From positions 37,021-101,020 of the IMG/VR virus record IMGVR_UViG_3300009506_000008: a stretch of DNA of 64,000 nt. One strand, given 5' to 3'. The DNA comes from a virus. This document shows positions 1 to 64,000 of this stretch, one piece after another (positions within the stretch are counted from its first letter, which is position 1; each line of letters begins with the position of its first letter). The notes under the pieces are model-generated. The model was not told the origin of the DNA and did no database searches. It was given only the letters and a program-made list of their open reading frames with translations. A program made the position numbers and the translations under genes.

Positions 1-8
1 ATCAAGTG

Positions 9-215
9 CTACAGTGTACCTCGGGCACCACAGTCGAGGCAACGCCACTTGAACTCTTGGTCTCCGTTCCTGTACACCACGTTCTCATGTGCCCACTTGC
101 CTTTGGCTTCAGGAGGTTTCGGATTGTTTTTGGAGCAGACGTTCCAGCCTGCATCCCCGGCTCGATCCCAGAACTTGGGTGCAATGTTCCCCGCTTGCTT
201 CGTTCTCATAGCCAT
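9..215 (-). CDS. Small hypothetical protein with C-terminal CxxC
   Basis: SD AGGAG upstream; WRCLDCGA motif; tiles with neighbours. Confidence 0.65.
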   Translation of the reverse strand: MAMRTKQAGNIAPKFWDRAGDAGWNVCSKNNPKPPEAKGKWAHENVVYRNGDQEFKWRCLDCGARGTL

Positions 216-508
216 ATCTCCTGTGGCAGATCCTTGACAGCCAGGCGCAATTCATGCAACGCGCGACGACGGCAGTAGTCAGGACTCGTGAATGCTTCCC
301 CTCCCATGGCGGGCATCCTGACGTAAATGCCGGTCCCGCCGTGAACGATGTGCGCAAGTGTGCCCTTGCGATTGACGAGCATCTTCCACTCGTTCGTCTT
401 GATGAGTGGCAGTTTCTCGTTGAGCAACGAAGCTCGCAGGTCACAGCCCTCCCTGACAGTGAAGTTATCCTTCCAATCTCCGGTGTTCCTTCCTCCGAGT
501 GGAATCAT
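206..508 (-). CDS. Hypothetical protein (100 aa)
   Basis: ATG at 508 in TAATG overlap with upstream stop, SD GGAGG. Confidence 0.75.
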   Translation of the reverse strand: MIPLGGRNTGDWKDNFTVREGCDLRASLLNEKLPLIKTNEWKMLVNRKGTLAHIVHGGTGIYVRMPAMGGEAFTSPDYCRRRALHELRLAVKDLPQEIWL

Positions 509-825
509 TATTCCACCTCCCTTATGTCCCAGAACTCGCATTTGATGTGATGTCCTAGTTGGATGGTCGCGCCGCACGCAAGGCAGGTTCCCTCTTCATC
601 GGCGCACAGGTTCGGGGCGTCCAACTCGTACACGGTCTTCCAAGTGCCGTCTCCCATGCGCTTGTCAACGCGGAGCCCCTTACTCATGTCTCCAGTCCTG
701 ACTACCGACACTCTGTAAGGCCCGTGATCGAGTTTCAAGTTGCTGTCGTGGCCTTGTGTTAGGGTCGGGAGCATCGTGATTGCATCGATCAAATGCCACG
801 GCCCAAGGTCTTGTATCTCTGTCAT
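508..825 (-). CDS. Hypothetical protein, C-terminal CxxC/HxxxC zinc finger
   Basis: ATGA overlap, SD GAGGAG; CLACG...HHIKC. Confidence 0.75.
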   Translation of the reverse strand: MTEIQDLGPWHLIDAITMLPTLTQGHDSNLKLDHGPYRVSVVRTGDMSKGLRVDKRMGDGTWKTVYELDAPNLCADEEGTCLACGATIQLGHHIKCEFWDIREVE

Positions 826-1427
826 GGCAGCAACTCCTCGGGCACCGTGTCTGGCCTCACGATAGCGATCCACCTCGAACCGATGATCTGGTCGTACGTT
901 GCCGAGATGAGGACTTGTGTTTCATCGTCTCTGAAGATCGCCTTGAAGTGGATATCGGACAGGTGAAACATCATCAGCTTAATACGGTTGAGGACTTCCT
1001 CCGTGGGCTGGACGTACCCGTAGCAGTAACCACGGCCCCCGGAGATCGAGATCATGGGACCGATCCGCACCACACGCCCCTCCGAGTTCTTCCACAAATG
1101 AGCTGGAAGCGTTTCCTCTTTCCCCGAGCGGATCCACTTGGTGAAGACTTCCTTGAAGTCGGTGTACTGAGGAAACAGGAGGGGACGATCACCGAAGAGT
1201 TCGATGTCGCCGTTTTCCAACCCGATGCCGTAGGTCAAGGCTACTCTATCCCACTCGTCATCGTCGCCGCTGGGTACGATGAACCACTTGATCCTGTGAC
1301 CTTCTGGCATGTTGTCTGCTGGAGTGACACACAACTGATGTCCCTTGGGAATGAGTTTTGGTTCTCCTCCTTCCCAAGGCAGGCGTGTGTCGATGTCCCG
1401 AGTGGCCCTTCCGTAGAATCTATCCAT
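822..1427 (-). CDS. Hypothetical protein (201 aa)
   Basis: SD GAGGAGGAG; tiles operon. Confidence 0.8.
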   Translation of the reverse strand: MDRFYGRATRDIDTRLPWEGGEPKLIPKGHQLCVTPADNMPEGHRIKWFIVPSGDDDEWDRVALTYGIGLENGDIELFGDRPLLFPQYTDFKEVFTKWIRSGKEETLPAHLWKNSEGRVVRIGPMISISGGRGYCYGYVQPTEEVLNRIKLMMFHLSDIHFKAIFRDDETQVLISATYDQIIGSRWIAIVRPDTVPEELLP

Positions 1428-1647
1428 GCTTCTCCTCCTCTGAGGACACCTCTTGGCGGCGTTTCAACTGCTCGAAAGTTACTCCGCGAAGGGGTCCGTA
1501 GTCATGTCGCAATGGATTGTCTGGTTCGAGGAATCCGGTCTGGAGAACTGTTCGGCTCTGGCGGAGTCTCGCCACGTACTTGCTTCTGGCGTACCTGGAG
1601 ACACGTTCCGCTTTCTTCGAGAGCCAGTACCAGAATGTTTCTCTCAT
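1420..1647 (-). CDS. Basic hypothetical protein (75 aa)
   Basis: ATGA overlap, SD GGAGG. Confidence 0.65.
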   Translation of the reverse strand: MRETFWYWLSKKAERVSRYARSKYVARLRQSRTVLQTGFLEPDNPLRHDYGPLRGVTFEQLKRRQEVSSEEEKHG

Positions 1648-2045
1648 TCCAAACCCTCCTCCAACTTCGACGTTCTCGGGTTTCTCCCCAGCCAAGCCGT
1701 AGCCGCCACGACCCAGGCTCCGCTGAAGTTCTTCTGGATGTACTCCCAGACATCGTGTTTGGAAATGTCCGGGTTGGCAGAGTGTGTCCAGTGGATGCGG
1801 TCACCGGCGAGGTCGCGAATGAAAGCGGCGTCGTTGATGAGCTCGTCGGCGTACCATCCAGACAGGTCCGTCACTCCGTCACGGCGGGCCTTGCGAAGTT
1901 TCTTGGTAGCTTCCTCGGAGAATGCGTGTCCATCCTCAAGGAACTCCTCAGCCTCCGTGGAGGCTGTCTCAAAGGCAGCGTCTTCCAATGCTCCTTTGAT
2001 GGCGTGTGCAACGTCTTCCGCTGACTTATACTTCTCACCGTACAT
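1644..2045 (-). CDS. Hypothetical helical protein (133 aa)
   Basis: SD AGGAG preceded by the repeated hairpin element. Confidence 0.8.
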   Translation of the reverse strand: MYGEKYKSAEDVAHAIKGALEDAAFETASTEAEEFLEDGHAFSEEATKKLRKARRDGVTDLSGWYADELINDAAFIRDLAGDRIHWTHSANPDISKHDVWEYIQKNFSGAWVVAATAWLGRNPRTSKLEEGLE

Positions 2046-2144
2046 GGACCTACTCCTTTCTCCCTGCTTCAGCAGGGCTGTGGGGTTGAACATCCTATGC
2101 TGCCCCCCTCCTGAGAGGGGGACAGGAAGAAGGCTCAACCAGAA

Positions 2145-2819
2145 CTACTTGTCTTTCCAGAGCACCCGAGCTTCGACCGGCACCACCCTCATTTCTGTAG
2201 GGAACAGGCGGATCTGACCCGTCGCGAGAAGCACTCCCTTGGAAGTGTTGACTCCCAACATCTGACGCTTCTTGATGGTAACGTATACCTGGCACGTTTC
2301 CATCTTCATGTACACGTCATTTCTGTCGGGTTCCCGAAAGCACTGTCCATACTCGATGGAGTCGATGCACTCCGTCTCGATCAGTACATTTTCGCACTCG
2401 ACTTTCATTCTTTTGGTCTCCTCCCCCGAGGTGTTTATCCCATCTTCACAATGAGCGTCTCGGATTCGTTCGGTGTTGAGTTTGTTGACCGAGTCCATGT
2501 TGCAGAAATGAATCCCGCGAGGTCGGAACCCGGTGATCGTGTGACCGGATGCTGGCATGAGCATGTACACCTCAGGATCTACGGTGATCTTGCTCTCGCT
2601 GAGAGTCCTCCGGTAGTAGTCCTCCCAACTTGCCATAGAGGAGGGGCTCTGGCGTATGGCTCGTTCCATCTCCGTCGTTTCTCTGTGAAGATGATGTGCC
2701 AAGAGGTCTACCCAGTTGGGCTTGTCGATCCTGGACAGCATCTTGGCTGTGTTGGAGATGCGGCAGAAGCCATACCCCGTGAGCCTTTCGGCATCGAGGT
2801 TGGGGAATTTAGAGCTCAT
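2145..2819 (-). CDS. Hypothetical protein (224 aa) with probable internal in-frame start at 2408
   Basis: Start MSSKFP overlaps upstream gene; second strong SD GGGGGAGGAG before ATG 2408. Confidence 0.65.
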   Translation of the reverse strand: MSSKFPNLDAERLTGYGFCRISNTAKMLSRIDKPNWVDLLAHHLHRETTEMERAIRQSPSSMASWEDYYRRTLSESKITVDPEVYMLMPASGHTITGFRPRGIHFCNMDSVNKLNTERIRDAHCEDGINTSGEETKRMKVECENVLIETECIDSIEYGQCFREPDRNDVYMKMETCQVYVTIKKRQMLGVNTSKGVLLATGQIRLFPTEMRVVPVEARVLWKDK

Positions 2820-3204
2820 CGAACTCGCTCGCTGCCACTTCGTTGGTCTTGACGGTGTACTCAACCGACCGTTCGCAGTGGACGCACTTGACGTCGATGC
2901 TCGCCTCCAACCAGAAGAGGCGCTTGGCGTACCTGCCGCCGCCCTTCTCCATGACCTCGAACTCGGGTTCGTCCACTTCCTCGAACTCTTGGTCTTCCTC
3001 GTCGCAGTCAGGGCACTCGAAGTCCTCGCTGATGGAGAAGAACGCTTCCTTCTTCTCTTCAGCACAGCACTCCGACAACCTAGCCAGCCGGATCTCCGCT
3101 TCCAGGTGGCCCCCCTCTGTCTCGAAGTCCCAACTCTGAACTTCGGGTTCGCCCTCTTCCAGTGAGCAGAATGTGTTGCAGTTGTCACATCTCGTTGCGG
3201 CCAT
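2809..3204 (-). CDS. Highly acidic cysteine-containing protein
   Basis: 38 of 131 residues D/E; CDNC, CPDC, CVHC; SD GAGGAGG. Confidence 0.8.
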   Translation of the reverse strand: MAATRCDNCNTFCSLEEGEPEVQSWDFETEGGHLEAEIRLARLSECCAEEKKEAFFSISEDFECPDCDEEDQEFEEVDEPEFEVMEKGGGRYAKRLFWLEASIDVKCVHCERSVEYTVKTNEVAASEFDEL

Positions 3205-3216
3205 GTGTACCTCCTC

Positions 3217-3708
3217 TCAGGTTTGTGGCAAGACACCCTTGCCGTGGTAGGAATAGTAATCATCGGTGCCGTCGCCGATGATCACGTGGTCCAGCAACCG
3301 CAGTCCCAGCAGGAAGCACCCCTGTTGGAGGCGTGTCGTTAGCTGGTTGTCCTCGTCGCTGGGATCTGCATGACCGGTGGGATGGTTGTGGATCAGGACA
3401 ATGCCGTGTGCTTTGAGCACAAGAGCGGGACCAAACACTTCCCTGGGGTGTACCAAAGTTCCGCTCAGTGTCCCTACCGATGTGGTGTAGATGCCGATGG
3501 CATGGTTGCGTGCATCGACAGCAATGACAGCGAACTGTTCACATCCGTTGTCTTGGAGATGCTGCCGTGCGATCTGCACCACAACGCTACTGTGATTGAT
3601 CTTCGGTAAGGACAGGGCTGGCGGTCCCTCTCGTACCATGCTGATCCTGTACGAGGGAATTTCAATGTACTTCGGGGACATCTTTGGAGCCGGTTTTGTC
3701 CTCGCCAT
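3217..3708 (-). CDS. RadC-family JAB/MPN domain protein
   Basis: VGTLSGTLVHPREVF, HNHPTGHADPSDED (HxH-x10-D metal site) and LLDHVII motifs typical of RadC. Confidence 0.92.
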   Translation of the reverse strand: MARTKPAPKMSPKYIEIPSYRISMVREGPPALSLPKINHSSVVVQIARQHLQDNGCEQFAVIAVDARNHAIGIYTTSVGTLSGTLVHPREVFGPALVLKAHGIVLIHNHPTGHADPSDEDNQLTTRLQQGCFLLGLRLLDHVIIGDGTDDYYSYHGKGVLPQT

Positions 3709-4220
3709 CAGCGCATCGCCTCCTTGAGTTCGTTCGTTACCTTCCAGCACTTATGCCATCCCCATCCCAGTGCCGTCTGCATGTGGAATCGCAGTCGGGA
3801 CCGGATGGCGCCAGGTTTCTTCTCTTCCAGAAGCCCGACGACTTCCTCTGGTGCTTGAAGGATGATCCGAACGATCTCTTGAGCCTCCGCTGACAGGCTC
3901 GCTATCGTTTCCTTGAACGCTAGCTCTGCGAACGGGCTGGGCCCGTTCTCCCTGTCAGGGATCTCGTCCACCAACTCCTCGTGGAAGTTCCTCACGTGCT
4001 CGTTCTGTGCCCAGGTAATCAGCGCGTTCTCCACACACTTGTACACCCAGGTGTTGATCGAGGACTTCTCATCGTCGTAGCTGCCCAACGCTACGGCAAA
4101 GGCGACCAGGGCTTCCGACTCCAACTCGTCGTAGGGCAACCCTGTGGTTTGAGCAAAGGACCGAGCCCTGGCTCTAACCAATCCGATTAACTCTGGCGTC
4201 ACTACAATCCCTTCACTCAT
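3708..4220 (-). CDS. Phage sigma70-family (ECF-size) sigma factor-like protein
   Basis: Region 2-like ELESEALVAFAVALGSYDDEKSSINTWVYKCVENALI; region 4-like IASLSAEAQEIV followed by a degenerate HTH. Confidence 0.75.
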   Translation of the reverse strand: MSEGIVVTPELIGLVRARARSFAQTTGLPYDELESEALVAFAVALGSYDDEKSSINTWVYKCVENALITWAQNEHVRNFHEELVDEIPDRENGPSPFAELAFKETIASLSAEAQEIVRIILQAPEEVVGLLEEKKPGAIRSRLRFHMQTALGWGWHKCWKVTNELKEAMR

Positions 4221-4307
4221 GCTACTCCTCTCTCCCAGGTTCTCCTGGGCTGTGGGGTGAGACTTTATCAGAAGGGACGAAGTCACCCTCGTCCCCTCTG
4301 GAATGCC

Positions 4308-4520
4308 TCACATAAGGGTGAACTGCATTGTGCAATTGACACACGTGAAAGAACCGTTGCCGTTGGTAGGCGGGCAGTATCCATCCAACGGTTCGTCTAT
4401 GTCCTTGGAATACTTTCGAGCTAAGTGATTCTCGTGTTCGCAGTGAGGGCAGTGTGCGTATACCAATAACATCAACTTCTTTGGAGTCGGTTTCATTTGC
4501 CTCTTGCGTGTTCTCGCCAT
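4308..4520 (-). CDS. Zinc-ribbon protein with basic N-terminus
   Basis: CPHC...CVNC; MARTRKRQ; SD GGAGG. Confidence 0.7.
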   Translation of the reverse strand: MARTRKRQMKPTPKKLMLLVYAHCPHCEHENHLARKYSKDIDEPLDGYCPPTNGNGSFTCVNCTMQFTLM

Positions 4521-4831
4521 TTCCGCCTCCATTCTTTGTTGAATCCTACCCTGATACCCTCCTCGTACACGTCCCAGACATCATAGGGTTTGATCTGCTG
4601 TGCATCGTTGAGATCGCTGGCCGTGAACTCGAACGGGGAGAACTGGCGATTGTTCTCCTCGGCTTGCCAGCACCGGTGGAGGAAGACTACCTCCTGGTCG
4701 TTCTTGTCTTCCACGATCTTAATGTCAAGATCGTGGTCGTCAATCTCTTCCCCGATCTCAGGGAAGTCCTGGTAACTGGCAATGCTTTCTCCTCTGTCGC
4801 GGCCTTCTTCATAGATTTCTTTCTTGTTCAT
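4493..4831 (-). CDS. Acidic hypothetical protein (112 aa)
   Basis: SD GAGGAGG; ATGA overlap. Confidence 0.8.
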   Translation of the reverse strand: MNKKEIYEEGRDRGESIASYQDFPEIGEEIDDHDLDIKIVEDKNDQEVVFLHRCWQAEENNRQFSPFEFTASDLNDAQQIKPYDVWDVYEEGIRVGFNKEWRRKWREHARGK

Positions 4832-5031
4832 GTTCCCTCCTCATGCACCATCCTGTGCGTTTCCTCCTTGTGGAAGTTGAAGTACGAGAACAACCGGAAC
4901 CTGTCCCAACCCAGCGTGCGTCGGCAGTGTCTGATAGCACCGCGCACTGTCTTGAGTTGAAAGAGAACCCTGTGACTCGTTCCCAACGGTTCCTTTCCCT
5001 CATCGTTTGGAACGTAAGCGTAGAATCTCAT
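4828..5031 (-). CDS. Hypothetical protein (67 aa)
   Basis: SD GGGGAG; tiles operon. Confidence 0.7.
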   Translation of the reverse strand: MRFYAYVPNDEGKEPLGTSHRVLFQLKTVRGAIRHCRRTLGWDRFRLFSYFNFHKEETHRMVHEEGT

Positions 5032-5033
5032 CG

Positions 5034-5276
5034 TCACTCCCCCTTGTAACAATCATCGAGGTTGTGGTTGGCTCTGTCTGTCTCAGGGACAATCGTTACC
5101 AACCCCAAGTCCTCGATTTTGGTCGTTCCCGGCTCGAACCAATAGCCGGGACCGTCGTAGTCAGCGTCCAATGGATCGGTGCTGACCTCCATTGCTTGCA
5201 TGGCATCGACACTAACCAATCTAGTGACGAGTTCTCCATGCCTGTTAGTGCCTCTGAACATTCGGTACTTGTTCAT
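5034..5276 (-). CDS. Hypothetical protein (80 aa)
   Basis: SD AGGAGG preceded by the repeated hairpin element. Confidence 0.75.
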   Translation of the reverse strand: MNKYRMFRGTNRHGELVTRLVSVDAMQAMEVSTDPLDADYDGPGYWFEPGTTKIEDLGLVTIVPETDRANHNLDDCYKGE

Positions 5277-5367
5277 GCGATCCTCCTCTTGACTGTGCTC
5301 CTTCAGGAGCAGGTTGAGAAACCGAGGAAGGGGACGAGGTGACTCGTCCCCTCGACTGCGCCTCAAC

Positions 5368-5577
5368 CTACTTGCTGAGCTTCTTGATAAGCGAGAGTCG
5401 CTTGGTCTTGCAGCAATTCTCACCCCCATCCTCATATCCACAGGAGAGGCACACATCCATATTGGCCGGGTTGTTCGGACAGTTCTCCATGTGCCTGTGG
5501 AACTTGGTTGCGTCCTCCCGACCTCGTTCATCCTTGTCGCACTTGATTGTTTTGGAACAGAACACGCAGAACATCAT
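5368..5577 (-). CDS. Cys/His-rich zinc-finger microprotein
   Basis: CVFC, HMENC, CLSC, CC; SD GGAGG. Confidence 0.7.
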   Translation of the reverse strand: MMFCVFCSKTIKCDKDERGREDATKFHRHMENCPNNPANMDVCLSCGYEDGGENCCKTKRLSLIKKLSK

Positions 5578-6074
5578 CAGTCCTCCCACAGTATGCTGAG
5601 GTCTTTGCTGATGACCCCAAGCCGAACCTTGTCACCGCCGTGCTCCTTCATCCAGACAATGTAGTCCATGATCGACACACGGGACAGACCTTTCCACTCC
5701 GGGTCTGTCTTGTGCTTGAGAAGCAGAGCTTGGAAAGCACCCGTTACGCCGGCCAACAGGAAGTCGTCGGGCTCTGGACACTTGCTCTCTTGACCGTTCT
5801 CGATGAGGGGATCGGGCATTGGACAGTTGATTGCGAGTCTCCAATCTTCCTCGAACGCTGCCCTGGCGTCGATTACCGGGCACCCGACCATGTCAGGGTA
5901 GCTACCCTTCTCGCCGTTCTGGAGAGCTTTGACAAAGGATTCTGGAGAGTCATACCCGCTGATGCGGTATGTCGTACGTGGTCTGCCGTGCTGAGCTCCG
6001 TAAGAATCATCCTTGGAGCACTCTACTCCGTGCCCTCCCAACCCGAAGGACACCAAATGTGCAATGTCAGCCAT
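5577..6074 (-). CDS. Hypothetical protein (165 aa)
   Basis: SD AGGAG; tiles operon. Confidence 0.8.
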   Translation of the reverse strand: MADIAHLVSFGLGGHGVECSKDDSYGAQHGRPRTTYRISGYDSPESFVKALQNGEKGSYPDMVGCPVIDARAAFEEDWRLAINCPMPDPLIENGQESKCPEPDDFLLAGVTGAFQALLLKHKTDPEWKGLSRVSIMDYIVWMKEHGGDKVRLGVISKDLSILWED

Positions 6075-6408
6075 CTCCTACCTCCTTCTGAATAATGCTC
6101 CGCGTGATGCGAAGCAGTTCGTTGATCTCTTCCAGCATGGCATCGTCCATTCGCTCGGGATTTCTGTTGACGAGTTCCTCGATGCGCTTGGTAACATATT
6201 CCCAATGCCGTTGTGCCAGGAGTTTCCGGGCCGCGGCCTCCAAGATGTGGACGGGCTTGCCGAAGATACCAGCTTCGTCATAACTCCAGACGTAGTAGCT
6301 GGTACCTATCTGCAACTTCCTCAGCTTGTCCGCCCAATCTTCTGGGACCGCGTAGTCGTAATTCTTCAGGGAGGTGTAATTGTTGATGACGTCTAGGCTG
6401 GTTACCAT
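6067..6408 (-). CDS. Hypothetical protein (113 aa)
   Basis: SD AGGAGGAG directly after the WGAA hairpin. Confidence 0.8.
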   Translation of the reverse strand: MVTSLDVINNYTSLKNYDYAVPEDWADKLRKLQIGTSYYVWSYDEAGIFGKPVHILEAAARKLLAQRHWEYVTKRIEELVNRNPERMDDAMLEEINELLRITRSIIQKEVGDG

Positions 6409-6494
6409 GCGCTCCTCCTTGCCTCTTCAGAGGCACTAGGGGTTGTTGGCCGAACGATCTTACCCCCAACCGAAGTTGGGGGCAAGGGCGAGGG

Positions 6495-6701
6495 TCAACG
6501 ACCGTAGGCTCCGTTATCCAGCGCGAACTGGGCCGCTTCGCGGGAAGGATAGTAACCAGATTCTCTGGAGATCGGGCCGCACTGTTCGCACCAATACCCG
6601 ATGTAATAGGCATTGGAACGACAGATTTGGATCTTCAGCTTCGCGCCACACTCAATGCACGTTGTCTCCGTTCCACCTAGTGTTTCACCGGGCAGTGTCA
6701 A
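6495..6701 (-). CDS. Zinc-finger protein (TTG start)
   Basis: SD GAGGAGG 7 nt before TTG; CIECG...CEQCGPISRES. Confidence 0.7.
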   Translation of the reverse strand: MTLPGETLGGTETTCIECGAKLKIQICRSNAYYIGYWCEQCGPISRESGYYPSREAAQFALDNGAYGR

Positions 6702-6919
6702 TGTACTACCTCCTCGTTGATGTTGATGTTGATGGTGCCTTTCTTTCCTATCAGACTGATCTCGATCTCTGTGGCTCCGAGATCCGTGAGACGTGTGATG
6801 AGCTCGTCCACGCATTGCTCGAAGGGCTGTCCCAGAGTCGGATCGGCACCAGTGCGCCCGTCCTCGAAACACCAGACGAGCCTGTTGGTGTACGATTCTT
6901 GGTAGACGTAAACGTACAT
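6698..6919 (-). CDS. Hypothetical protein (73 aa)
   Basis: TGATG overlap with upstream stop. Confidence 0.7.
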   Translation of the reverse strand: MYVYVYQESYTNRLVWCFEDGRTGADPTLGQPFEQCVDELITRLTDLGATEIEISLIGKKGTINININEEVVH

Positions 6920-7116
6920 CAGTCCACCTTGATCCCGTCCCACAGATCCTCCTTGATCTGCTTTTCCACTGCGTCACACAGATAACGCAGTTGGGAGACG
7001 GCCTTCTTGATGAGTCCGACGTTGCCAGATCCCCAAGACATCTTGAGATCGGCGGCCATGTTCTCCGCTAGATCCAACAGTCCCGTGATTTGTTCTCGCT
7101 TCGTTGGCTGGACCAC
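6919..7116 (-). CDS. Small helical hypothetical protein (GTG start)
   Basis: SD AAGGAGG. Confidence 0.7.
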   Translation of the reverse strand: MVQPTKREQITGLLDLAENMAADLKMSWGSGNVGLIKKAVSQLRYLCDAVEKQIKEDLWDGIKVD

Positions 7117-7117
7117 T

Positions 7118-7273
7118 CTAGTCCTCCTTGGTTACGTTGGGAACCAGTGCGCACACAAACGCAAGCAATGCCAACAGTCCACCTCCCACGTAGTCGAAAG
7201 AGGAAGTGACATGCTTGTACGCACTGATTGCAATGAATGCTGACAGTGCATAGAACACGATCTTGAAGATCAT
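7118..7273 (-). CDS. Small membrane protein, two predicted TM helices
   Basis: MIFKIVFYALSAFIAISAY...GGGLLALLAFVCALV; ATGA overlap. Confidence 0.65.
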   Translation of the reverse strand: MIFKIVFYALSAFIAISAYKHVTSSFDYVGGGLLALLAFVCALVPNVTKED

Positions 7274-7407
7274 CTCGACACGATCCAGGTGTGCTGTATG
7301 CGCTGGCGCACCGTGCCGTTTGCTGTGCTGAAGACTACCAGGTAGTCCCCAGCCGTTCTGACCGCATACGCGATCTTCTGCATGATTCTCCAGGCTTTGT
7401 CCTTCAT
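7270..7407 (-). CDS. 45-aa hypothetical protein (below ORF-track cutoff)
   Basis: SD AGGAGGT; MKDKAWRIMQKIAYAVRTAGDYLVVFSTANGTVRQRIQHTWIVSR. Confidence 0.65.
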   Translation of the reverse strand: MKDKAWRIMQKIAYAVRTAGDYLVVFSTANGTVRQRIQHTWIVSR

Positions 7408-7585
7408 GATACACCTCCTCTTGGTTGTGCCCCTTCTGGGGCAGGGTGGAGAGAGATGGTCTCAATGCTGCCCTGGTTTTTCCCGGTTTAGGCGAACCGG
7501 CACCAGGGCAGGATGAAACTACCTCATCTCGTACCTCCTTTGGTTGCTTGTCGTTCTCAATGAACGCAGCCGAACTGCTTGAGCT

Positions 7586-7798
7586 CTACTTCTTCTTGCG
7601 GTTGACGTTGAGGGAGACGATCACGTCGGCGTGACCGGGAACCGCCGCGAAGCCCGAGGTGGTCGCGATCATGTGCGTCTTCCCAGACTTGGTGGGACCG
7701 TTGTCCTGGGACAGGTCGAACTCCAGGGTGAGCTTGTTGCCGTCCACGGTAGCGACGACGTTGGTTCCCAGCTCGGTGGTGTCTTTTGCGCGTGCCAT
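7586..7798 (-). CDS. Small beta-rich basic protein, possible nucleic-acid binder
   Basis: GNKLTLEFDL..GPTKSGKT.MIATTSG pattern; strongly C/G-ending codons; flanked by hairpins. Confidence 0.8.
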   Translation of the reverse strand: MARAKDTTELGTNVVATVDGNKLTLEFDLSQDNGPTKSGKTHMIATTSGFAAVPGHADVIVSLNVNRKKK

Positions 7799-7858
7799 GG
7801 TAGATCCTTTCTGGGCATCAGCCCTTGTTTTGGGGCAACGTTGCCCCGGTTGGTGGAA

Positions 7859-8119
7859 CTAGCCTTTGAAGCCGAACTCTTTCTTGAGAGCCGCAAGGAC
7901 GGCGGGTTTCATGACGGTCTTCCACTCCTGGTAAATCTTGTACCCGGAGCGTTCAGCGAACACGTCCTCCGCGCTGATGTTTGCACGAAGAAAGCTCTCC
8001 AGGTCCTTGTGAGGCTCGGCCAATTCGATGATCTCTTTGATCTCCAGGCACTCGTAAAGCGAAGTGCAAGGACCAAAGCAATCCTTGACCTTCAGCGCCG
8101 TCTGTTCCGTCATGTCCAT
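7859..8119 (-). CDS. Hypothetical protein (86 aa)
   Basis: TGATG overlap, SD GGAGG. Confidence 0.75.
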   Translation of the reverse strand: MDMTEQTALKVKDCFGPCTSLYECLEIKEIIELAEPHKDLESFLRANISAEDVFAERSGYKIYQEWKTVMKPAVLAALKKEFGFKG

Positions 8120-8499
8120 CAGTCTTCCTCCGCTTTGGAGCCCCGCTGCTTGGCTCGTTCTGCCCTGGTCTCCCGTGCTCGGGCGATGAGTTCCATCATC
8201 TTCTGGAGGAGTTCCCCGCCATCTTCGGCAGACATCTCCAGCAGAACACAGTTGAGATTGAGTCCGTAGTACAGCTCATGTCCCAACTCGGCGGTCATCT
8301 TGCACACGCGACCGACCATGTCATCGAGTCCAGCAGGAATCGGGAGCTCCAACGTCTTCGTTTCCGCCAGAGCGATGTTCCGTTCTGTACCACATGCGCC
8401 CGATCCGTACTGGTGAGGGCAGCGCATGATACGAACGTTTACCCAACGCTTGCATTTTGGACACTTCCACAAGTCTACCTTTGTGGGCCTTCCCATCAT
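8119..8499 (-). CDS. Zinc-finger protein with helical C-terminus
   Basis: WKCPKC...RCP...CGT; SD AAGGAGG. Confidence 0.75.
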   Translation of the reverse strand: MMGRPTKVDLWKCPKCKRWVNVRIMRCPHQYGSGACGTERNIALAETKTLELPIPAGLDDMVGRVCKMTAELGHELYYGLNLNCVLLEMSAEDGGELLQKMMELIARARETRAERAKQRGSKAEED

Positions 8500-8513
8500 T
8501 ATACTGCCCTCCT

Positions 8514-8669
8514 TTACTTGGCAGAGATACAGACTCTTTCCCCATCCGGCGAGGTCAGAATCATGTACTCTCCCTGTTGGAACGAGCAGGCGCGCTCGTT
8601 CTTTGTGGGTGTCGTCGCGCATCCTGCCAACAACAGGACGAACGCCAACGCGCTAATCATCGTTCGCAT
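8514..8669 (-). CDS. Small lipoprotein (51 aa; not in ORF track)
   Basis: MRTMISALAFVLLLAGC signal with lipobox LAGC; SD GGAGGT; two further Cys. Confidence 0.8.
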   Translation of the reverse strand: MRTMISALAFVLLLAGCATTPTKNERACSFQQGEYMILTSPDGERVCISAK

Positions 8670-8751
8670 AGGACTCACCTCCATTCTCCTACGGGTTGCG
8701 GGTTGAAGTACCGCAGAGAGGCGCGACCAAAGTCGTGCCCCTCGACGATGT

Positions 8752-9036
8752 TCAACCGAGCTGGCTTTCCAACACAGACTTGAGGATGTGGGACGTTCCG
8801 GTCAATTCCTCCGTGGACAATCCCTCGGACATTACCAACTCCAGCTTGTCGAGTTCCAGGATGCAATCGTCCAGGCTATACCTCCCGCAGTTCAACGCCG
8901 CGAGGAAGTTCCTGAAGGTGTTCACAATCTGCGCCGGTGTCATGGATATCTTCTCCACAGGATTCTCCACAGGGCACTGTTCAAACTCGGTGCCGCACAG
9001 TGAAGCGTTCGCATTCGGACAGTTTTCACAGAGCAT
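8752..9036 (-). CDS. Hypothetical protein, N-terminal Cys cluster
   Basis: CENC...LC...QC; SD AGGAGG. Confidence 0.75.
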   Translation of the reverse strand: MLCENCPNANASLCGTEFEQCPVENPVEKISMTPAQIVNTFRNFLAALNCGRYSLDDCILELDKLELVMSEGLSTEELTGTSHILKSVLESQLG

Positions 9037-9045
9037 TGGTACCTC

Positions 9046-9243
9046 CTAGATGCGTGTCAATGTTGGTCTAGGCCAAGCGGTTGGACGCCACTCGTACAGG
9101 TCACCGTCCTTGGTTAAGATATGCCAAGTTCCCATGTGAGGACCATTGTACTCGACAACCTCCATGCAGGACTTGTCCAGCATCTTGAACAAAATGTGTG
9201 AGTACAAACTGCCCTCCAAGTTCCGCATGTTCTTTGCTGCCAT
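9046..9243 (-). CDS. Hypothetical protein (65 aa)
   Basis: SD GGAGGAG. Confidence 0.75.
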   Translation of the reverse strand: MAAKNMRNLEGSLYSHILFKMLDKSCMEVVEYNGPHMGTWHILTKDGDLYEWRPTAWPRPTLTRI

Positions 9244-9254
9244 TCCACTCCTCC

Positions 9255-9440
9255 CTACCGGCTGACGTGGATTCCCCCAGGGGTAACCCAGTCGGCCTTG
9301 TTGTAGGCCAGCGCGAAGTCGCTTTGGACGTCTCGGAAGCAGATGAAGTAGTTCCAGCCCTGCTTCGCCAACATCGCTATGGCCCGCTTGCGGTCAGCCG
9401 CGTTTGCGTAGCCTCTGGTGTGTTCAATGATGCGCTTCAT
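9255..9440 (-). CDS. Hypothetical protein (61 aa)
   Basis: SD GAGG. Confidence 0.7.
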   Translation of the reverse strand: MKRIIEHTRGYANAADRKRAIAMLAKQGWNYFICFRDVQSDFALAYNKADWVTPGGIHVSR

Positions 9441-9442
9441 CT

Positions 9443-9646
9443 CTACCTCTTCTTTGACGACGTTACGTGAACTGTAACGTCTCCTCGGTGGTCGATGATG
9501 TCCTTCATTGCCTCTTTGGAGATTTCGTCCCCTGGCAACCACTCGATGCTGTTCGTGATCTTGGTGACCACGTACACAATCTTGGTCGGCTGGGGAATGT
9601 GGCGCTCGTGCGCCTCCACATGGAGAGTGACCGGCTTGTGCCTCAC
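9443..9646 (-). CDS. Hypothetical protein (GTG start)
   Basis: SD AGGAGG; GTGA overlap. Confidence 0.65.
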   Translation of the reverse strand: MRHKPVTLHVEAHERHIPQPTKIVYVVTKITNSIEWLPGDEISKEAMKDIIDHRGDVTVHVTSSKKR

Positions 9647-9810
9647 TTTTTCCTCCTGTTGAACCACTCCCCGCACTGGTTACACTTTCTGACAGTGTCG
9701 GACAGTGGTTTCACGTTGCGGGACTTGCACTTGGGGCACTGACCCCACCCCGTGTCAACTCCCTTGTTGTAGTGGACTCCTGCACGCTCGAAATTGGTCG
9801 AAAACGGCAT
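9643..9810 (-). CDS. Zinc-ribbon microprotein
   Basis: CPKC...CNQCG; SD GAGGAGG. Confidence 0.75.
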   Translation of the reverse strand: MPFSTNFERAGVHYNKGVDTGWGQCPKCKSRNVKPLSDTVRKCNQCGEWFNRRKK

Positions 9811-9882
9811 TTCTTGATCCTCCTCTGCTAGGGTTGACTGCCTGGGCCTGCCCTCGTCCAGAGACAAGGACAGGAACAGAGG

Positions 9883-10095
9883 TCAACGAGAGTGGTCGAG
9901 AGGAACCGGGACCATTGCCGATCCCAGCCAGTACAGGTAGCAGTTCAGCCCGTGTTGGGCAATAATGGCCTCGATCACCTTTTTGGCGCTCTTGGACGAC
10001 GTCGAACGGTGAATCGTGGCAAGGGCACGAGCCTTGCTGGCATCATCCGGCATGGACAACGCCGTTCTGATTCGGGACGGGATGGTTTCGGCCAT
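9883..10095 (-). CDS. Hypothetical protein (70 aa)
   Basis: TAATG overlap, SD AGGAG. Confidence 0.65.
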   Translation of the reverse strand: MAETIPSRIRTALSMPDDASKARALATIHRSTSSKSAKKVIEAIIAQHGLNCYLYWLGSAMVPVPLDHSR

Positions 10096-10262
10096 TACTT
10101 CACTCCTTGAACTGAGAGTTTGCACTTCTCACAGACCAGTTTCCGGGGATCGCTTGGAACGCCCTTTGCGGGATTCCAAACCATCACCTGTCGAGAGTCT
10201 CCAAAGGCCCATCCGCATTCAGTTGTACCCTTACCGTTTACGAGGTGAATTTTGTGCTTCAT
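10095..10262 (-). CDS. Zinc-finger microprotein (H..C..CxxC)
   Basis: KIHL...ECG...CEKC; SD GAGGAGG. Confidence 0.7.
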   Translation of the reverse strand: MKHKIHLVNGKGTTECGWAFGDSRQVMVWNPAKGVPSDPRKLVCEKCKLSVQGVK

Positions 10263-10369
10263 TAGAATCCTCCTCTCAGGGACAGCTGGTTCATGACGGG
10301 AGCCAAGTAGTACGCGGCCCCAACAGCGAGTGCTCCGAGCCAACCGATTGCCAGCCATACGACATTCAT
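10262..10369 (-). CDS. 35-aa single-TM peptide
   Basis: MNVVWLAIGWLGALAVGAAYYL; SD AAGGAGGT after the WGAA hairpin. Confidence 0.6.
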   Translation of the reverse strand: MNVVWLAIGWLGALAVGAAYYLAPVMNQLSLRGGF

Positions 10370-10442
10370 TTGAACCTCCTTCTGTTGTACCGCTTCAGCG
10401 GTAGTTGGCGGGCACCGAACTGGTCGATGCCCTACGGATGAC

Positions 10443-10577
10443 CTAACCAACAGCTTCGTCGTATTCACGCCATGCTGCACAGTGTGAATCACATCCGGGG
10501 CAGCTATCGTGGTCGCAATCCATGCAGGGATCGTCAATCTCGACAATCGTACCATCCGCCATAGTCGTCTCTCGCAT
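10443..10577 (-). CDS. 44-aa Cys-rich acidic microprotein
   Basis: CMDC...CPGC...C; TGATG overlap. Confidence 0.6.
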   Translation of the reverse strand: MRETTMADGTIVEIDDPCMDCDHDSCPGCDSHCAAWREYDEAVG

Positions 10578-10870
10578 CACTTTTCCTTTCTCCGTCGGAT
10601 AACCTTGGCCCCGTTCGCCAAGGCTTTCTCTTTGGCCTTCTCCAAAGCATGGTCGGCAAACGCCTTTCCGAAGGGATTCATCTGGTCGTAGCCGATCAAT
10701 TGGTCGCGCTCCTCTGCGCGATCCGCTTTGGCGATCAAACCCCGCAACTGCTTGGCGTCGTAGGTATATGGGTGGTACCGCTTCTCTTTCTTGATTCGGG
10801 GTTTGATCGGACTCTGCATCACCGGGTCTCTGCCGTTCCTTGGAGACCCCACACCAAATCTCTTCGACAT
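10577..10870 (-). CDS. Basic hypothetical protein (97 aa)
   Basis: SD AAGGAGGT; K/R rich. Confidence 0.75.
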   Translation of the reverse strand: MSKRFGVGSPRNGRDPVMQSPIKPRIKKEKRYHPYTYDAKQLRGLIAKADRAEERDQLIGYDQMNPFGKAFADHALEKAKEKALANGAKVIRRRKEK

Positions 10871-10884
10871 TCTTGAACCTCCTT

Positions 10885-11390
10885 GCAGCAATTGAACAGA
10901 ACGGGATACAGCTGAATTTTTCCGGGTAGGAACGGACATTGGAAAAGTCCATCTGAATCCTGTTCTACTCTTGGTCGTATAGGGGAGAAGCGTCGCGCAC
11001 GTGAGCTGGTCGTCCGATCCTCGCGGGTACGGCTAACGTCACCCCCCACCTAGCCCGTTGACCCCGCCGCTCCGCTCCAGGTGGGTTGCACCTATCTTGG
11101 CAGAGCTCCAACCCCGTGCGGCCTAGCTTGAACAGATGGCGTCGGCGCGGTATTGGAGAGGTGGCCTGCGTGGACTTCCGATACTCTTGGTGGCCCGTAT
11201 CGGGCGCAGGCTCGTTGGGTTAGGAAGTGAGCATATTTCGCCCAAATCCCGCGTGCTGCGACTCCCGTTGTCAAAGACCGATCCTGCGGTTGACCCCCCC
11301 TGACAGGGCGCTCCCGTGGCCGGAAGCGGCCTGTCAGGGGAAGGGTCGGCCTGGGCGGCCGATCCTTCCTGGATCCCGACTTGCGCGGTA
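10885..11390 (-). ncRNA. ~500-nt highly structured intergenic/leader RNA (family unassigned)
   Basis: No credible ORF; series of nested stems (GCCTGCG..CGCAGGC, CCGATAC..GTATCGG, CTCCAA..TTGGAG, CCCACCT..AGGTGGG, AGAACAGGAT..ATCCCGTTCT). Confidence 0.5.
11267..11279 (-). promoter_or_regulatory. boxA-like antitermination element
   Basis: GGTCTTTGACAAC on the minus strand, 8 nt 3' of a long hairpin; resembles rrn boxA (E. coli TGCTCTTTAACA). Confidence 0.6.
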
Positions 11391-11392
11391 GG

Positions 11393-11731
11393 CTAACTGG
11401 CGCGGTATTCTCCCGCTTTTTCGGCCGCTTGCATGGTCGCCTGGTTGAAGCTGAGGCTACCGTCGGCCGCTTCGATAACGATGGAACCGAATCTTTTCGC
11501 GAGGTGGCGAAGGTGGCACTTCACGCGGCCGATGAGCGCCTTATGGGCTTCTTGTCCGTGGCCGCCACGGCCGCTGTTTTTCCTTTGCGCTTGTGGGTAC
11601 TCGCCACCGGCTTTGCCGATGTGGAGCTCATCGGCAATACCGCGAATGTCACGGCCGCCAAACAGGATAAGGGAATCAATCCTGGCCGCCTGGGAGTCTA
11701 CATTGTGACCGAGAAAGTTTTTCTGTGACAT
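11393..11731 (-). CDS. First gene of leftward operon, possible DNA-binding protein
   Basis: SD AGAAAGG after a TGAG-loop hairpin; IRGIADEL...RVKCHLRHL resembles a split HTH (weak). Confidence 0.7.
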   Translation of the reverse strand: MSQKNFLGHNVDSQAARIDSLILFGGRDIRGIADELHIGKAGGEYPQAQRKNSGRGGHGQEAHKALIGRVKCHLRHLAKRFGSIVIEAADGSLSFNQATMQAAEKAGEYRAS

Positions 11732-11960
11732 GGTGTTCTACCTTTCTGACCGCCTCAGCGGCCGTCGGTTTCCGCGAATCGGGCTGATCCGCGGGGTGGA
11801 ACTTTTTATTTTTTAGTTATGCGCGAAGTGTGCCGAAGAGATGAAATCGCGCTGAAAAACATTGTTTGTTTCAGTCGGATCATCCCGCAATCAGCCGGAA
11901 TCGCCCGGAAACAAAGGGAAAAATTATTTTTGCCTATGCTAAGATTTCCAACAAAAATCA

Positions 11961-11976
11961 CGGCACATCAATTGCA
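11961..11976 (+). promoter_or_regulatory. sigma54 (-24/-12)-type promoter motif
   Basis: CGGCACATCAATTGCA = GG-N10-GC with GGCAC and TTGC. Confidence 0.55.
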
Positions 11977-12094
11977 CAGCAAACGATGTTTTCATGAAAT
12001 ACTGCGCGAACACACACACCTCATGGACGCAGTTTGCTCTTACAAGTGTTACAAACCAGGGACTTTTCCGCGAGAATACAGGCTTTTTTGCACT

Positions 12095-12135
12095 GTGCGA
12101 AATCGCGCACCCCTACTGCGCAGAATCGCGCAGTA
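12095..12135. promoter_or_regulatory. Tandem palindromic operator/enhancer sites
   Basis: GTGCGAAATCGCGCAC and TACTGCGCAGAATCGCGCAGTA, centres 22 bp apart. Confidence 0.55.
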
Positions 12136-12750
12136 TTCCAAGCAAAGCATGATTCGCGGTACTAGACTGGACAGCCCATCGCTTATCTATTACATAAGGG
12201 AAAACGAGTGTCAGTTGACAAACGCCACCTTTGCAGAAACAAACATGACACTTTCAGGGGATCAAGAAAAGGGAAAACGATACCTGAACGGGATGGGCGG
12301 GAATGTATGCAAAGGAAGTGTCAGGTTTCAGAGTAAGGGAATAGGGGAAAAGGTTCCGGCCATCCATACATACCGGCGATCAACAAAGAGCACAATGAAA
12401 TCCCTACCAACTGAAGAGACAATTGAGACGATGACACGATCAGTTCCACACTACGCTGTCAGGGGATTGATCGGCCTATTGTTGACACGGCCGATGCTGG
12501 TAGGGGTGTCCGATACCCGACCAAGGGAGGCAGGGTAAGCCGTTTGGGCCCCCGTAGGTAGTATCATCAGTAGGCCCCTGGTTATGAAAACCTTGGTTTA
12601 GTAAAGGAATCAGGGACATGCTAAGGTTGATACATGATTATTGAAAGAGATTAAAGAACAAAGAGTGAGGTGCCGATAAAGCCTGAAAAGGTTTTCATCA
12701 ATGTAGGGGGCTGGTTAAGTTGACGTTGACTTTTGCACATTTTCGTTGAC

Positions 12751-12785
12751 GAATACTCATGAAGTATTTTTTATCATGAGTATTC
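12751..12785. repeat. Perfect 12-bp inverted repeat with 11-bp AT-rich spacer
   Basis: GAATACTCATGA-AGTATTTTTTA-TCATGAGTATTC. Confidence 0.85.
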
Positions 12786-12884
12786 CGAATCTCCCCCGGT
12801 AAAAAATCTTCAAGGGAACGAAATCACCCGTTACGTCCAAGCGGTTATAGGATTTTTGGTCTCTTCCAAGGAAGGAAGGTGTTT

Positions 12885-13034
12885 TTGCCTGAAAAAGAGG
12901 TGTTGATTCTTCATGGAGAAAGCATCAATGATATTTTGTGTGTGTCAAATGCCGATGACATGTCCATAGTGGTATTGAACGCTATAGTGATGTTGATATT
13001 GATACTGGTCATTGATTCGTGGAGGAGGAAATAG
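12885..13034 (+). CDS. Possible 49-aa single-TM protein (TTG start)
   Basis: Purine-rich GGAAGGAAGG upstream; ...MSIVVLNAIVMLILILVIDSWRRK. Confidence 0.35.
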   Translation: MPEKEVLILHGESINDILCVSNADDMSIVVLNAIVMLILILVIDSWRRK

Positions 13035-13176
13035 GTGGTCTTGAATTGGTTTTGGATAGAAAATATGTGGTTTTGAATTCTATGGAAGAGAAAAAAGTGG
13101 TTTACATGCGAGTGACATGAGGTGTACCCTTTGTGATGTGAAGGACAAAAGGTTGTTTTGAACGGAGGACGATATT

Positions 13177-13857
13177 ATGCCAAGAACCAAGAACCCGAAC
13201 GGGAACAGAAGGGATCAAAAAGCCATACGGACCGAGTACGGGTACAAGTATGACTATGACGATGACAGGCATCCCCACTTGGCATACGTCGCTTGCGCCG
13301 AACATGGGCTAACAAACAGAGAGTTGGCCAAGTTGTTCGGGGTGGCGGAGAGTACCATCAAGAGCTGGATCAAGAATCATGAGCTCTTCGGGAGGGCTGT
13401 CAGGGACGGGAAAGACGAGTTCGACCTGGAAAAGGCCGAGAATGCCTTGTTCAGAAGAGTCACGGGGTTCGAGGTTGAGGAAACCAAAGTAGTGGACAAT
13501 GCCAAAAACGGCAGGACGGTGGAGGTAAGGAGGAAAACGATCCTGCCAGACGTGTTGGCTTGCATATTCTGGCTGAGAAACAGGAACTCCGAGCGTTGGA
13601 AGGATGTCAGGAACGTCAAACAAGACGGGCATGTCAAGCACGACCACGAGCACAGTTTCAAGGAGTCCAACGAGAGACTGGATCTCGACAAACTATCGGT
13701 AGAAGAGTTGGAGAACTTGCATGGCATCCTCGCCAAGGCGGAGAACCAAATTTCCCGCAAAAGGGAGTACGACCCAAAAGACTTCGAAGCCATCACTGCC
13801 GGACAGGATATTGGTGGAGAAGGCTCTCGCGGAAAGAGACCTCGGTCACTTCATTAG
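13177..13857 (+). CDS. terS: Terminase small subunit
   Basis: HTH GLTNRELAKLFGVAESTIKSW; PDVLACIFWLRNR motif; directly upstream of terL. Confidence 0.88.
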   Translation: MPRTKNPNGNRRDQKAIRTEYGYKYDYDDDRHPHLAYVACAEHGLTNRELAKLFGVAESTIKSWIKNHELFGRAVRDGKDEFDLEKAENALFRRVTGFEVEETKVVDNAKNGRTVEVRRKTILPDVLACIFWLRNRNSERWKDVRNVKQDGHVKHDHEHSFKESNERLDLDKLSVEELENLHGILAKAENQISRKREYDPKDFEAITAGQDIGGEGSRGKRPRSLH

Positions 13858-15454
13858 ACAAGCCTGGCATGTGTTAGAGCCAGGAACTCCGTACATTCAT
13901 GGTTGGCATATTGACGCTATAGGAGAGCATCTTCAGGCTGTTGACGAGGGGGAGATCCGCAGACTTTGCATCAACATTCCCCCTCGTCACATGAAGAGCA
14001 CCGAGGTAAGTGTCTGTTGGCCTGTATGGAGTTGGATTAAGCGACCTTGGATCCGGTGGTTGTTCTCTTCATATGCGTACAATCTGTCCATTCGAGACTC
14101 TGTCAAAGCGCGGCGTCTCATCAATTCTAGGTGGTTTCAAGACAGGTGGAGCGATAAGTTCCAGCTTGTAGGAGATCAGAACGAGAAAACACGGTATGAG
14201 AATGACAAGTCAGGATTCAGGATAGCCACTTCTGTAGGGGGACTTGGAACGGGGGAGGGGGGTGACAGAATAGTAGTAGACGACCCGCACAACGTCAGAG
14301 AAGCCGAATCAGACACTGTTCGAGGAGGCGTGGCGTTGTGGTGGGACGAGGTTATGAGCACTCGTATCAATAATCCCAACACAGGGGCCTTTGTCATCAT
14401 CATGCAGAGGGTTCACGACAACGACTTAGCTGGTCACGTGTTGGCAAAAGGGGGGTACACGCATTTGTGCCTTCCGGCGAGGTATGAGCCAAGGATACAG
14501 ATAGAGCTCCATGTACATCCAAGCACTGAATATCGCTTTCAAGACCCCCGTGTAGAACCGGGGGAGCTATTGTGGCCTGAGCGATTTGACGAGCGGGCTT
14601 TATCTGACATCGAAAAAGACCTCGGGGAGTATGCGGTCGCCGGCCAACTTCAACAGCGTCCCGCTCCCAGAGAAGGTGGTATTTTCAAGAAACATTGGTG
14701 GAGATTTTGGCAGCGTCCGGGTCAGAATCTTCCCGCAGTGACCTTTCAAAGATCGGACGGCGGTGGTTGGAACTGTCCTGTAGTAACCATTCCCCATGCG
14801 TTAGACGAAGAGTCCGTGGATCCCTTGAAATACGATCAATCTTGGGATATGTCCTTCAAGGACACGTCTTCGAGCGATATGGTCGTGGGGCAACTGTGGG
14901 CTCAGCCTATGCACCTGTGTGAAAATGGAGATGGGTTGACCTTCGGACCCGCTGATGCGTTCTTAATAGATGAGGTTCGAGGGCGCAAAAACTTTCCTGT
15001 CAGCGTGAAAGCTGTCATAGAGTTCAAACGGAAGTACCCAATGACGCGGAGGATTTGGGTAGAGGACAAAGCAAACGGTCCCGCCGTCATTGCTGTTCTC
15101 AAGTCCCAGATCCCCGGCCTCATTGCGGTTACTCCGCAGGGCGACAAAGAGGCGCGAGCTTCTGCTTGCACTTTTGCCATTGAATCGGGTAATGTGTATC
15201 TCCCTCACCCCCACAATGCTCCTTGGATTTTGGACTGGATCGACGAGTTAGGGGGCTTTCCCAAGAAGACATTCGATGACCGAGTCGATGCTGCAACTCA
15301 GGCTCTGCTGAAGTTAGTGGTGAAAGCGGCAGGCATCCGGCTAGGGGGTCAGCAGCACTGGATACGGTCGTTGATGAAGAAACCAAAGGGTCCGATGGGC
15401 TTTGTCGCTAAGAAACGCGGTGCTCAGATAGGAGGCATCAGTTATGGCAGATAG
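13721..15454 (+). CDS. terL: Terminase large subunit
   Basis: INIPPRHMKST Walker A, IVVDDPH Walker B, nuclease motifs SWDMSF, VEDKANG, DDRVDA. Confidence 0.97.
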   Translation: MASSPRRRTKFPAKGSTTQKTSKPSLPDRILVEKALAERDLGHFIRQAWHVLEPGTPYIHGWHIDAIGEHLQAVDEGEIRRLCINIPPRHMKSTEVSVCWPVWSWIKRPWIRWLFSSYAYNLSIRDSVKARRLINSRWFQDRWSDKFQLVGDQNEKTRYENDKSGFRIATSVGGLGTGEGGDRIVVDDPHNVREAESDTVRGGVALWWDEVMSTRINNPNTGAFVIIMQRVHDNDLAGHVLAKGGYTHLCLPARYEPRIQIELHVHPSTEYRFQDPRVEPGELLWPERFDERALSDIEKDLGEYAVAGQLQQRPAPREGGIFKKHWWRFWQRPGQNLPAVTFQRSDGGGWNCPVVTIPHALDEESVDPLKYDQSWDMSFKDTSSSDMVVGQLWAQPMHLCENGDGLTFGPADAFLIDEVRGRKNFPVSVKAVIEFKRKYPMTRRIWVEDKANGPAVIAVLKSQIPGLIAVTPQGDKEARASACTFAIESGNVYLPHPHNAPWILDWIDELGGFPKKTFDDRVDAATQALLKLVVKAAGIRLGGQQHWIRSLMKKPKGPMGFVAKKRGAQIGGISYGR

Positions 15455-17024
15455 CACCAGGCAGATCGACACCACTCATAAGGAATATGAGAAGTATTCC
15501 TCTGATTGGCAACTATATCATGATTCCTATCACGGGGAGGGAGGATTCGCCGACGGGACGTATTTGGTGGCGCATCCTTTGGAATTGGATGACAACGGCA
15601 CCGAGTCGGCGTCGTTCAAGAAGAGGAAGGAGGTTGCCTGGTACCTCAACTTCCCGGCTTTCATCATCGACGCCAAACACGCTCATCTTTTCAAGCGGCC
15701 CATCGTTCGTTCAACGAAGAACAAGGAACTTCAAGCCTTCCTAGAGAACTGCGACGGGAAAGGAACCAAGTACGGGGACTTTCTCGACGACATCCAACAG
15801 GATGCCCAAGTCTTCGGTCATATGTTCATCTTTATGGACAGACCGATGGCCCCGGAACTCAAGAACAGACCCGTAGTGACGAAGGCTGACGAGATGGCTG
15901 CGGGGCTTCGTCCCTATGTGTACGCTTGCACCCCTCAAGAGGTTATTGACTGGGCTGTTGACCGCCGCGGAAACTTTGAGTGGATCAAAGTGCGTGAAGT
16001 CCATACCGTGTATGAGGGGTATGCGTTAGGCCAGACTAATCCGATGGCGAAGCGGGAAGAGAAGACCTACATCAGGATTTGGACTCGCGTTGAGACGATT
16101 CTGTTCGATGAGCAGGGTGGTCCGGTCCCCGGTTATCGAGATGCTCATAACTTGGGCATTGTTCCTTGCGTGGTCCTGTACAACAAGAAGGGGAAGAAGG
16201 GGGAATTGAGCGGTTCCTCGGAGATCAGCAAGATCGCTCCGGTCAACAAGCGGTTGTATAACGCTCTGAGCGAACTGGACGAATGGCTGCGAAATCAAGC
16301 CTTCTCCATCCTTACCATTCCTCTTATGCCCGAGGACGAAATACCGAAGGACGAAGACGGAAATCCACAGATTGGCGTTGCAACCAACCGTGCTCTAACC
16401 TATAACGGGGCTTCCCCTCGTGCTCCCGGCTTCATTAGTGCCGACGCTTCTCATGGAGAATCGTACGAGAAACGGATCGCGGCGTTGATTGAAGACATCC
16501 ACCGCCTCGCGCACATGAAGTTCAAGGGAGGAGTGGTACAATCGGGGACTTCCTGGGCATTCGATTGGGAGGAAGTGAACAATTCTCTCATGGGACAAGC
16601 GAATCTCTTGCGGGATGCTGATTCCAAGATTGTTCGTATTTGGATGAAATGGCAGGGAGTCAACACCGACAAGCTGGATTACCAAGCAGAGTACCCGGAG
16701 ACGTATTCCTTCAGCGATGAGGAAACGGAACTGGCGATGCTGCGCGATTTCAGTCTTACCGAGATGCCCTCGGTGGAATTCATGCGGGAGTTCTTCAAGA
16801 ACCGCATTCGCCGGATTCTGCCTAACCTGACAAAGGAACAGTTGCAGAAGATTGATAGCGAGATTGACTCCTGGGATGGTCCGGCGAAGGACGAAACCCC
16901 GGAGAGCAATTTCGACCGTTGGACACAAGGTCAAATTCAATCCGATCGCAACCGGACCATGAAGGGGGATGAAAAGCCTCCTACTGAAAGTTCAGGGAAG
17001 GACAATTCAGGTCAATCTATGTAG
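15444..17024 (+). CDS. Portal protein
   Basis: Position after terL, 526 aa, HNLGIVPCV and QSG motifs of SPP1-like portals. Confidence 0.9.
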   Translation: MADSTRQIDTTHKEYEKYSSDWQLYHDSYHGEGGFADGTYLVAHPLELDDNGTESASFKKRKEVAWYLNFPAFIIDAKHAHLFKRPIVRSTKNKELQAFLENCDGKGTKYGDFLDDIQQDAQVFGHMFIFMDRPMAPELKNRPVVTKADEMAAGLRPYVYACTPQEVIDWAVDRRGNFEWIKVREVHTVYEGYALGQTNPMAKREEKTYIRIWTRVETILFDEQGGPVPGYRDAHNLGIVPCVVLYNKKGKKGELSGSSEISKIAPVNKRLYNALSELDEWLRNQAFSILTIPLMPEDEIPKDEDGNPQIGVATNRALTYNGASPRAPGFISADASHGESYEKRIAALIEDIHRLAHMKFKGGVVQSGTSWAFDWEEVNNSLMGQANLLRDADSKIVRIWMKWQGVNTDKLDYQAEYPETYSFSDEETELAMLRDFSLTEMPSVEFMREFFKNRIRRILPNLTKEQLQKIDSEIDSWDGPAKDETPESNFDRWTQGQIQSDRNRTMKGDEKPPTESSGKDNSGQSM

Positions 17025-17033
17025 GAGGATGCC

Positions 17034-17330
17034 ATGGAACCTGCGGCTGAACCTGGAGCTGCCACTTTAGGCGCTCACGAAGAGAGGAAACGGAAACGAG
17101 CTCAACTGCGAAGAGTTGCAAAGATCATGGAAGAGAAGCGGAATAGGTACGATCAGATCCTTTTGGGTTATCAAAAGGGGACCGGTTTGGTTTATGTGGA
17201 AGTGAAGGGGCATGACGATCCCAAGAGTAGCGTCATGTGGAAAGAGGGTGAGCGCCTGCCCCGCAAGTTCCGCATTCATCTCATAAAACAGATGTTCAGG
17301 ATCATCTTCGGAAAAGGCAGCATCGGCTAG
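17034..17330 (+). CDS. Hypothetical protein (98 aa)
   Basis: SD AGGAGG. Confidence 0.7.
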   Translation: MEPAAEPGAATLGAHEERKRKRAQLRRVAKIMEEKRNRYDQILLGYQKGTGLVYVEVKGHDDPKSSVMWKEGERLPRKFRIHLIKQMFRIIFGKGSIG

Positions 17331-18581
17331 ATGGCCTTCATTGCCAAGCTGGAGCTAGATCCCAGGGAACAGATTGCGAAGTCCATCCGCGAGTCGGATC
17401 GGACGATCCGGTCTATTCTGAATGAACTGGCTGCGGCAACTACTACCTTGGTAGTAGGTGAAAAGAACATTGGTAAGATCGAAAAGGCGATAGCAAAGGC
17501 TTTCGACACTATCGTGGAAGCGGAATCATCCCTGTTGGAGGCGGGCATCGCCACCGCTATCGAGGAAGTCAACTCTATGTATGTGAGGGAGTTAGTGGCA
17601 ACGTTCCCCCTGCCAGACCTCCTTTCTGTCAAGATCGAACTCCAGCGCCCGAACGTAGAAGCGGCAGCGTGGTTTCAAGAGATGCGTGCTGTCCAGATTC
17701 AAGGGGGAAATGAAGCAGTGTTCTCCCTTAGTCAGAAGATATGGCAATTTGGGCAGGAATCGCGGGAAGCTCTGTTAACCAGACTTCGCAACATCATCCA
17801 CGACGGGACCGCCGCTCAGACTGCTGCTGAACAGATAGCGGCTCTGACAGAGATCACTCCCATCACAAACATCTACATAGAGGACCTCAAGCGCACCATT
17901 GCACGGTTGCACGGAGAACTGTCTACTCAAACTCGGGCTTCCATCCGAAATATAATCAAGGAGTACACTGCCTATGCTCAACGTCAACTTGCCTCGGGGG
18001 CCGCCCAGGTCCTCAGAATACCTACGCAGAAGTTGGTGGAGGAGGTGTCCAAAGCAACCACCGTAGAGGCTGTTCAATCTGCAATTGACAGGTGGATGCG
18101 AGAGAAAGCCCTATATCATGCCAGAACGCTAGCGCGGACAGAACTTAACCGGGCGTTCAATGAGAACATGAGGAGGCGAGCGGAGAACTCACCGACCACG
18201 ATTGGTTGGAAGGTTAGCCTGTCGCCTTCCCATCCGCGCCCGGACATTTGTGATGACTTGGTAGGCGATTTCTACTTCAGGGACGGGTTCAAAGGGATGC
18301 GATTGCCTCCCTGGCACCCCAACTGTATGTGTATCGCCCAGCCTATAATCGACACCGGCTACTTCAAGAGGATGCAGAAGCAACTTGAAACAGGGCGAGT
18401 GACTCTGGATGAGTTCACGGCAGAGGTTCTGGGGGAGAACGTAACTAAAGCAGCACTTCGCCAGGCTTTGTCGGTCAAAACACTCATTCCCCGTCATGTG
18501 TTGAAGAACTTGCCGAAGTCGCAACTTGTAAAGTTCCTCACGATGTCGGACGAAGAGATACGAGCCTTTGTGGGACGGTAG
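17331..18581 (+). CDS. Head morphogenesis / minor capsid protein (SPP1 gp7 / Mu gpF-like)
   Basis: LARTE, ICDDL and PPWHPNCMC motifs. Confidence 0.88.
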   Translation: MAFIAKLELDPREQIAKSIRESDRTIRSILNELAAATTTLVVGEKNIGKIEKAIAKAFDTIVEAESSLLEAGIATAIEEVNSMYVRELVATFPLPDLLSVKIELQRPNVEAAAWFQEMRAVQIQGGNEAVFSLSQKIWQFGQESREALLTRLRNIIHDGTAAQTAAEQIAALTEITPITNIYIEDLKRTIARLHGELSTQTRASIRNIIKEYTAYAQRQLASGAAQVLRIPTQKLVEEVSKATTVEAVQSAIDRWMREKALYHARTLARTELNRAFNENMRRRAENSPTTIGWKVSLSPSHPRPDICDDLVGDFYFRDGFKGMRLPPWHPNCMCIAQPIIDTGYFKRMQKQLETGRVTLDEFTAEVLGENVTKAALRQALSVKTLIPRHVLKNLPKSQLVKFLTMSDEEIRAFVGR

Positions 18582-18593
18582 GCCACAAAACTC

Positions 18594-18622
18594 TTTACGC
18601 GGGGCTTGTGGTCGGTTATACT
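18594..18622 (+). promoter_or_regulatory. sigma70-type promoter for scaffold/capsid genes
   Basis: TTTACG-17 bp-TATACT. Confidence 0.7.
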
Positions 18623-18670
18623 AGCTGAGATCAAGTCCGGTGACGTGTCCGCCCACTGATCCGGCAAGGA

Positions 18671-18743
18671 AGGGCTAGATGCCCTGGTAAAAAGTGAATA
18701 GGGGGCTTGATGCTCCCGACTCCAAGAAGGGGTTAGAAACCCC
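18671..18743 (+). promoter_or_regulatory. Three tandem pentaloop hairpins in the scaffold 5' leader
   Basis: AGGGC-TAGAT-GCCCT, GGGGGC-TTGAT-GCTCCC, GGGGT-TAGAA-ACCCC, then AGGAGG. Confidence 0.7.
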
Positions 18744-18755
18744 AGGAGGAAAGTG

Positions 18756-19604
18756 ATGAAGAAGAAAATCGTCCGGTTCAAAGGCAAACGGCACAACCTG
18801 TACTTCAACGACGAGGGTCCTCAGCATCTCATTCCCCTCGACAAGGACGGGAAGGAAGTTCCCAACGTCAAGATCGAGGAGTTTGAGGAGTCGGACATCG
18901 AAGAACTCAAGATGTTCGATGAGGAGTACGTAGGCCAGCTGCGGGACGAGAACAAGAAGACCCGCGAGGCGCTGGAATCCCTTCAGAAGCAGTTTGAGGG
19001 GTTGGACCCGGAGCAACTTCAGGAAATGGCGAAGAAGCTCAAGGATGCCGAAGATGCCAAGGAGAAGGAGCGTCAGGAGGCGCTGAAGAAGGAAGGCAAG
19101 TGGCAGGAGCTCATGGATCAGCAAAAGGCTGACTTCGAGAAGCAGTTGGATGCTGAGAAGACCCGAGCCGACACCGCTGTCAGAGACTTGGAAAGTTATC
19201 GGGTTTCCACGGTGCTTCGAGACCATGTATCTGTGGTGGAGAACATCGTTCCCGGTGCTGTCTCTCAGGTCGTTGACCTTCTCAAGCGTTTCGTCGTCGT
19301 CCAGAAAGAGGGTACGTTCAAGATTCTGGACGACGACATGACCTCGACGCGACTGAAGCCGGACAGTGCGGACCCTGCAACGATCACCGATCTCGTCTCC
19401 GTCTTCATGGAGAAGAATCCTTGGTTTATCAAGGGTAGTGGAGCCGGGGCCGGGAGTGGCGGGGACGGAGGGGCTGGCGAAGGAGAAGTCAACCCCTGGA
19501 AGAAAGACACGTGGAATCTTACTCAGCAAGGGCAGATTACCAAGAACGATCCCAACAAAGCCAAGCGTATGAAGGTTGCGGCGGGAATGCGGGACGCTGC
19601 CTGA
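18756..19604 (+). CDS. Capsid scaffolding protein
   Basis: Coiled coil, Gly-rich linker, C-terminal NPWKKDTWNLTQQG; precedes the major capsid gene. Confidence 0.88.
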   Translation: MKKKIVRFKGKRHNLYFNDEGPQHLIPLDKDGKEVPNVKIEEFEESDIEELKMFDEEYVGQLRDENKKTREALESLQKQFEGLDPEQLQEMAKKLKDAEDAKEKERQEALKKEGKWQELMDQQKADFEKQLDAEKTRADTAVRDLESYRVSTVLRDHVSVVENIVPGAVSQVVDLLKRFVVVQKEGTFKILDDDMTSTRLKPDSADPATITDLVSVFMEKNPWFIKGSGAGAGSGGDGGAGEGEVNPWKKDTWNLTQQGQITKNDPNKAKRMKVAAGMRDAA

Positions 19605-19631
19605 GCACAACCGATTAGGAGGTAGTCAAGA

Positions 19632-20681
19632 ATGGCCGCTACCAAGATTGCGGACGTCATCGAACCTTCGGTGTTCAATCCGTACGTGATTGAGCGCACC
19701 GCTGAGCTGTCCGCTCTGTGGACCTCCGGGGTCGTATCCACGAACCCCGAGATCCAGGCCAGAGTGAACGGCGGCTCTCGACTCATCAACATGCCCTTCT
19801 GGACGGACCTGACCGGCGACGATGAAGTGTTGGCGGACGATACGGCACTGACGCCCGGTGCCATCGGAACCGACATGGATGTCGCCTGCAAGCACTTCAG
19901 AGGAAAAGCCTGGGGCGTGAACGACCTTGCCAAATCCCTCTCGGGGGATGACCCGATGGGCGCCATTGCGGATCTGGTTGCTGCGTATTGGGCCCGTCGG
20001 ATGCAGGTGATGCTGATCAACACTCTCGCCGGTGTGTTCGCTGACAACATTGCGAACGATGCCGGTGACATGGTGAAAGACATTCACGAAGCGGATGTTG
20101 ACACCGACGGTGCCAAGCTGATCGGTGCGGACAGCATCATCGACACTCTCGGTACAATGGGTGACGCGTGGGAGAAGCTGGCTGCGATCATGATGCACTC
20201 GGTTCCCTTCCGAACCCTTCAAAAGGCCGACCTGATCACTTACGAAGAGATTGCTGCTGCTGACGTGAGTGGCACTGCTTCCATCGTTGCCCAGTCCGCT
20301 GGGTACACCGGGGCATCCACGAAGTCGCTCAAGATCCCGTACTACCTCGGGAAGCGGATCATCGTTGATGACGGGTGTCCCGCTGTTGCTGCCGCCACCT
20401 CCGGTATGAAGTACACCTCGTACTTCTTTGGTGCTGGGGCTGTCGGTTGGGCGGACGCTGCGCTTGACGAGGCTACCGAGACTGACCGGGACAAGCTGGC
20501 TGGGGAGGACTACCTCATCCATCGTCGGCACTACATTCTCCATCCGCGTGGGATCAAGTGGCTGGATGACACCAAGGCTGGTGTTGGTCCGACGAATGCC
20601 GAGTGCGCCCTCGCTGCCAACTGGAACCGTGTGTATGAGCGGAAGAACATCAGGATTGCCGCTCTGATCACCAACGGCTAA
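19632..20681 (+). CDS. Major capsid protein
   Basis: TKIADVIEPSVF...INMPFWTDL...GDDPM...HPRG...NWNRVYERKNI pattern; strong codon bias. Confidence 0.95.
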   Translation: MAATKIADVIEPSVFNPYVIERTAELSALWTSGVVSTNPEIQARVNGGSRLINMPFWTDLTGDDEVLADDTALTPGAIGTDMDVACKHFRGKAWGVNDLAKSLSGDDPMGAIADLVAAYWARRMQVMLINTLAGVFADNIANDAGDMVKDIHEADVDTDGAKLIGADSIIDTLGTMGDAWEKLAAIMMHSVPFRTLQKADLITYEEIAAADVSGTASIVAQSAGYTGASTKSLKIPYYLGKRIIVDDGCPAVAAATSGMKYTSYFFGAGAVGWADAALDEATETDRDKLAGEDYLIHRRHYILHPRGIKWLDDTKAGVGPTNAECALAANWNRVYERKNIRIAALITNG

Positions 20682-20690
20682 AGAGAGTGT

Positions 20691-20717
20691 TGAAGGGGGA
20701 GACTTTCTCCCCCTTCA
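20691..20717 (+). terminator. 12-bp hairpin after the major capsid gene (terminator or stabiliser; no long U tract)
   Basis: TGAAGGGGGAGA-CTT-TCTCCCCCTTCA. Confidence 0.6.
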
Positions 20718-20738
20718 CACTTCAAGGGAGGTCCGCAC

Positions 20739-21029
20739 ATGAAGATTTATGTAACACAGGAACTCCAGGCCGATGCAACGTTGATCAAGCGATCCGATGG
20801 AATTCCCACAATTCACGCCGCTGCCGAAGACGATGGCGTCGCCGTGAAGATCCACGTTGACGGTGTCGGTGTTCTCGTCTTGACGTGCTTGGTGAACGCG
20901 ACTGCTGACGGTGTCAATTACGCGGCAACAATGGTTCCGTACACCGGAGTTGGAGGAGATTCCATCACTCCAGTCGGTGATACGGGGGCCGCTCCGGGCG
21001 TGACCGGCGCCATCGGTTCAACAACATAA
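20739..21029 (+). CDS. Small virion protein, possible capsid decoration
   Basis: SD GGGAGG; beta-rich; follows the capsid gene. Confidence 0.7.
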   Translation: MKIYVTQELQADATLIKRSDGIPTIHAAAEDDGVAVKIHVDGVGVLVLTCLVNATADGVNYAATMVPYTGVGGDSITPVGDTGAAPGVTGAIGSTT

Positions 21030-21100
21030 CCTGCAAACATCGAGTCAGGGCGGGGAGGGACGGGTTCCCTCCCCCGTTCCTCCATCCGAGGAGGTTGAGT

Positions 21101-21430
21101 ATGAGTGCAACCGGTTTTCAGAGAGTGCGCAGACTCCAGGCCCTTCGCAAGGAAATTGCGGCTTTGGAGGGAAAGAAGGGGGACGAAGTCCAGGTGCGGG
21201 CGGATGAACTCAAGCCCGTCGGGGAGTTCAAGTTGAAGGGGATGCTTGAGGAACTCAAGAGCAAGACGGCTCAAGCGGCTCAGTCGCGCAGTGTTCCTCG
21301 CTATCCTGCCAAAGCCCCGGAACCGGAAGCCAAGGTTGCGGAAGCCAAGGTTGCGGACGCCCCAGAGGCAAAGCCCGACGAACCAGTGACCGACGAAGAG
21401 AGCACCAGAAGGTCCCGGCGCACGAAGTAA
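21101..21430 (+). CDS. Hypothetical head-associated protein
   Basis: SD GAGGAGG; MSATGFQRVRR start, low-complexity tail with duplicated EAKVA. Confidence 0.75.
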   Translation: MSATGFQRVRRLQALRKEIAALEGKKGDEVQVRADELKPVGEFKLKGMLEELKSKTAQAAQSRSVPRYPAKAPEPEAKVAEAKVADAPEAKPDEPVTDEESTRRSRRTK

Positions 21431-21433
21431 CCC

Positions 21434-21982
21434 ATGGACATCAGCGGTAAGCTCGGGAGTCTGAACCTAGCAATTCCCCTAGCTCGGTTGTATGACCGAT
21501 TGGGGGATGTTTGGTTCAAGCTCTTGGTAGATACGGGGAAGGCAGCGGGAGAGCTTGTCGTTGGTGAAGCAAAGATGACGACTCTGTTTCAAGATAGTCA
21601 GCACCCGGAACGAGGAAGCGGCGGTCAACTGAGAGCGTCGATAACAACTCAGACCTACTCCTCCAGGCGACAAATCACAACGATAGTTTGGCCGGGTATG
21701 GAGTATGGTAGATACGTTCACGACGGGACAGTAGACACTTCCAAAATCGCCCCCAAGAAAGCCCGGCCAATGGGTCCGGGCGATCCTCGTTTTATCTTCC
21801 CCGTAAACACGCGAGCCCTGCGGTTCTTCATAGGTGGAGAGGAAGTATTCGCCGCTTGGGCGCGAAAAGGAAGGCGCAAGGCTCGTCCGTTCCTGTACGA
21901 TGCGTTGGGAAAGAAGCAGAAGGAAATCACAACGATGTTTGCTGATACAGTAAGTCTGTTGATGCAAATAGCAGGAAGGTAG
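21434..21982 (+). CDS. HK97 gp10-like neck/tail completion protein
   Basis: GQLRASI, EYGRYVHDGT and KARPFLYDAL motifs. Confidence 0.8.
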   Translation: MDISGKLGSLNLAIPLARLYDRLGDVWFKLLVDTGKAAGELVVGEAKMTTLFQDSQHPERGSGGQLRASITTQTYSSRRQITTIVWPGMEYGRYVHDGTVDTSKIAPKKARPMGPGDPRFIFPVNTRALRFFIGGEEVFAAWARKGRRKARPFLYDALGKKQKEITTMFADTVSLLMQIAGR

Positions 21983-21988
21983 GGGGTC

Positions 21989-22360
21989 ATGGCAAAAGTC
22001 TACTCGGAAACAGATGACGTCTTCGACCCTCTCATCCAAGGCATAACACAGGACGAGGACCACGAAGAGGCTGGCCGGGTAATCGAGAGGGAATTGAAGA
22101 AGCGGGGGATTGATCCCGCTCTCGTTACCTCGGAGGATGGCATCGAGTACCTGAGGCGTCTGTCAGTTCTGTACGCTTCACTGTATCGGTGTCGGCTGTC
22201 GATGTCGGATGAAGGGGATTCTTACCATGTGCGGGTTGTAGATCTCAAGGAGCAATGGCAGGACGCCCTGGACGAAATCACGTATGAGGGACTACTGGGA
22301 AAGATTCCCGATTCAACAGGCACGTCGCTGCTGGGATCGGTATCAGTCAAGCGAGGGTAA
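21989..22360 (+). CDS. Putative head-tail adaptor
   Basis: Small helical protein ending SVSVKRG; position in neck module. Confidence 0.65.
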   Translation: MAKVYSETDDVFDPLIQGITQDEDHEEAGRVIERELKKRGIDPALVTSEDGIEYLRRLSVLYASLYRCRLSMSDEGDSYHVRVVDLKEQWQDALDEITYEGLLGKIPDSTGTSLLGSVSVKRG

Positions 22361-22361
22361 A

Positions 22362-22787
22362 ATGCCACCTGCGGCAATCGTACATTGGAGCATGAAGGCC
22401 GGGAGAAGCGAAGACTTCACCCGGTTCCAGTTTCAACAGTACGACTACACTTGTCGTGCCTTCAACATTCCCTTAGTCCTAGTTGACGAGTTCGATTCGT
22501 TCGGGCTTGAAGTATTGAACGGTATCTTCCCTACCTTGGTCCAAGCAGTTTCCCTATTCCCTCGCCACATTCCTGTCTACATGGATAAAGAGGCTGAGCA
22601 CCGCCTCCAAGATGTAGAGTTGCCTGAACAGAGTGTGTTCATTGTCGGCCCTGATTTCGGAAGTATGGAAGATAAACCGGAACACGCTTTCAGAATCAGA
22701 GTTGATTATCCTCGCATGGAGCAGGAACTGTGGTCTTGCAGTGTGTTGGCGATCTGTTTATTTGAGTGGAGTCGCCAATGGCCGTAG
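22362..22787 (+). CDS. Divergent SPOUT (TrmL/SpoU-like) methyltransferase-fold protein
   Basis: SVFIVGPDFGSM...RIRVDYP...ELWSCSVLAICLFEWSRQ aligns by eye with TrmL LMFGPETRGL...IRIPM...SMNLSNAVSVVVYEAWRQ; 141 aa. Confidence 0.72.
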   Translation: MPPAAIVHWSMKAGRSEDFTRFQFQQYDYTCRAFNIPLVLVDEFDSFGLEVLNGIFPTLVQAVSLFPRHIPVYMDKEAEHRLQDVELPEQSVFIVGPDFGSMEDKPEHAFRIRVDYPRMEQELWSCSVLAICLFEWSRQWP

Positions 22788-24370
22788 CAACTAATCTGAC
22801 CACCGTCGATTCCTGCGAGGGGATCACTGGATGGAGCGCTCATAACATTTCAGGTGCCGTAGGCACATTGGGTGCCATCCAAGCTAGCGATGAAGAAGCC
22901 CCTCCCGTTGAGGGAACTTACTGTCTCTCGTATGATATTGACATAGAAAACGGGGGATATGTTTACGAGGTCAATGCTAGCGGGGAGGATTGGTCTGCCC
23001 AGACTGCCTACATTTGGTTGCTGTGCATGACGGCAGCATCTCTCCAGGTGCTGACTCCGGGTAGCGGACAAAGCGGAGTTTACTTCATAGCCATAGATAC
23101 CAGCGGAAACGCTGGTTACTGGCATGTAGGGGGTTCAGACACATACAGTGGCGGATGGAAGTGTTTCACTTGCTACTTTGGGAACACCCCGGATACCAAT
23201 AACGGTACCAATCCCACGATGTCTTCTATTCGATATGTTGGGATAGGTACGAACCACCTTTCCAAGTCTAAAGCCACTCATAACGTCTTCTTCGATTTCT
23301 TCAGAAAGGGAAATGGAGGAATCACGGTTACTGGAGGATCTTCTGGTACTCCGTTGACGTGGGACGACATTGTATCGGGTGACGCGAGTATCGCGGCGGG
23401 CATCATCCGAAAGCAGGGAGGTGTTTACTTCGTCCAAGGTCAGATTGTCTTCGGCGATGGTACCGGATCGACTGACACATATTTCGATGACGAAGGTCAG
23501 ACCATCGTGTTCGAGGGCAACGAGCACGTGGCCAATGATACCTATGGTTTGCAAGTCGTAGAGAACGGGGCAAGCAACCTAACCAGCTTCGTCATAGGAA
23601 ACAAGACGGGTGGACAGGGGTTGCAGGGGGGCTCGATCCTCGGGGCTTTGCCGTGGGACTTCGATGCCAGTGACGAGGACATTACCAAACTTCTCATCTA
23701 TGGAGCGGTCCTTCAGAACTTCAGGACGTTCGATCTGCCGTCCAATGCTACCGACCGCGAAGTCTTAGGATGCAATTTTCTGGACGGTGGCGAGATTACA
23801 CCCAACACTATCGTTTTCCAATACTGCAATGTCATCAATGCAGACGCTAGGGGACTGAAGCTGGAGAGTACCAGTCACAATATGTCGTATTGCAACTTCA
23901 TCTCCAATCCTCACAGCATTCACATAGACACGGCAGGCACGTACACCATTAGCGGGTGCAAGTTCTTTGGATCTGACGGTTCGTCTACGTATGATTTGGA
24001 GAATAGCAGTACGGGCGCGGTTACAATCAGTGCGACAAATGACTCCGACATAGCTGACTATGAAAATACTGGAGGAGGGTCGGTAACAATTCAGAATCAG
24101 AAGTCGCTCACTATCGGGACAACATCCAATCCGTTGGTGGCGAACAGTGAGGTGAGGATCTATCGTACGAGTGACGATGCTGTGTTGGATGGGGTGGAAA
24201 ATAGTGGAACCACGTTTGCGTACAGTTACAATTACACCGGTGATACTGACGTGTACGTTCACATCATTCACCCGTCCTATGTGTGGGAACGACTAGACTT
24301 GACGTTACTAAGCACCAACCAAGCGGTTCCGGTCAAACAACGGCCAGACCGGATGTATTCTAACCCGTGA
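22778..24370 (+). CDS. Virion-associated protein: N-terminal beta-sandwich, beta-helix, C-terminal Ig-like domain ending DRMYSNP
   Basis: Repeated xxCNF/xxCKF beta-helix rungs; overlaps the SPOUT gene by 10 nt. Confidence 0.75.
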   Translation: MAVATNLTTVDSCEGITGWSAHNISGAVGTLGAIQASDEEAPPVEGTYCLSYDIDIENGGYVYEVNASGEDWSAQTAYIWLLCMTAASLQVLTPGSGQSGVYFIAIDTSGNAGYWHVGGSDTYSGGWKCFTCYFGNTPDTNNGTNPTMSSIRYVGIGTNHLSKSKATHNVFFDFFRKGNGGITVTGGSSGTPLTWDDIVSGDASIAAGIIRKQGGVYFVQGQIVFGDGTGSTDTYFDDEGQTIVFEGNEHVANDTYGLQVVENGASNLTSFVIGNKTGGQGLQGGSILGALPWDFDASDEDITKLLIYGAVLQNFRTFDLPSNATDREVLGCNFLDGGEITPNTIVFQYCNVINADARGLKLESTSHNMSYCNFISNPHSIHIDTAGTYTISGCKFFGSDGSSTYDLENSSTGAVTISATNDSDIADYENTGGGSVTIQNQKSLTIGTTSNPLVANSEVRIYRTSDDAVLDGVENSGTTFAYSYNYTGDTDVYVHIIHPSYVWERLDLTLLSTNQAVPVKQRPDRMYSNP

Positions 24371-24385
24371 TAGGAGGTACCAAGC

Positions 24386-26023
24386 ATGGCCAAGATTACC
24401 GACCCCGATAGCCTAACCAGATGCACCACAGGTCAGTTAGGGACGGACGGGAACTTGGAAATCGACACGACCAACCATACTCTCGGTCTGGCTGCGTACG
24501 GGTCGCTTTCCGATTCTGGTTCGTCCGCCACAAACGGAGTCAGCCTTCAAGCGGTGTACTCCAAACTCAAGGAACTGTGGAAGTCGGAATCGGATCTCCC
24601 GGTGGAAAAGTTCCCCATCGAGGCGCTTCAACCAGACAAGTACGAAGTCAAGAACGGCTGGACGTGGAAGGATGCTAACACGAGAACACTTCTGCGTGAC
24701 GGCGGCTGGGCTGTACTAGACACTTCCGAAGTCACTCAGAATGCCGAGGAAATGTTCATGAACGTCATCTCCCTCGGTTCGTTCGATGACAGCGCGAACG
24801 ACTTGGCGTACTTCCAGCGTACGGATGGAGGTGATCCGGTAGACTTCGACTTCAACGGCGAGGTTAACCAGGGCGTCCAGATCTATCAGGACGACAATGC
24901 GGATGGCACGCCAGACAACGACTGGCGCGACTACTTCGTCATGTTCCTGCGCGAGGAACAGAAGACGTATGACCGGTACGACCTGATCACCGAGCAGGGC
25001 ATCAGCCAGCTGACATACATCACGTACAAGTTGCCGTTGTCCAACGGCACGGACCTCAAAGCGTCGGTGACGGACTTGACCATCGACTCCAACACCGATT
25101 ACGACCCTGAAGGCGACTACGCGAACATGACCATCGAGTGGTTGTACGGATCGGCTGGTCGGTTCAACATTCGGGGCAATGCTGCGATTGACACTTACGC
25201 TGTGGATGACGTGGTCAAAGACGGCGACTCTCCGGCGCGGTGGGCGAAGTGTACGGGTGCTGGCACGATCACGGGCGGTGAAAGCGGTCCTTACGCATCC
25301 TTCACCGGTACTGCGACTTGGGCTGCTTACACCGAGGGCGAACACCAAATCGGTACCAGTTACTACGCTTTCACCGTCGAGATCGACTTCGATTCCAAGG
25401 TCATGCAGAAGGGTTACGAGTTCGTCCAATGGCGACTCCGCAACCCGGTTGGGCAGGACATTGACGACAACGCCACCGGAACCTACGTTGGTAAGATCGC
25501 GCCCGAGCTTCTGTACTACATCGGTGACGTACTTCACACGATGCCGGAAGTTTGGATCGCCAATTACAACTCCGGTGACGTGAACAGCATCGTGTTCCAC
25601 GATCACACAGACACTGGACGACAGTTCCCGTATACTGCATCCATTACCCTCAACTTCAACCAGAACTTGCAGGATGATAGTGGACCTGCTGAGTACTGGC
25701 TGTTCTTCCTCGATCCCGAGGGCGATGGCTCGACCAACATCTGGCCGGGACAGAATGCCATCGTTGTGGACGATGACACGACAGCCAACATCGAGGGCAA
25801 CATTTCCGGTCCCAGCGTCTCCAAGGGATTCGCAATCGACACCAACACTCAGGGTTCCGAGACGAACTACACCACTGCGAGCGGTCCAGTTCCTGTTGTG
25901 GCTGTAGCGGCTGGAACAGACAAAGCGCAGTACGTGTTCCAGACCGGCGTAATCGACCGTACCACAACGAACAGCATCACGCTCAATGCCGCACTGGAGA
26001 GAAACTACTCCAACCCGGCATAA
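24386..26023 (+). CDS. Abundant virion structural protein, putative filament subunit, ending ERNYSNPA
   Basis: SD AGGAGG; capsid-like codon bias; followed by a strong hairpin. Confidence 0.75.
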   Translation: MAKITDPDSLTRCTTGQLGTDGNLEIDTTNHTLGLAAYGSLSDSGSSATNGVSLQAVYSKLKELWKSESDLPVEKFPIEALQPDKYEVKNGWTWKDANTRTLLRDGGWAVLDTSEVTQNAEEMFMNVISLGSFDDSANDLAYFQRTDGGDPVDFDFNGEVNQGVQIYQDDNADGTPDNDWRDYFVMFLREEQKTYDRYDLITEQGISQLTYITYKLPLSNGTDLKASVTDLTIDSNTDYDPEGDYANMTIEWLYGSAGRFNIRGNAAIDTYAVDDVVKDGDSPARWAKCTGAGTITGGESGPYASFTGTATWAAYTEGEHQIGTSYYAFTVEIDFDSKVMQKGYEFVQWRLRNPVGQDIDDNATGTYVGKIAPELLYYIGDVLHTMPEVWIANYNSGDVNSIVFHDHTDTGRQFPYTASITLNFNQNLQDDSGPAEYWLFFLDPEGDGSTNIWPGQNAIVVDDDTTANIEGNISGPSVSKGFAIDTNTQGSETNYTTASGPVPVVAVAAGTDKAQYVFQTGVIDRTTTNSITLNAALERNYSNPA

Positions 26024-26045
26024 GGGCATATCCTTCAGGGTTAGT

Positions 26046-26073
26046 TGGCCGACTCCTTTCGGGGAGTCGGCCA
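26046..26073 (+). terminator. UUCG-loop hairpin after the 545-aa gene
   Basis: TGGCCGACTCCT-TTCG-GGGAGTCGGCCA. Confidence 0.65.
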
Positions 26074-26090
26074 CTTGATGGGAAAGAACG

Positions 26091-27389
26091 ATGGCCGATC
26101 CCGTAACCTTCGACGGACCAGGGAACCAGATCAACGTCGATTTTGGTGTGACGGAGATCGACGTTCGCCGGGATCTGTACAGTGCTTGGAAAAGATGGGT
26201 GATTACTGGAGAGGGGGCCAAGTACATGCCCCTCATGCGGACGGTTGCTGGTGACGATCTCGGTGGAGGGAAGAAGCTAGGTTCTGCTTACTTCATGTTG
26301 GAAGGGTGCAAGATCAAGCCTCACGAAGCTAGCCACACGTTGAATGTTACCGGTAGCTTGTTCGTGGAGAATGCGGCAACGTACGGGGATGACCCGTTTA
26401 TTCCTACCACGGGAGCTTACACAGTCAGCATCAGGTCTGCAACTTCTGAGGTCTTGTTGGCAGATGTCGAAGAGACCAATCTCATCCCTCATCTAGGAGC
26501 CATCTACTACGACGAGAACGCCAACAATACCGGAACTGTAGTAGGGACTGATGGGGTTCCCGGCAATCCTGTTAGTTCTGAGGCAGCGATTCACGGGTTA
26601 CACGATCAATCAGGTCTAAACCTTGTGCGTATTATGGGGACGCTAACGTTATCCGAGGATCATGCCGAACCGTGGATGTACGAGGGATTGAATCCTTCGT
26701 CTATGTTGAACATGGATGGGTACAGTGTTGACGGTGGTCGTATCTCCCGAATGGGTGTTACTGGACAACAGGGCGGGAGCGGACAAGTTCAATGGGATAT
26801 GGTGGTATGTTCCGGGGTAACCAACGCTTTTGTATTCGGTGACAAGGTATGGCTAAAGGGCGACTTAGAAGTCAGGGCCGGTAGCCATGTCCTAACCAAC
26901 GTATTCGATTCGGTGCCTGGAGATGACGAACCTGTCCTGTCCTTCGGGAGTTCTTCTGCTACCGAAGTGAACATTCAGAACTACCGTGGCGAGCTAGAGA
27001 TTGCCAACATGGGGGCCAACCATAAGATCGAGTTCGCCGGTTCCGATGCGGAGATCATTATCCTAGCCAGTTGCACCGGGGGCACGATTGAGGTTTACGG
27101 GTCGGTGTTGGTAGTAGATCAATCTGGGGGTGCTGTAACGGTCATAGACGAACGCCAAACAGCCGATGCGACAACCACCGCCGATGCTGTTTGGGCTCAT
27201 GCGACGGCTACCTCGTTCCTCAGCAAGATTGGCAGTCTGTGGAACAAACTCTGGCCTAAGAAACGCACGTTCGTCAAGGATAGCGACACGCAGTACACTG
27301 AAACGATCTACGAACAGGACGGAGTTACCCCGGAGGCTTCATTTACTCATACCAAGTCCGGGGATGACGAGTCGGTGGACCGTGTATGA
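26091..27389 (+). CDS. Virion-associated protein, N-terminal domain apparently paralogous to the 545-aa protein
   Basis: VTFD...DLYSAWKRW...YFMLEG; central beta-solenoid-like region; ADAVW motif. Confidence 0.75.
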   Translation: MADPVTFDGPGNQINVDFGVTEIDVRRDLYSAWKRWVITGEGAKYMPLMRTVAGDDLGGGKKLGSAYFMLEGCKIKPHEASHTLNVTGSLFVENAATYGDDPFIPTTGAYTVSIRSATSEVLLADVEETNLIPHLGAIYYDENANNTGTVVGTDGVPGNPVSSEAAIHGLHDQSGLNLVRIMGTLTLSEDHAEPWMYEGLNPSSMLNMDGYSVDGGRISRMGVTGQQGGSGQVQWDMVVCSGVTNAFVFGDKVWLKGDLEVRAGSHVLTNVFDSVPGDDEPVLSFGSSSATEVNIQNYRGELEIANMGANHKIEFAGSDAEIIILASCTGGTIEVYGSVLVVDQSGGAVTVIDERQTADATTTADAVWAHATATSFLSKIGSLWNKLWPKKRTFVKDSDTQYTETIYEQDGVTPEASFTHTKSGDDESVDRV

Positions 27390-27955
27390 ACAAGAGCGCC
27401 TTGACAGACGGGGGGTTCGGGCTATTCGACGGTCAAGCCTTGTCCGTTGGTACGGACGGGGGAATCTGGTTCAGTCAGTGGTCTTACCTAGACGTTCCGG
27501 TGGGTTTGAACTTAGACATCCGCTGGGACATATACCAGATCATCGGGAAGGACACGGAACTAGCTTGGAACATATACACCGTGATCGGTGTATCGTCCTC
27601 CGTGCTTTGGGATCTCTTCCATTTGGTGGGGGTCAACTCCCGGTGGTATTGGGATCTGGATGGTCTGAGGGCTCGGACTCCTTCGCCGGATGCCCGAGAC
27701 AGAACGATCATCGTACCCGCTGCGATAAACCGCATCATTGTTGTTCCTGCGGACGTGGAGACGATGATTGCCGTTGGTCGGACGTTTGGAGAGGTACAGA
27801 GAGGGCGGTCCACCTCCGCTGTCCCGACCGGACGACGAACTGTCAACGTTCCTACCGAGTCAAATGTGTCAAAGGTAGGAACACCGGCAGGTTCGACTAC
27901 CGTGAAATCAAAACGCACTTCGGTAGCAGTGGAGGCACAGGACAATGAGCGCTGA
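27386..27955 (+). CDS. Putative fibre/whisker-like structural protein
   Basis: ~14-aa W-D-I/L repeats then RT-hydrophobic-VP repeats; ATGA overlap. Confidence 0.65.
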   Translation: MNKSALTDGGFGLFDGQALSVGTDGGIWFSQWSYLDVPVGLNLDIRWDIYQIIGKDTELAWNIYTVIGVSSSVLWDLFHLVGVNSRWYWDLDGLRARTPSPDARDRTIIVPAAINRIIVVPADVETMIAVGRTFGEVQRGRSTSAVPTGRRTVNVPTESNVSKVGTPAGSTTVKSKRTSVAVEAQDNER

Positions 27956-28232
27956 CAACTGGACGAAGCAACCGAGTGAGGTGCTTGACTTCTACTTCGA
28001 CTTCTCTGTGTGGTTGACAAGTGTGGGAGAGACTTCGCTTGAGAGTGCGGTTGTCACAGTAGCCCCTACCGGACTGGACCTAGACGATTCTGGGATAGTG
28101 AGCTCTACGCGGGTTCAAATGTGGTTCTCCGGGGGATCCAACGGGACGGCTTACAAGGTCACGTGTGTCGGGACTACTCCCGGTGGCAGGACCAAAGAAT
28201 ACGAGAACTGGTTAGTGGTGAGAGATACATAA
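27945..28232 (+). CDS. Small Ig-like fibre adaptor-type protein
   Basis: KQPSEVLDFYFDFSVWL...SGG..G..YKV....T.GGRT.E pattern common in phage neck regions. Confidence 0.7.
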   Translation: MSADNWTKQPSEVLDFYFDFSVWLTSVGETSLESAVVTVAPTGLDLDDSGIVSSTRVQMWFSGGSNGTAYKVTCVGTTPGGRTKEYENWLVVRDT

Positions 28233-28741
28233 TGGCGATCCTAGCTGGCAACCTAGAGGTCCACCTTTCTGGTGGAGCTGGGAATACCGACCCGGATGCA
28301 AGTCTGGGAGGGGTGATTTCGCCGACGGAGATTGTTGACGCCACTCCTCACAATCTGTTCGGGGAGATCGACGGTGATATGGCAGCGGCGGGAGGTACCA
28401 CCTACCGTTGCATCTACGCCAAGAACGCGCACGGCTCGCTGACGTGGAAAGCGGTGAAGACATGGATATCCTCTCAGACTCCGAGTGCTTCTACGTCAAT
28501 CGAGATCGGGATAGGAACGTCAGCGGCGGGTGGGACAGAACAGACGATTGCAAACGAGACTACTTCACCTGTGGGGGTATCGTTTGCCAGCCCCTCAGCC
28601 AAGGCACAGGGACTTGCACTTGGAGACATTCCTGCGGGATCTCACAAGGCGATATGGGTAAAAAGGGTTGTAACGGCTGGGGCTTCGGCATATACTAATG
28701 ATGGATCTGTGATCCGTATCGAGGGCGATACGGCTCCGTGA
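28232..28741 (+). CDS. Virion structural protein (169 aa)
   Basis: LSGGAGN.DP.ASLGG, NLF, YRCIY.KN, AIWVKRVV pattern; TAATG overlap. Confidence 0.75.
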   Translation: MAILAGNLEVHLSGGAGNTDPDASLGGVISPTEIVDATPHNLFGEIDGDMAAAGGTTYRCIYAKNAHGSLTWKAVKTWISSQTPSASTSIEIGIGTSAAGGTEQTIANETTSPVGVSFASPSAKAQGLALGDIPAGSHKAIWVKRVVTAGASAYTNDGSVIRIEGDTAP

Positions 28742-28783
28742 GTAGGTTAGCGTGGCGGACGCGAGCCTGCAAAGGAGTAGGGG

Positions 28784-29272
28784 ATGGCCAGTCTAAAGTT
28801 GATTTTGAGCGGCATGGTATCGGCATTAGAGTCAGATACTCTGCTGGATACCTTTGCCAAGACGCTCAAAAAAGACGAGCCTGGGAGCGCCGGGCGACTG
28901 GTCGTGCTAAAGGGGAATGAGTTCCTCGCACGCGAGATCCCCCTGGAAAACTATCCCTTTACGATGTTTGTCATTGGGGATGAAATCGGGCAGGACTATG
29001 ACGCACCCGGAAGGTCCGTCAGACGCCAGTGCGATGTTCATTTCGCGTTCTTTGACAACAACACGTCCAGGGGTACTGACCGGGCTATCGACTTCGAGGA
29101 AAACATGGTGAGGGTGCTAGGCCGCTTCCTTTCCATGTCTGTAGTGGGTCCTAACAACCCCGATGGGTTGATACGGGACTTTGACGTAGGCCTCATCCTG
29201 GTAGATCGGGATGTCAACCGCCCGAAGGTGTTTCGGACCCTGCCGGTGGAGTTGGAATACACTACGGGCTAG
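28784..29272 (+). CDS. Putative tail terminator
   Basis: Size, YPF motif, position before the tail tube gene. Confidence 0.55.
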   Translation: MASLKLILSGMVSALESDTLLDTFAKTLKKDEPGSAGRLVVLKGNEFLAREIPLENYPFTMFVIGDEIGQDYDAPGRSVRRQCDVHFAFFDNNTSRGTDRAIDFEENMVRVLGRFLSMSVVGPNNPDGLIRDFDVGLILVDRDVNRPKVFRTLPVELEYTTG

Positions 29273-29500
29273 GTGGCAAGGAGACAGTTCATGTGGACAA
29301 TCAACTGCGGAGGTTGCGGTGAAACTATCCGCTCCAGCAAGGAACCTGGTCTCAAGGCGGACATTGCCTGCAAGTGCGGCCATACCACTTCCTACGATCC
29401 CAACGCGGTAGTAGACGAGCCCGAGGTCGCTGAGGAGGAGGAGGTTCCAGAGGAACCGGAAGAATCACCTGCGATCTTCAAACGCAAGCGGAGGAAATAG
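29273..29500 (+). CDS. Small zinc-ribbon protein with acidic tail (alternative start 29291)
   Basis: CGGC...CKCG. Confidence 0.65.
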   Translation: MARRQFMWTINCGGCGETIRSSKEPGLKADIACKCGHTTSYDPNAVVDEPEVAEEEEVPEEPEESPAIFKRKRRK

Positions 29501-29503
29501 AAC

Positions 29504-30223
29504 ATGCCCATCATCAAGGGAAAAGGCACTTTCATGACCCTGATTTCCGGGGCGTATAAGGGCTCGTTCTTCACCGGCGGGTCCAACGACGTATGGGTCC
29601 AGTCGTTGAGTTACGGACCCGCGTGGAAATCGGAAACGCAATCGGCCTTCGGAAGCAATGACCCGGTGTCCGTTGACGACACGTACGACGGCATCAGTTG
29701 TAGCTTCGACATCATCGAAACTGCGTCCAAGATGGCCTTGGAGATCCTCACCCGGCAAACGATTGGATCGGGTGTCGGATTTGACCCGTCCCTGTTCAAT
29801 ACCGCGTACCTGGTGGCGAACTTCAAAGACACGAAATGGGTCACGGGTGGTGCGGCTGCGGATGAGTACATCGGTTCCGTACTTCTCAAGGGCTTGAAGG
29901 TCGTCGCCGCAGATACGTCGAGTGCGGTTGACGGTGTTCAGACCAAGAAGTTCGATTTCGACGGAACGGGTGTCATCGAATACTCGCTGCCGCTCCTGGT
30001 TGACATCTTCACGTCGGCCGGTGGTGGCAATGAAGCGTTCACCCTGAGCGAAACTGCTTCTGCGTATCCCACTGGGGCCTACGCGCAGCTGGTGATGGTG
30101 GAGGACGCCGTGCAATCCAAGGCGGCTGGTGACTACACCGAAACGGCGACTGCGGTGACCATTGTCGCTGACATCGGCGCCAGTAAGACCGTCACCGTCA
30201 TTTACCCGTACGTGCCCACGTAA
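29504..30223 (+). CDS. Major tail (tube) protein
   Basis: Position before chaperone and tape measure; high-expression codon bias; downstream terminator. Confidence 0.78.
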   Translation: MPIIKGKGTFMTLISGAYKGSFFTGGSNDVWVQSLSYGPAWKSETQSAFGSNDPVSVDDTYDGISCSFDIIETASKMALEILTRQTIGSGVGFDPSLFNTAYLVANFKDTKWVTGGAAADEYIGSVLLKGLKVVAADTSSAVDGVQTKKFDFDGTGVIEYSLPLLVDIFTSAGGGNEAFTLSETASAYPTGAYAQLVMVEDAVQSKAAGDYTETATAVTIVADIGASKTVTVIYPYVPT

Positions 30224-30244
30224 TACCGGGTAGCACATGGCAAG

Positions 30245-30290
30245 TGGAGCCCCGGTTTGAGGTTTTCCCCTCTCCGGGGCTCCATTTCTT
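30245..30290 (+). terminator. Intrinsic terminator-like hairpin
   Basis: TGGAGCCCCGG...CCGGGGCTCCA followed by TTTCTT. Confidence 0.6.
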
Positions 30291-30314
30291 CTCACCCCAC
30301 AAAGGAGATTTGAG

Positions 30315-31112
30315 ATGGCGGAAGAAGCGAAGACCGAAGAAGTGGTTGAGAAAAGTCCTGCGGCACAGGCTGGAGAGCACGAGGACGAGGTCACCAAAAT
30401 TGTTGATGGGTGTTTGTACACGGAGTTCAAGGGCAAGCCCATCGTCTTCCATCCTCTGACTCTTCGAGACACGAGCGAGCTTACCCAACTCAAAGGTAAG
30501 TTGCTTCGCAAGTTGACAGCGGAGGGGGAACTGATCAACGAGTCCATGATAGAACCGATGGTCGCGAAGCGGGCCAAAGAAATGGGGATTCCAAAGAGGA
30601 TTCTCGATCCTCGTACTCAACAGCGGTGGTTTCAACGCATGTTCGACCTAGCTCCCAAAGCGATTACCGAGGGCGACAAGGAGGGGATGCTGGAGGGCTT
30701 GAGTAGCTTCGCGGACGAATTGACCGATGAGGAGTTTGAGGAACTCGGTTACGTGAATGCGGTCGTGGGACTGAGGAATACGCTAAATCTTTGCACCGTC
30801 GAAAACCAGGTAGCGTCGAACATGCTGAGGCATGAGATGGTCCGATCCGCTCGCACTCCCGAGGGGGAATTTTTCTGGGAGACAGTGGACAAGATCCTCG
30901 AAGAGGCTGACAACGACCTGGAACAGATCACGATGGAATTCAGAGCGTGGAAGAGTGGCCGAGGGCTGGATTTTTTACTCAGCTCGCCACGTCGGCTACG
31001 TGGCAAAGGTACTGGGCCTTCGCCCAAAGCGACCCCTGCAAAATCTTCAGAAGTCAGATCATCGAGTGGACGCAGGACCAAAAGGTCCTCTCGCAAGTCA
31101 GCCAAGTCATAG
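30315..31112 (+). CDS. Tail assembly chaperone (gpG-like)
   Basis: Between tube and tape measure; contains slippery T TTT TTA at 30971-30977. Confidence 0.82.
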   Translation: MAEEAKTEEVVEKSPAAQAGEHEDEVTKIVDGCLYTEFKGKPIVFHPLTLRDTSELTQLKGKLLRKLTAEGELINESMIEPMVAKRAKEMGIPKRILDPRTQQRWFQRMFDLAPKAITEGDKEGMLEGLSSFADELTDEEFEELGYVNAVVGLRNTLNLCTVENQVASNMLRHEMVRSARTPEGEFFWETVDKILEEADNDLEQITMEFRAWKSGRGLDFLLSSPRRLRGKGTGPSPKATPAKSSEVRSSSGRRTKRSSRKSAKS

Positions 31113-31285
31113 ACATCTTGAAGTCGTTTCCTCCGCATCACAGGGGAAACATAGAAGATATCAAGACGTGGGAGGAATTGGTCAAGCGTATCGAGGTCTG
31201 TCGTAGGGCTCAGGATGCGGGGGGAAGCAGAGGCGGCAGGTTTGAACCGACCAGAGCCAATTTCGGGGAAACGATAGTCTATTGA
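30971..31285 (+). CDS. -1 frameshift extension of the tail assembly chaperone (gpGT-like)
   Basis: Overlapping ORF is in the -1 frame and open from the slippery site to just before the tape measure start. Confidence 0.8.
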   Translation, partial: FFTQLATSATWQRYWAFAQSDPCKIFRSQIIEWTQDQKVLSQVSQVIDILKSFPPHHRGNIEDIKTWEELVKRIEVCRRAQDAGGSRGGRFEPTRANFGETIVY

Positions 31286-31292
31286 GGTGCCT

Positions 31293-34200
31293 ATGGCAAC
31301 TGGTGGAAGTGGAAAGGGCAAGGCGGCCAAGCTATCGGTTATCATAGAGGCCATTGATAACTTTTCAGAGGAGTTCCGCAAAGCGTCAGAAAATGCGGAA
31401 CGTTTTTCTGAGGCCCTTGATAAGGCATCTGGTTCGTACAACGCTTTCGTCCAGACCATCACTGCGATCCGGGGAGAGCTGACACGTCTCGGTGAAGAAG
31501 TCGATGTAGTCAAGAAAGCCCTCCAGAACCTCCGCAAGTCAGCCCAGTCTACGGCCCAATCTCAGGACAAGATGGGAGAGGCGGCCAAGGACACGGCAAA
31601 AGGTCTGAAGGATGTAGGTGAAGCGGCTGACAAGGCCGGGGACAAGTTAGATAGCGCCACCAAGGATACAAATGAGCTGAAGGAGTCGATGGATCAGGCT
31701 AAGGATACCCTACAGAAGGTAGGTAGGGCATTCCTGGCGTTGACCGCGGCTTCTCGTGCTTTTGCTCTTACCAAGCAGGTTGCTGGGGTATTCGCTGATC
31801 TGTCTGGTTCCTATGCGGATCTGGAATTACAGATCAAACGGATCGAAGCTATTTCCGGGGCCAGTGCCGATGCGATGTTGGGCGTAGCCAAAGCCGCTAC
31901 CAGTGCCGACATTGCAATGAAAGGCTTTGCTGGTGCGGAAGTAGCGGAGACGATGTTTGAATTCGCTCGTGCCGGTCAAACCATTGAATCCAGCATCATC
32001 GCCCTTCCAAGTATCACTTCTTTTGCCGTCGCCGGTACGCTAGATCTCAAGGACGCATTGAACACCGCTCTCGGTGTCATGTTCTCCTTCAAGACCGGTG
32101 CCGACGGTCTGTCCAAGTCCTTCGATATTATGACCCGAGCGGTGAACACGTCTCGCTTGGGTGCGGCAGAGTTCTCTGATGCGATTCGTACGGGCGGCGC
32201 GGCGGCTCAGATTGCTAACCAAGATTTGGCTAGCTTCTTGGGCGCAATCCGGTCCATGCGCGAGATCGGGATCACTGCATCCATGGCCGGTACTGCGTTC
32301 AAGACGGCTATGATGCAATCGATCATCGGACCTGCGAAGGATGCGCAGGATGTCATAGCCAAGTACGGTCTGCGGTTTCGTGATGCGGCGGGCAACGTTC
32401 GTCCATTCGCGGACATCATCGAGGAGTTAGAAGTCAAGCTCGGGGGGCTGTCGAGGGTTGCACGTGACGCAGCTTTGGCGGACTTGTTCGGGACACGCGG
32501 GATCCAAGCTGCCGTTGCCGGGTTGAGTGTTGGTAGTAAGGCGTTGCGAGCGTGGACACAGGACCTCAGAGACGCAGGGGACGAGACGGATCGGGTAGCG
32601 AACGTGATGCTTGAAGCCTTGTTCCAGAAAGTCAAGGCTCTCGGGGCAACGTTCGAGAATTTCAAGGCTGTCTATGGCGAGACGATGGCCCCGTTCGCTT
32701 CGGATCTCGTAGCTTGGTTGACTCGACTGTTGCAATCGTTCATCGAGCTGGACGATTCGGTCAAGAAGGGGCTTCTCGTTACGTTGGGAGTGGCGGGATT
32801 GGCGGGGGCATTGCTGGCTGTGGCGGGGGCAGCGGCAGGTGTCGTGGCTGCGATCTCGTTGATCACCGGCCTGTCGGCAGGGGTCATCGTAGGGATAGGT
32901 GGAATCGCTCTTGCGCTATCCGCAGCCATCGGGGCTCTGGTTGGATTTTCTGCGGCGGCTGAGGATGCTTTCAAGATTGTACCGGAAGGGTTTGACAAGC
33001 TGAAGAACGAAGCCGACCAGATTTCGGAGGCTTCTAAGTTCCTGGCAGCGGCTCTGAGAGAAATCCAGGAGTCGATTGGGGAGAATACTCTTCAGTTCGA
33101 GAACACTGCCGCAACGATCCGCGATCTGCGCAACTTGGGTACAGAATTCAACAAGCTTCATGGGAATGTGGTAGAGGGATCTGAGAAGCATCAACGATAC
33201 CTTCAGGTACTGAATGCTATCGGTGGATACCTACCGTCCGTGAAGAAACTGATCGAGGACGAAGCTGTCACGTTCGAGAATGTGAATGCGGCAATTCAGG
33301 CTGGGGTGGAAGAGAGGCTTTCCGGTCTTGAGAAGATGCGGGACAGCCAAGAACTTCTGCTGCGCCAGGAACAGGCGAACGTAGAAGAACAGATCAAGGT
33401 CAACAAGGGCAGGCTGGACAATATCAAAGCCTCTATGAAAGCTGAAAGGGGAGAGTACAACAAGCAGAAGGCTTTCCTTGATAGGATGGGTACCGAGTTG
33501 GGTAGGGGATCTTTCTATCAGGAGATCAGCCGTACCCAAGGAGGTCGAGCCCAAGACATCGTTGCTGATGTGGAGAGGATGATTGAGAGGGCTCGTGAGT
33601 ACGTAAAGACCCACGAGGAGCGCGAGGCAGCTTGGAAGAAGTCTCAGGAAGCTGCCCAGACGGCTCTCGATGCTGAGGAAACGAAGCTCGTAGAGGTCAA
33701 GAAGAAACTTCAAGAGCTTCTCCAGTTCGAGGGAGCTGAAGGGTGGTTTGCGAAGATTATCAGGGATCTCTTCGGTAAGGGAGGTGTTGAGCAACTATCC
33801 GAAGAGATGCAGAAGATCACCGACAATGCTTTGACCTATTGGGAGAAGTATCTCAGATCTCAGATTGTCCTAGCTCCGAACGATGCAGCCAAGAAGAAAG
33901 CCGAAGACGAACTGAACAAGTTCCGGGCTGACTACTTGGCTTTCTTCGATCCCTCGACGGGATTGTTCAAGTACGATGACGACTTCTACAAGTTCTTCAC
34001 CGGCATCCAGGAGAAGCTGGTAAAGGTCACTCAGAAGTACGACAACTTCTTCAAGGATCTGGCCGTCGCCGTCAGACTCGAACAGGATGCGGACAAGGCT
34101 GAGAAGAAAGCCGAAGAGACTGCCAAGAAGATCGCCAAGCATTACGAAGACTCGGTGATCAAGACGGTACAGGTTCTTCAGCAGCTCATGAAGGCTGGGG

Positions 34201-37200
34201 AGATCGACCCAGATCAATATGTCGAAGCTCTGCGTGCCTTGGAGGAAAGCTACTCGGCCAGCGGGAAGTCGCAACTCTCTACCATCCTCAAGATCAACGA
34301 TGCCTCGAATGACGGTGTCAAGGATCAGATGGAACAGAACACGCGGCTGTTCAGGCTGCGCGTTCTCAATGAGGAACAGTACCTCGCTCTCCAGGAGTCC
34401 TATATCGCTCTGTGGTCTGGCAATGAGGAGGGTCGAGTTGAGCAAGAAGCGAAGGTTTATGAACAGATAGCGAAGCTACGCCAGGCCGATCTCAATGCCG
34501 ATGTGAAGGCTGCGGAGGCCAAGCGCCGACGAGGTGAGGGATCGTACGCAGACGTTCTTGACGTGCTTGCTACTTACATTGCGCAGGCGACCGACGGGAA
34601 TGAAAAGCTCATTGCTCTGAGGGAACAGTGGATCGAGAAGTACCTGTCCACCGAACAGATGGCGCAAGAGGAGTCTGACAACACTCGACGGTTCTTGTAT
34701 CAGGTAGGAGTCCTTACCACCGAGGAGTACAAAGCTCAGTTGGAGGAAAGGCTCTCCGCATTCAAGGGTAATGAGCAGAAGAGACAAGCCCTTGCCAACG
34801 AGTACAAGAAGCTGGTTGAGGACACTCTGTACAAAGAGAACACCAGCCTGTTCCGAGCACGCGCAATCAGCGAAGAGCAATATATCAATACGCAGTTGGC
34901 CTTTCTATCTGTTTGGGAGAAGAATGAAGCCAAGCGGATCGAAGCGTCCAGGAAGGTGTACGATGAGGTAAACAAGGTCAGGAAGAGTGACTACGACAAC
35001 GAGGTCAAGGAAGCTGAGAGAAGGATCTCCCTCGGGCAAGCCACGACAGACGACCTGATTGCAATCAACGATAGATACCTCTCCAAGGTAAGGTACGACA
35101 CAGATCAATCCAGGAAGTTCTTCACCGAATTGGCCGATGATCGTGTTGCCTTGGAGCAGCGTGTTCGAGACGAGTCTACGGCTACGATGAAGTGGGAAGT
35201 CGATATGGGGTATCGTACCATATCGGAGTACAAAGCCCACTTGGAGAAGCGGCTTGCTTCCTTCAGAGACTTTGGAGAGAAACGTCGTAGCTTGATGTTG
35301 GAACTGCAACAAGTAACGGAGCAAGCAGACTTTATCAAGCCGTTGGCCGAACAGGATTCCTGGATCTCTCTCGTTCAGACGAAGATCCAAAGCATGACCG
35401 GGGCCTATGAAGCCCTTGGTCATAAGATGACCGCCTCCATGAAGACAGACTTGCTGGAGGAGCAAGCCGATTGGTATGAGGTGCTCATCGAGAAGCAGAT
35501 TCAAAACATCGAGCTTTTGATCAAGAGGGCGCAAGCAGAAAAGGATACTGTCAAGAAGAACACCTTCCTCCAAGAGGCGTTAGAAGCAGAGCAAGGCGTT
35601 TACCAGTCTCTCCAAGAGTTCCAAGAGTTCGGTGCTAAGTTCCCCGGTCGGTTCGGATCTGAGATTCGGGCAGTGACCCAGGATGCGATTGATGCACTGG
35701 ATAGGATCGGGGACAACATTACCGATACCATAAACGGGGTGAACAACACGCTGTTCAATACACTCCGTGACATGGATCAGACTCGGGTTCTCCTCTCGCA
35801 GATGGCTCTTGAGCGAGAGAACATCAAGCTGTCCACCGAGGATCTGGCTTTGGTGTTGAGGACCTCCCAGGAGGTTGCAAACAAGCTCGGTGAGTCGGTC
35901 CCATCTATTGAAGAGGTTGTCACCGCTGCCCGTTCGCTCGCCGGTAGGATAGACGATGGCGGAGCGGCTTTCGAGCGTTCCAGTAGAGTAGCTCAGGACG
36001 CTGCTACGATCCTGATCCAGCCGTACAATGACCTGAGGACGCAGCTGGATTCGATGATCGCTTCCGCTGAGCAGATGACCTCGAACTGGAGAGAGGGCGC
36101 GACCAAAGCGGCTCTGGGATTCCAGATTCTCGGTACAAAGATGGACCCGTTGGAAGAGCGGATGGGTCAATGGCTCGCGAGCACCGAGCCTGTCTCGGAT
36201 GGACTGGACTTCCTAGCTGAGAAGTTGAACATCGGCAAGGACGCCATCGAGGAATTGAACAGGAAGTACGGGGATGCCAAGGACGAGGTAGGGGGAGGGC
36301 TTGAGGAACTTCGACAGGCATTGGGAGGGGCTGAAGAGGGAACTGCAAAGGCCAAGACAGCTTCCGAGATCATGGCGGAGGCGGCAGAACAACTTCGGTT
36401 GATTGTAGGTCAGCAAAGCTCGGCCAGTGACGCGGCGGGGAATGCCGCAACCGTCTTCAGCAATGCAGCGGGAGAGTTGACTACAGTCATTCCTCAGATT
36501 ACTTCTGTGTCCGAAACCACTGCCGGTCTTGCCGGGACGATGGAGACAGCTTCTGGCAACTTGACGACTGCGGTAGGTCAGTTACAAACAGCCGCCCAGT
36601 CCACCGAAGGGATTTCTCGGGCCGCTCAAGTTGCGGTGTCTCGATTGGTAGAGTTGCTGCCCGACGTAGCCGGATTGGCCGGTGATGTTGTTTCCTCTGC
36701 TGGCAGACTAACGTCCGCGTCCAACTCTCTGTCCGGTGTGTTTAATCAGGTAGATTCCTCGGTAGGGGACTCTACCGGGAACTTGGCCGATGCAACTGGA
36801 GAACTTACCTCGACCACCGGCGGTCTTCAAGATGTGTTGAACACGGCTCGGGATGCTTCCGGTACTTTGTCAGAGGCTTCGTTGGATCTGTTGACATCTG
36901 GAGGAGTGCTCGGGGACCGTCTCGGAGAGCTACAGGGCGCAGTCACCGTTCTAAGGGAAGCCACAACGGGACTGGCTAACATCCCTCCCGAGTTGCAGGT
37001 TGCTTTGCAGAACGTTGAAACCTACGTAGGCAACCTGACGGGGGCTTCGAACCAGCTAAATGATGCGGCTGCGAGATTCCCCGAGCTATCTAGGTCGGTA
37101 GAAAAGGCTTCGAATCAGTTCGGTACGGTAGTTGGGGAACAGTCGGCTCTGGTAGATCCGTTGAGAGCAGTGGCTGCTGGAAACCGAGATGCTGCCTCGG

Positions 37201-39092
37201 CTGTCAACCTCGCTGCAACCAACTTCCGAGGGTCCGCCAGTACGATGCAGACGTTGGGAGGATCGTTAGCTGATGCGGTAACGCGAGCGGCAGAAGGAAC
37301 CGCTACAGCCAAGGATGTAGCTTCTACGGCTGGCGCAACCATCTCGGCAGCGGAAGATGCTGCTCAGGCGGCTACTGAAGGGGCGCGGAATGTTCAGAGA
37401 ACTGTTCCGGCTCTCGACTCAGCTATCAGCAATTTGACGGCAGCGTCTGGTAGTTCCGAAGAGGCCACTACTCGGCTTGCGGATCTCATTCCATCCTTCG
37501 GTGACATTGTCACGCAGATTGCTCGGGCGGCTGAGTCGATAGGAGTTGCTTCCACCTCGATCCAAACTAACTTGAGCGCACTCGGCGACCTTGCGGGGAG
37601 CATGGAGGATGCTGCTGGAGGAGTGCGTACTGCTTCATCGGACATCGTAGGATTGACGACGGAACTCCAATCCGTAACCTCCGCTTCCAATGAAGCGATT
37701 CGTGCGGCGCGGGATGCTGCTACGTCAACGGGCAATTCTGTAGGTCAACTCGGGGAGGTGCTGTCTCGGATCGAGACGGCGGTGACAACGATTGGTGCGG
37801 CTTCTACGCAGTTGGATGCTACCACTCGGGCGTTCTCTACCCTCATCTCGAACGTTACCGCAACGTCGGGTAACTTGGCAGGTACCATCGGAACCTTGTC
37901 TCAAGGCATCACCGACATTCGTACTTTGTCGGCAGAGACTCAGACCGCGGCTGGATTGATCACTACCGGGGCGGCAGATTTCAGAACGGTAGCTGATTCG
38001 TTTGGTGCTTACATTGCGGTCATAGGGGATGCCGCAGAACCGATCAAGCTAGCAGGCGACCAGATAGCCGGTCTCATTCCTCAACTCTCCGGTGTGGTAG
38101 GACAGTTTGCTCCCGTTCAAGCTGCCTTGACGAACATTGTCGGGAGTTACGATGCTGCCCTTCAGAGATTGGACACAGTATTTGTTGGAGCAGCGGATAC
38201 CACGAGGGTTTTGACATCTGCGGCTGGGGAACTCTCGGCTAGGTTCAGCGAATACGGTTCCTTGACGAGTGAGCTTGCTGTAGCAGGTGACAAGGTAGCT
38301 ACTGCGTCGTCAGCTATGGAAAGCACTCTCGGGATTCTTCGCTCATTCGCGGCAGACATGGCCCGCACCAGTGAGGGGCAGGCTATCGTCGCTACCAGGA
38401 TGAGCGGTTTGATAGATCCCCTGTACGCTTACATAGGATCAATCACATCGGCAACTAGCAACTTGAGTGAGGCCGGTGTAGAAATCGCGGGAGTGCTGGA
38501 GTCGGTACGAAATGTTTCAACCGACATCATCGGAGTGGCGGGTGCTCTAACCACTACGGCAGGAACCCTCGACAGTGCGGCGAGCGGATTCAGCGCCTCC
38601 GTCGATGCTGCTGGAGAGGCTTCCGAAAAGTTCATTACCACAGCGGCAGACTTGGAGGAGACTTCCTCGGTATTCCAGACGGTCATCCGTCAGAGTAGCA
38701 CGATTGTAGACCAAGTGCGGAACTCGGTGGCCGGTCTGTACAACAAGGAAGAGATCGTGGCGTCGAAGCTGAGCGAGATTGCCTCAGAGTTCGGCAGCCA
38801 AAGAGATCGCATTGCAGGGGCTCTCCAAGATGTCAACGGTAAGTTGCAAGAAATGGCGCAGGCCATTCGAGACTTTGGTTCTCTCAATTCGGACATTGCT
38901 ACATCGGTAGCCGTGGTTGGTACGAAGATGGACAGGATGGACACTGTCATCGAAGACTTGAGTGGGGCGATTCGCAGAATGCCCGATACAATTGAACAGA
39001 ACTTCGACATTGACATCAACGGATTGTCGTTGGCTGTGGCGGAGTTGCGGACTGCTATTCGTCAGCAAGTAATGGCTCTGATGCCGAGGTAA
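31293..39092 (+). CDS. Tape measure protein (~2600 aa)
   Basis: TP901-type core (AEVAETMFEFARAG, ASMAGTAFK, RDAAGNVRPF), hydrophobic segment, long helical repeats. Confidence 0.95.
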   Translation: MATGGSGKGKAAKLSVIIEAIDNFSEEFRKASENAERFSEALDKASGSYNAFVQTITAIRGELTRLGEEVDVVKKALQNLRKSAQSTAQSQDKMGEAAKDTAKGLKDVGEAADKAGDKLDSATKDTNELKESMDQAKDTLQKVGRAFLALTAASRAFALTKQVAGVFADLSGSYADLELQIKRIEAISGASADAMLGVAKAATSADIAMKGFAGAEVAETMFEFARAGQTIESSIIALPSITSFAVAGTLDLKDALNTALGVMFSFKTGADGLSKSFDIMTRAVNTSRLGAAEFSDAIRTGGAAAQIANQDLASFLGAIRSMREIGITASMAGTAFKTAMMQSIIGPAKDAQDVIAKYGLRFRDAAGNVRPFADIIEELEVKLGGLSRVARDAALADLFGTRGIQAAVAGLSVGSKALRAWTQDLRDAGDETDRVANVMLEALFQKVKALGATFENFKAVYGETMAPFASDLVAWLTRLLQSFIELDDSVKKGLLVTLGVAGLAGALLAVAGAAAGVVAAISLITGLSAGVIVGIGGIALALSAAIGALVGFSAAAEDAFKIVPEGFDKLKNEADQISEASKFLAAALREIQESIGENTLQFENTAATIRDLRNLGTEFNKLHGNVVEGSEKHQRYLQVLNAIGGYLPSVKKLIEDEAVTFENVNAAIQAGVEERLSGLEKMRDSQELLLRQEQANVEEQIKVNKGRLDNIKASMKAERGEYNKQKAFLDRMGTELGRGSFYQEISRTQGGRAQDIVADVERMIERAREYVKTHEEREAAWKKSQEAAQTALDAEETKLVEVKKKLQELLQFEGAEGWFAKIIRDLFGKGGVEQLSEEMQKITDNALTYWEKYLRSQIVLAPNDAAKKKAEDELNKFRADYLAFFDPSTGLFKYDDDFYKFFTGIQEKLVKVTQKYDNFFKDLAVAVRLEQDADKAEKKAEETAKKIAKHYEDSVIKTVQVLQQLMKAGEIDPDQYVEALRALEESYSASGKSQLSTILKINDASNDGVKDQMEQNTRLFRLRVLNEEQYLALQESYIALWSGNEEGRVEQEAKVYEQIAKLRQADLNADVKAAEAKRRRGEGSYADVLDVLATYIAQATDGNEKLIALREQWIEKYLSTEQMAQEESDNTRRFLYQVGVLTTEEYKAQLEERLSAFKGNEQKRQALANEYKKLVEDTLYKENTSLFRARAISEEQYINTQLAFLSVWEKNEAKRIEASRKVYDEVNKVRKSDYDNEVKEAERRISLGQATTDDLIAINDRYLSKVRYDTDQSRKFFTELADDRVALEQRVRDESTATMKWEVDMGYRTISEYKAHLEKRLASFRDFGEKRRSLMLELQQVTEQADFIKPLAEQDSWISLVQTKIQSMTGAYEALGHKMTASMKTDLLEEQADWYEVLIEKQIQNIELLIKRAQAEKDTVKKNTFLQEALEAEQGVYQSLQEFQEFGAKFPGRFGSEIRAVTQDAIDALDRIGDNITDTINGVNNTLFNTLRDMDQTRVLLSQMALERENIKLSTEDLALVLRTSQEVANKLGESVPSIEEVVTAARSLAGRIDDGGAAFERSSRVAQDAATILIQPYNDLRTQLDSMIASAEQMTSNWREGATKAALGFQILGTKMDPLEERMGQWLASTEPVSDGLDFLAEKLNIGKDAIEELNRKYGDAKDEVGGGLEELRQALGGAEEGTAKAKTASEIMAEAAEQLRLIVGQQSSASDAAGNAATVFSNAAGELTTVIPQITSVSETTAGLAGTMETASGNLTTAVGQLQTAAQSTEGISRAAQVAVSRLVELLPDVAGLAGDVVSSAGRLTSASNSLSGVFNQVDSSVGDSTGNLADATGELTSTTGGLQDVLNTARDASGTLSEASLDLLTSGGVLGDRLGELQGAVTVLREATTGLANIPPELQVALQNVETYVGNLTGASNQLNDAAARFPELSRSVEKASNQFGTVVGEQSALVDPLRAVAAGNRDAASAVNLAATNFRGSASTMQTLGGSLADAVTRAAEGTATAKDVASTAGATISAAEDAAQAATEGARNVQRTVPALDSAISNLTAASGSSEEATTRLADLIPSFGDIVTQIARAAESIGVASTSIQTNLSALGDLAGSMEDAAGGVRTASSDIVGLTTELQSVTSASNEAIRAARDAATSTGNSVGQLGEVLSRIETAVTTIGAASTQLDATTRAFSTLISNVTATSGNLAGTIGTLSQGITDIRTLSAETQTAAGLITTGAADFRTVADSFGAYIAVIGDAAEPIKLAGDQIAGLIPQLSGVVGQFAPVQAALTNIVGSYDAALQRLDTVFVGAADTTRVLTSAAGELSARFSEYGSLTSELAVAGDKVATASSAMESTLGILRSFAADMARTSEGQAIVATRMSGLIDPLYAYIGSITSATSNLSEAGVEIAGVLESVRNVSTDIIGVAGALTTTAGTLDSAASGFSASVDAAGEASEKFITTAADLEETSSVFQTVIRQSSTIVDQVRNSVAGLYNKEEIVASKLSEIASEFGSQRDRIAGALQDVNGKLQEMAQAIRDFGSLNSDIATSVAVVGTKMDRMDTVIEDLSGAIRRMPDTIEQNFDIDINGLSLAVAELRTAIRQQVMALMPR

Positions 39093-39095
39093 AAG

Positions 39096-39440
39096 ATGGC
39101 AACAATCAGCTTTCTCAACAAGGACTTTGCCACCCAGAGACGTCACTCTGTGGTGCATCCTCCGGGCATGTCCACTCCTCTCTACCTGGGTAGCAGGTAC
39201 GAGGGGGAGCTTGTTCAGGTAGACGGGGTCATCGAGGGCTCAAGTTACGACGATGCCAAGTCGGCGCTGGAGTCTATCCGAACCTTCGTCAAAAATAATG
39301 AGGAGGTGACAATCGGAGGAAATATCGGTACACTACCTGAATCAGAACAGATTACGGGCAAGGTTGAACGGTTCAGCGTAGCACATCGACCCGCGACTAA
39401 GTACCAACGCTTCTCGATCACGTTGAGGATGTACACATAA
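39096..39440 (+). CDS. Putative distal tail protein
   Basis: Small beta-rich gene directly after the tape measure. Confidence 0.55.
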   Translation: MATISFLNKDFATQRRHSVVHPPGMSTPLYLGSRYEGELVQVDGVIEGSSYDDAKSALESIRTFVKNNEEVTIGGNIGTLPESEQITGKVERFSVAHRPATKYQRFSITLRMYT

Positions 39441-42400
39441 TGGCAAGCTACCAGCCTCATGCCGAAGCAAGTGACATCCGGTTCTCATATTCGATGTATG
39501 GGGGGCCTACCACGGCCTCTTTTCTCGTTCCTAATGCTAGGGTGTCCCTGTTTGCGTTGGGATCCCTCATTTCCATAGGGGAACATTGGAGAGGAGAGGT
39601 TGTCAGTCACGAGCAATCCGGGGAGTACCTGACTCGGATCGTTTGTTCTGGACTGGCGCGGAGACTTGACAGTATCGAGTTCCGGCAGTGGTACAACTTC
39701 CTGCTAGATGACGGAGTCACGGAGCATCCGTTCAACAACGAGACTACTGATGCAGGGGAGATCCTGGACGAGGTTGCTCCTCTCTTGACATTGGTCGGAT
39801 TGTCCGCTGCCTCTCTGACCGTGGGCTTCAATCCCGTGCAAGTAGAAGTCAGCGGACCTGTCCGTAGCGTACTCGATACGTTGGCGTACGCGGCAGGCAA
39901 GGGATGGTACATTGACCAATCTAATACGATTCAGTGGGGTTCTTGGGCCCTGTCTCCCGCTTCGCCGACGCTGACGACCATCGAGAACGTACGGAACGTT
40001 CTCATCATCGAGGCTGGCCGTAAGAAGGATCCATTTGACAAATCCTCGGTGCCCGAGGAAGACGTACCACTTGAAGAATTTCTCTACCTCATGCAAATTG
40101 TGGATGTGAACTCGTCAGGATACACCGGGGAAACCCGGTTTCATTCTGATCAGATCATATTCATTGCACACGATTCAGCTAGTCGCAGTTCGTATGGGAC
40201 GCGAGAGGAACGGTTGAGTGTTCCGTACATTGGAGATTCGACCGCTGCCCTGGCTTTCGCTACGCAATGGTTCTCGATATTCGCCAACCCTATAGAATCA
40301 GAAGCTGAGATTGAGTACATCGAGTCTCCAGGTCCGGGGGCACACGAGTCGTTGCCTCATGAAAAAGCGGCGATGTCTGTGGACGTGGCTGTATTGGAAA
40401 CCGGGGCGTTGGAAGTAACGTACAATGTGAGCATGGGAGAACTGATGGCAAGTCCTCTCATGCGCGGCAATCTTCAACGCCCATTCGAGGTTCCCAGAGC
40501 CGACATTGACGTAACGCCTCCTCGGGTGGAGATGACATCCGAGTTGGTTGCTCCCCGAACGAATCCAATCCCGTCCGACATCAAAGTGTATGTGCGAGCG
40601 GAGGATGAGAAGCTCGACGGGACCAAGACCATCGAAACGCCGGTCATCCAAATTACCACGGACCCGGCAGACTTCAGTATCGCTACAGAGTTGAATGGTA
40701 CTCCTGTGGCAGTTCCCCCGGCAGCGGAGGAGGGTTGGTATGAGTTTACCTTTGACCTCCGCAATTCTCCTTTCAATCTAAATCGTGGAGATCCTATAGC
40801 CTACCGGGCGAAAGCGGTTGATGCGTCTGGTAACGTCGGGTATTCATCCGTTGTAGAGGGCAACGCCGATAGTGAGCAACCCGAAGTGTCCTTCTCGGTT
40901 TCCGAGTATGACTATGGGGAGGGTGCGGAGAGGGCTGAGCAACCTACCGGGCTGAAGGCAGGGCTCGGGACCATCGTGGTCACCGTGTCCGACATTTCCA
41001 AGATCAGTCGAGTGCATTGCACGCATGGCACGTTGTCTTTCGTTCCTGGTGAAAAAATCGAAAGCCCGATAGACGGTAGCGAGGTTGAAACGCAGGATCG
41101 TTGGGAGGGTACGATCTCCGTCAGCGGCGTGGAAAAGGTTTCGGTGTACGCTGAGGATGTGTATGGGAACATTGGGGAGAAGTGGGAATACTTTTGGAAC
41201 ATGGACGACCCGATGCCTCCCGAGTGGGACAAAACTCCTCCCACTATCAACGTCTCGACCAGTCCCGACACTAACGATTCTCGCACAGTAGTTGGGCATC
41301 CGTTGAAGGTGTATGCTCGGGTCATCGACAATGAATCAGGTCCCAGCCCGGAGCAACCGACATTCCAGTTCAGCATAAATGGAGTGGACTTTACGAATTA
41401 CTCCATGACGAATGCCACTCACCCGGATACCGGAGATCCGTTACCCGGTTGGCACATGATCAATTTTAACCTGACTCCGTATTCTCGGGGACAGAAGGTT
41501 TGGTATCGCGTTCGAGGTAGGGATCTTGGAGGCAATTACGGCTATTCCGAGATCATTGAAGGTGTCGTAGATGATAAGCAGCCAGAACCGTCGATGTCTG
41601 TTGCATCATGGGATGGAGCGGCTGCGTCGCCTAGTCAACCGAAGGGACTCAAGAACGGTCGGGGATTGTTGACGGTCACAGTCCAAGACGCATCCTCGAT
41701 CAGTCGGGTAGATTGTACGCATGGTACGCTGACGTTCATTCCCGGCACCGAGGTCATTGATCCGGTATCTGGTGACGAAGTTACCACCAGCGATCGTTGG
41801 GAAGGCGAGATCAACGTTTCTGGGGTGGAGAAAGTTATAGTCACCGCTTACGATGTGTTTGGCAACGTCGGTGAAGATTGGGAGTATTATTGGAACACTG
41901 ACGATGTAATGCCTCCTGAGTGGGACAAGACTCCTCCAGAGATTACGATGGCAGCGGCACCGTCTTCCATGAAGCCTACGGTGCTCGGGCATCCGTTGTT
42001 GATCTTTGCGCAGATAGTGGACAAGGAATCCGGTCCAAGCGGACTTCCGTGGCTAGAAGTTAGCACCGATGGACTCGTATTCTCCAATGTGGGGACGTTC
42101 GTGTCGCCAGCTATTCACCCGGAGACGGGCGACCCCTACCCAGACTGGGCTATGATCTCTTACGATCTGACCGGCTACTCCAGAGGGGAGAAGATTTGGT
42201 ACAGGGTAGGAGGTCAAGACGTAGCGGAGAATACGGGATACTCGGCTATCAACGAAGGGGTCGTAGACGATCAACAACCGCAGGTTACGTTCAGCATCGA
42301 GGAGTTGGGATCGGGAACCAAGGACCGACAGCCTACTGGGTTGAAGCACGGGCAGGGCAAGATTTCGGTCATGGTTACGGATGCTTCTACCATCGATCAC

Positions 42401-45193
42401 GTGACGTGTTCGCATGCCACCTTGTCCTTCGTTCCCGGCACTGAAACGATTGATCCGGTAACTGGAGATCCGGTAAAGACGAATGACCGTTGGGAAGGAA
42501 CCGTCAGTGTTTCGGGAGTAGAAAAGGTTATTGTCACTGCGGTTGACATATTCGGTAACTCGGGGTCCGATTGGGAGTGGTTCTGGAACTCTGACGATCC
42601 GATGGATCCGATTTGGGACAAGACCGCACCCGATATCCAAATGAGCTCCTCTCCATCTGCCGAGAAACCTTCGGTGATAGGAAGTCTGCTCAGGGTATTC
42701 GGAAAGGGAGTTGACAAAGAATCTGGTATGTCGGCTGGGATGACGTTGCAGCTCAGTCTCGATGGATTGGTATGGGGATTCAACGAGACGATGACGACTC
42801 CTGCGTATCATCCAGAAACGGGTGATCCTTACCCGGATTGGTACGAGGGCACGTTCGACATGACAGGCTGGCCTCGCGGGACTCGGATATACTATCGAGT
42901 CATGGCGCAGGACATAGCAGGAAATGTGGGATATTCCAGCGTAGGAGATGGTGTCCTAGACGACCAACAGCCAGAAGTTACTCTCAATGTGTCGGAGTAC
43001 GACTACGGTTCAGGAGGGGAACGGTCCAAGCAACCGACCGGGCTCAAACACGGGTTAGGTACGCTGGAAGTTACAATCAACGATGCCTCTACAATCGTTC
43101 ATGTATGGTGTGATTCTTTGGTAGGAGGTGCTGGTACACTGACCTTCGTTCCGGGCACTGAAATGATCGATCCTGTCACCGGCGATCCCGTGAAGAAGAG
43201 TGATAGATGGGTCGGTGTTATTCAGGTCTACAGTGTCCAGAAAGTAACGGTCAGGGCGACTGACGTCTTCGGAAACATCGGCGAGGATTGGGAATACTTT
43301 TGGAATACCGATGACCCGATGCCGCCGGAATGGGACAAGACCGGTCCCTCAGTGTCCGTAGCGAACAGCCCGTCCAATTCCAACAAGCCCGCTCCGGTAG
43401 GTAGTCCATTCGTGGTGTTTGCACTGCCGACTGATGCGGAGACTGGAGTGGACACCGGGGAACCGGTGGAGCTAGAAGTCAGTCTCAACGGGGGACTTGA
43501 CTTCGACCAGTCGTTTGAGATGTCCTCCCCTGCGTATGATCCTGAGACAGGCGATCCTTACCCGGATTGGTACCAAGTCTCGGTCGATCTCAAGGGTGCC
43601 CCGCTCAATCTGTCCCGAGGGGATTATTTCTGGTATAGAGTCAGAGCCACGGACCTAGCGGGGAACGATGGTTACTCGGGCGTGCAAGAAGCACGAGTTG
43701 ACGATGATCCGCCGATTGTCACTGTAACGATTGACAAAGATCCGGGGGAGGCTGACAGCGAAAAGCAACCGACAGGACTAGCGCACGGGTTCGGTTGGGT
43801 TACAGTCAAAGTCGATGACATCTCGGTTATCGACTCGGTTACGTGTGACCGAGCTAGTCTTTCATTCGTTCCAGGGGGGTTGGACAGCGAGGGGAAGCGG
43901 GAACCGGATACTTGGCAGGGCAAGATCGACCCGCCAATTAGCGGTGTCGAGCTTGTGACTGTGAGGGTCGTTGACACCTTTGGGAACAGCACGGAGGAGT
44001 CAGACTACTACTGGAACACGGATGACCCGATGCCGATTGAGTTCGACAAACGGGGTCCGATTGTTTCCCAAGCGATGAATCCTTCCGCAAGCCGGAAGGA
44101 CACCATGGGAATCGGTTCTCCCCTGATCGTGTACGCAAGAGCGGAGGATCGGGAGACTGACATTGATGAAGATACGTACGTATTGGAGATCGGGCTCGAC
44201 GGGATCGACTTTCCATACCAGCATTCGATGGCGCCGGTCGGTCCAGCCTACCCCGATTGGTACAAGGCTGAAGTCGATATCAAGGTAGAACACGGGTTCT
44301 CTAGCGGGGATCTTATCTTCTACCGCACCAAATGCGATGACATTGCTGGCAACACTGGGTACAGTACGGTGGTCGAGGGAAATGTAGACGGTATCCCTCC
44401 GACCGTTGCCGTACGAGCCCAGTCATATGATGCGGGGGCCACCGGGGACGAGGGGACGGAGTATGATGAGGTCAAGGGGGATCTCCGGTTCCGAATCACG
44501 GTTACAGATGCCAGTGCTGTCAAGCTCATCGAAGCAGATCCTGGAACAGGGTCCTACGGAATCATTTGGCAGCGAAGCGTAGGGGATACCCCTTCGTGCT
44601 ACAGGGATCCAGATGATGTAGATGGCAACGCTTGGTTGTACGATACGGGGCGTGATTACAAGGGCAAGAAGGATTGGAAGTTCCGTGTCACCGACTACTT
44701 TGACAAGACAGGTTCCGACGGTATCAAGGTAGACCACAGAGCGAAGGACGAAACCACTAGCGACAACACCACGCAAGAGATTGTTGAAGGACTAGGAGAG
44801 GAAACGGACGAGCCGGACATCGACGGCACGCACATCATGGTAGGTACGTTGCCGTTGGATCGGTTGGCGGAGGCGGTTGAGGGAGTCTTCACACGCGTCA
44901 TCGGAGCGGACACGTACAAGTTGGAGTTTGTACTGGACGATGAGGAGTCCCCAAACCATGCTAAGATGATCCTGACTCGGAACGGTGTTGAGCAAGTCGC
45001 TTTCCAGTTATGGAACGGGAATCCTCTGCATCGTCCTTTCCTGTTGATGGGAGCCGACACGGATGGAGGACGGGTCATCTTCAGTCCTAAAGTCAGTTCT
45101 GTCGGTGATATCATGATGACTGCGGAAAATTGGTATATTCGGCAGGACGGTCGTAGTACACTAGCTTCTCGGGCATACTTTACTGACGATTGA
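39440..45193 (+). CDS. Tail hub/central fibre protein with tandem Ig-like repeats (1917 aa)
   Basis: Hub-like N-terminal ~350 aa; repeated DxTxP...AxDxAGN units. Confidence 0.85.
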   Translation: MASYQPHAEASDIRFSYSMYGGPTTASFLVPNARVSLFALGSLISIGEHWRGEVVSHEQSGEYLTRIVCSGLARRLDSIEFRQWYNFLLDDGVTEHPFNNETTDAGEILDEVAPLLTLVGLSAASLTVGFNPVQVEVSGPVRSVLDTLAYAAGKGWYIDQSNTIQWGSWALSPASPTLTTIENVRNVLIIEAGRKKDPFDKSSVPEEDVPLEEFLYLMQIVDVNSSGYTGETRFHSDQIIFIAHDSASRSSYGTREERLSVPYIGDSTAALAFATQWFSIFANPIESEAEIEYIESPGPGAHESLPHEKAAMSVDVAVLETGALEVTYNVSMGELMASPLMRGNLQRPFEVPRADIDVTPPRVEMTSELVAPRTNPIPSDIKVYVRAEDEKLDGTKTIETPVIQITTDPADFSIATELNGTPVAVPPAAEEGWYEFTFDLRNSPFNLNRGDPIAYRAKAVDASGNVGYSSVVEGNADSEQPEVSFSVSEYDYGEGAERAEQPTGLKAGLGTIVVTVSDISKISRVHCTHGTLSFVPGEKIESPIDGSEVETQDRWEGTISVSGVEKVSVYAEDVYGNIGEKWEYFWNMDDPMPPEWDKTPPTINVSTSPDTNDSRTVVGHPLKVYARVIDNESGPSPEQPTFQFSINGVDFTNYSMTNATHPDTGDPLPGWHMINFNLTPYSRGQKVWYRVRGRDLGGNYGYSEIIEGVVDDKQPEPSMSVASWDGAAASPSQPKGLKNGRGLLTVTVQDASSISRVDCTHGTLTFIPGTEVIDPVSGDEVTTSDRWEGEINVSGVEKVIVTAYDVFGNVGEDWEYYWNTDDVMPPEWDKTPPEITMAAAPSSMKPTVLGHPLLIFAQIVDKESGPSGLPWLEVSTDGLVFSNVGTFVSPAIHPETGDPYPDWAMISYDLTGYSRGEKIWYRVGGQDVAENTGYSAINEGVVDDQQPQVTFSIEELGSGTKDRQPTGLKHGQGKISVMVTDASTIDHVTCSHATLSFVPGTETIDPVTGDPVKTNDRWEGTVSVSGVEKVIVTAVDIFGNSGSDWEWFWNSDDPMDPIWDKTAPDIQMSSSPSAEKPSVIGSLLRVFGKGVDKESGMSAGMTLQLSLDGLVWGFNETMTTPAYHPETGDPYPDWYEGTFDMTGWPRGTRIYYRVMAQDIAGNVGYSSVGDGVLDDQQPEVTLNVSEYDYGSGGERSKQPTGLKHGLGTLEVTINDASTIVHVWCDSLVGGAGTLTFVPGTEMIDPVTGDPVKKSDRWVGVIQVYSVQKVTVRATDVFGNIGEDWEYFWNTDDPMPPEWDKTGPSVSVANSPSNSNKPAPVGSPFVVFALPTDAETGVDTGEPVELEVSLNGGLDFDQSFEMSSPAYDPETGDPYPDWYQVSVDLKGAPLNLSRGDYFWYRVRATDLAGNDGYSGVQEARVDDDPPIVTVTIDKDPGEADSEKQPTGLAHGFGWVTVKVDDISVIDSVTCDRASLSFVPGGLDSEGKREPDTWQGKIDPPISGVELVTVRVVDTFGNSTEESDYYWNTDDPMPIEFDKRGPIVSQAMNPSASRKDTMGIGSPLIVYARAEDRETDIDEDTYVLEIGLDGIDFPYQHSMAPVGPAYPDWYKAEVDIKVEHGFSSGDLIFYRTKCDDIAGNTGYSTVVEGNVDGIPPTVAVRAQSYDAGATGDEGTEYDEVKGDLRFRITVTDASAVKLIEADPGTGSYGIIWQRSVGDTPSCYRDPDDVDGNAWLYDTGRDYKGKKDWKFRVTDYFDKTGSDGIKVDHRAKDETTSDNTTQEIVEGLGEETDEPDIDGTHIMVGTLPLDRLAEAVEGVFTRVIGADTYKLEFVLDDEESPNHAKMILTRNGVEQVAFQLWNGNPLHRPFLLMGADTDGGRVIFSPKVSSVGDIMMTAENWYIRQDGRSTLASRAYFTDD
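40508..44400 (+). repeat. ~5.5 tandem copies of a ~235-aa two-domain unit
   Basis: Units start near 40508, 41225, 41920, 42613, 43330, 44042; shared QPTGLK.G, LSFVPG, SGVEKV, WNxDDPMPxEWDK. Confidence 0.9.
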
Positions 45194-45203
45194 GGAGGTT
45201 GAC

Positions 45204-46244
45204 ATGGCTAAGTGGTGGAGTCCGGTTATTGTTCTGAACGCTTTGGATGCCGTCCTAGTGACGGACGTATTCACGTACTTCAAGACACCACCTGATACCG
45301 GGACGCCTAATCCGCGTCCCAACGTGGACTGCAAGCTGACCAACTACGATACGTACCGAGGGGAGACTGACAGACTCCTCCTGGTCATTCAAGGGTACTA
45401 CGACGACGGGTGGAACACGGCTCGGGATACCCAAGATCCTAGCCGAGTGGGGATGTACAGAAAGTTGACGTACACATCCATTGCCGGTGACCCCGGCAAC
45501 GAATCGACAGGGGCCATTGAACACACCGCAGCTGGTGCGATCTTCCAAAATGACATCTATGTGGTGCGTCCGAATGCGCCGGAGATTCATGAAACATCCG
45601 TCTACTTCCCGTTCTTGATCTACTCCGTGGAGTTCTTCGACACCATCTCGGCTACCTACGGCAGCAACGGAATGGCTTCTGGTGCTGCGGAGTACACGTC
45701 TCAGAGCGAGGCTCACGGTGCTCCGGGGGACAGTGGTCCGCAGCCAGCCTCCCAAAACACCATTCGAGACTATGCCATCTGGTGGGATGAGGAAGTGTTG
45801 GATCCGGGTGGGGACGATTACATCGACGCGAACCAATACTTCCATGGTCCGTCCGATAGTCCGGTAAGTTCTTTGACCGGGGGGAGAGATTCGGAACTGA
45901 ACGGCGGTCCTCCGGGTTGGACAATTTCCGGGGATGCTCGATTTCACAACACTGATTACTTCGCTGACGAAGCCGGGCACTCTTCCACATTCGCAATGGA
46001 CTCCTCATACATCCCAATCTTCGCTCGTATGAAACCAGGTGATGGGGTTCCGGTTGCCGGTTTGCTTCTCGGTTGGAACTACGACGGTCACGAAGACTAC
46101 AGTGGAGATCCTATCGGGACGAGTGTTCTGACCCGTCTTCAGATGTCGTGGAAGTTCGGAAAGGTTGATAGAGTGTGGACCACCGTTCCCGGTAACAATG
46201 CGGAAGACACTGCCGTACTCCCAGGATTCAACAAGGTCACGTAG
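45204..46244 (+). CDS. Putative tail-tip protein (346 aa)
   Basis: SD GAGGAGG; acidic, aromatic-rich. Confidence 0.75.
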   Translation: MAKWWSPVIVLNALDAVLVTDVFTYFKTPPDTGTPNPRPNVDCKLTNYDTYRGETDRLLLVIQGYYDDGWNTARDTQDPSRVGMYRKLTYTSIAGDPGNESTGAIEHTAAGAIFQNDIYVVRPNAPEIHETSVYFPFLIYSVEFFDTISATYGSNGMASGAAEYTSQSEAHGAPGDSGPQPASQNTIRDYAIWWDEEVLDPGGDDYIDANQYFHGPSDSPVSSLTGGRDSELNGGPPGWTISGDARFHNTDYFADEAGHSSTFAMDSSYIPIFARMKPGDGVPVAGLLLGWNYDGHEDYSGDPIGTSVLTRLQMSWKFGKVDRVWTTVPGNNAEDTAVLPGFNKVT

Positions 46245-48122
46245 ATGTTGGAACCTTGGGTTCCCGTACACTTGATTCCAGGTTACGACTCGTCTGGAGA
46301 ACCGATTACTGACGAGACGGCAACCTGGATGTCAAAAGCGACCATTAGGACGGTTCGCCGGAACCTTGAGATCGTTATGGGGTTGGCTCGGGTGCTATTC
46401 ACCGATGTCACCGATTCGTTCAAAGGCAGCCCCCTTCATCCTACCATTAACAACGGAATAGAAGGAGGATATGACGATTGTTGGTGGGATGCGCAGCCAA
46501 TGCGGATAACTAACCGGACGGGAGAGGATGTCCCGGGCCAACCCTGTTTGAATCCTAACTTGACGACGTGTTCGGGTCTTGATTACGACGATAACCCGCA
46601 GGGATTGACCTACTTCGACAATGGATCTGGGACGTGCGGGTTCTATGATTCTCTGTCAGGAAACTGCTTCAACTGCTATACCTGCGAAGGAGATGTAGAC
46701 GGAACCTACATCCCAAGTCCATTTCTGTTGAAGAAGAGTTATTTCACGCAACCTCGGGACGTCATCGAGCTTTTGTGTACCATCTATACAGAGGTTGGGG
46801 TCCCCGGATGGACTCCTATCGTTCCTAAGTGGAACATGGCAGGGGGTGTCATAGATCCGGGTGCTCCTCCGTTAACCATAAATCCGGTGTACGCATTACG
46901 AGTCAGTCATGTAGAGCAACTGCGAATAGTCATTGAGGCATTGGGAGACTTCGCGGAGGATCTATTTGACGGACTGGGTATGTGTACGCTAGTCCAATCT
47001 TTGGAAAGTGAAACTCTTCACGAAAGTGGAGCGCCTGTATGGACGAGGCAGGCATTGGCTTCCGAGGACTCGTTTGATGCGGAGGGATTGGCACATCTAC
47101 GTCAAGCGTTGCAATCGGAGTTTCTAGCGGACGGGGCATCCATCGTCTCTGTGCGAACAGGATTGGACAACTGGTTGGTTTCGGACACCGGGACGATGGT
47201 TCCGGTGGATCTGCGTCAGGCATTGGACGATGCTGTTGAAATGGAAGCGGAGAATCCGGTTTCGTTGCGCCAGAAAACGGAAGACTTCGCAGTATCGTTA
47301 ATGGACGGATCGAGTCTCGTCCACTTGAGGAACAAGACGTTAAACCAAGTGCTTCGCACGGGCCGGTCCTACGTTAATCTGGTGCAGGAACTGGGCTCGA
47401 AGGAAGTCTACAACGGGTCCAGTCCTGTCAGGTTGCTGGATATACTGGACGACGGCTTCATCGACTTTGACGGATACGGAGCGGCCACCATCGTGCAAGC
47501 GTTGGGTAGCGAGCAAGTCTTCGACGGGATAGCCCCGGCGACCCTCCGAAACAAGTTGGAGACGCAGTTTGAAGCCTTTGGTTCGGCTCTCACGGACCTT
47601 CGACAGCAACTACTCCCCCCGATAGACCTAGACGGGTTGGCGCCGGTGACTGTGCGTACAGGATTGGGTAGTGAACAGACGTTCAATGGGGCAGGACGTG
47701 TCGATTTGGTGCAGAAGTTGTTGGGGCAGGTAGAGATGGTCGCCCTCGCGGCAGCGAACTTAGTTCAGTCGCTAGACGAGGAGCAACTATGGGACGGGGA
47801 GGGAGCCACTAACCTACGCCAACAGGTAGCTGAAGCCGTTGTAATGTCAGCAGAGAGCTTTCTGAACCTGAGAGATCGGTGCGCCGGGCAGCAAACTTGG
47901 AATGCAAGGGCTGAGGCTCGTCTACGGGACGAATTGAAGGGAGTGGAGGATATTGACGGGTTAGGGATAGCGGACCTTCGGCAGAGTCTCCAGAACGTCA
48001 TAGAGTACACCGGTTATGGTATAGGAAATTTGAGGCAGCGGCTAATGGTTCTCGGAACAACGGTCGAATTGCCTACCGATGCCGCCGTTTGGTTCAATGG
48101 CACCGATTTGATAGGTGATTGA
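46245..48122 (+). CDS. Tail protein with Cys-rich N-terminal region and ~18-aa C-terminal repeats
   Basis: CFNCYTC cluster; about 20 LRQxL...DGxG units. Confidence 0.8.
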   Translation: MLEPWVPVHLIPGYDSSGEPITDETATWMSKATIRTVRRNLEIVMGLARVLFTDVTDSFKGSPLHPTINNGIEGGYDDCWWDAQPMRITNRTGEDVPGQPCLNPNLTTCSGLDYDDNPQGLTYFDNGSGTCGFYDSLSGNCFNCYTCEGDVDGTYIPSPFLLKKSYFTQPRDVIELLCTIYTEVGVPGWTPIVPKWNMAGGVIDPGAPPLTINPVYALRVSHVEQLRIVIEALGDFAEDLFDGLGMCTLVQSLESETLHESGAPVWTRQALASEDSFDAEGLAHLRQALQSEFLADGASIVSVRTGLDNWLVSDTGTMVPVDLRQALDDAVEMEAENPVSLRQKTEDFAVSLMDGSSLVHLRNKTLNQVLRTGRSYVNLVQELGSKEVYNGSSPVRLLDILDDGFIDFDGYGAATIVQALGSEQVFDGIAPATLRNKLETQFEAFGSALTDLRQQLLPPIDLDGLAPVTVRTGLGSEQTFNGAGRVDLVQKLLGQVEMVALAAANLVQSLDEEQLWDGEGATNLRQQVAEAVVMSAESFLNLRDRCAGQQTWNARAEARLRDELKGVEDIDGLGIADLRQSLQNVIEYTGYGIGNLRQRLMVLGTTVELPTDAAVWFNGTDLIGD

Positions 48123-48760
48123 TGGCTGTCTTTTATGAACTTCGATGGGCTATGACGGGATTTCCCGATGCGTTCCTCGTATTCAGGTGGGAACAGTTGA
48201 ACAGCACCTGGTACGTGATCGACGCATGGGACGGGGAACCAATCGAGCCTTTGGCATCCTTCCGGGTTCGCAACCCGTTTACTCTCAACATGCCCAATGG
48301 ACATTGGTGGGAGTATCGAGGACTGGTGGATCCTAACGTAGCGGACCCCGAAGATCAAAGCATGGAGGATTACTACGCTTCCTTTCAATGGGGCTCGCAC
48401 TATCAGGTTGTCCAATACTATCAATCCGTGGGGCAGTTTTCGCACTACACCCAATTGAACCCTACCGTAGATCCGTTATGGGGGACTCAGACTCCCTCCG
48501 ATCATTTGATGAAGGTGCGCCGAAGGTACTACGACGGCATCCCTCAGGTTCGCACATTGACTTTGATGGATTCCGAGACCAATGCTATCGGCAAACTAGA
48601 AGTGACCAACAGTTTCTTCGGCAAGAGTTACCAGACAGCGATGGGTGACTGGCCCCTGTGTGAAAAGAGCGAAATGCTGGAAATTATAGGGGAGGACATT
48701 AAGCTCAACGCGGATGTTTGGATACGGGACATCTCCGGTAACATTCTGGTGTGGACATGA
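48122..48760 (+). CDS. Hypothetical tail-region protein
   Basis: TGATG overlap. Confidence 0.75.
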   Translation: MAVFYELRWAMTGFPDAFLVFRWEQLNSTWYVIDAWDGEPIEPLASFRVRNPFTLNMPNGHWWEYRGLVDPNVADPEDQSMEDYYASFQWGSHYQVVQYYQSVGQFSHYTQLNPTVDPLWGTQTPSDHLMKVRRRYYDGIPQVRTLTLMDSETNAIGKLEVTNSFFGKSYQTAMGDWPLCEKSEMLEIIGEDIKLNADVWIRDISGNILVWT

Positions 48761-49266
48761 TCTCGTTCAACTGTTACAAGTTCATTCTCATGTCTTCGGA
48801 TGACTTGGAGGAAAGAATGACCCTCCAAGCTAGCGGAATCTATGACCGGTTTCTGTTGTCAACGTGTTCTGGTGCCGCTTTCGGGTTCCATCCGTACAAT
48901 GTAGGGTTGAAATGGAACGGAACGAATTGGGTAACGGATGTCGAAACAATTTTTGCAGGCCCGATAAATGACTCGGTTGGTGTTGACACTCCCTCTGCCA
49001 CGCTCGAAGAAGAGATAGTGGTTGTACTTGACGAGTTCTACATGGTTAACTCATCGGGCCAGAACAGAATACGCATCAGGTGGTTTCCTGTAGACCAACA
49101 AGTGCTTGAGGGATACTATTATGGGCTTGCAAGCAGTCCTATTGATGTAGTAGAATTCAAGTCAGTAAGTAGTTCTGTTGGCATGGTTTTCTCAGAAGGG
49201 GTAGTGACGACACATAACTCAATCGTAATAGGCGGTGACTATCATATCTACCCATTCCCGTCTTAG
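48757..49266 (+). CDS. Hypothetical tail-region protein
   Basis: ATGA overlap; slightly AT-richer. Confidence 0.7.
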   Translation: MISFNCYKFILMSSDDLEERMTLQASGIYDRFLLSTCSGAAFGFHPYNVGLKWNGTNWVTDVETIFAGPINDSVGVDTPSATLEEEIVVVLDEFYMVNSSGQNRIRIRWFPVDQQVLEGYYYGLASSPIDVVEFKSVSSSVGMVFSEGVVTTHNSIVIGGDYHIYPFPS

Positions 49267-49275
49267 GAGGTGGAA

Positions 49276-52017
49276 ATGGCCTGGCAACCGATTCCTACCA
49301 CGCTCGAACTAGAGTCCCTTGAAAAAGCACTCACCATCGAACAGTTTCAGTCTTTACCAGATGCCAACGACAGAATCGGTTTCCGGGTTTACAACGAAGG
49401 TCAACTTGTAAGCAACATGACCTTCAAGGTCAAAGCCTCGGACGGACAGTGGCACGAGATGACCGGAGGGGAGTTCTGGACGACAAGGCCCGGAGAGTAT
49501 CTTGTTCAGATGATCTCCGTGGACGATGCGAACAACACCCTCCAGGTCGTGAACAAGCAGATCAGAATCTGCAACTCCTTCCGGCGTTACATCATTCCTG
49601 ACACGTACGTTTGCATCGACGTCAACAAGCCCTGGGGATACATCGGCAACGATCCGGTGATTCATGTTCTCAATGGGTACTATGATGAGGATTTGGACAA
49701 GGACGTTTTCGAGGATGTGATCCTGACGATGCTGCATCCCGAGGATCCAGGTGGGCGATCTGACGTAGGGATCTTCGTACACATTGACGGAAGCAATGGA
49801 GAGCTTCTGGACATCGACGGGAACACGGCAGGCAATTTGACGACCAACCGATACCAAGCCCTTCGGTTGCGTTTTGACATTTCTGACAGCGATCCGGGTT
49901 GGGATTATGATCCCGTGTCCGGCGACGAGTTCATGGACGTTGACGTTCATGCCGGAGTTGTGTTCGGTGACGAGGTTGACAAGTTCTTGATGATGAACGT
50001 CCCCCGAGACTTCAGGATTCGGGTATGGAAGAGTTTCGCAGCCAACCGAACCAGTTCCGACATGGCAATCATGCCGGATACGGACGTCAGGGCGTTGTTG
50101 GAAAGCATCCCGACCATCGAGCAATACCGTTTCCGTGGTCGTGTGCGCACGGTCGGTGCGGTCGGTACAGTTCAAGCGAGCAACCCGAGCCATGCGGATG
50201 GGCAGTGGGTGGACGTCACTTCCGTCACCGATTACTTGCTTTTCGCTCTCACGACGTATGACAACTACGCCATATCATACTCCAGCGGAACGTCGGTAGA
50301 CATCAACGCCCACTCGAATGTCAATGCGTTCCTGGCTGCCGACATTCCGATGACGCAGCCTGTGGAAGCTATCGTCAATCAGGTTCATGCGTACCCTCCT
50401 TCGTTCGGTCCGGCTGAGTACCATTGGATGAGCATTCGGTTGGACAAGGATGCTCGTTACCTGCTTCATATCCTGCCGTTGGCAATCTCTCCGACCAACA
50501 TTCCTGTAGTGAACGGGTTCCAGTCTTTGATTCCTCTCGACATCATGATCGAGGACACCGACGATCACGGTCACACCGACGATTACGACTTGGGTCCGAT
50601 TTATTTGGGGTTCAAGGAAGAGTTTACCCAATGGAGTGTGTTCGATCCCGATACGTTTACATTCATTCCCAAGCGTCTGTTCGGTTCCAGGATGGGGAAC
50701 CCGCTGAAGATGAACATTCCGTACCGTATGTGGTTGAGATGTCCGGGGAGTTCGAGCGCAGCCAACTCCACTCTTCAATTCAACGGAGTTGACTTTGTGA
50801 CATTCAGTGTTACATCCTGCAACCTGAACGATACTTCTCAGACCAACTTCCTCCGAAACATTTCCAAGTGGGTCGCCCTCGGGAACTTCACTTACCTCAT
50901 CAACGACTCCGATCCTACTGACACGTCAATGCACCGGGCGGCTTACATCACCGAAAACTTTCGTCAGTATGAACTCGATGTAGGAATGGCCGAATACGTT
51001 GATTCGTATGCCTTCACCGGGATCGAGAACCTCACCAATTCCAGTCTGTGTTGCGGATACCACCTTGCGGCGGGCAACTGGCAGGGAGCGGTAGACGACT
51101 GGATGGCGAAGATGAAGACGTTCATCATCGACGAGAGTAACTGGTGCAGTTGGTTGGAGGACGATGGAAGTCAGCGTCCCTCGCAGAACATCGAATCCCT
51201 TACCAACTACGGATTGGACTTGGGGCTCCCGTTCGGACTCCATACTGCGTACTACACGGGCTCCGCCCAGTTCGACGTGAACCGCAACGTCATCAGCTTC
51301 GTGTCCGTGTACTATTGGCTGAACTTGATGATGCGGCAGGACGGGTCCAGCCTCTCGCTTAATTACCCCGACGTGGGGGACGGCGTCACGAATGCGGAGA
51401 AGCTAGGCGGGACAATCTGCGTAGCGAAGAGTTGGGAGACTGAAGACGGGACGCCAGACGGCAATCCATACTATCGTTGCGTGTGGGTCGCGGTCGGAGA
51501 TCCGAACATCCTCATCGAGGACGAGGGCCAGACCGACCTCGGTGCTGGAGTCTTGACAAACACAACTCCGTTGGAACTGAGCGACGCACAACTGAACATC
51601 AACTATGGAGATCCGGGGTACATTGACCTGTTGTATCTCCATGCGGGTCCGCTGTGGGTCGTGGAAACTTTTGTTGAGTTGGACACCACGTTCGGAGATA
51701 TTGTCTGGTTCGATTTTGCGATCAACACGTACGCCGACTTTGGATATGGTGCGGACAAGACGGGCGACCGTCCTTACCTCATCACTCCTGACAAGCTGGT
51801 ATCGTACGACCCGTTGGCTACGGATGAGAGAGTCATTTCCAATGCGGATTTCACATCGTCCGAGTCCTACGACAACAACCAAGTAATCCAGGGTCAGTTC
51901 TCTCAAACGGAGATCGGGTTCCTAGCGATGAAAGGGGCCGCACTGATCCATCGAGGGCACGCGATCCTAGCCAGAGACTCCAACGGGAACTTGGTACACG
52001 GTTTTGGCGCAAACTGA
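49276..52017 (+). CDS. Large beta-rich tail/baseplate protein (~913 aa)
   Basis: SD AGGAGG; long ORF with coding bias. Confidence 0.8.
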   Translation: MAWQPIPTTLELESLEKALTIEQFQSLPDANDRIGFRVYNEGQLVSNMTFKVKASDGQWHEMTGGEFWTTRPGEYLVQMISVDDANNTLQVVNKQIRICNSFRRYIIPDTYVCIDVNKPWGYIGNDPVIHVLNGYYDEDLDKDVFEDVILTMLHPEDPGGRSDVGIFVHIDGSNGELLDIDGNTAGNLTTNRYQALRLRFDISDSDPGWDYDPVSGDEFMDVDVHAGVVFGDEVDKFLMMNVPRDFRIRVWKSFAANRTSSDMAIMPDTDVRALLESIPTIEQYRFRGRVRTVGAVGTVQASNPSHADGQWVDVTSVTDYLLFALTTYDNYAISYSSGTSVDINAHSNVNAFLAADIPMTQPVEAIVNQVHAYPPSFGPAEYHWMSIRLDKDARYLLHILPLAISPTNIPVVNGFQSLIPLDIMIEDTDDHGHTDDYDLGPIYLGFKEEFTQWSVFDPDTFTFIPKRLFGSRMGNPLKMNIPYRMWLRCPGSSSAANSTLQFNGVDFVTFSVTSCNLNDTSQTNFLRNISKWVALGNFTYLINDSDPTDTSMHRAAYITENFRQYELDVGMAEYVDSYAFTGIENLTNSSLCCGYHLAAGNWQGAVDDWMAKMKTFIIDESNWCSWLEDDGSQRPSQNIESLTNYGLDLGLPFGLHTAYYTGSAQFDVNRNVISFVSVYYWLNLMMRQDGSSLSLNYPDVGDGVTNAEKLGGTICVAKSWETEDGTPDGNPYYRCVWVAVGDPNILIEDEGQTDLGAGVLTNTTPLELSDAQLNINYGDPGYIDLLYLHAGPLWVVETFVELDTTFGDIVWFDFAINTYADFGYGADKTGDRPYLITPDKLVSYDPLATDERVISNADFTSSESYDNNQVIQGQFSQTEIGFLAMKGAALIHRGHAILARDSNGNLVHGFGAN

Positions 52018-52029
52018 GGAGGAACGTCT

Positions 52030-53685
52030 ATGCCAATCCAAACATACGGGGCCGACGACGGTACCAACGGGATCACCACCCGGATGCAGACTGTCTTGGG
52101 CAGGGCGAATTTCAAGGTAATGATGCCGGATACCATCTGGATTTGTGCGGGTCCTACGGTGTATCAACAGCCGTTTAACGGGACCGGGCCGAATGAGGTG
52201 GAGGGAGGTATCATTAACGGGATGGTAGCCCACTCCAGGACTCGGTGCTTGCCCGATAAGAAGCGCCCCGAGTATCCCAACAGGATGTACGCTCATTGTC
52301 GGTTTACTATCAACGCAGAGGTAATTCACGGCGCAGTGACTCGAAGGTTCCACCTGATAAACAAGGTTGAAAACTTCGACATTCCGTTGGACTCGGAGTC
52401 GGACGAAGTCAGAATCACCTACACTCTTGAGTACGATACCAACGACAAGACTCGGAACGGGTACGTAGGTTTCAACTACAAGGACCCGGTGTTCGAGATC
52501 ACCGATCTCGACCGCATGATCGATTGGAAACAAGGTGCTCAGCAGATGAAGGTTGTTGACATTTCTGCTGATGCTACTCGCTTGAAGCTTCGCACGTTGA
52601 CGGGAGAAGGCGAAGTAGCCAAGCTGATGGATGACATTGCTCTGGAGATCCCGGTTAGCCAGTTCGTAGCACAGATGACGGACAGGTGCTCTTCGATCAC
52701 TACCGGGAAGGAACTTCGGAAGCGATGTGAGCATGTTCAGAAGTACAGCTACAGCCCTTGGAAGTGCCGGATTCGCAGTGTGTTTTGTGACGGATGGCGA
52801 AACGACTGCGCCAACTACAAACCGCTCAAGGGCTGCGAGATGTACATTGCCATGCAGAAATTCACCCGGAATGAAAGTATCATCGAGATGGACGACGACC
52901 AGGTGAAGTACCTCTTCGATCAGAAAGAGGGCTTGGGGTTGATTCCTTGGTCGGAGTGGCGAGGATCGTGGCTAGACTGGATGGCGCACCTTTGCAGCAA
53001 GTTGTCCGCTCTCCGCTCGGGAGTGTTCTACTACTGTCACAAGTTTGATACCGCACCATACGAGAACAACTGCCTGTCCTGCGCGGCCAGCTACAACTGG
53101 ATGTTCTCTCAGTTGTTACTGGGAGACAAAGCGTTTTGGAGATACGTTCTTCCTTCGCAGTCCTTGGATCTGACGTACCACAGCAAACTCCAAACGGAGA
53201 TCGTGCTCAAGTCAGAGGATGTTTGCGTGACGAACGCGAACGACCGGGGAGAAGCGATGGGAGAACCTGATAACTGGGCAGTGCATGGTCGGTTTGTCGA
53301 TCCACAGGCTCCGAAATTGACGCCGGTGACCTACCTTCCCGAGGCGCTTCCAGAAGGACTGTACGAGGTTTGGTTGTACTGTAAGAACAGTTTGAAGTAT
53401 CCCTTCGCCCTCATCTTCGAGAACGACAACAACTTCACCCAGGTAGACAAAATCTCGGCTGGGTACTCGGATCGCGTTGCGCTTGAGATTCCTCAAGCTG
53501 CCTCATACCAGTGGGTTCAGTTGCAGCAACGAAGGCCCGACAGATACGGAGTTTGGTTGGCTCCGTTCCAGCGGCTAACTTTCGGGTTGGCTCCTTTGGA
53601 GTTCTCGAAGACGATCACCGCCGATCAGTTTGCAGTAGGTGACGAGTTTGCCTTCAAAGCCGTTCATATCGAAAGGGTGAAGTAA
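52030..53685 (+). CDS. Tail-region protein with Cys-rich central domain (551 aa)
   Basis: SD GAGGAGG; about 10 Cys in the central third. Confidence 0.8.
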   Translation: MPIQTYGADDGTNGITTRMQTVLGRANFKVMMPDTIWICAGPTVYQQPFNGTGPNEVEGGIINGMVAHSRTRCLPDKKRPEYPNRMYAHCRFTINAEVIHGAVTRRFHLINKVENFDIPLDSESDEVRITYTLEYDTNDKTRNGYVGFNYKDPVFEITDLDRMIDWKQGAQQMKVVDISADATRLKLRTLTGEGEVAKLMDDIALEIPVSQFVAQMTDRCSSITTGKELRKRCEHVQKYSYSPWKCRIRSVFCDGWRNDCANYKPLKGCEMYIAMQKFTRNESIIEMDDDQVKYLFDQKEGLGLIPWSEWRGSWLDWMAHLCSKLSALRSGVFYYCHKFDTAPYENNCLSCAASYNWMFSQLLLGDKAFWRYVLPSQSLDLTYHSKLQTEIVLKSEDVCVTNANDRGEAMGEPDNWAVHGRFVDPQAPKLTPVTYLPEALPEGLYEVWLYCKNSLKYPFALIFENDNNFTQVDKISAGYSDRVALEIPQAASYQWVQLQQRRPDRYGVWLAPFQRLTFGLAPLEFSKTITADQFAVGDEFAFKAVHIERVK

Positions 53686-56600
53686 TGGCGACCTACAATT
53701 GGAGCATCAGCAACGTTGTTTACACTCAGTCGTCCTACGATTCTTCCAAGGACAGGGATTCTGGGACACTAGCATTCGATGTGAACTTCCCAGATGCTGA
53801 CTTCTACGACCCCGTGAGTCCAACGATTCGCGGTGTTTGCATGGAGGGGGACAACGTACAACGGACCTGTACGGTAGTGAGCGACAACGTCAACGGGGCT
53901 ACCCGGACCATTCGGTACTCAGTGCCCGTAGACTTCTCCAACAACATCGTCACCCTCCGAGAGTGGCGCACGGTGTTCTGGAAACGGCACGGATGGATCT
54001 TCCAGTGCTTGATGTCGGCCAAAGATGTCTGTCTCGACGTCAAGACGCACAAAGTTCCATCGGCAATCGACGCCAAGGGGGAGATGTACTTCGACATCCC
54101 AGCCGAGGACGATCTCTGGGAGGCGAATGCTTGGATGGGGTTCAGCTTCGCCACCGGAGGGGCTGTCATCGTACCGACCGACTTGAACACAGTTTACTGT
54201 GACGACCTGTACGAAGAGCGCGTGCTGGCGAACAGTGTGGGAGACCAATCCAATCCTCTGTACTCTCCATGGGAAGCTATCCGCCGCGCAGGATTGATCA
54301 GCAGGTACTACGATCACAAGGTCACGGTGGACGTCGCTCCCGGTGAGTATGAAGAGTTCTGGTTGATCCATTACATGCCTTGCAACGCTGATGTAGAGGT
54401 TCTTGGCGACGTGGACAGTCGTCCGAAGCTCTGGGTCAACGAGGACATGAACCAGATTACCCTGTGGATGGGGTACAGTCGGGGAAGCACAGCCAAGATC
54501 AATTACATCATCACTCCGTACGTGATCGAGACAAAGTTGGTTATGAAGGATCTCGACATCACCGGGGTTCAGTTCTATGGCAACCTTTCGCACCTGGAGT
54601 ATCAACGATGCTCCTTCAGTCTGTGCGAGATCAAGCCTCATGTCAATGCCGTGTACAGAATGTTGGACTGCGAGACGAGCGGAACAGAGATCGATCAACA
54701 GATCCCATTCAGCCCGGACTTCCGTTGGAGAGTCAAGGACTACTACTCAAGCGATCCGCCATCGTCCTTTATCTCCAAGACTTTCGTCAGCGATATGTGG
54801 ATCAGTTTCGGTTACTGGAAACCCTTGGACATAGCTACATTGGCGGACTACGTACTCCCGACCGGTATCACCAAGTTGCAGGTGCAAAACTACACTGACG
54901 ACAATCGACCCATCGGCGGTGGCGGCAAGACGTGGATCTATACGGGGCAGAACCTCGACACGACTAAGATTGAAGCGTACTCTGACGTACATGATGCTGT
55001 GTTCCACAATACGATTACGAGCGACTGGGACACCTACGACCTGGTCGTCGATGTCAAACGCAATCATTTCCGCGACAACAGCACGCAAAGGTACCAAGCC
55101 GGTTACGGTTCCTTGTACTACATGAACAACCGATACTCGTCCAACACGGTGTACTTGACCACCTCACTGCGGAACTGTATCGTCACCAACAACACCGGCG
55201 ACTACCATATCGGTATCTGGAGACTGTGTAGTTCCTGGGCGATTCCTGAGACTGCTCTTGGATCTGGTGTGCTGCCCTACACGGTAGACCATCCTGACAA
55301 GCTCGTAGCGGAAGCTCGGTGGAGCATGGTTCCGTTGGACTTCGAGCACATTTGGGTTACCCAAGAGATGTTGATAGAGACAGCCGAATTCAAGGGTAAC
55401 ATCAACCTAGCGGCTAATGGCAATCCTGGTTACGACTACAAGTCGTTCACCGGTTACGGGCATTGGTTGTACAACAACACTCTCATGAAGACACTGCAAG
55501 ACGAATATGGGTTGACAAGCGCGGAGGTAGCCGGAATCGGTGGGCAGGGTGAATCTTATCCCCAGTGTGACGAAGACTACCCGGATTTGGACATTGAAGG
55601 GTGCTCTCAGTTCGATCCCACTGAGTTCTATGACCTGTATACATTGCGCCCACTTCCGACCAGTGGTTATATCAACGCCGGTCCAGCCGATGCTGCTTAC
55701 AATGATTTGGACGGAACGAGGAACGACCAAGGGCATCTCGGTGGACCGGAAGCTAACTCCAGTTTGGTTGCTCGTATCAGATGGGTAGACTCGTTCGTCC
55801 CCGTGAACTACACCAAAATCTACACCGGGATGACATTAAATCTGAGCGGAATCCAATCTAGTTGGTCCGCGGCCATTACTCCTACGTTCACATGGAGTGC
55901 TACATTGGATGCTGGGGGCGGTCCGAACCCGTGGGTTCCTACCGCAGGATGGACTGACAACGGCACATTCGACGGCATGGAGCAAGAGGTTCTGCTGGAT
56001 GGCGGTGACGGGACATATGAGTTCACGCTTGACATTTACGATCCCATTGCCGATGCACATGACATCGAGACGCAGACGTTCATCGTCACTGCTACACGAA
56101 AGTTTCAAGTAGACACTCGCATGTCATTCACCGGTAATGTTCTCCCGTTTGACGAGATCGCGCCGGACGTCAGCAACTGGATCTTCACGGACAACACGCT
56201 GATCGATGTAAACCGAGAGTACGACAGCGGCGATGTTCATAGCCTCAAATTCGAGGGTGTGTCGGCTGACGTAGTAGAGTCTCAGTTTGCCGCCCATCGG
56301 TATCTCTCCCTCACAGCCAACACTCGGTACTATCTCAAGCTCAACGTAGCGAAGGCCGCCACTGATAAGCGCCAAAACAGCAACATTTTCTACTACGTGT
56401 ACATCGTGGACGGCAGTGGAAACATGCTGTTCAGCGATACTGCGAAGATCAACGCAGCTAACCAAATCACTACCCACAATTTCGAGGACTCTTGCACATA
56501 TGGTGTAGCGTCCTGCTACTTCCGTACGGGGAACAACGGCAACATCACGATTTACATCATCAGTTACAACGACTGGGGGAATCCTCGGTACACCACGCAG

Positions 56601-58325
56601 CTTCGCTGGATGTACATCGCAGAAGCCGACCAGGAACTTGCCGGGATCTATCAGGATCTTCGCCTTGCCATTCGACACTCCAAACCCAACGACGAAATCC
56701 AAGTCGCCGATTGCTACGTGGACGTTCCGTTGCGGGTGGCCGGCAGAAACATCTGTTTCAATATCTCGGGAGGCTGGGACGCGACCAGTTACGACGACAC
56801 TACTCCCGGTGATGAGCAATACACCGTACAGAACTGGCTTACCTATCCAACCTACATGAATTACCTCCGGTTCGCGTGGTTTACTCGTCAGCGAGATTGG
56901 GCATACAACGCAATGAGTTTCTTCATGACGGTGTACTTCCCGTCTAAGGTCGAAGGGTTCCACATCGAGAATACCGCGCCCGAGCTACCGAATGCTTGGG
57001 GCTATCACGGGATCAACTTTGAGGGGATTCTCCACGCGGATGTGACATTCAAGGACATGCAAATCACGGGGATCTTCTCGGCAGGGGAGATCAAGGCATA
57101 CAGTGATTCCTTGCTTAACAAAGACGTTACGTTAGAATTCGACAACGTCAACGTCACCGATTGCATCCAGGGACTTACAATCAGGACGGAACACATCGAC
57201 CTGGATATTCATGACTGCGACTTCGATAGGGTCATGGCCGGTTCGTTGATCCTGTCCTGTAGGAGGAGTTCATTCTTCAGGCGCTTCGTGCGGATATGGA
57301 ACAACGACTTTACTGACTGTGCGGTGCCCGATAAGATTCAGGCGCAGGCGATGACTAGGGATCAAGCCTTCTACCGAAGGTTCCCCAGCTTGTCAGCGTT
57401 TGCTGTGGGATACCGGACTCAATGGGGAGACTACGAGTACCGTCCATATTGGAGGCTGCCGTACGACCCCGCAATCGCCCCGGTTCTTATCGCACAGGGG
57501 ACGATGAATCGAGTTGGTGTCGAATGGGCGGATTTGGAGGGCTGGAACAATAACTGGAACAGCACCGATCCGGCATTTGAACCCATCTTCTGCGTAGCTT
57601 ACATGAGCCAAGACTGGGCTACCCCCGTCCCGCTGCCGGTCAACGCTCACCACGAGTGGCATGACAATACGGCTACCGCAGGCAAGTCTTTCATCGGTAC
57701 GATGAACGGGTGGATCGCCATCTACTTCTTCACCGGTTACGAGAACGTTCCTGGTCGGCAGAAACCCGACCCGAACGATTGGAACCCGATGGAGCATCTT
57801 ACCGTTACCGGAGTCAATCTGCCAACACTGTCGGACTACGCGGCAATCAAGGCACATGCTCAAGGAGGGTACGCTCAAGCGGGATACGATGGACCGACTG
57901 GAGGGAATGCAAACAGTCGTCAGAGCTTTTTGGTGTACAACAACACCTTGAGCAACATGCGGGCCATTGTAGAGCACACGGCAGGCAACGGGACACTCCA
58001 ATTCGGTTGGGATTCTGGGCAAGCCAGTGATCCCCTCGCGATCATGGGAGGACACGTTGTAGCGATCATGGACAACGATTGCACGGATGTGGAAGTTGCC
58101 CAATACTTCCACGCTTTCACCGCGGTCACTCCTGCCCTGTATGACCGGTACAAAGACTGGCAGCGGGTTGAGAACAATGGGGTGGACTATAAGGAAGTCT
58201 GTTACTGCTTGAATTGGTATCCGTCCAACCCCGAGGTCCGTGAGGATATGACTTATTGGTCGTACGTCGCGGGCAAGGTCCCGTTTCAGCAATTGGCCTA
58301 CTTCCCGAAGGTCATCCTTCCATAA
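53685..58325 (+). CDS. Multi-domain adhesin/depolymerase-like protein with two parallel beta-helix regions (1546 aa)
   Basis: VDVAPGEYEE and AIRHSKPNDEIQVA helix caps; SGYINAG...NDLDGTRNDQGHLGGP terminal motif; PKD-like and carbohydrate-binding-like linkers. Confidence 0.78.
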   Translation: MATYNWSISNVVYTQSSYDSSKDRDSGTLAFDVNFPDADFYDPVSPTIRGVCMEGDNVQRTCTVVSDNVNGATRTIRYSVPVDFSNNIVTLREWRTVFWKRHGWIFQCLMSAKDVCLDVKTHKVPSAIDAKGEMYFDIPAEDDLWEANAWMGFSFATGGAVIVPTDLNTVYCDDLYEERVLANSVGDQSNPLYSPWEAIRRAGLISRYYDHKVTVDVAPGEYEEFWLIHYMPCNADVEVLGDVDSRPKLWVNEDMNQITLWMGYSRGSTAKINYIITPYVIETKLVMKDLDITGVQFYGNLSHLEYQRCSFSLCEIKPHVNAVYRMLDCETSGTEIDQQIPFSPDFRWRVKDYYSSDPPSSFISKTFVSDMWISFGYWKPLDIATLADYVLPTGITKLQVQNYTDDNRPIGGGGKTWIYTGQNLDTTKIEAYSDVHDAVFHNTITSDWDTYDLVVDVKRNHFRDNSTQRYQAGYGSLYYMNNRYSSNTVYLTTSLRNCIVTNNTGDYHIGIWRLCSSWAIPETALGSGVLPYTVDHPDKLVAEARWSMVPLDFEHIWVTQEMLIETAEFKGNINLAANGNPGYDYKSFTGYGHWLYNNTLMKTLQDEYGLTSAEVAGIGGQGESYPQCDEDYPDLDIEGCSQFDPTEFYDLYTLRPLPTSGYINAGPADAAYNDLDGTRNDQGHLGGPEANSSLVARIRWVDSFVPVNYTKIYTGMTLNLSGIQSSWSAAITPTFTWSATLDAGGGPNPWVPTAGWTDNGTFDGMEQEVLLDGGDGTYEFTLDIYDPIADAHDIETQTFIVTATRKFQVDTRMSFTGNVLPFDEIAPDVSNWIFTDNTLIDVNREYDSGDVHSLKFEGVSADVVESQFAAHRYLSLTANTRYYLKLNVAKAATDKRQNSNIFYYVYIVDGSGNMLFSDTAKINAANQITTHNFEDSCTYGVASCYFRTGNNGNITIYIISYNDWGNPRYTTQLRWMYIAEADQELAGIYQDLRLAIRHSKPNDEIQVADCYVDVPLRVAGRNICFNISGGWDATSYDDTTPGDEQYTVQNWLTYPTYMNYLRFAWFTRQRDWAYNAMSFFMTVYFPSKVEGFHIENTAPELPNAWGYHGINFEGILHADVTFKDMQITGIFSAGEIKAYSDSLLNKDVTLEFDNVNVTDCIQGLTIRTEHIDLDIHDCDFDRVMAGSLILSCRRSSFFRRFVRIWNNDFTDCAVPDKIQAQAMTRDQAFYRRFPSLSAFAVGYRTQWGDYEYRPYWRLPYDPAIAPVLIAQGTMNRVGVEWADLEGWNNNWNSTDPAFEPIFCVAYMSQDWATPVPLPVNAHHEWHDNTATAGKSFIGTMNGWIAIYFFTGYENVPGRQKPDPNDWNPMEHLTVTGVNLPTLSDYAAIKAHAQGGYAQAGYDGPTGGNANSRQSFLVYNNTLSNMRAIVEHTAGNGTLQFGWDSGQASDPLAIMGGHVVAIMDNDCTDVEVAQYFHAFTAVTPALYDRYKDWQRVENNGVDYKEVCYCLNWYPSNPEVREDMTYWSYVAGKVPFQQLAYFPKVILP

Positions 58326-58337
58326 GGAGAGAACCCG

Positions 58338-58634
58338 ATGAGCGAACTCTATGATCCCACAACGATCAACCAACCGGATACGTTGGCAAAGTACGTCCGG
58401 TTGGAATCGTTGGAAGTGGTTTGTTCCGAACGACTGGAAGTGGAGAGGACCAAGGAACTCGGTTCAGCGGTGTTTGACAAGGGAACGCAATATACGCTGG
58501 ACCTGTACGCCTTGATGGGCGGCCAATCCAAAGATGTGTACTACCACCCGGACTCCGGGGTGTCGTTGACGAAAGATCAGTTCAACCAACACTTCGGGAC
58601 TGCTGAGGAACAGGAGGAGAAGAAATGGCAGTAA
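58338..58634 (+). CDS. Hypothetical protein (98 aa)
   Basis: SD AAGGAG. Confidence 0.75.
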   Translation: MSELYDPTTINQPDTLAKYVRLESLEVVCSERLEVERTKELGSAVFDKGTQYTLDLYALMGGQSKDVYYHPDSGVSLTKDQFNQHFGTAEEQEEKKWQ

Positions 58635-59239
58635 ACGTTCACTACATCGAAGTGCCAGAGGCCGACTTCAAGGTCGTCGTTCCCCTGTTCCTGGGTACTA
58701 CTCCGTGGACATGGGAGGATAGCTCGGGTGACGCTTTGCTCACCATATGGGCTCCCGGTTCTGGTGAGCAGGGAGTCGGTGGATACAGCATAGCGGCAAT
58801 CAACAGTACGGGGGCTCACGAGTTGACGGTTCCGTTGACCGGACTTCCCGGCAGTCTTGATCGGTTCACTCTGTGGCTAACTAGTCCGACCAACAAGTTC
58901 GATGCTCAGCAGGTCAATGTCAAGTTCGTGGACAACGACAAGGACAAAATCTACGCTGACATCATGGCGAAGTTGGGTACGGATACCGATACGATTGATG
59001 GGAAGATCGACGATACCATCACAAGTCTCTTGCAAGTGCTCACCCTTACCGAGTATAATCAAGAGCGTACGATAAACTGGGATTCCAACGGAACGTACGT
59101 CGAGTCCATTGATATCGCGATGGTTGCCGATGACGCCGCCCCGGACTTCTCCAACCCGGACAAGCGGATGAGGATTGAGTACACTCGTGACGGGAACAAC
59201 AAGGTCACGGTTGTAACAATCAAGGAGGTGGTCATCTAA
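58625..59239 (+). CDS. Putative virion protein (204 aa)
   Basis: SD GGAGGAG; Ig-like N-terminus, short coiled coil, beta C-terminus. Confidence 0.75.
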   Translation: MAVNVHYIEVPEADFKVVVPLFLGTTPWTWEDSSGDALLTIWAPGSGEQGVGGYSIAAINSTGAHELTVPLTGLPGSLDRFTLWLTSPTNKFDAQQVNVKFVDNDKDKIYADIMAKLGTDTDTIDGKIDDTITSLLQVLTLTEYNQERTINWDSNGTYVESIDIAMVADDAAPDFSNPDKRMRIEYTRDGNNKVTVVTIKEVVI

Positions 59240-59421
59240 TGCCGATGCCGTCATACACCCCAGATGGGGATACGGTACACGTCAATAAGCTACCTGACGT
59301 GTACGATGTAGGAACGGTCACTTTGCTGCCCCCTCATGGGTGCGTGGAAGCCGACATCACCTCGGCTCGTTTCTTGGTATTCGAGGAGAGGGTCATCGTC
59401 TCCTACATCCAAGAGGAGTGA
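59239..59421 (+). CDS. Hypothetical protein (60 aa)
   Basis: TAATG overlap, SD GGAGG. Confidence 0.65.
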   Translation: MPMPSYTPDGDTVHVNKLPDVYDVGTVTLLPPHGCVEADITSARFLVFEERVIVSYIQEE

Positions 59422-59424
59422 GCT

Positions 59425-60108
59425 ATGTACTCGATCCTATTCCAGGATATTACCCTGGCTCTGACAGGAGATCCAGGGTATGATCCGTTACTGGCAGATA
59501 CCCTCGGAGGGGTACTGTTGGGATATGTCCCCTATGTTGGGTATTCCGAGTATGATGCAAACATTGACACGTACCTTCATAACCAGCTAAGGGAAATCAT
59601 CGAAAGGTGGTTCAGCCGGAAGGATGTTTTCTTGTGTGAAGTCTTGCCGGTGGCAGAGTTCCCTCTGAGTGTGATCTACACGGACCCGGATATTCCGGGT
59701 TCTCCGGTGGATATGTATGAAGGTATCGTTCCCATGCAGGTCTTGTTTCCTCCTCTCCCTGCCACGGTTTTGTCTGACATTGTCATCGACGTTGCCGACC
59801 ATAACATCTCGGCGTTCAAGAACTTGGAGTTCACGTACTGGTCGGAGACAGAGTTCGAGCTTACTTGGAGTTTCGAGTACACGGATGACACAAAGGAAAG
59901 TGCCACATTCACCACGGAAGTGTCTGTGGATCCCGATGATTGGAAGAAGGGGTTGGTAGACACCCCATATTCTGTCAAGCGGTTGGACAAGGTTCGGGTA
60001 GGAGTGCGAGACGTGCCGACATCCAATCTTACCATCGTCATCGGTCGGATCAGTATGCTCTATGACAAGAGCCCCATCCCGCCGCCGATATTCAAGTCCG
60101 GTACGTAG
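59425..60108 (+). CDS. Acidic hypothetical protein (227 aa)
   Basis: SD GAGGAG. Confidence 0.75.
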   Translation: MYSILFQDITLALTGDPGYDPLLADTLGGVLLGYVPYVGYSEYDANIDTYLHNQLREIIERWFSRKDVFLCEVLPVAEFPLSVIYTDPDIPGSPVDMYEGIVPMQVLFPPLPATVLSDIVIDVADHNISAFKNLEFTYWSETEFELTWSFEYTDDTKESATFTTEVSVDPDDWKKGLVDTPYSVKRLDKVRVGVRDVPTSNLTIVIGRISMLYDKSPIPPPIFKSGT

Positions 60109-60117
60109 GAGGCACGA

Positions 60118-60834
60118 ATGAAGGCATATCTGAGCAAACTCCTACATAGGCTGGTTGATCACGCGGACATTCCGGGTGTCAAGGATCACGAAGCCGTCCA
60201 CCAGGTGCTCTTTGACAGCGTGTACGCAGCATCGGGTCACGATCATGCCGGGGTGTACTCTCTGAGCAGTCATAACCATCTCGGGGTGTACTCGTTGATT
60301 ACGCATGATCATGATGCGGATTACGAACCCCTCGGCACGTTGCACGATGGTCGATACTTCCAGAAGACGGAGTTCATTGACGAAAGTGGGGGTGTCGGGG
60401 ATGCTGGAAAGCCCATCCTGTTGGGATCTGACGGGAAGATGTCACCCTCGATCTTTGCGATGGGTCGTGCGGGGGTCGTAGGAAACTTCCACAGCGGCGG
60501 TCCCGAGGTTGCCGTAGAAGCAGATCAACGGGTCGCTATCCTAATCCAACGTGCCTTTACTATCGACGCGCTACGCATTGTAACTGATCAATCGACCAAT
60601 CTGCAAATCGACCTTTGGTGGGAACCGAACCCGGCCAATGGACCTCCCGACGGTACTGATACAATCACGAACGGTAATGAGCCCGCGATGGTGTCCGCTA
60701 ACTATTTGTTCATGGATACTTTTACCGGGTGGACCGAGACAGTCTTGACAGCAAATGGGATCTTGACCATTAACATCGACGCCAATACGGTCGCTCGCTA
60801 CATCCAAGTTCAGCTAACGGGCGAGCCTGCTTAG
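60118..60834 (+). CDS. Tail fibre-like protein with HxH repeats
   Basis: HDHAGVYSLSSHNHLGVYSLITHDHDADY (11-aa period) and HDGRYF. Confidence 0.75.
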   Translation: MKAYLSKLLHRLVDHADIPGVKDHEAVHQVLFDSVYAASGHDHAGVYSLSSHNHLGVYSLITHDHDADYEPLGTLHDGRYFQKTEFIDESGGVGDAGKPILLGSDGKMSPSIFAMGRAGVVGNFHSGGPEVAVEADQRVAILIQRAFTIDALRIVTDQSTNLQIDLWWEPNPANGPPDGTDTITNGNEPAMVSANYLFMDTFTGWTETVLTANGILTINIDANTVARYIQVQLTGEPA

Positions 60835-60844
60835 GAGTGTTGAC

Positions 60845-61291
60845 ATGGAATATGTGTATTCCTACGCGCCTGTGAGGGAAGAGAAGGGAGTCACTATCTT
60901 CTCTGTGACCGCGTATGGTCAGACACGGGAGTTCAGGGCGAACGGTCCCCTGCCGGTCATCGAGGTAGCTGAAAGGATCGCCCGAGAGTTGTTCGTCGAG
61001 ATCAACAAGGTTCCGAGAGAGACGATTTCTGTGTCAATCTTGGAGAAGGAATTGATCCATAGTCACAGGAAACAGGTAAAGTTTTTTGTTGACAAAGCCG
61101 AAGAATACGACACCGAAGAGGGATTGTTGGAGGCTTTGTCAGAGGAGTTCGGGACGCTGCTGAGCAATCCAGCAGAGATGATTGCTGTGTACTGCGCGTT
61201 CCTTCACTCCAAGGGATTCATCCCGTCTGCGGATTTTGACAGTCTTCGGGACTTCGTCATTGCCAATCCTTCTTTGGCCGTCGAACTGTAG
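60845..61291 (+). CDS. Hypothetical protein (148 aa)
   Basis: SD AGGAG. Confidence 0.75.
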   Translation: MEYVYSYAPVREEKGVTIFSVTAYGQTREFRANGPLPVIEVAERIARELFVEINKVPRETISVSILEKELIHSHRKQVKFFVDKAEEYDTEEGLLEALSEEFGTLLSNPAEMIAVYCAFLHSKGFIPSADFDSLRDFVIANPSLAVEL

Positions 61292-61302
61292 GAGAGTGAT
61301 AC

Positions 61303-64000
61303 ATGGCTGACATCATCGTAAACGAGACCAGCGGTAGCAAGTCTGTCTCAGAGCTTACCATCACCGGGGCAGACAACGTCATCGTCTATGGAGGGACGGA
61401 GGCGAACCCTATCACTCTGACGGTCGATGAAGACTTCGAGTGCATGAACTTGACGTTGGGTAACAACACCTCTGCCGATGATGGTCAGCTGCCGGGTAAG
61501 CTGTTGATCGTGGATGATGTATCTAACTGTCGTCGCATTGTCATTCACGGGTACTTCTATCAGGGCGAGCGTACTTGGGTAAGTTCTCCTGGAGCCGGTC
61601 ACGAGTGCTCGGAGGTTTCCCAAGGAAAGTACAGCATTCCAGATGATGTCTACGGACTCAAGGTAGAAACTGCGGTGTCTTCCGGGGTGTATGAAGAGTT
61701 TGGATTTGTTGGCAACGTGGACGTGGAGAACGAGCATACGTACTCCAACACCGAGGAGTTCGTGGCCTGGCCGGACGTAGGGAACGTTCAGAAAGTACCC
61801 ATCGGAGGGTTGACCGGAAAAGACGGGCTCGGGATACAGACGGCTAACCACGTGGTCGATCTCTACAACAGCAGCCAGTCTCATACGATGCCCACCGATA
61901 ACTCCTGGCCGGTGACACATTATGAATACGCATACACCGGGGGAGTTCCGTACTGTCCAAACGTTCAGGCTGACCTCGGTTGCTTTGAGATGGGTACTCG
62001 ACAGCAAAGAGTGTACTCCAACGGAATCTCCGAATTGACTGTGAGTGGTGATTACAGCATTTCTGAGGACGGAAAGTTCCATTCTTACAAGTCTTGGGCT
62101 CAGTTCACTCTGAACGGGGCCATCTCCGATACCGATACCAGCCTTGTCGTGGACGAAGATATTTCAGGAATGCCTGATTCTGGCTATATCTGCATCGACG
62201 ACGAGTTGATCATGTACGGGGCGAAGGACAACGGTACCAAGACGTTTTCCTCCCTGTCCCGAGGGGAGCACGTCACGATCGCAGCCGCGCACAGTGACGA
62301 GGCTGTTGTCAACGAGGGCGGGTTCATCTACTACCACAACATGAGGAACAAGTATTGGTGGTTGGGCGGGACCAGAGGTTCGTTGACAGCCGAGTTTGGA
62401 AAGACGAACTACCTCACAACGCCCACAGCGGGAGGGTTCCGATATCAAGCCTACGTGGGCACCGGTAGGAAAGTCAAGTGCGCCAGCATTCATTTCTTGT
62501 CGCACATGGATACGTCGAACCAGCGGCATTGGTACTTGCGGGGACGTTGGACGGCTACGTGGACTGAGATCGGTGTTTACTACCCGACCTTTGGTTCTAC
62601 TGCGGTCTACGCCAACCTGTACCTCTACACCGACAAGGAACAGATCGGAGCCAAGGAGTTCACAAACTGTTCCATTGTGTGGCCTGTGCTCTACTTTAGT
62701 GGGAACAAGTACGATGTTGGAGACAAGGTGGGGTATCCGAACGGGAAAGTCAAGTTCATTGACTGCTACCTCCTGTCATACTATGGCGGGACCACCGCTG
62801 ACGGCTCTGACATCTACTTTGAAAACGGACTTTACATGGGCTTCCAAGATTTGAGGATGGAGTGGTGCCATGTGGAGTACAAAGGCGAAATCTACGCTTG
62901 GATGTTCCCGATCATCGACTTGGGAGGGCAGGAGTTCACTCATAATATCTACGTCCATGTCGGTACCAAGATGCACTGCGTCCAAACGTACAACCGATTC
63001 GAAGCTGACGGCAGCAACTTTGACATACACTACCCTGGCGATGTAATCAATCTCAGCGAGCTGGAGATTTATCATACCGCGAGAGCGAATGCGGATGCTT
63101 GGTCTCAGACTTATCCCTATGACTTCCCGAAAACGGTGTGGTCGTGGGGTTACCAGTCTAATTTTGGGTTCGGGGAGGTAGATAACCAAGGCAAGCCTGC
63201 AACGGGGGGTGCTGTTCAGCTCCCTGATACGATCTACTTGTTCTGTACCCAGATTGAGTTCTTCCCTTATGGAGCGTACGATCCGCCAGCCCAAGCCGGG
63301 GCTTCTCCTAGTCCTACTGTTTGGCAGGGGAACTCTCCGGTGATTACTTTGTGGCATTCCATGTGGTCCTCTTTCACTGGCTATGCTTTTTACACCGTGC
63401 CCAAGAGCGGGCGATACAATCCCTGCGTGGACATTCCGTTCATCTACATAGGTGGTAATATCCTGCAACGGGTGAACGGGTTCTACGTCAACAGAGGCGA
63501 TGATGCAACAGGTCCGTATGGAGAAGGTCCGGCTGGATATGCCCCCGGTGTTTTGGACATAGGTGTCCCGATCTATGTGAACGGGATCAGTTCCATAGTG
63601 AACTGGCAGGATTCTTCATATCAATATCTGATCATAGACTCGATGTTCGATCTCATTGTTGGTTCTCGTAGCGGGACCACCGGCGCAGACCTCCCGTGTT
63701 ACGAGTTGACCACGAGCGGGCTCCAGCACGGGATAATTGACTACGACGAATTCGACATGACGAACATCACCACAGCTTGGTCTTCTAGGATTCCATACTA
63801 TGGTTGGTACTACGAAAGTGGAGAATTTCATCAGAACCGGTACAGTTCTACCGTGATTGAAACTTACCCGATCCCGGCTTTCAGATCTACACCTGGACTG
63901 AAGAGAAGGTATGCAGGTCAATACTGGTGGCCTTTCTCGATTCCTGTCGATGGAGCTGGCGAGGTGACAGTCTCCTTCGATATGTTTGGTTCGGAGACCA
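61303..64000 (+). CDS. Large tail/adhesin protein, 3'-truncated (about 899 codons in window; absent from ORF track)
   Basis: ATG 61303 with SD AGGAG, open to the window end; contains TLNGAISDTDTSLVV...IDDELI.Y...LSRG...AAAHSDEAVV virion domain pattern. Confidence 0.88.
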   Translation, partial: MADIIVNETSGSKSVSELTITGADNVIVYGGTEANPITLTVDEDFECMNLTLGNNTSADDGQLPGKLLIVDDVSNCRRIVIHGYFYQGERTWVSSPGAGHECSEVSQGKYSIPDDVYGLKVETAVSSGVYEEFGFVGNVDVENEHTYSNTEEFVAWPDVGNVQKVPIGGLTGKDGLGIQTANHVVDLYNSSQSHTMPTDNSWPVTHYEYAYTGGVPYCPNVQADLGCFEMGTRQQRVYSNGISELTVSGDYSISEDGKFHSYKSWAQFTLNGAISDTDTSLVVDEDISGMPDSGYICIDDELIMYGAKDNGTKTFSSLSRGEHVTIAAAHSDEAVVNEGGFIYYHNMRNKYWWLGGTRGSLTAEFGKTNYLTTPTAGGFRYQAYVGTGRKVKCASIHFLSHMDTSNQRHWYLRGRWTATWTEIGVYYPTFGSTAVYANLYLYTDKEQIGAKEFTNCSIVWPVLYFSGNKYDVGDKVGYPNGKVKFIDCYLLSYYGGTTADGSDIYFENGLYMGFQDLRMEWCHVEYKGEIYAWMFPIIDLGGQEFTHNIYVHVGTKMHCVQTYNRFEADGSNFDIHYPGDVINLSELEIYHTARANADAWSQTYPYDFPKTVWSWGYQSNFGFGEVDNQGKPATGGAVQLPDTIYLFCTQIEFFPYGAYDPPAQAGASPSPTVWQGNSPVITLWHSMWSSFTGYAFYTVPKSGRYNPCVDIPFIYIGGNILQRVNGFYVNRGDDATGPYGEGPAGYAPGVLDIGVPIYVNGISSIVNWQDSSYQYLIIDSMFDLIVGSRSGTTGADLPCYELTTSGLQHGIIDYDEFDMTNITTAWSSRIPYYGWYYESGEFHQNRYSSTVIETYPIPAFRSTPGLKRRYAGQYWWPFSIPVDGAGEVTVSFDMFGSET

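Follow-up and report, generated by a model that had tools for sequence, protein, structure and literature searches.

Eight short hairpins, each with its 3′ end 0-8 nt ahead of a Shine-Dalgarno (SD) core, were found in an uncultured marine-sediment phage (101 kb), on the minus strand of its early operon. From their sequences they look like a shared recognition tag for the co-ordinated control of early protein synthesis, and the best reading, to which we would give somewhat less than even chances, is that of a loop-recognised translational operator tagging the early ribosome entry sites. Positions are those of the window (the whole 64,000-nucleotide stretch of phage DNA that was analysed) unless the genome is named. 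The preliminary description had listed seven 6-bp hairpins with a WGAN tetraloop and one 4-bp copy; all were recovered where it had placed them, and the spacing to the SD that it reported was confirmed in 8/8 copies. From hairpin 3′ end to start codon the distance was 11-20 nt.

The hairpins occupy eight of the ten untranslated gaps (at least 35 nt) of the ~11.7-kb early operon, and each remaining early gene overlaps the one upstream or directly adjoins it. Translational coupling cannot deliver ribosomes across the untranslated gaps; nearly every fresh ribosome start point in the operon is preceded by a WGAN hairpin. The first (unit A, 11748..11763, GGCCGC-UGAG-GCGGUC with one G-U pair, ΔG −8.5 kcal/mol) lies 3 nt upstream of AAAGG and 16 nt upstream of the ATG at 11731, the start of the first early gene (112 aa). 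Unit B (10388..10403, UACCGC-UGAA-GCGGUA, ΔG −7.5, pairing probability 0.72) is followed after 7 nt by AGAAGGAGG and then by ATG 10369 of a 35-aa membrane peptide. The 4-bp copy, unit C (7813..7824, GGGC-UGAU-GCCC, ΔG −6.5, probability 0.98), has AAGGA 3 nt downstream and precedes ATG 7798 of a 70-aa protein. Unit D (7428..7443, UGCCCC-AGAA-GGGGCA, ΔG −10.8, probability 0.89) is flanked by CCACCC on its 5′ side and by GAGGAGG 8 nt downstream, ahead of ATG 7407 (45 aa), and unit E (6420..6435, UGCCUC-UGAA-GAGGCA, ΔG −8.2, probability 0.97) directly adjoins AGGAGGAG before ATG 6408 (113 aa). Unit F (5296..5311, UGCUCC-UGAA-GGAGCA, ΔG −8.2) again has GAGGAGG 8 nt downstream, with ATG 5276 opening an 80-aa gene. 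The last two, unit G (4234..4249, CCCAGG-AGAA-CCUGGG) and unit H (2062..2077, CCCUGC-UGAA-GCAGGG), each with ΔG −9.6 and probability 1.00, sit between CCCCACAG and AGAGAGGAGUAG and between CCCCACAG and AGAAAGGAGUAG, respectively; they precede ATG 4220 of a 170-aa sigma-70-family protein (PF04542) and ATG 2045 of a 133-aa protein. We infer that the hairpins also fold in vivo. In a 200-nt equilibrium prediction those of units A and F are not the favoured fold: the pairing probability in context is just 0.22 for unit A, and for unit F, which is the minimum-energy structure in local context, it falls to 0.10 in long context because the 5′ arm can pair elsewhere.

Enrichment was determined against 1000 dinucleotide shuffles of the 10.1-kb early stretch, with the WGAN class (here and in the loop statistics) defined post hoc after inspection of the data: eight 6-bp WGAN hairpins were observed against 0.40 ± 0.65 expected (maximum 4 in 1000), in the comparison with shuffled sequence that the preliminary description had suggested. 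Seven were SD-adjacent, against 0.08 expected (shuffle maximum 2); the eighth 6-bp hairpin of this count (4766-4747) lies inside a coding region. Of the loops carried by 6-bp tetraloop hairpins on the minus strand of this stretch, UGAA was the most frequent. A whole-genome scan (4-7 bp stem, WGAN loop, SD, open frame) returned the same eight hairpins, which, with the exception of one weak 4-bp case, were the only ones beside a strong SD. In all it added four weak hits of 4-5 bp elsewhere, of which one was on the minus strand; these resemble chance matches. No SD-adjacent WGAN hairpin was found in the late arm. Middle-arm leaders behind TGTATAAT promoters likewise have hairpins beside the SD, but the loops of these are GGCUG and CCUG, and on this comparison the loop type is specific to the early gene class. 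All copies belong to a single transcription unit, in keeping with the regulon idea of the preliminary description.

Across the eight copies the loops are UGAA (four), AGAA (two), UGAG and UGAU; G2 and A3 are constant throughout. A 6-bp stem is present in 7/8 copies and a closing C-G pair in 7/8, and five of the six stem pairs vary on both sides. A further pair could be added in none of the eight (flanking letters C.C, G.A, C.A or A.A), for which the chance is ~0.02 by our own arithmetic. Compensatory variation with a fixed stem length and loop had been reported; the length and the constant G2 and A3 stood, but the 100% pairing and the compensation are in part a product of the way in which copies were selected. 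Evidence independent of this selection comes from the enrichment, from the position and from the contrast to nearby hairpins. The ten larger neighbours within the intergenic modules each have a loop of their own, and WGAN is not among these. Among tetraloops, WGAN was found in 8/8 short vs 0/7 larger hairpins (Fisher p ~1.6e-4, our arithmetic), a loop-constancy statistic that is weakened by shared flanks within the subfamilies D/E/F, G/H and A/B, since these perhaps reduce the eight copies to 3-4 independent lineages. The copies look like duplicated intergenic modules. A neutral loop is expected to drift faster than its stem, which needs paired changes. To our knowledge CUGAAG and CAGAAG are not counted among the extra-stable tetraloops, so stability alone leaves the choice of loop unexplained. 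The pattern argues that selection acts on loop identity, and the part of the earlier proposal that called for a protein-recognised operator is retained to this extent: the hairpin behaves as a recognised RNA element, with constrained loop and stem amid neighbours of varied loop.

The flanks described earlier as common to the copies at 4249 and 2077, CCCCACAG...AGA(A/G)AGGAGUAG (AGARAGGAGUAG), were verified, and ACA..AAGAGGAGG is common to units B, D and F. The 16-nt hairpin of units G and H separates ACCCCACAG from the SD. At a middle gene (genome 28722) and at a late gene (window ~30290) these two elements directly adjoin each other, and at three early genes in L017, a distant relative, they nearly do. 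By this comparison the short hairpin of units G and H has the character of an add-on, placed in insertion-like fashion between leader and SD. Relatives exist at 58-80% protein identity.

A different role for the hairpin, the main rival reading, which we consider somewhat less likely than the operator but still a serious alternative, is suggested by the larger helix (6-34 pairs) that lies 0-26 nt upstream of every copy. This helix would be cut by host RNase III or another endonuclease, leaving the short hairpin near a new 5′-monophosphate end, where it would shield the message from 5′-end-dependent decay (RNase E/RNase J type) and keep the SD clear; the loop would be read by the nuclease or a protecting protein, or reflect common descent. 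The upstream hairpins are simple in units A (11772..11794, 9 bp, loop AGCCC, with CCACCCC on the 5′ side), B (10410..10432, 9 bp, loop CCAGU) and C (7832..7847, 6 bp, loop ACGU). In 7/10 gaps they are composite helices with internal loops (20-34 pairs, 55-91 nt long), an architecture that is also that of T7 processing signals: in units D (7445..7535, 34 predicted pairs, core 7512-7469, loop CGCCUA), E (6445..6499, 20 pairs, loop UUCG), F (5309..5371, 24 pairs, loop UCAC, outer arms GGUUGAGG/UCUCAACC, touching the short hairpin), G (4257..4311, 21 pairs, loop GUGA) and H (2084..2140, 23 pairs, loop UCAG, outer arms GGUUGAGC/GUUCAACC), and in the gaps at 9833..9887 (22 pairs, loop UCUG, outer arms GUUGAC/GUCAAC) and 8701..8757 (23 pairs, loop UUUG, outer arms GGUUGAA/UUCAACC), all on the minus strand. 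A natural strain variant changes two letters of the 8701..8757 helix while keeping or improving its pairing (an A.C mismatch is repaired and a G-C becomes G-U; ΔG −34.3 to −35.5), which argues that the large helices are selected as RNA. Neither promoter-like sites nor U-tract terminators were found in the ten gaps, and the leader ahead of the first gene also carries a hairpin pair; T7 likewise has a processing site, R0.3, ahead of its first gene. A second, conserved hairpin ahead of the SD is not known from T7. Five RNase III processing signals punctuate its ~7-kb early precursor (PMC3867540), and irregular internal-loop helices similarly punctuate the long polycistronic early transcript here (ten gaps in ~11.7 kb), but the likeness concerns the large neighbouring helices rather than the short hairpin, and cleavage here is putative.

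Several observations weigh against such processing as the explanation of the short hairpin. For a cap that is purely structural, neither the loop nor the 6-bp stem length would have to be fixed, but both are constrained, in contrast to the freely varying helices next to them. The gaps at 9833..9887 and 8701..8757 have a large helix, yet a WGAN hairpin is missing ahead of the SD of the gene that starts at 9810 and ahead of the gene that starts at 8678, respectively. Most units have a single-stranded spacer of 6-8 nt between large helix and hairpin, and unit D a longer one, which is a long stretch for a 5′ cap. Deleting the hairpin or mutating its 5′ arm leaves the predicted SD accessibility nearly unchanged (mean ~0.60 against 0.53-0.56). 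A search of the phage genome revealed no encoded RNase III, dsRBD or Csy4-type nuclease. The yeast RNase III Rnt1p does read an [A/u]GNN tetraloop class by shape through its double-stranded-RNA-binding domain (PMC3867540), and 8/8 loops here fit (A/U)GNN. This enzyme is eukaryotic, however, and cuts 14-16 bp from the loop, whereas the stems here are 6 bp and non-extendable and the phage encodes no dsRBD; the parallel is a lead on loop shape only.

It is improbable that the hairpin lacks a separate function and is merely inherited and tolerated with a module (large helix, leader and SD) that is mobile or recombines and has been copied from gap to gap, comparable to the stem-loop cassettes of T4-type phages or REP-like elements. 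Such copying would agree with the flank subfamilies (G/H and B/D/F), with the GAGGGGACGAG core common to the large helices of units F and G, and with the analogous modules and repeated leader of L017. Nevertheless, the stems have turned over fully yet remain paired at the same length around an unchanged loop, the reverse of neutral decay, while the large-helix loops diverged in the same modules; the L017 modules, moreover, are without the hairpin, which is therefore not an obligatory part of the cassette.

Least probable of all, and to be given very little credence, is the boxB-like antitermination element of the preliminary description, in which an N-like phage protein on the nascent hairpin would make polymerase resist Rho or termination and pausing at the large helices: a small hairpin whose loop is purine-rich and contains GA, present in one long early operon only, a first copy in the operon leader ahead of all large helices, and basic N-termini in several early proteins (an arginine-rich phage binder being conceivable) recall lambda-family nut sites, but lambda/P22 boxB has a 5-bp stem, a GNRA-like pentaloop and an upstream boxA, occurs once per operon (a single nut site being enough in lambda) and is unrelated to the SD, and none of these features holds for the tetraloops with G at position 2 described here, which come in eight copies with a tight SD link that has no role in antitermination, without a boxA-like word upstream, beside large helices lacking U-tract terminators, and in a phage in which N-, Q- and Nun-like families were not found (Pfam for 20 early proteins, PHROGs for 10).

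The translational operator reading has partial precedents. In T4, the gp43 operator, a 16-18-nt hairpin in which the loop word UAAC is conserved, lies upstream of the ribosome-binding site and extends into it, and RegA acts as a repressor at the initiation regions of ~30 mRNAs of the early and middle classes (PMC3014915). The element here would join the conserved-loop small hairpin of the one to the many early initiation sites of the other. It differs in that the T4/RB69 gp43 operator is a single autoregulatory site and RegA sites are A+U-rich, unstructured and include the AUG, whereas here eight structured copies with a different loop end before the SD, and binding is putative; no RegA or gp43 homologue was detected. 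In Mu, Com is a very small zinc-finger protein. Its mom site, a short hairpin by the initiation region, is closed by a C-G pair and has in its loop a GA that the protein contacts (PMC6483171). The C-G closing pair and the GA in the loop recur here, and the early operon encodes several small Cys4 proteins. The Com site, in contrast, is a single hexaloop with the motif CC(N)2-3GAG, and Com acts by opening up a neighbouring structure in which the start codon is hidden; no such inhibitory structure is predicted here, and most SDs are open in predictions. A Com homologue was not found.

None of the three basic proteins put forward earlier as candidate binders gained support from family, relative or structure searches. 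The product of 7586-7798 is a member of an all-beta domain family that is widespread in viruses, and matched no solved structure, that of 10577-10870 had no relatives and a poor predicted model, and that of 4308-4520 had a sub-threshold zinc-ribbon match. Apart from RadC, the sigma factor and a weak match to a zinc ribbon, searches of Pfam with 20 early proteins and of PHROGs with 10 of them returned nothing.

As a translational operator, the eight hairpins would be copies of one cis-acting RNA element, added to ribosome-binding leaders at the first cistron after nearly every untranslated gap, where the ribosome must bind anew. A trans-acting factor, most likely a small phage-made protein but possibly a host protein, would read the (A/U)GA(N) tetraloop on its fixed-length stem. 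Since the element ends 0-8 nt from the SD, the bound factor would either block the 30S subunit, giving an en-bloc shut-off of early translation like that of T4 RegA, or help it, in the manner of Mu Com. The downstream early genes of each cluster would be reachable by coupling, and control of the first cistron would then amount to control of the entire coupled cluster.

The record (101,020 bp, with 144-bp direct terminal repeats and rated complete) belongs to a long-tailed phage whose large terminase (TerL), portal, major head protein and 2601-aa tape-measure protein are encoded on the plus strand from ~13.2 kb. The sequencing runs in which the phage is best represented were marine-sediment metagenomes. 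A minus-strand arm starts at window ~11.8 kb and ends at genome ~5.6 kb (plain coordinates below are those of the window, genome coordinates those of the whole record). The first ~11.7 kb of this arm (window 11.8 to ~0.1 kb) is an operon of ~45 small, mostly unannotated genes, the majority of which overlap or abut their neighbors; judged by its gene content and position, it is probably the early operon. Promoters and terminators were scanned, and a sigma-70-like promoter match was found at 11951-11923. At the start of the unit that follows the operon, near window 100 to −130, a large helix precedes a TGTATAAT extended −10. Ten untranslated gaps of at least 35 nt were counted within the operon, leaving out 7271-7118, 5031-4828 and 2819-2145 as genes missed by crude gene calling. 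Neither a −10-like element nor a U-tract terminator was detected in these gaps by the sigma-70 promoter and terminator scan. A search of 1-13500 against Rfam at E <= 1 returned no match, and thus neither a known cis-element nor a ribozyme, hammerhead or otherwise.

Other features were recorded in the control regions of both arms. Upstream of the early operon (~11770-12135 (−)), a GCGATT(T/C)-type word recurs ~6 times, in several cases within a small palindrome, and these copies are probably operator sites; a 239-aa plus-strand ORF at 11819-12538 is not protein-like in appearance. The divergent control region between the arms (window 12700-12790) contains a ~36-bp palindrome at 12751-12786 (GGAATACTCATGA...TCATGAGTATTC) adjoining three GTCAAC/TTGAC words. 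Between the first and second early genes, ~500 nt at 10885-11390 (−) have no ORF, dense predicted structure (including, at 11340-11297, a hairpin of 44 nt that looks perfect, −39 kcal/mol), no WGAN hairpin of the kind described below and no Rfam match at E <= 1. In the middle arm, four extended −10 promoters (TG(T/N)TATAAT; G000:C1, the whole record, ~36950, ~32930, ~28780 and ~13150 (−)) each lie within a hairpin-bearing gap, all outside the window or on its edge.

The preliminary description had listed eight short minus-strand hairpins with (A/U)GA(N) loops (WGAN hairpins) just before Shine-Dalgarno (SD) sequences, and all were present where it had placed them: units A (11748-11763), B (10388-10403), C (7813-7824, with a 4-bp stem), D (7428-7443), E (6420-6435), F (5296-5311), G (4234-4249, before a sigma-70-family gene) and H (2062-2077). 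Enrichment was assessed by using 1000 dinucleotide-preserving shuffles of the 10.1-kb early stretch. The stretch holds 8 six-bp WGAN hairpins where 0.40 +/- 0.65 were expected (maximum 4), and 7 of these 8 lie just before an SD-like word, with 0.08 expected; the remaining one (4766-4747) is inside a gene and is consistent with chance. The recurrence of the motif is confirmed and is far from chance. A whole-genome scan (stem of 4-7 bp, WGAN loop, SD and open frame) returned the eight units and four weak 4-5 bp cases elsewhere.

The 3′ end of the hairpin is 0-8 nt from the SD in all eight units. In 8 of the 10 gaps (all but 9882-9811 and 8751-8679) the SD of the downstream gene has a WGAN hairpin directly in front of it, so the marked cistron is the first to follow a gap, which ribosomes could not reach by termination and re-initiation. 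Predicted stabilities are moderate (−6.5 to −10.8 kcal/mol), and each hairpin is the predicted minimum-energy fold of its own local leader. Folding within 200 nt of context leaves six of the eight likely (pairing probability 0.72 for B and >= 0.89 for C, D, E, G and H), and competing folds are predicted for units A and F. Only near-identical strains were present in the sequencing runs, with no variant within any short hairpin, and no RNA run was among those listed for the phage.

Loop and stem length are nearly fixed among the copies. The loops are UGAA (four copies), AGAA (two), UGAG and UGAU, so that G2 and A3 are invariant in 8/8; the closing pair is C-G in 7/8, the stem is exactly 6 bp in 7/8 (4 bp in one), and the next letters beyond the stem are unable to pair in any unit, making the stems not extendable. 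Five of the six stem pairs differ among copies, with changes on both sides, although perfect pairing was part of choosing the copies and the count of compensated pairs is not independent evidence. Common flanks group the units into subfamilies (D/E/F, G/H and A/B), and the number of independent lineages is therefore nearer three or four than eight. The large helices of the same modules, taken as an internal control, have ten loops that are all different (AGCCC, CCAGU, UCUG, UUUG, ACGU, CGCCUA, UUCG, UCAC, GUGA and UCAG), none of them WGAN. Small pre-SD hairpins also occur in the middle-arm leaders behind TGTATAAT promoters, but with the loops GGCUG and CCUG, and no WGAN-type hairpin was found in late leaders. 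To our knowledge, the WGAN loops are not among the extra-stable GNRA or UNCG kinds, loops of which are present on the large helices (GUGA and UUCG). The loop is conserved and the stem varied, which is the reverse of the faster drift expected of an unconstrained loop, and the fixed loop and stem length argue for recognition rather than mere structure.

A larger helix precedes every WGAN hairpin. In 7 of the 10 gaps this is a composite helix of 20-34 predicted pairs, 55-91 nt long, often with outer arms GGUUGA.../...UCAACC around a GC-rich hairpin of 11-14 pairs; in the other three (units A, B and C) it is 6-9 bp. Large helix and WGAN hairpin are 0-8 nt apart in seven units; in D the spacer is 1-26 nt (26 when measured from the core helix). 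No U-tract follows the large helices. Just upstream of the unit D large helix, in a 178-nt gap, a strong SD (AAGGAGG) followed by a two-codon mini-ORF (AUG-AGG-UAG) was observed at 7519-7540 (−). A minor contig from the probable source run carries G>A at 8721 and 8723 (C>U in RNA); within the helix at 8757-8701 these changes turn an A.C mismatch into an A-U pair and a G-C pair into a G-U pair. This pairing-restoring variant gives small but direct support that the large helices matter as RNA.

The short hairpin has the character of an addition to an existing leader. In units G and H it lies exactly between ACCCCACAG and AGA(A/G)AGGAGUAG, and in two other genes the same leader word runs straight into the SD, one of them middle (genome 28722 (−), ...CCACCCCACAG-AGGAGG) and the other late (window ~30290 (+), CACCCCACAA-AGGAG). 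A C-rich leader word of the form (C)CACCCCAC(A/U)(G/A) was observed before the SD in genes of all three time classes (at 4250-4257 and 2078-2085 in early units G and H), and it may be a translational enhancer or other recognition word. The only distant relative whose DNA was read (L017) has the same divergent layout, with a TerL 58% identical and a 674-aa protein 35% identical. Its analogous early arm has large helices in the gaps and CCCCACUGGGAAAAGGAG before three genes (7577, 6391 and 3365 (−)), and no WGAN hairpin. Since the leader word abuts the SD elsewhere and L017 is without the hairpin, the 16-nt element looks inserted into an older C-rich leader and, as far as these sequences go, looks like a module specific to this lineage and operon.

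Searches for further relatives were carried out at the protein and DNA level. Homologs in a large protein collection were found for the sigma-like protein (73% identity, encoded on a 3.8-kb Logan contig, and 58%, on an ENA contig) and for a 70-aa protein at 7586-7798 (80%, on a 7.6-kb Logan contig). Searching with the sigma-like protein, as a single sequence and as an alignment, returned no relative in IMG/VR, JGI metagenomes or GTDB genomes, and the back-translated DNA pattern of its invariant stretch APEEVVGLL..PGAI was found in neither IMG/VR nor the metagenomes. GenBank phages yielded no relative by tblastn or blastn, and in IMG/VR the only matches to DNA patterns of the G/H-type and D/E/F-type units were by chance or in coding sequence. 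Across 80 TerL loci from IMG/VR (812 kb, <= 58% identical), there was no enrichment of the motif, and pre-SD tetraloops showed no WGAA preference. One 9.8-kb locus, the IMG/VR contig L063 with a related TerL, has four SD-adjacent tetraloop hairpins with a common loop CUGG, possibly a counterpart, in an unrelated phage, of the repeated hairpins described here.

The most likely interpretation is that the hairpins are a recognized RNA tag at early entry sites, that is, a translational operator family. Of the preliminary proposal of a protein-recognized, boxB-like operator, the tag at early ribosome entry sites with a constrained loop beside the SD was upheld and the boxB identity was not. In all units, a small hairpin with a sequence-constrained loop lies at or next to the ribosome-binding site, as in phage translational operators of the gp43, Com or coat-protein type. 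Each hairpin could be a cis-acting operator whose loop is read by a trans-acting factor controlling initiation at that entry site, the best-supported reading, which we hold tentatively, at somewhat below an even chance. A protein bound to a hairpin ending 0-8 nt from the SD would be within the 30S footprint, so repression is the simplest outcome, and blocking the first cistron would shut off every gene of a coupled cluster. Activation is also possible: with the 3′ arm occupied, the pyrimidine-rich 5′ arm could be left to pair with the SD. Such pairing is predicted to be possible in D, E, F and H only (−3.2 to −6.5 kcal/mol); an anti-SD switch by the 5′ arm was rejected as a general account because it does not extend to all units and needs the 3′ arm blocked. 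Precedents for an operator include the T4/RB69 gp43 operator and the RegA regulon (PMC3014915) and Mu Com (PMC6483171).

A more ambitious form of the operator reading, to which we give about the same, clearly less than even, chance as to the processing account below, is that a structured class tag at every independent early entry site lets a single factor switch the whole early translation programme. The 6-bp stem and (A/U)GA(N) loop would form the tag, an insertion separating the SD from a standard CCCCACAG leader; the factor would act through the first cistron of each coupled cluster, turning the early programme on or off, and would probably be found among the unannotated small early or middle proteins. 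We know of no structured-operator translational regulon in any phage.

The serious rival is that the transcript is processed at the large helices and that the short hairpin, left close to the new 5′ end, is a cap against 5′-end-dependent decay; this is less probable than a cis-acting operator and still deserves real weight. Large irregular helices serve as processing sites in the T7 early transcript (PMC3867540), and an irregular helix of at least ~20 bp with internal loops between cistrons, as in a T7-type RNase III signal, is predicted in 7 of the 10 gaps. The phage genome encodes no RNase III, dsRBD or Csy4-type nuclease, so any processing enzyme would be the host's. Processing with a cap accounts for the pairing of large and short hairpins, including the pair in the operon leader; by itself it gives no account of the fixed loop and fixed stem length, and it leaves the two gaps without a short hairpin unexplained. 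A 5′-terminal stabilizer (ompA type, or an RNase J block), a hairpin no more than a few nt from the start of the mRNA that acts through structure only, predicts a free loop; here loop and stem length are constrained. All eight loops fit the (A/U)GNN definition of Rnt1p substrates, a loop class read by shape by yeast RNase III (PMC3867540). Rnt1p cuts 14-16 bp from the loop, and the WGAN stems (6 bp, 4 in one, not extendable) are far too short for that; the fit is a lead on loop geometry only.

That the hairpins are neutral passengers of duplicated cassettes is improbable, being contradicted by the conservation pattern. Least probable, and very unlikely, are nut-type antitermination sites. A lambda-type boxB is a 5-bp stem with a GNRA-like pentaloop (GAAAA, GAAGA or GACAA), and in a lambda-type nut site, which occurs once near the operon start and acts on downstream terminators, a conserved boxA word precedes the hairpin by a few nt. 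The boxB-like or antitermination identity suggested in the preliminary description fails on every defining nut feature that could be tested: the loops are tetraloops whose second base is G, on 6-bp stems; the upstream letters (CCCCACAG, CCACCC, CCCCUAG, GCCAAC, AACCGAC or AAACAA) share no boxA-like word; and the sites number eight, all of them 0-8 nt upstream of an SD and in gaps without a U-tract terminator. Several early proteins have basic N-termini, and family searches for an N-like arginine-rich binder gave no match.

Further candidates were rejected: an SD "insulator" (predicted SD accessibility barely changes without the hairpin), an N4-type DNA-hairpin promoter (the large proteins have no virion RNA polymerase-like match, and loop and stem sizes differ), an ECF-type promoter within UCAACC (the distance from this word to the hairpin varies), a pseudoknot of the UGAA loop with an upstream UUCA (implausible on steric grounds, since every one of the four bases in the loop would be paired), anticodon-loop mimicry (the loops disagree among themselves) and the loop UGA as an in-frame stop (out of frame). 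Two SD-sequestering hairpins were also observed, with the SD in the 3′ arm: UCCUC-AGAG-GAGGA at 1433-1446 (−), inside the upstream gene and before the ATG at 1427, with a loop that fits WGAN, and CCUCC...GGAGG at ~21070-21095 (+), before a late gene. Both look like translational coupling or masking devices.

Support was gained for none of the three basic proteins first proposed as binders. Pfam (20 early proteins), PHROGs (10), Atlas, AlphaFold with Foldseek and a PDB profile search yielded no RNA-binding assignment. The 70-aa protein at 7586-7798 (−) belongs to a widespread, unnamed family of viral all-beta domains, with 478 representatives at E <= 0.001; the domain occurs singly or, at protein lengths of 300-400 aa, in 2-4 tandem copies. 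The model of the 70-aa protein is confident (pLDDT 90), and no solved structure was matched by sequence profile or Foldseek. The 97-aa basic protein (10577-10870) is an orphan with a poor model, and the 70-aa Cys4 protein (4308-4520) has a sub-threshold Elf1-type zinc-ribbon match only. The early operon also codes for several further small Cys4 proteins, for example at 9643-9810, 6495-6701 and 8119-8499, and, by analogy with Com, such proteins may be reasonable first candidate binders.

Taken together, the interpretation is partly supported, with a translational operator family most likely and a processing-linked 5′ hairpin as its serious rival. Given that the phage is uncultured and has no close sequenced relatives in the collections searched, this should be read as a hypothesis and not as an established system. 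Accounts of temporal control in phages deal mostly with transcription, and the phage translational controls known to us are single autoregulatory operators (gp43, gp32, Com and coat proteins) or an unstructured consensus (RegA). Under the processing rival, the operon would be a clear non-T7 case of a punctuated early transcript, with a two-hairpin module of processing helix and downstream cap. If the operator reading is true, the compact 16-nt RNA tag, and later its binder, could serve as an orthogonal translational control part, and a repeated structured operator, confined to points of fresh ribosome binding, would govern a tightly coupled operon of ~45 genes through ~10 entry points.

What the first reader, a model, noticed from the sequence alone, without database searches (positions are those of the whole stretch)
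22362..28741. Candidate virion filament (pilus-like) cassette with tip / polymer / anchor logic inserted in the neck module
Seen: seven genes sit between the head-tail adaptor and the putative tail terminator. The 530-aa protein (22778) ends DRMYSNP and the 545-aa protein (24386) ends ERNYSNPA, a shared C-terminal motif. The 545-aa and 432-aa (26091) proteins share an N-terminal pattern: LEIDTTNHTL/VTFDGPGNQI, AVYSKLKELW/DLYSAWKRWV, YEVKNGWTWK/YFMLEGCKIK. So protein A has only the C-motif, B has both, and C has only the N-domain. B also has a perfect SD, capsid-like codon bias and its own downstream UUCG hairpin, like the capsid and tube genes, implying high copy number. Inference: the C-terminal R-x-Y-S-N-P strand docks into the N-domain of the next subunit, giving an A-(B)n-C chain. 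A would be a beta-helix tip, B the polymer, and C the cap anchored to the virion via the small downstream fibre/adaptor genes. This is analogous to strand-exchange pili, but phage-encoded.
Basis: partly seen in the sequence, partly recalled or inferred. Interest (0 to 1): 0.9.

Follow-up and report, generated by a model that had tools for sequence, protein, structure and literature searches.

The report
Syn5-type phage horn filament cassette
Three neighbouring genes of this long-tailed marine-sediment phage are relatives of the genes for the unexplained "horn" on the head of cyanophage Syn5. Their matching end-pieces, found in about 180 other phage sequences, suggest they snap together end to end into an extra virion filament.

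Summary
A (22778-24370) and B (24386-26023) both end in [DE]R-x-Y-x-N-P. B and C (26091-27389) share an N-terminal domain (profile-profile probability 96%, E 4e-9).

B is a full-length homologue of Syn5 gp53, A's last 120 residues match gp54, and C's N-domain matches gp55. From my memory of Raytcheva 2014, gp53 and gp54 are the Syn5 horn proteins. This scan has already met the cassette in at least 14 other genomes.

Across 178 loci the gene order is A-B-C or B-A-C. The tail motif occurs only on A (105/154) and B (146/178), never on C (0/133) or on other ORFs.

- The A and B tails change in concert.
- B's tail positions co-vary with its N-domain.
- B has the strongest ribosome-binding site and capsid-like codon use.
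- An AlphaFold2 fold of the natural in-frame A-to-B read-through places A's tail module on B's N-domain with pTM 0.85.

A plug-and-socket chain A-(B)n-C is therefore the best reading. Not shown:

- B-on-B polymerisation
- which end is the base
- where it attaches (head or neck)
- any pilus-type strand exchange

The parts
22362..22787 (+). g1, 141 aa, unknown function. It overlaps the start of A and is an occasional fourth cassette member.
   Evidence: No Pfam or PHROG hit. Homologues lie upstream of the module, on its strand, in L120 (1.7e-13), L115, L116 and L128; in L120 and L115 the coordinates place them next to A.
22778..24370 (+). A, 530 aa, a gp54-like plug-only protein with a variable body. 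It is a candidate end-piece (tip or base).
   Evidence: The C-terminal 122 aa match Syn5 gp54 510-621 (3e-9). A-type proteins of about 300-2500 aa occur in 143 of 178 loci. The Atlas places it in unnamed viral clusters, with weak LamG and CarboxypepD_reg leads.
24092..24367 (+). Plug module of A: a transthyretin/CnaB-like beta-sandwich (A 439-524) followed by the tail PDRMYSNP.
   Evidence: VIA-align gives Z 9.6 to 8qox_B and Z 7-8 to CnaB2, transthyretin and carboxypeptidase D domains. hhalign to B's C-terminus gives E 9.5e-6. Tail pLDDT is 92 in the tethered model.
24371..24378 (+). Shine-Dalgarno TAGGAGGT of B, 7 nt before the ATG.
   Evidence: It is the same core as the capsid gene's SD.
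24386..26023 (+). B, 545 aa, a gp53-like protein with both socket and plug. It is the candidate major repeating subunit.
   Evidence: Full-length homologue of Syn5 gp53 (1e-36). At least 279 relatives. AF2 pLDDT 94.3, pTM 0.89. CAI 0.683.
24443..24835 (+). Socket (gp55-like N-domain) of B, about residues 20-150, holding the YSxxKExW helix. The conserved N-arm MAKIxDPDxL (24386-24415) precedes it.
   Evidence: hhalign B 20-135 to C 1-112, Prob 96%. The N-arm is conserved in nearly all 120 homologues. MI partners of the tail lie here.
25628..26020 (+). Plug module of B: a transthyretin/CnaB-like sandwich (415-539) followed by the tail LERNYSNPA.
   Evidence: VIA-align Z 7.8 to the same top chain, 8qox_B. 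The tail is conserved in 146/178 B proteins.
26046..26073 (+). 12-bp hairpin with a UUCG loop after B. No U-tract follows, so it is probably an RNA stabiliser or processing site and not a classic terminator.
   Evidence: -30.8 kcal/mol, z -3.86.
26091..27389 (+). C, 432 aa: a socket-only gp55-like N-domain (1-121; 26091-26453) plus a roughly 300-aa extension that may be beta-helix-like. It is the candidate other end-piece.
   Evidence: C 4-121 matches Syn5 gp55 7-122 (4e-9). No tail motif in 0/133 C-type proteins, and C is always the last gene. Long-form C relatives occur in L016, L022, L025, L064 and others. The Atlas gives POMP/DUF1565-like leads for 97-356.
27386..27955 (+). D, 189 aa, unknown. 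It is not part of the conserved cassette.
   Evidence: Only a weak phrog_19249 minor tail hit (0.018). No homologue in about 190 loci or in the PDB.
27945..28232 (+). E, 95 aa, a GP4 gp77-type fibre-tail adaptor or collar protein. It is a possible local docking ring and a backbone gene.
   Evidence: Pfam PF23148, 1.3e-18, 67.7 bits against a cut-off of 27. PDB 8JOU_D, 7e-7. gp77 is compared with collar proteins in PMC13730344. Absent from the other loci.
28232..28741 (+). F, 169 aa, phrog_13135. It is probably neck-associated and a backbone gene.
   Evidence: phrog_13135, 2e-28. Its homologue in Vibrio phage nt-1 lies between gp15 and gp16, next to wac, gp13 and gp14.

Best explanation
Genes A, B and C (with g1 as an occasional companion) are a Syn5-type 'horn' cassette. 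They are homologues of Syn5 gp54, gp53 and gp55, and here they are inserted into the neck gene set of a 101-kb long-tailed phage from marine sediment. They encode an accessory virion filament built from two conserved connectors.

- **Plug:** a C-terminal transthyretin/CnaB-like beta-sandwich ending in [DE]R-x-Y-x-N-P, carried by A and B.
- **Socket:** the gp55-like N-domain with a YSxxK(E)xW helix, carried by B and C.

The plug of one protein docks non-covalently on the socket of the next. This gives a polar chain A -> B -> ... -> B -> C. B is the abundant middle subunit, and A and C are the two variable end-pieces.

**Shown:** the homologies, the exclusive distribution of plug and socket, concerted evolution of the two tails, and B's expression signals.

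**Predicted:** the A-plug to B-socket contact.

**Inferred by homology only:** the B-to-B and B-to-C contacts, and more than one B per chain.

**Open:** which end is virion-proximal, and whether it sits on a head vertex as in Syn5 or on the neck next to the gp77-like collar protein E. Its function is probably reversible adhesion to surfaces or glycans, and is also open.
For: 1. **Homology to Syn5.**
   - B to gp53 is full length at 1e-36, with an identical LERNYSNP end.
   - A's C-terminus to gp54 is 3e-9, and gp54 ends DRQYNNPV.
   - C's N-domain to gp55 is 4e-9.
   - The three Syn5 genes are adjacent.
2. **Module conservation.** There are 178 loci with B and 125 with all three genes. The order is ABC in 91 and BAC in 31, with C always last.
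3. **Exclusive connector distribution.** The motif is on 105/154 A, 146/178 B, 0/133 C and 1/3311 other ORFs. The own genome shows the same.
4. **B and C share the N-domain** (Prob 96%). A and B share the same C-terminal fold, with the same top PDB chain 8qox_B at Z 9.6 and 7.8.
5. **Concerted tail evolution.**
   - The presence of the terminal N in B and in A is distributed 93/16/6/4 (both/neither/B only/A only), Fisher 1e-11.
   - On the B tree there are 11 independent contrasts. A goes the same way in 6.4 and the opposite way in 0.1, with a median sign-test p of 0.03.
   - In L089 both tails are extended, in L105 and L027 both are poly-Thr, and in L007, L021, L113 and L138 both lose NP.
6. 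**Co-variation of tail and N-domain.**
   - In 186 B sequences the tail positions have 30% of their top long-range MI partners in N-domain columns 50-95, against 9% background (P about 2e-4).
   - Cross-protein MI points to homologous columns: tail -3 with B K62 and with C K34, and A-tail with B 80-87.
7. **AF2 of the natural in-frame read-through.** The chain is A 401-530, the linker WQEVPS, then B 1-155. The alignment holds 25 paired read-through rows from other loci.
   - Mean pLDDT is 91 and pTM is 0.85.
   - All five models score 89.7-91.0.
   - A-tail pLDDT is 92.
   - I expect a pTM this high only if two near-equal domains are placed confidently against each other.
8. **B looks abundant.**
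   - Its SD equals the capsid's, and its CAI of 0.683 compares with 0.54 for A and C.
   - Across 102 loci B's SD is stronger than A's in 59 against 13, and stronger than C's in 56 against 15.
Against:
- The tethered AF2 fold has no negative control, and no coordinates or PAE were available. The 6-residue linker forces the two domains to be close.
- In the B monomer model the residues just before the tail have pLDDT 97 and the last five 81. Part of the 'plug' may therefore simply pack on its own domain.
- The MI results are not corrected for phylogeny. A contrast test for socket columns that follow loss of the tail N gave no clear signal.
- SD scores for A and C may be lowered by wrong start calls.
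- Gipson 2014 (PMC4102127) places gp55 on hexamers over the whole Syn5 capsid, which does not fit a single base for one horn. That assignment was made from a 4.7-A map plus bioinformatics.
- That gp53 and gp54 are the horn proteins rests on my memory of Raytcheva 2014. Only the title could be verified.
Confidence: 0.55

Rival explanations
1. A fixed three-piece fibre. One A unit plugs into one B unit, which plugs into one C unit, as in the T4 long tail fibre gp34-gp35-gp36-gp37. B does not polymerise on itself. It is only an extension link, and each plug is specific for one socket.
For: - The same plug/socket distribution and the same AF2 A-to-B result fit this reading equally well.
- The A and B tails differ consistently (D against E at -3, a variable residue against N at -1). 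The B and C sockets differ too, with C one residue shorter in the YSxxK-W helix. This could encode pair specificity.
- Earlier scan notes on unrelated plug-and-socket fibres often ended with a fixed order and no polymer. These are leads only.
Against: - B alone has capsid-grade SD and codon use here and the strongest SD in most loci. Equal stoichiometry does not predict this.
- The B tail co-varies with B's own N-domain.
- The A and B tails change in concert, as expected if they share one kind of socket.
Confidence: 0.27
2. A and B are two separate appendages that share one dock. Each is anchored by its C-terminal tail to the same receptor, either C's N-domain or a capsid or neck site. B's N-domain has another role, such as binding the capsid like the proposed gp55 knob. 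No chain forms.
For: - Concerted evolution of the two tails is expected if both bind one common site.
- gp55 was assigned to capsid-surface knobs (PMC4102127).
- High B expression would also fit many capsid-bound copies.
Against: - AF2 places A's tail module on B's N-domain with pTM 0.85.
- The A-tail co-varies with B N-domain columns 80-87.
- From my memory of Raytcheva 2014, antibodies to gp53 and gp54 both label the single horn and not the capsid surface.
Confidence: 0.12
3. The shared tail is not an assembly connector. It is a folding cap of the transthyretin-like domain, or a tag read by a chaperone, protease or export step. The shared N-domain is only common descent.
For: - Residues up to -2 of the tail lie within or right after the last strand of the sandwich and are modelled with high confidence in the monomer.
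- g1, a small protein of unknown function, sometimes travels with A and could be such a helper.
Against: - This reading does not explain why the motif is absent from all C-type proteins and all other ORFs.
- It does not explain why A and B lose or extend the tail together in independent lineages.
- It does not explain why the tail co-varies with the N-domain.
Confidence: 0.06

Closest known systems
Cyanophage Syn5 genes 53-54-55 (Autographiviridae, Voetvirus): horn proteins gp53 and gp54 (Raytcheva et al. 2014, J Virol 88:2047) and the proposed capsid knob gp55 (Gipson et al. 2014, PMC4102127)
   Same: - B is a full-length gp53 homologue with the same C-terminal LERNYSNP.
- A shares gp54's C-terminal module and its DR-x-Y-x-NP end.
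- C shares gp55's domain.
- The three genes are adjacent and co-oriented.
   Different: - The host virus here is a 101-kb phage with a 2601-aa tape measure, not a 46-kb T7-like podovirus.
- The order is A-B-C, not B-A-C.
- A's body is unrelated to gp54's.
- C carries a roughly 300-aa extension.
- The cassette sits among neck genes, next to a gp77-like collar gene.
- Where the product sits on this virion is unknown.
- In four literature searches of the held library I found no paper describing how the Syn5 horn is assembled.
T4 long tail fibre (gp34-gp35-gp36-gp37) and other segmented phage fibres
   Same: It works like this: separately encoded pieces join end to end through dedicated terminal connectors, and the neighbouring genes lie in assembly order.
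   Different: - No sequence relation was found in the Pfam or PHROG scans.
- Here one piece carries both connectors of the same system, so it could self-chain.
- Trimeric coiled or beta-helical shafts were not seen in B, which is a string of beta-sandwich domains.
Chain-like fibres of podophages GP4, VP1 and A1002 (PMC13730344; PDB 8JOU)
   Same: These are phage fibres built from many copies of a small subunit. GP4 uses gp77, the homologue of gene E here, as the fibre-tail adaptor.
   Different: In those phages, fibre dimers are strung on a separate 'rope' protein by beta-sheet augmentation. No rope protein or fibre-dimer homologue was found here, and E does not co-occur with the A-B-C cassette elsewhere.
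Bacterial pili: chaperone-usher and type V (strand exchange), and Gram-positive sortase pili (CnaB domains)
   Same: - The polarity logic of tip, repeating shaft and base is the same.
- The plug-bearing domain has a CnaB/transthyretin-like fold, with Z 5-8 to pilin domains.
   Different: - There is no sequence homology.
- There is no chaperone, usher or sortase, and no LPxTG.
- The Z scores are in the range of a common arrangement.
- No evidence was found for an incomplete fold completed by a neighbour's strand.

Membership tests
Syn5-type horn cassette (gp53/gp54/gp55) | gp53 homologue, full length, with the conserved N-arm and LERNYxNP C-terminus | tested here: met
   B against Syn5 gp53: two BLASTP segments at 1e-36 covering 1-308 and 320-544, with an identical C-terminal LERNYSNP.
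Syn5-type horn cassette (gp53/gp54/gp55) | gp54-type protein: a variable body plus the conserved C-terminal module ending DRxYxNP | tested here: met
   A 409-530 against gp54 510-621, 31% identity, 3e-9. The bodies are not alignable.
Syn5-type horn cassette (gp53/gp54/gp55) | gp55-type domain protein encoded last in the set | tested here: met
   C 4-121 against gp55 7-122, 35% identity, 4e-9. C is last in 122 of 125 complete loci whose order was scored.
Syn5-type horn cassette (gp53/gp54/gp55) | Products form a slender projection on the capsid vertex opposite the tail | not testable with these tools
   This needs EM or immunolabelling of this uncultured phage.
GP4 gp77 fibre-tail adaptor (Pfam PF23148), for gene E | Match to the family profile above Pfam's gathering score, and to the solved chain | tested here: met
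   67.7 bits against a cut-off of 27, profile positions 1-80 of 84. PDB 8JOU_D, 7.1e-7.
Chaperone-usher / type V strand-exchange pili | Subunit with an incomplete Ig-like fold completed by a donor strand of the next subunit | tested here: inconclusive
   The plug-bearing domains of A and B align to complete transthyretin/CnaB sandwiches. The socket N-domain was not searched alone, and no coordinates of the A-B model were available.
Chaperone-usher / type V strand-exchange pili | Dedicated chaperone and usher, or a processing protease, encoded with the subunits | tested here: not met
   No such Pfam or PHROG family was found in the ten proteins from 21989 to 30223.
Sortase-assembled Gram-positive pili | LPxTG sorting signal and a sortase gene | tested here: not met
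   There is no LPx[TSA]G in A, B or C, and no sortase hit. The fold likeness to CnaB domains is only Z 5-8.

The most novel reading that the evidence does not exclude
B (the gp53 family) is a true self-polymerising, non-covalent filament subunit. Its C-terminal plug docks on the N-domain of the next B, A and C cap the two ends, and filament length is set by the B:A:C ratio. That would make the Syn5 horn, and its relatives in hundreds of uncultured phages of all tail types, a phage-encoded pilus-like organelle with swappable tips. No structure or assembly rule has been published for such an appendage class.
Probability: 0.4. Interest if true: 0.8.

Novelty: new variant of a known kind. Interest (0 to 1): 0.6.

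Why it matters
The Syn5 horn has been known since 2007 and its two proteins since 2014. In the literature I could search, I found no description of how it is built, what it does, or how widespread it is.

- **Distribution.** The same three-gene kit is present in a long-tailed sediment phage and in about 180 other phage or MAG contigs, from a few kb up to 366 kb. Extra head- or neck-borne filaments may therefore be common.
- **A testable assembly rule.** The rule is that the plug ([DE]RxYxNP after a transthyretin-like domain) docks on the socket (gp55-like N-domain). It explains which proteins carry which end and why the two tails evolve together.
- **Practical uses.** The rule gives a way to annotate hundreds of 'hypothetical' virion genes. 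It also defines a small peptide-and-domain pair that could be tested as a protein-joining tool.
- **An open assignment.** It reopens the placement of gp55 as a capsid knob.

Tried and rejected
No multimer test was made.
- **Pairwise BLASTP** of A/B, B/C and A/C found nothing significant. Only profiles show the relations.
- **Pfam and PHROGs** gave nothing for g1, A, B, C, G or the tube gene.
- **PDB sequence searches** of A, the B profile, C, D and F found no relative.
- **Foldseek of the B model** against the PDB gave only low-TM (<=0.17) Ig-like hits, mostly pilins and the TIE protein. BFVD gave Syn5 gp54 at TM 0.23 and nothing else useful.
- **First block alignment** for the tethered fold (A3) was misaligned by MAFFT and was discarded.
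- **Summing APC-corrected MI** over tail rows is zero by construction, so that output was discarded.
- **Independent-contrast search** for B columns that change when the tail N is lost gave no clear socket column. E63 changed in 3 of 10 contrasts against 0.5 expected, which is not significant after multiple testing.
- **The R(-2) state** has too few independent changes to test.
- **The search for related loci with the 120-sequence alignment** failed on metagenome and genome collections. It was repeated with 12 sequences. The metagenome scan used the tail and the N-arm as search patterns, so its loci are biased towards canonical ends.
- **Papers.** Raytcheva 2014 and Pope 2007 are not held.
- **RNA evidence.** No RNA holder was listed for the region.
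- **Earlier-notes look-up by sequence** found nothing.
It was not pursued further.

Full report
**Setting**

The window is the right-hand 64 kb of a 101,020-bp IMG/VR virus record with direct terminal repeats. Its DNA is held almost only by marine-sediment metagenomes.

The plus-strand late operon is, in order:
- portal (15444)
- head-morphogenesis protein (17331)
- scaffold (18753)
- major head protein (19632)
- a Neck1/tail-completion-like protein (21434)
- the region in question
- a probable tube gene (29504)
- a 2601-aa tape measure (31287)

This is a very long-tailed phage, and the finding lies inside its neck gene set.

The seven ORFs are:
- g1 (22362-22787)
- A (22778-24370, 530 aa)
- B (24386-26023, 545 aa)
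- C (26091-27389, 432 aa)
- D (27386-27955)
- E (27945-28232)
- F (28232-28741)

A ends PDRMYSNP and B ends LERNYSNPA. BLASTP finds nothing between A, B and C, but profiles do.
- B's N-terminal 135 residues against C's N-domain gives 96% probability, E 4e-9.
- The C-terminal 125 residues of A against those of B give 83%, E 1e-5.
- Three control pairings give under 0.5%.

B's expression signals are also as described.
- Its SD is TAGGAGGT, as for the capsid gene.
- Its CAI against capsid plus tube is 0.683. Scaffold scores 0.722, A and C score 0.54, and the other genes, apart from the two reference genes, score 0.49-0.62.
- A 12-bp UUCG hairpin follows the gene.
- Hairpins also follow the capsid and tube genes.

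**What it is**

A tblastn search of phage records with B hit Synechococcus phages Syn5 and S-TIP28, virus Rctr197k, an uncultured Caudoviricetes record (MW202577) and Maribacter phage Panino.
- B aligns over its whole length with Syn5 gp53 and has the same last eight residues.
- A's last 122 residues align with the end of gp54, which ends DRQYNNPV.
- C's first 121 residues align with gp55.
- Genes 53, 54 and 55 are adjacent in Syn5.

To my knowledge gp53 and gp54 are the two proteins of the Syn5 'horn', the slender projection on the vertex opposite the tail (Raytcheva et al. 2014). I could verify only the paper's title. gp55 was proposed as a capsid knob from a 4.7-A map plus bioinformatics (PMC4102127). 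The horn is added after the tail (PMC4238041).

None of A, B or C has a relative in the PDB by sequence.

I treated these as leads only.

**How general the pattern is**

B has at least 279 relatives, in which the extreme N-terminus (MAKIxDPDxL) and the extreme C-terminus (LERNYxNP) are the best-conserved parts.

I fetched about 190 loci from viral, metagenome and genome collections and classified their ORFs with HMMs.
- 178 loci have a complete B, and 125 have all three genes.
- The order is ABC in 91 loci and BAC in 31, with C always last.
- The strict C-terminal motif is on 105/154 A-type and 146/178 B-type proteins, 0/133 C-type and 1/3311 other ORFs (that one is a B fragment).
- A-type proteins range from about 300 to 2500 aa.
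- C-type proteins are mostly 130-270 aa, with a long-form subfamily like the one here.
- In the phage's own genome, nothing else carries either connector.

Contig sizes run from a few kb to 366 kb. The named relatives include T7-like podoviruses, so the kit moves between virion types.

D, E, F and G have no homologue in any of these loci. g1 has homologues upstream of the module, on its strand, in four loci with E<1e-3.

**Structure**

AF2 folds B with pLDDT 94 and pTM 0.89 as a string of mostly beta domains. No solved structure matches the whole.

Residues 415-539 form a transthyretin/CnaB/carboxypeptidase-regulatory-type sandwich, with Z 7.8 to 8qox_B. A's residues 439-524 have the same fold and the same top hit at Z 9.6. 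The plug is therefore a domain plus a tail, not only a peptide. These Z values are in the range of common arrangements and do not show kinship with pilins.

**Evidence that plug meets socket**

1. *The A and B tails evolve in concert.*
   - Presence of the terminal N in both, neither, B only or A only is 93/16/6/4.
   - On a tree of B there are 11 independent contrasts. A moves the same way in 6.4, the opposite way in 0.1, and does not change in 4.5 (median sign-test p 0.03).
   - There are also joint extensions and joint poly-Thr replacements.
2. *B's tail co-varies with its own N-domain.* In 186 B sequences the tail columns have three times the background share of their strongest long-range MI partners in N-domain columns 50-95 (P about 2e-4, not corrected for phylogeny).
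3. *Cross-protein MI points to homologous columns of B and C*.
4. *A and B happen to be in the same frame, separated by TGA TAG and four codons.*
   - I read this through to get a natural tether: A 401-530, six residues, then B 1-155.
   - I built a block alignment that includes 25 equally natural in-frame read-through rows from other loci.
   - AF2 gave pLDDT 91 and pTM 0.85 in all five models, with the A tail at pLDDT 92.
   - For two domains of near-equal size, I take this to mean a confidently predicted mutual placement.

The caveats on the last point are that there was no control fold, there are no coordinates, and the linker is short.

**Evidence that B is the repeated unit**

This evidence is indirect. 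B has capsid-grade translation signals here. In 102 non-redundant loci its SD beats A's in 59 against 13 and C's in 56 against 15.

B-on-B and B-on-C contacts are inferred from the homology of plugs and sockets.

**Local context**

E is a clear homologue of GP4 gp77, the 'fibre-tail adaptor' (Pfam PF23148; PDB 8JOU_D). A recent paper compares gp77 with phage collar proteins (PMC13730344).

F's relatives sit in the neck gene cluster of Vibrio T4-like phages.

This makes a neck-borne filament possible in this phage. But the link between C's roughly 300-residue, possibly beta-helical extension (a lead only) and E is a guess. The polarity is open too.

**Verdict**

- The thing is a variant of a known but poorly understood system, the Syn5 horn cassette. 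It is not a new class, and not a pilus in the mechanistic sense.
- The plug-and-socket rule is the valuable part, and it is directly testable.

Noticed in passing
window 22362-22787 (g1): The 141-aa ORF that overlaps the start of A has homologues upstream of the module, on its strand, in four other loci: L120 (1.7e-13), L115, L116 and L128. In L120 and L115 they sit next to A. It is therefore an occasional cassette member, perhaps an assembly helper.
   Followed up: partly
window 24368-24385: A and B are in the same reading frame, separated only by TGA TAG and four sense codons. The same in-frame A-to-B layout occurs in 26 other loci. That is about what chance gives, so it is probably not a sign of read-through.
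   Followed up: partly
L020, L027, L105 (related loci): In these loci A, B and, in L020 and L027, also C end in long poly-Thr/Ser runs where the usual ends would be. This may be a different, possibly glycosylated, terminal chemistry replacing the plug.
   Followed up: no
L164-L193 (genome contigs): B homologues sit on contigs binned into MAGs of Patescibacteria (Woesebacteria, Daviesbacteria, Kaiserbacteria), Gammaproteobacteria, Hellea, Cyanobacteria and a Woesearchaeota bin, including a 1.08-Mb Woesebacteria chromosome (L187). An earlier scan note reads such a locus as a cassette kept by CPR cells.
   Followed up: no
window 31287-39092: The tape measure protein is 2601 aa. By the usual rule of about 0.15 nm per residue, this implies a tail near 0.4 micrometres.
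   Followed up: no
window 28232-28741 (F) and Vibrio phage nt-1 ORF234 (L083 7001-7549): F belongs to phrog_13135. Its relatives in KVP40-like Vibrio myoviruses lie between gp15 and gp16, in the neck and whisker gene cluster. This is an uncharacterised neck-associated family shared by a siphovirus and T4-like phages.
   Followed up: partly
Syn5 gp55 (L002 11226-11696): gp55 shares the socket domain of gp53. The published placement of gp55 as a capsid knob (two per hexamer) may therefore deserve another look.
   Followed up: no

Follow-up and report, generated by a model that had tools for sequence, protein, structure and literature searches.

What would a SPOUT-like protein be doing in the late operon of a phage, directly ahead of a gene for what is probably a virion fibre or spike? 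Nearly all SPOUT proteins are regarded as methyltransferases of RNA, a single eukaryotic member being known to act on protein, and the first-pass annotation of this DNA had proposed that an RNA-modification fold had here been repurposed for the proteins of a virion appendage. The window, by which is meant the whole stretch of 64,000 nucleotides analysed, covers the final 64 kb of a phage genome that is complete at 101,020 bp and has direct terminal repeats. Its features around the locus, in order along the DNA, are the following.

From ~13.7 kb, + strand: late operon, with large terminase, portal, MuF-like protein and major capsid protein in that order
21434..21982, + strand: Neck1 or tail-completion-type gene (phrog_5, a PHROGs match), the end of the head and neck block
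Between the Neck1-type gene and the SPOUT-like ORF, + strand: gene for a protein of 123 aa
22353..22357, + strand: Shine-Dalgarno-like GAGGG, 4 nt ahead of ATG 22362, read from the sequence
22358-22360, + strand: stop of the gene upstream of the SPOUT-like ORF
22362..22787, + strand: gene for a predicted SPOUT-fold (TrmL/YibK-like) protein of 141 aa (P0001), of a small phage-only family
22768-22771, + strand: GGAG ahead of the 530-aa gene
22778..22787, + strand: overlap of 10 nt, between ATG 22778 and the SPOUT-like stop TAG 22785-22787
22778..24370, + strand: fibre/spike-like protein of 530 aa, with the C-terminal end DRMYSNP, the constant downstream neighbour of the SPOUT-like family
22778..23347, + strand: N-terminal domain (~190 residues) of the 530-aa protein, whose presence and variation follow those of the SPOUT-like gene
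24386..26023, + strand: protein of 545 aa, with the C-terminal end ERNYSNPA, found after the 530-aa homologue in some loci (L008, L015 and L021) and not in others
26091..27389, + strand: protein of 432 aa, third gene of the cassette, with a homologue in L008
After the 530-, 545- and 432-aa genes and before the tape measure, + strand: several small genes
31287..39092, + strand: tape measure protein, 2601 aa

The presence of a tape measure protein of 2601 aa identifies the phage as a long-tailed siphovirus, in which the cassette lies between the neck and the tail genes; the length of this protein implies, in addition, an unusually long tail. The protein of 1917 aa encoded after it (39440-45193) has a short match to Pre-toxin TG (PF14449, E 2e-8, residues 1005-1031).

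The extent of the gene is important in what follows. Translation of 22362-22787 gives the 141-aa ORF as first described, with FIVGPDFGS at residues 93-101, LAICLFEWSRQ at 129-139, QYDYTCR at 26-32 and ELW at 122-124, and the 10-nt overlap reported with the next gene is likewise correct. Both starts are supported by their homologues, in that the beginning of the 530-aa protein, MAVATN..., agrees with homologue N-termini of the form MAV(T/N)V, in keeping with ATG 22778, and the homologues of the SPOUT-like protein begin to align at their residue 3-4, opposite query residue 4-5, in keeping with ATG 22362. The database gene call for the same ORF is of 131 aa (P0002, 22392-22787) and begins at Met11, such that strand 1 and a conserved H-W are omitted. 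Because the homologue alignments extend to query residue 4-5, and because GAGGG precedes ATG 22362, this call starts 10 codons too late. Promoter-like and terminator-like sites around the ORF are in no excess over shuffled sequence. A programmed frameshift that would fuse the SPOUT-like and 530-aa genes was considered and rejected, there being no slippery site and the junctions ranging from a 10-nt overlap to a 2-nt gap; a fused SPOUT–fibre protein was also sought among longer proteins and none was found, which is weak evidence.

Simple comparison places the protein nowhere. A word-index homologue search matched only the protein itself, no family model for it exists in Pfam, PHROGs or NCBIfam, and SpoU_methylase (PF00588) does not match P0001 at E <= 1, one of 19 homologues doing so at E 0.09. 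An exhaustive phmmer search of 1.8 billion representative proteins, on the other hand, gave ~19 true homologues of 123-148 aa with 30-39% identity, the long matches P0011, P0018 and P0020 proving to be translated tandem repeats and not relatives. With the alignment of 19 homologues, AlphaFold2 models the 141-aa protein at a pLDDT of 94.4 and a pTM of 0.89; a model from the single sequence (pLDDT 36) was set aside. When this model is compared with the PDB by Foldseek the top matches are SPOUT enzymes, YibK/TrmL being first (E 4e-7), and VIA-align superposes it on YibK/TrmL with a Z of 15.7 and an rmsd of 2.3 Å over 131 of the 141 residues, residues 1-141 of the model lying on 5-154 of the chain. 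Profile comparison points to the same fold, the family aligning by hhalign with 14-15 SpoU domains (taken from four bacterial genomes, together with E. coli trmL) at probabilities of 91-94% and E values of 2e-7 to 9e-7. A search of the PDB with the family profile returned TrmH and TrmL only, weakly (E about 1) but in register, and the ESM Atlas also points to a SPOUT fold. Among viral structures in BFVD there is no phage protein with a SPOUT-like fold, only TrmH-like enzymes of giant viruses.

The agreement of AlphaFold2, Foldseek, VIA-align and hhalign thus bears out the end-to-end likeness to TrmL-type minimal SPOUT enzymes that had first been seen by eye, and the structure prediction that had been proposed as its check gives a high-confidence model which superposes on YibK over the whole domain. 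As modelled, the 141-aa protein has the SPOUT fold, with a likeness to TrmL far beyond chance. Moreover, the end-to-end superposition of model residues 1-141 on knotted YibK implies that the protein would contain the deep trefoil knot, which in SPOUT domains is built from about the last 40 residues and binds S-adenosylmethionine.

A SPOUT fold in itself would suggest an enzyme of RNA modification. TrmL, YibK and CspR are minimal SPOUT tRNA Cm34/Um34 2'-O-methyltransferases of the SpoU-TrmH class (PDB 6qkv, 6qh8, 7e3r, 4jal), and the phage protein shares with them a similar size, one domain folded alike from end to end, three knot loops whose lengths match TrmL residue for residue, and a G-P-D where they have G-P-E. 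It could, accordingly, be a minimal TrmL-like RNA 2'-O-methyltransferase, expressed late against host tRNA or rRNA and adjacent to a fibre gene only incidentally; in favour of this are the nearest structures, all of which are tRNA or rRNA 2'-O-methyltransferases, and the size and SPOUT-only architecture of TrmL itself. The residues with which TrmL engages tRNA argue otherwise. Overall identity to TrmL is only 8-15%. Mutagenesis of the E. coli enzyme (EcTrmL) assigns tRNA binding or catalysis to R20, K42, R43, R45, R46, R59, R104 and R129 (PMC3763551), and in the hhalign register seven of these eight are deleted or replaced in the phage family, the equivalent of R20 being uncertain. A 13-residue deletion spans K42, R43, R45 and R46, the docking residues of EcTrmL helix alpha2, and the model is without a helix there; R59, R104 and R129 fall in variable, non-basic columns, and EcTrmL K81 becomes E77 in the window's protein. 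The phage family is also acidic, with a median pI of 5.1 and a net charge of -7, as compared with 6.2 and -2 for 15 SpoU domains. A six-frame search of the phage's own genome for Pfam SpoU found nothing, and the 64-kb window is without a tRNA gene. Judged from these aligned residues, the protein is not a TrmL, in that the residues which dock tRNA in TrmL are missing. EcTrmL dimerises through its C-terminal helix, where Y142 is critical, and in this column the family has Y in 15 of 29 members, F, H or W in 7 and A or S in 7, with F134 in P0001.

What, then, has become of the cofactor site? In the register of hhalign, G96-P97-D98 lies on EcTrmL G100-P101-E102 and E122-L123-W124 on S130-M131-N132, exactly as the first-pass annotation had them. 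In motif 2 (G-x-E-x-x-G), G96 is found in 29 of 29 members, P97 in 25 and D or N at 98 in all 29, the second Gly position being occupied by S, G, K, A or T across the family and by Lys in four members. The replacement of S-x-N in motif 3, first read in this protein as a loss of SLN, holds family-wide as E/D-L-W/F; the preceding I-P-M, a feature of TrmL, is kept in some members only (P in 11 of 29). In motif 1, the N-x-G has similarly been replaced. Here the earlier reading is right that N and G are absent, which is so in either register, and uncertain as to the arginine, which in TrmL stands opposite Y29 by hhalign and opposite R32 in the register first chosen. In all, three cofactor-contacting side chains are replaced, namely the equivalents of N14, S130 and N132, by which TrmL holds the homocysteine moiety; the two that form bonds with this portion of SAH in EcTrmL, S130 and N132, are E/D and W/F in the phage family.

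These losses do not leave a blank surface. About half of the best-conserved positions lie on what in TrmL are the loops of the SAH pocket and active site (G96, P97, D/N98, an aromatic residue at 99, V112, I114, L123 and W/F124), and conserved polar residues (H8, W9, K12, R21, Q25, D28, Y29, R32 and D42) lie on the ancestral active-site face. Given the conserved loop lengths, the invariant G96, the G-P-D and the nearby polar residues, the ancestral cleft has therefore been remodelled and not abandoned. In this respect the description of the protein as 'degenerate' was too strong, since the family keeps well-conserved polar residues of its own on this face. The window's protein itself departs from the family consensus at D10 (S), H11 (M), H75 (D) and Y99 (F).

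The genomic setting of the family provides the second line of evidence. A degenerate DNA pattern for H-W-x-x-K ... R-x3-Q-x2-[DE]-Y-x2-R, which has one match in the window and none expected by chance, was scanned over JGI metagenomes and gave 31 stretches, 11 of them with true family members. Two DNA patterns had no match in IMG/VR, and the ten matches of the pattern in GTDB genomes were chance matches without a true homologue, yielding neither a prophage copy nor a clue to the host. The 141-aa protein alone, as query for related IMG/VR loci, returned nothing, and a locus obtained there from the family alignment (L001) was discarded as false, being a 55-aa ORF with only the common first residues. 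An alignment of the 530-aa protein was more productive, giving two more SPOUT-bearing loci in IMG/VR (L058 and L061). Among isolated phages, tblastn with the SPOUT-like protein found nothing, and with the 530-aa protein found only a C-terminal match, in Virus Rctr197k, upstream of which there is no SPOUT-like gene.

In every locus with readable downstream DNA (12 of 12, the window included) the gene after the SPOUT-like gene encodes a homologue of the 530-aa protein, at junctions of -10 to +2 nt. The context of the homologues is, in other words, non-random, as the idea of a repurposed fold would have it. Upstream and head genes, by comparison, vary between the SPOUT-bearing loci: in L002 the portal (phrog_12) and the capsid family (phrog_1623) are different ones, in L008 a protein with a tail-fibre-like C-terminal domain is encoded upstream, and the upstream genes of L014 are without family assignment. 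Since the upstream genes differ while the pair is constant, it follows that the pair moves as a unit between phages. L008 also has three tandem paralogues of 341-371 aa (phrog_2448; 9785-12968) upstream of the SPOUT–fibre pair, followed by two paralogous genes of 108-109 aa.

As the protein is always encoded directly ahead of a fibre-like gene, it probably serves the fibre-like protein rather than modifying RNA. Indeed, so strict a pairing with one type of fibre N-domain, in 12 of 12 loci despite different head genes, when taken with the missing tRNA-binding residues, makes an RNA methyltransferase next to a fibre gene by accident highly improbable.

It is necessary to ask what the partner is. 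The 530-aa protein is one of a fairly large family of viral proteins listed as hypothetical, a few members of which have Ig-like (Big_1) or CarboxypepD_reg domains, and beta-helix-like repeats can be made out in it by eye; searches of the 530-, 545- and 432-aa proteins against Pfam, PHROGs, NCBIfam and PDB sequences gave nothing useful. Fibres and spikes typically vary at the C-terminus and are conserved at the N-terminus, and from this property, together with the position of its gene, the protein is likely to be a virion fibre or spike. Where the SPOUT-like gene is present, residues 1-190 of the fibre are its best-conserved stretch (39-62% identity to the window), and the C-terminal end differs from locus to locus (4-33%). 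In L059, L060 and L062, which have a related fibre and no SPOUT-like gene, identity to the window in the N-domain is only 28-31%, no better than the 25-40% of the other parts, the middle and helix parts matching at 28-40%. In two of these three phages, whose genomes are complete and whose N-domain is of this other type, the SPOUT-like gene is absent genome-wide. Moreover, two motifs of the N-domain, a calcium-loop-like D-x-D-x-E-x-G-G (residues 53-60, 22934-22957) and K-S-K (residues 163-165, 23264-23272), are invariant in the SPOUT-bearing fibres and absent in L059, L060 and L062, a difference between 10 and 3 sequences that may simply be shared descent. Pairwise identity of the SPOUT-like proteins also follows that of the N-domain (Spearman 0.63) and not that of the C-terminal part (0.23), over 36 non-independent pairs, and part of this correlation could again be explained by shared descent.

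In L059, genes for a GT1 glycosyltransferase, an FkbM-type methyltransferase (PF05050, E 1.6e-15) and a GT2 glycosyltransferase (2639-5551) lie just upstream of the 530-family fibre gene. L060 is a 97-kb phage encoding an FtsH-like AAA+/M41 protease (646 aa) and an ATP-grasp enzyme (2001-3941, 10449-11360). In L062, a protein of 215 aa encoded two genes upstream of the fibre (4911-5558) has a match to the FCCH domain of ubiquitin-activating enzyme E1 (PF16190, E 5e-10).

The far end of the fibre is a separate matter. The ending [DE]-R-x-[YF]-[SA]-N-P is common to the 530- and 545-aa proteins (24350-24370, 26000-26023); it recurs in L008, L015 and L021, and also in L062, which is without the SPOUT-like gene. 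The first-pass annotation had asked whether the YSNP cassette is always the neighbour of the family, which is not the case, as five SPOUT-bearing loci have another fibre C-terminus, no YSNP ending and a different second gene. From the pattern of conservation across loci, the partner of the SPOUT-like protein is the N-terminal ~190 residues of the fibre, and neither the YSNP tail nor the upstream genes.

Taken together, these comparisons lead us to read the protein as a derivative of the SPOUT enzymes which no longer acts on RNA and would be dedicated to the N-domain of the fibre, a reading to which we give a probability of about 0.8. The original suggestion of a fold repurposed for appendage proteins survives to this extent: a SPOUT fold is predicted, its context is constant and the tRNA-docking residues of TrmL are missing. 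Where the suggestion requires amendment is in the identity of the partner, which is the N-domain and not the YSNP cassette. Under this reading, a SpoU/TrmL-like ancestor would have given rise to a divergent, knotted SPOUT-fold protein no longer acting on tRNA, whose gene would form a two-gene unit with the fibre-like gene, the small protein acting on the N-terminal domain of ~190 residues.

How it would act is a more finely balanced issue. Our preference, held tentatively and at a little under even odds, is for a non-catalytic partner in assembly or attachment of the fibre N-domain. In such a mechanism the small protein would bind the N-domain through the remodelled ancestral cleft during production of the fibre and, once bound, would help the fibre to fold, assemble or attach without methyl transfer. 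A non-catalytic role is favoured because the side-chain contacts to the cofactor are lost, because Trp or Phe stands in the place of N132, because motif 2 does not conserve its second Gly and because polar residues of the family consensus are lost in the window's own protein. Against it, the conserved pattern of polar residues and cofactor loops looks more like the site of an enzyme or a ligand than like a passive scaffold. In SPOUT enzymes, moreover, the contacts to SAM come for the most part from the backbone, and the SpoU motifs are missing from several classes that are active (PMC9508554), such that loss of the motifs is no proof of inactivity.

These latter points lead to a less favoured reading, which comes close behind in our order of preference, that the protein is an active SAM-dependent methyltransferase of a residue in the fibre N-domain. 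The precedent is the yeast SPOUT protein arginine methyltransferase Sfm1, which methylates ribosomal protein uS3 and has Glu/Trp/Glu residues near its N-terminus (PMC9508554). Compared with it by description, the phage protein is likewise acidic, the negative surface of Sfm1 setting it apart from RNA-directed SPOUTs (PMC9508554), and has a conserved Trp and acidic residues near its N-terminus, where the conserved H-W-D that follows strand 1 and the D28 of helix 1 recall the Glu/Trp/Glu set. Conservation centred on the ancestral cofactor and active-site face, with G96 invariant and G-P-D as the G-P-E of TrmL, would also fit an enzyme, as would K-S-K and D-x-D-x-E, which among the fibres compared are invariant only in SPOUT-bearing N-domains. 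The genes just ahead of the L059 fibre, for an FkbM-type methyltransferase and two glycosyltransferases, in a locus where the SPOUT-like gene is missing, may be read in the same sense; L059 is, however, a single locus, and the window's own phage is without a glycosyltransferase. Set against a methyltransferase are also the replaced equivalents of N14, S130 and N132, with a Trp or Phe at N132 which may fill the homocysteine site, the variable second Gly with its Lys in four members, the consensus polar residues missing from the window's protein, and the lack of a C-terminal extension such as is essential for the activity of Sfm1. Any catalysis by the phage protein is putative.

The sugar-modifying genes of L059 (GT1, FkbM and GT2), which adjoin a related fibre gene, bring to mind a different activity, that of a methyltransferase of small molecules or glycans, or a SAM sensor, involved in decorating the fibre or in a change of the host surface akin to lysogenic conversion. 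In L058 a weak GT1/GT4 match, below Pfam cut-offs, lies directly upstream of the SPOUT-like gene. Most SPOUT-bearing loci are, nonetheless, without sugar genes nearby, and in the complete 101-kb genome of the window's own phage neither GT1 nor GT2 finds a match. Furthermore, no SPOUT enzyme is known to act on sugars (review PMC9508554), and this counts against such an activity, which we hold to be improbable.

The non-catalytic partner of the fibre, in turn, has its own precedents among phages. Lambda Tfa, P2 G and the SP6/K1-5 adaptor are also small proteins whose genes adjoin, and are co-inherited with, those of a fibre or spike, with a presumed role in its making or mounting. The phage protein differs from these in having an unrelated fold, in the order of the genes, its own being placed before the fibre gene and not after, and in that its binding to the fibre is conjectural; it has no Pfam or PHROGs match to tail-fibre chaperone or adaptor families. 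The gene of a known fibre chaperone usually follows that of its fibre, which counts against a role as chaperone, and an adaptor would have to dock on some conserved component of the virion, of which none is apparent.

Within the literature searched, the pairing of a SPOUT-fold protein with a phage fibre is nowhere described; the term 'spout-like' in papers on depolymerases describes a shape and not the SPOUT fold. Overall, a fold that is itself known occurs here in a family and a context that are both new, and its role is probably new as well. A knotted fold without RNA-binding features and tied to one fibre domain would widen the known roles of SPOUT proteins in either outcome, as a knotted partner that is not an enzyme or as a second protein-directed SPOUT enzyme. 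If it were to methylate the fibre N-domain, it would join yeast Sfm1 as only the second SPOUT that modifies protein, with no earlier example from viruses or prokaryotic systems, and would represent a new kind of enzymatic virion maturation. The pairing of the two genes offers a directly testable two-protein system. For the fibres themselves, a widespread and unannotated family, the SPOUT-like gene would be an unrecognised accessory gene, and one which could matter in expressing or engineering them.
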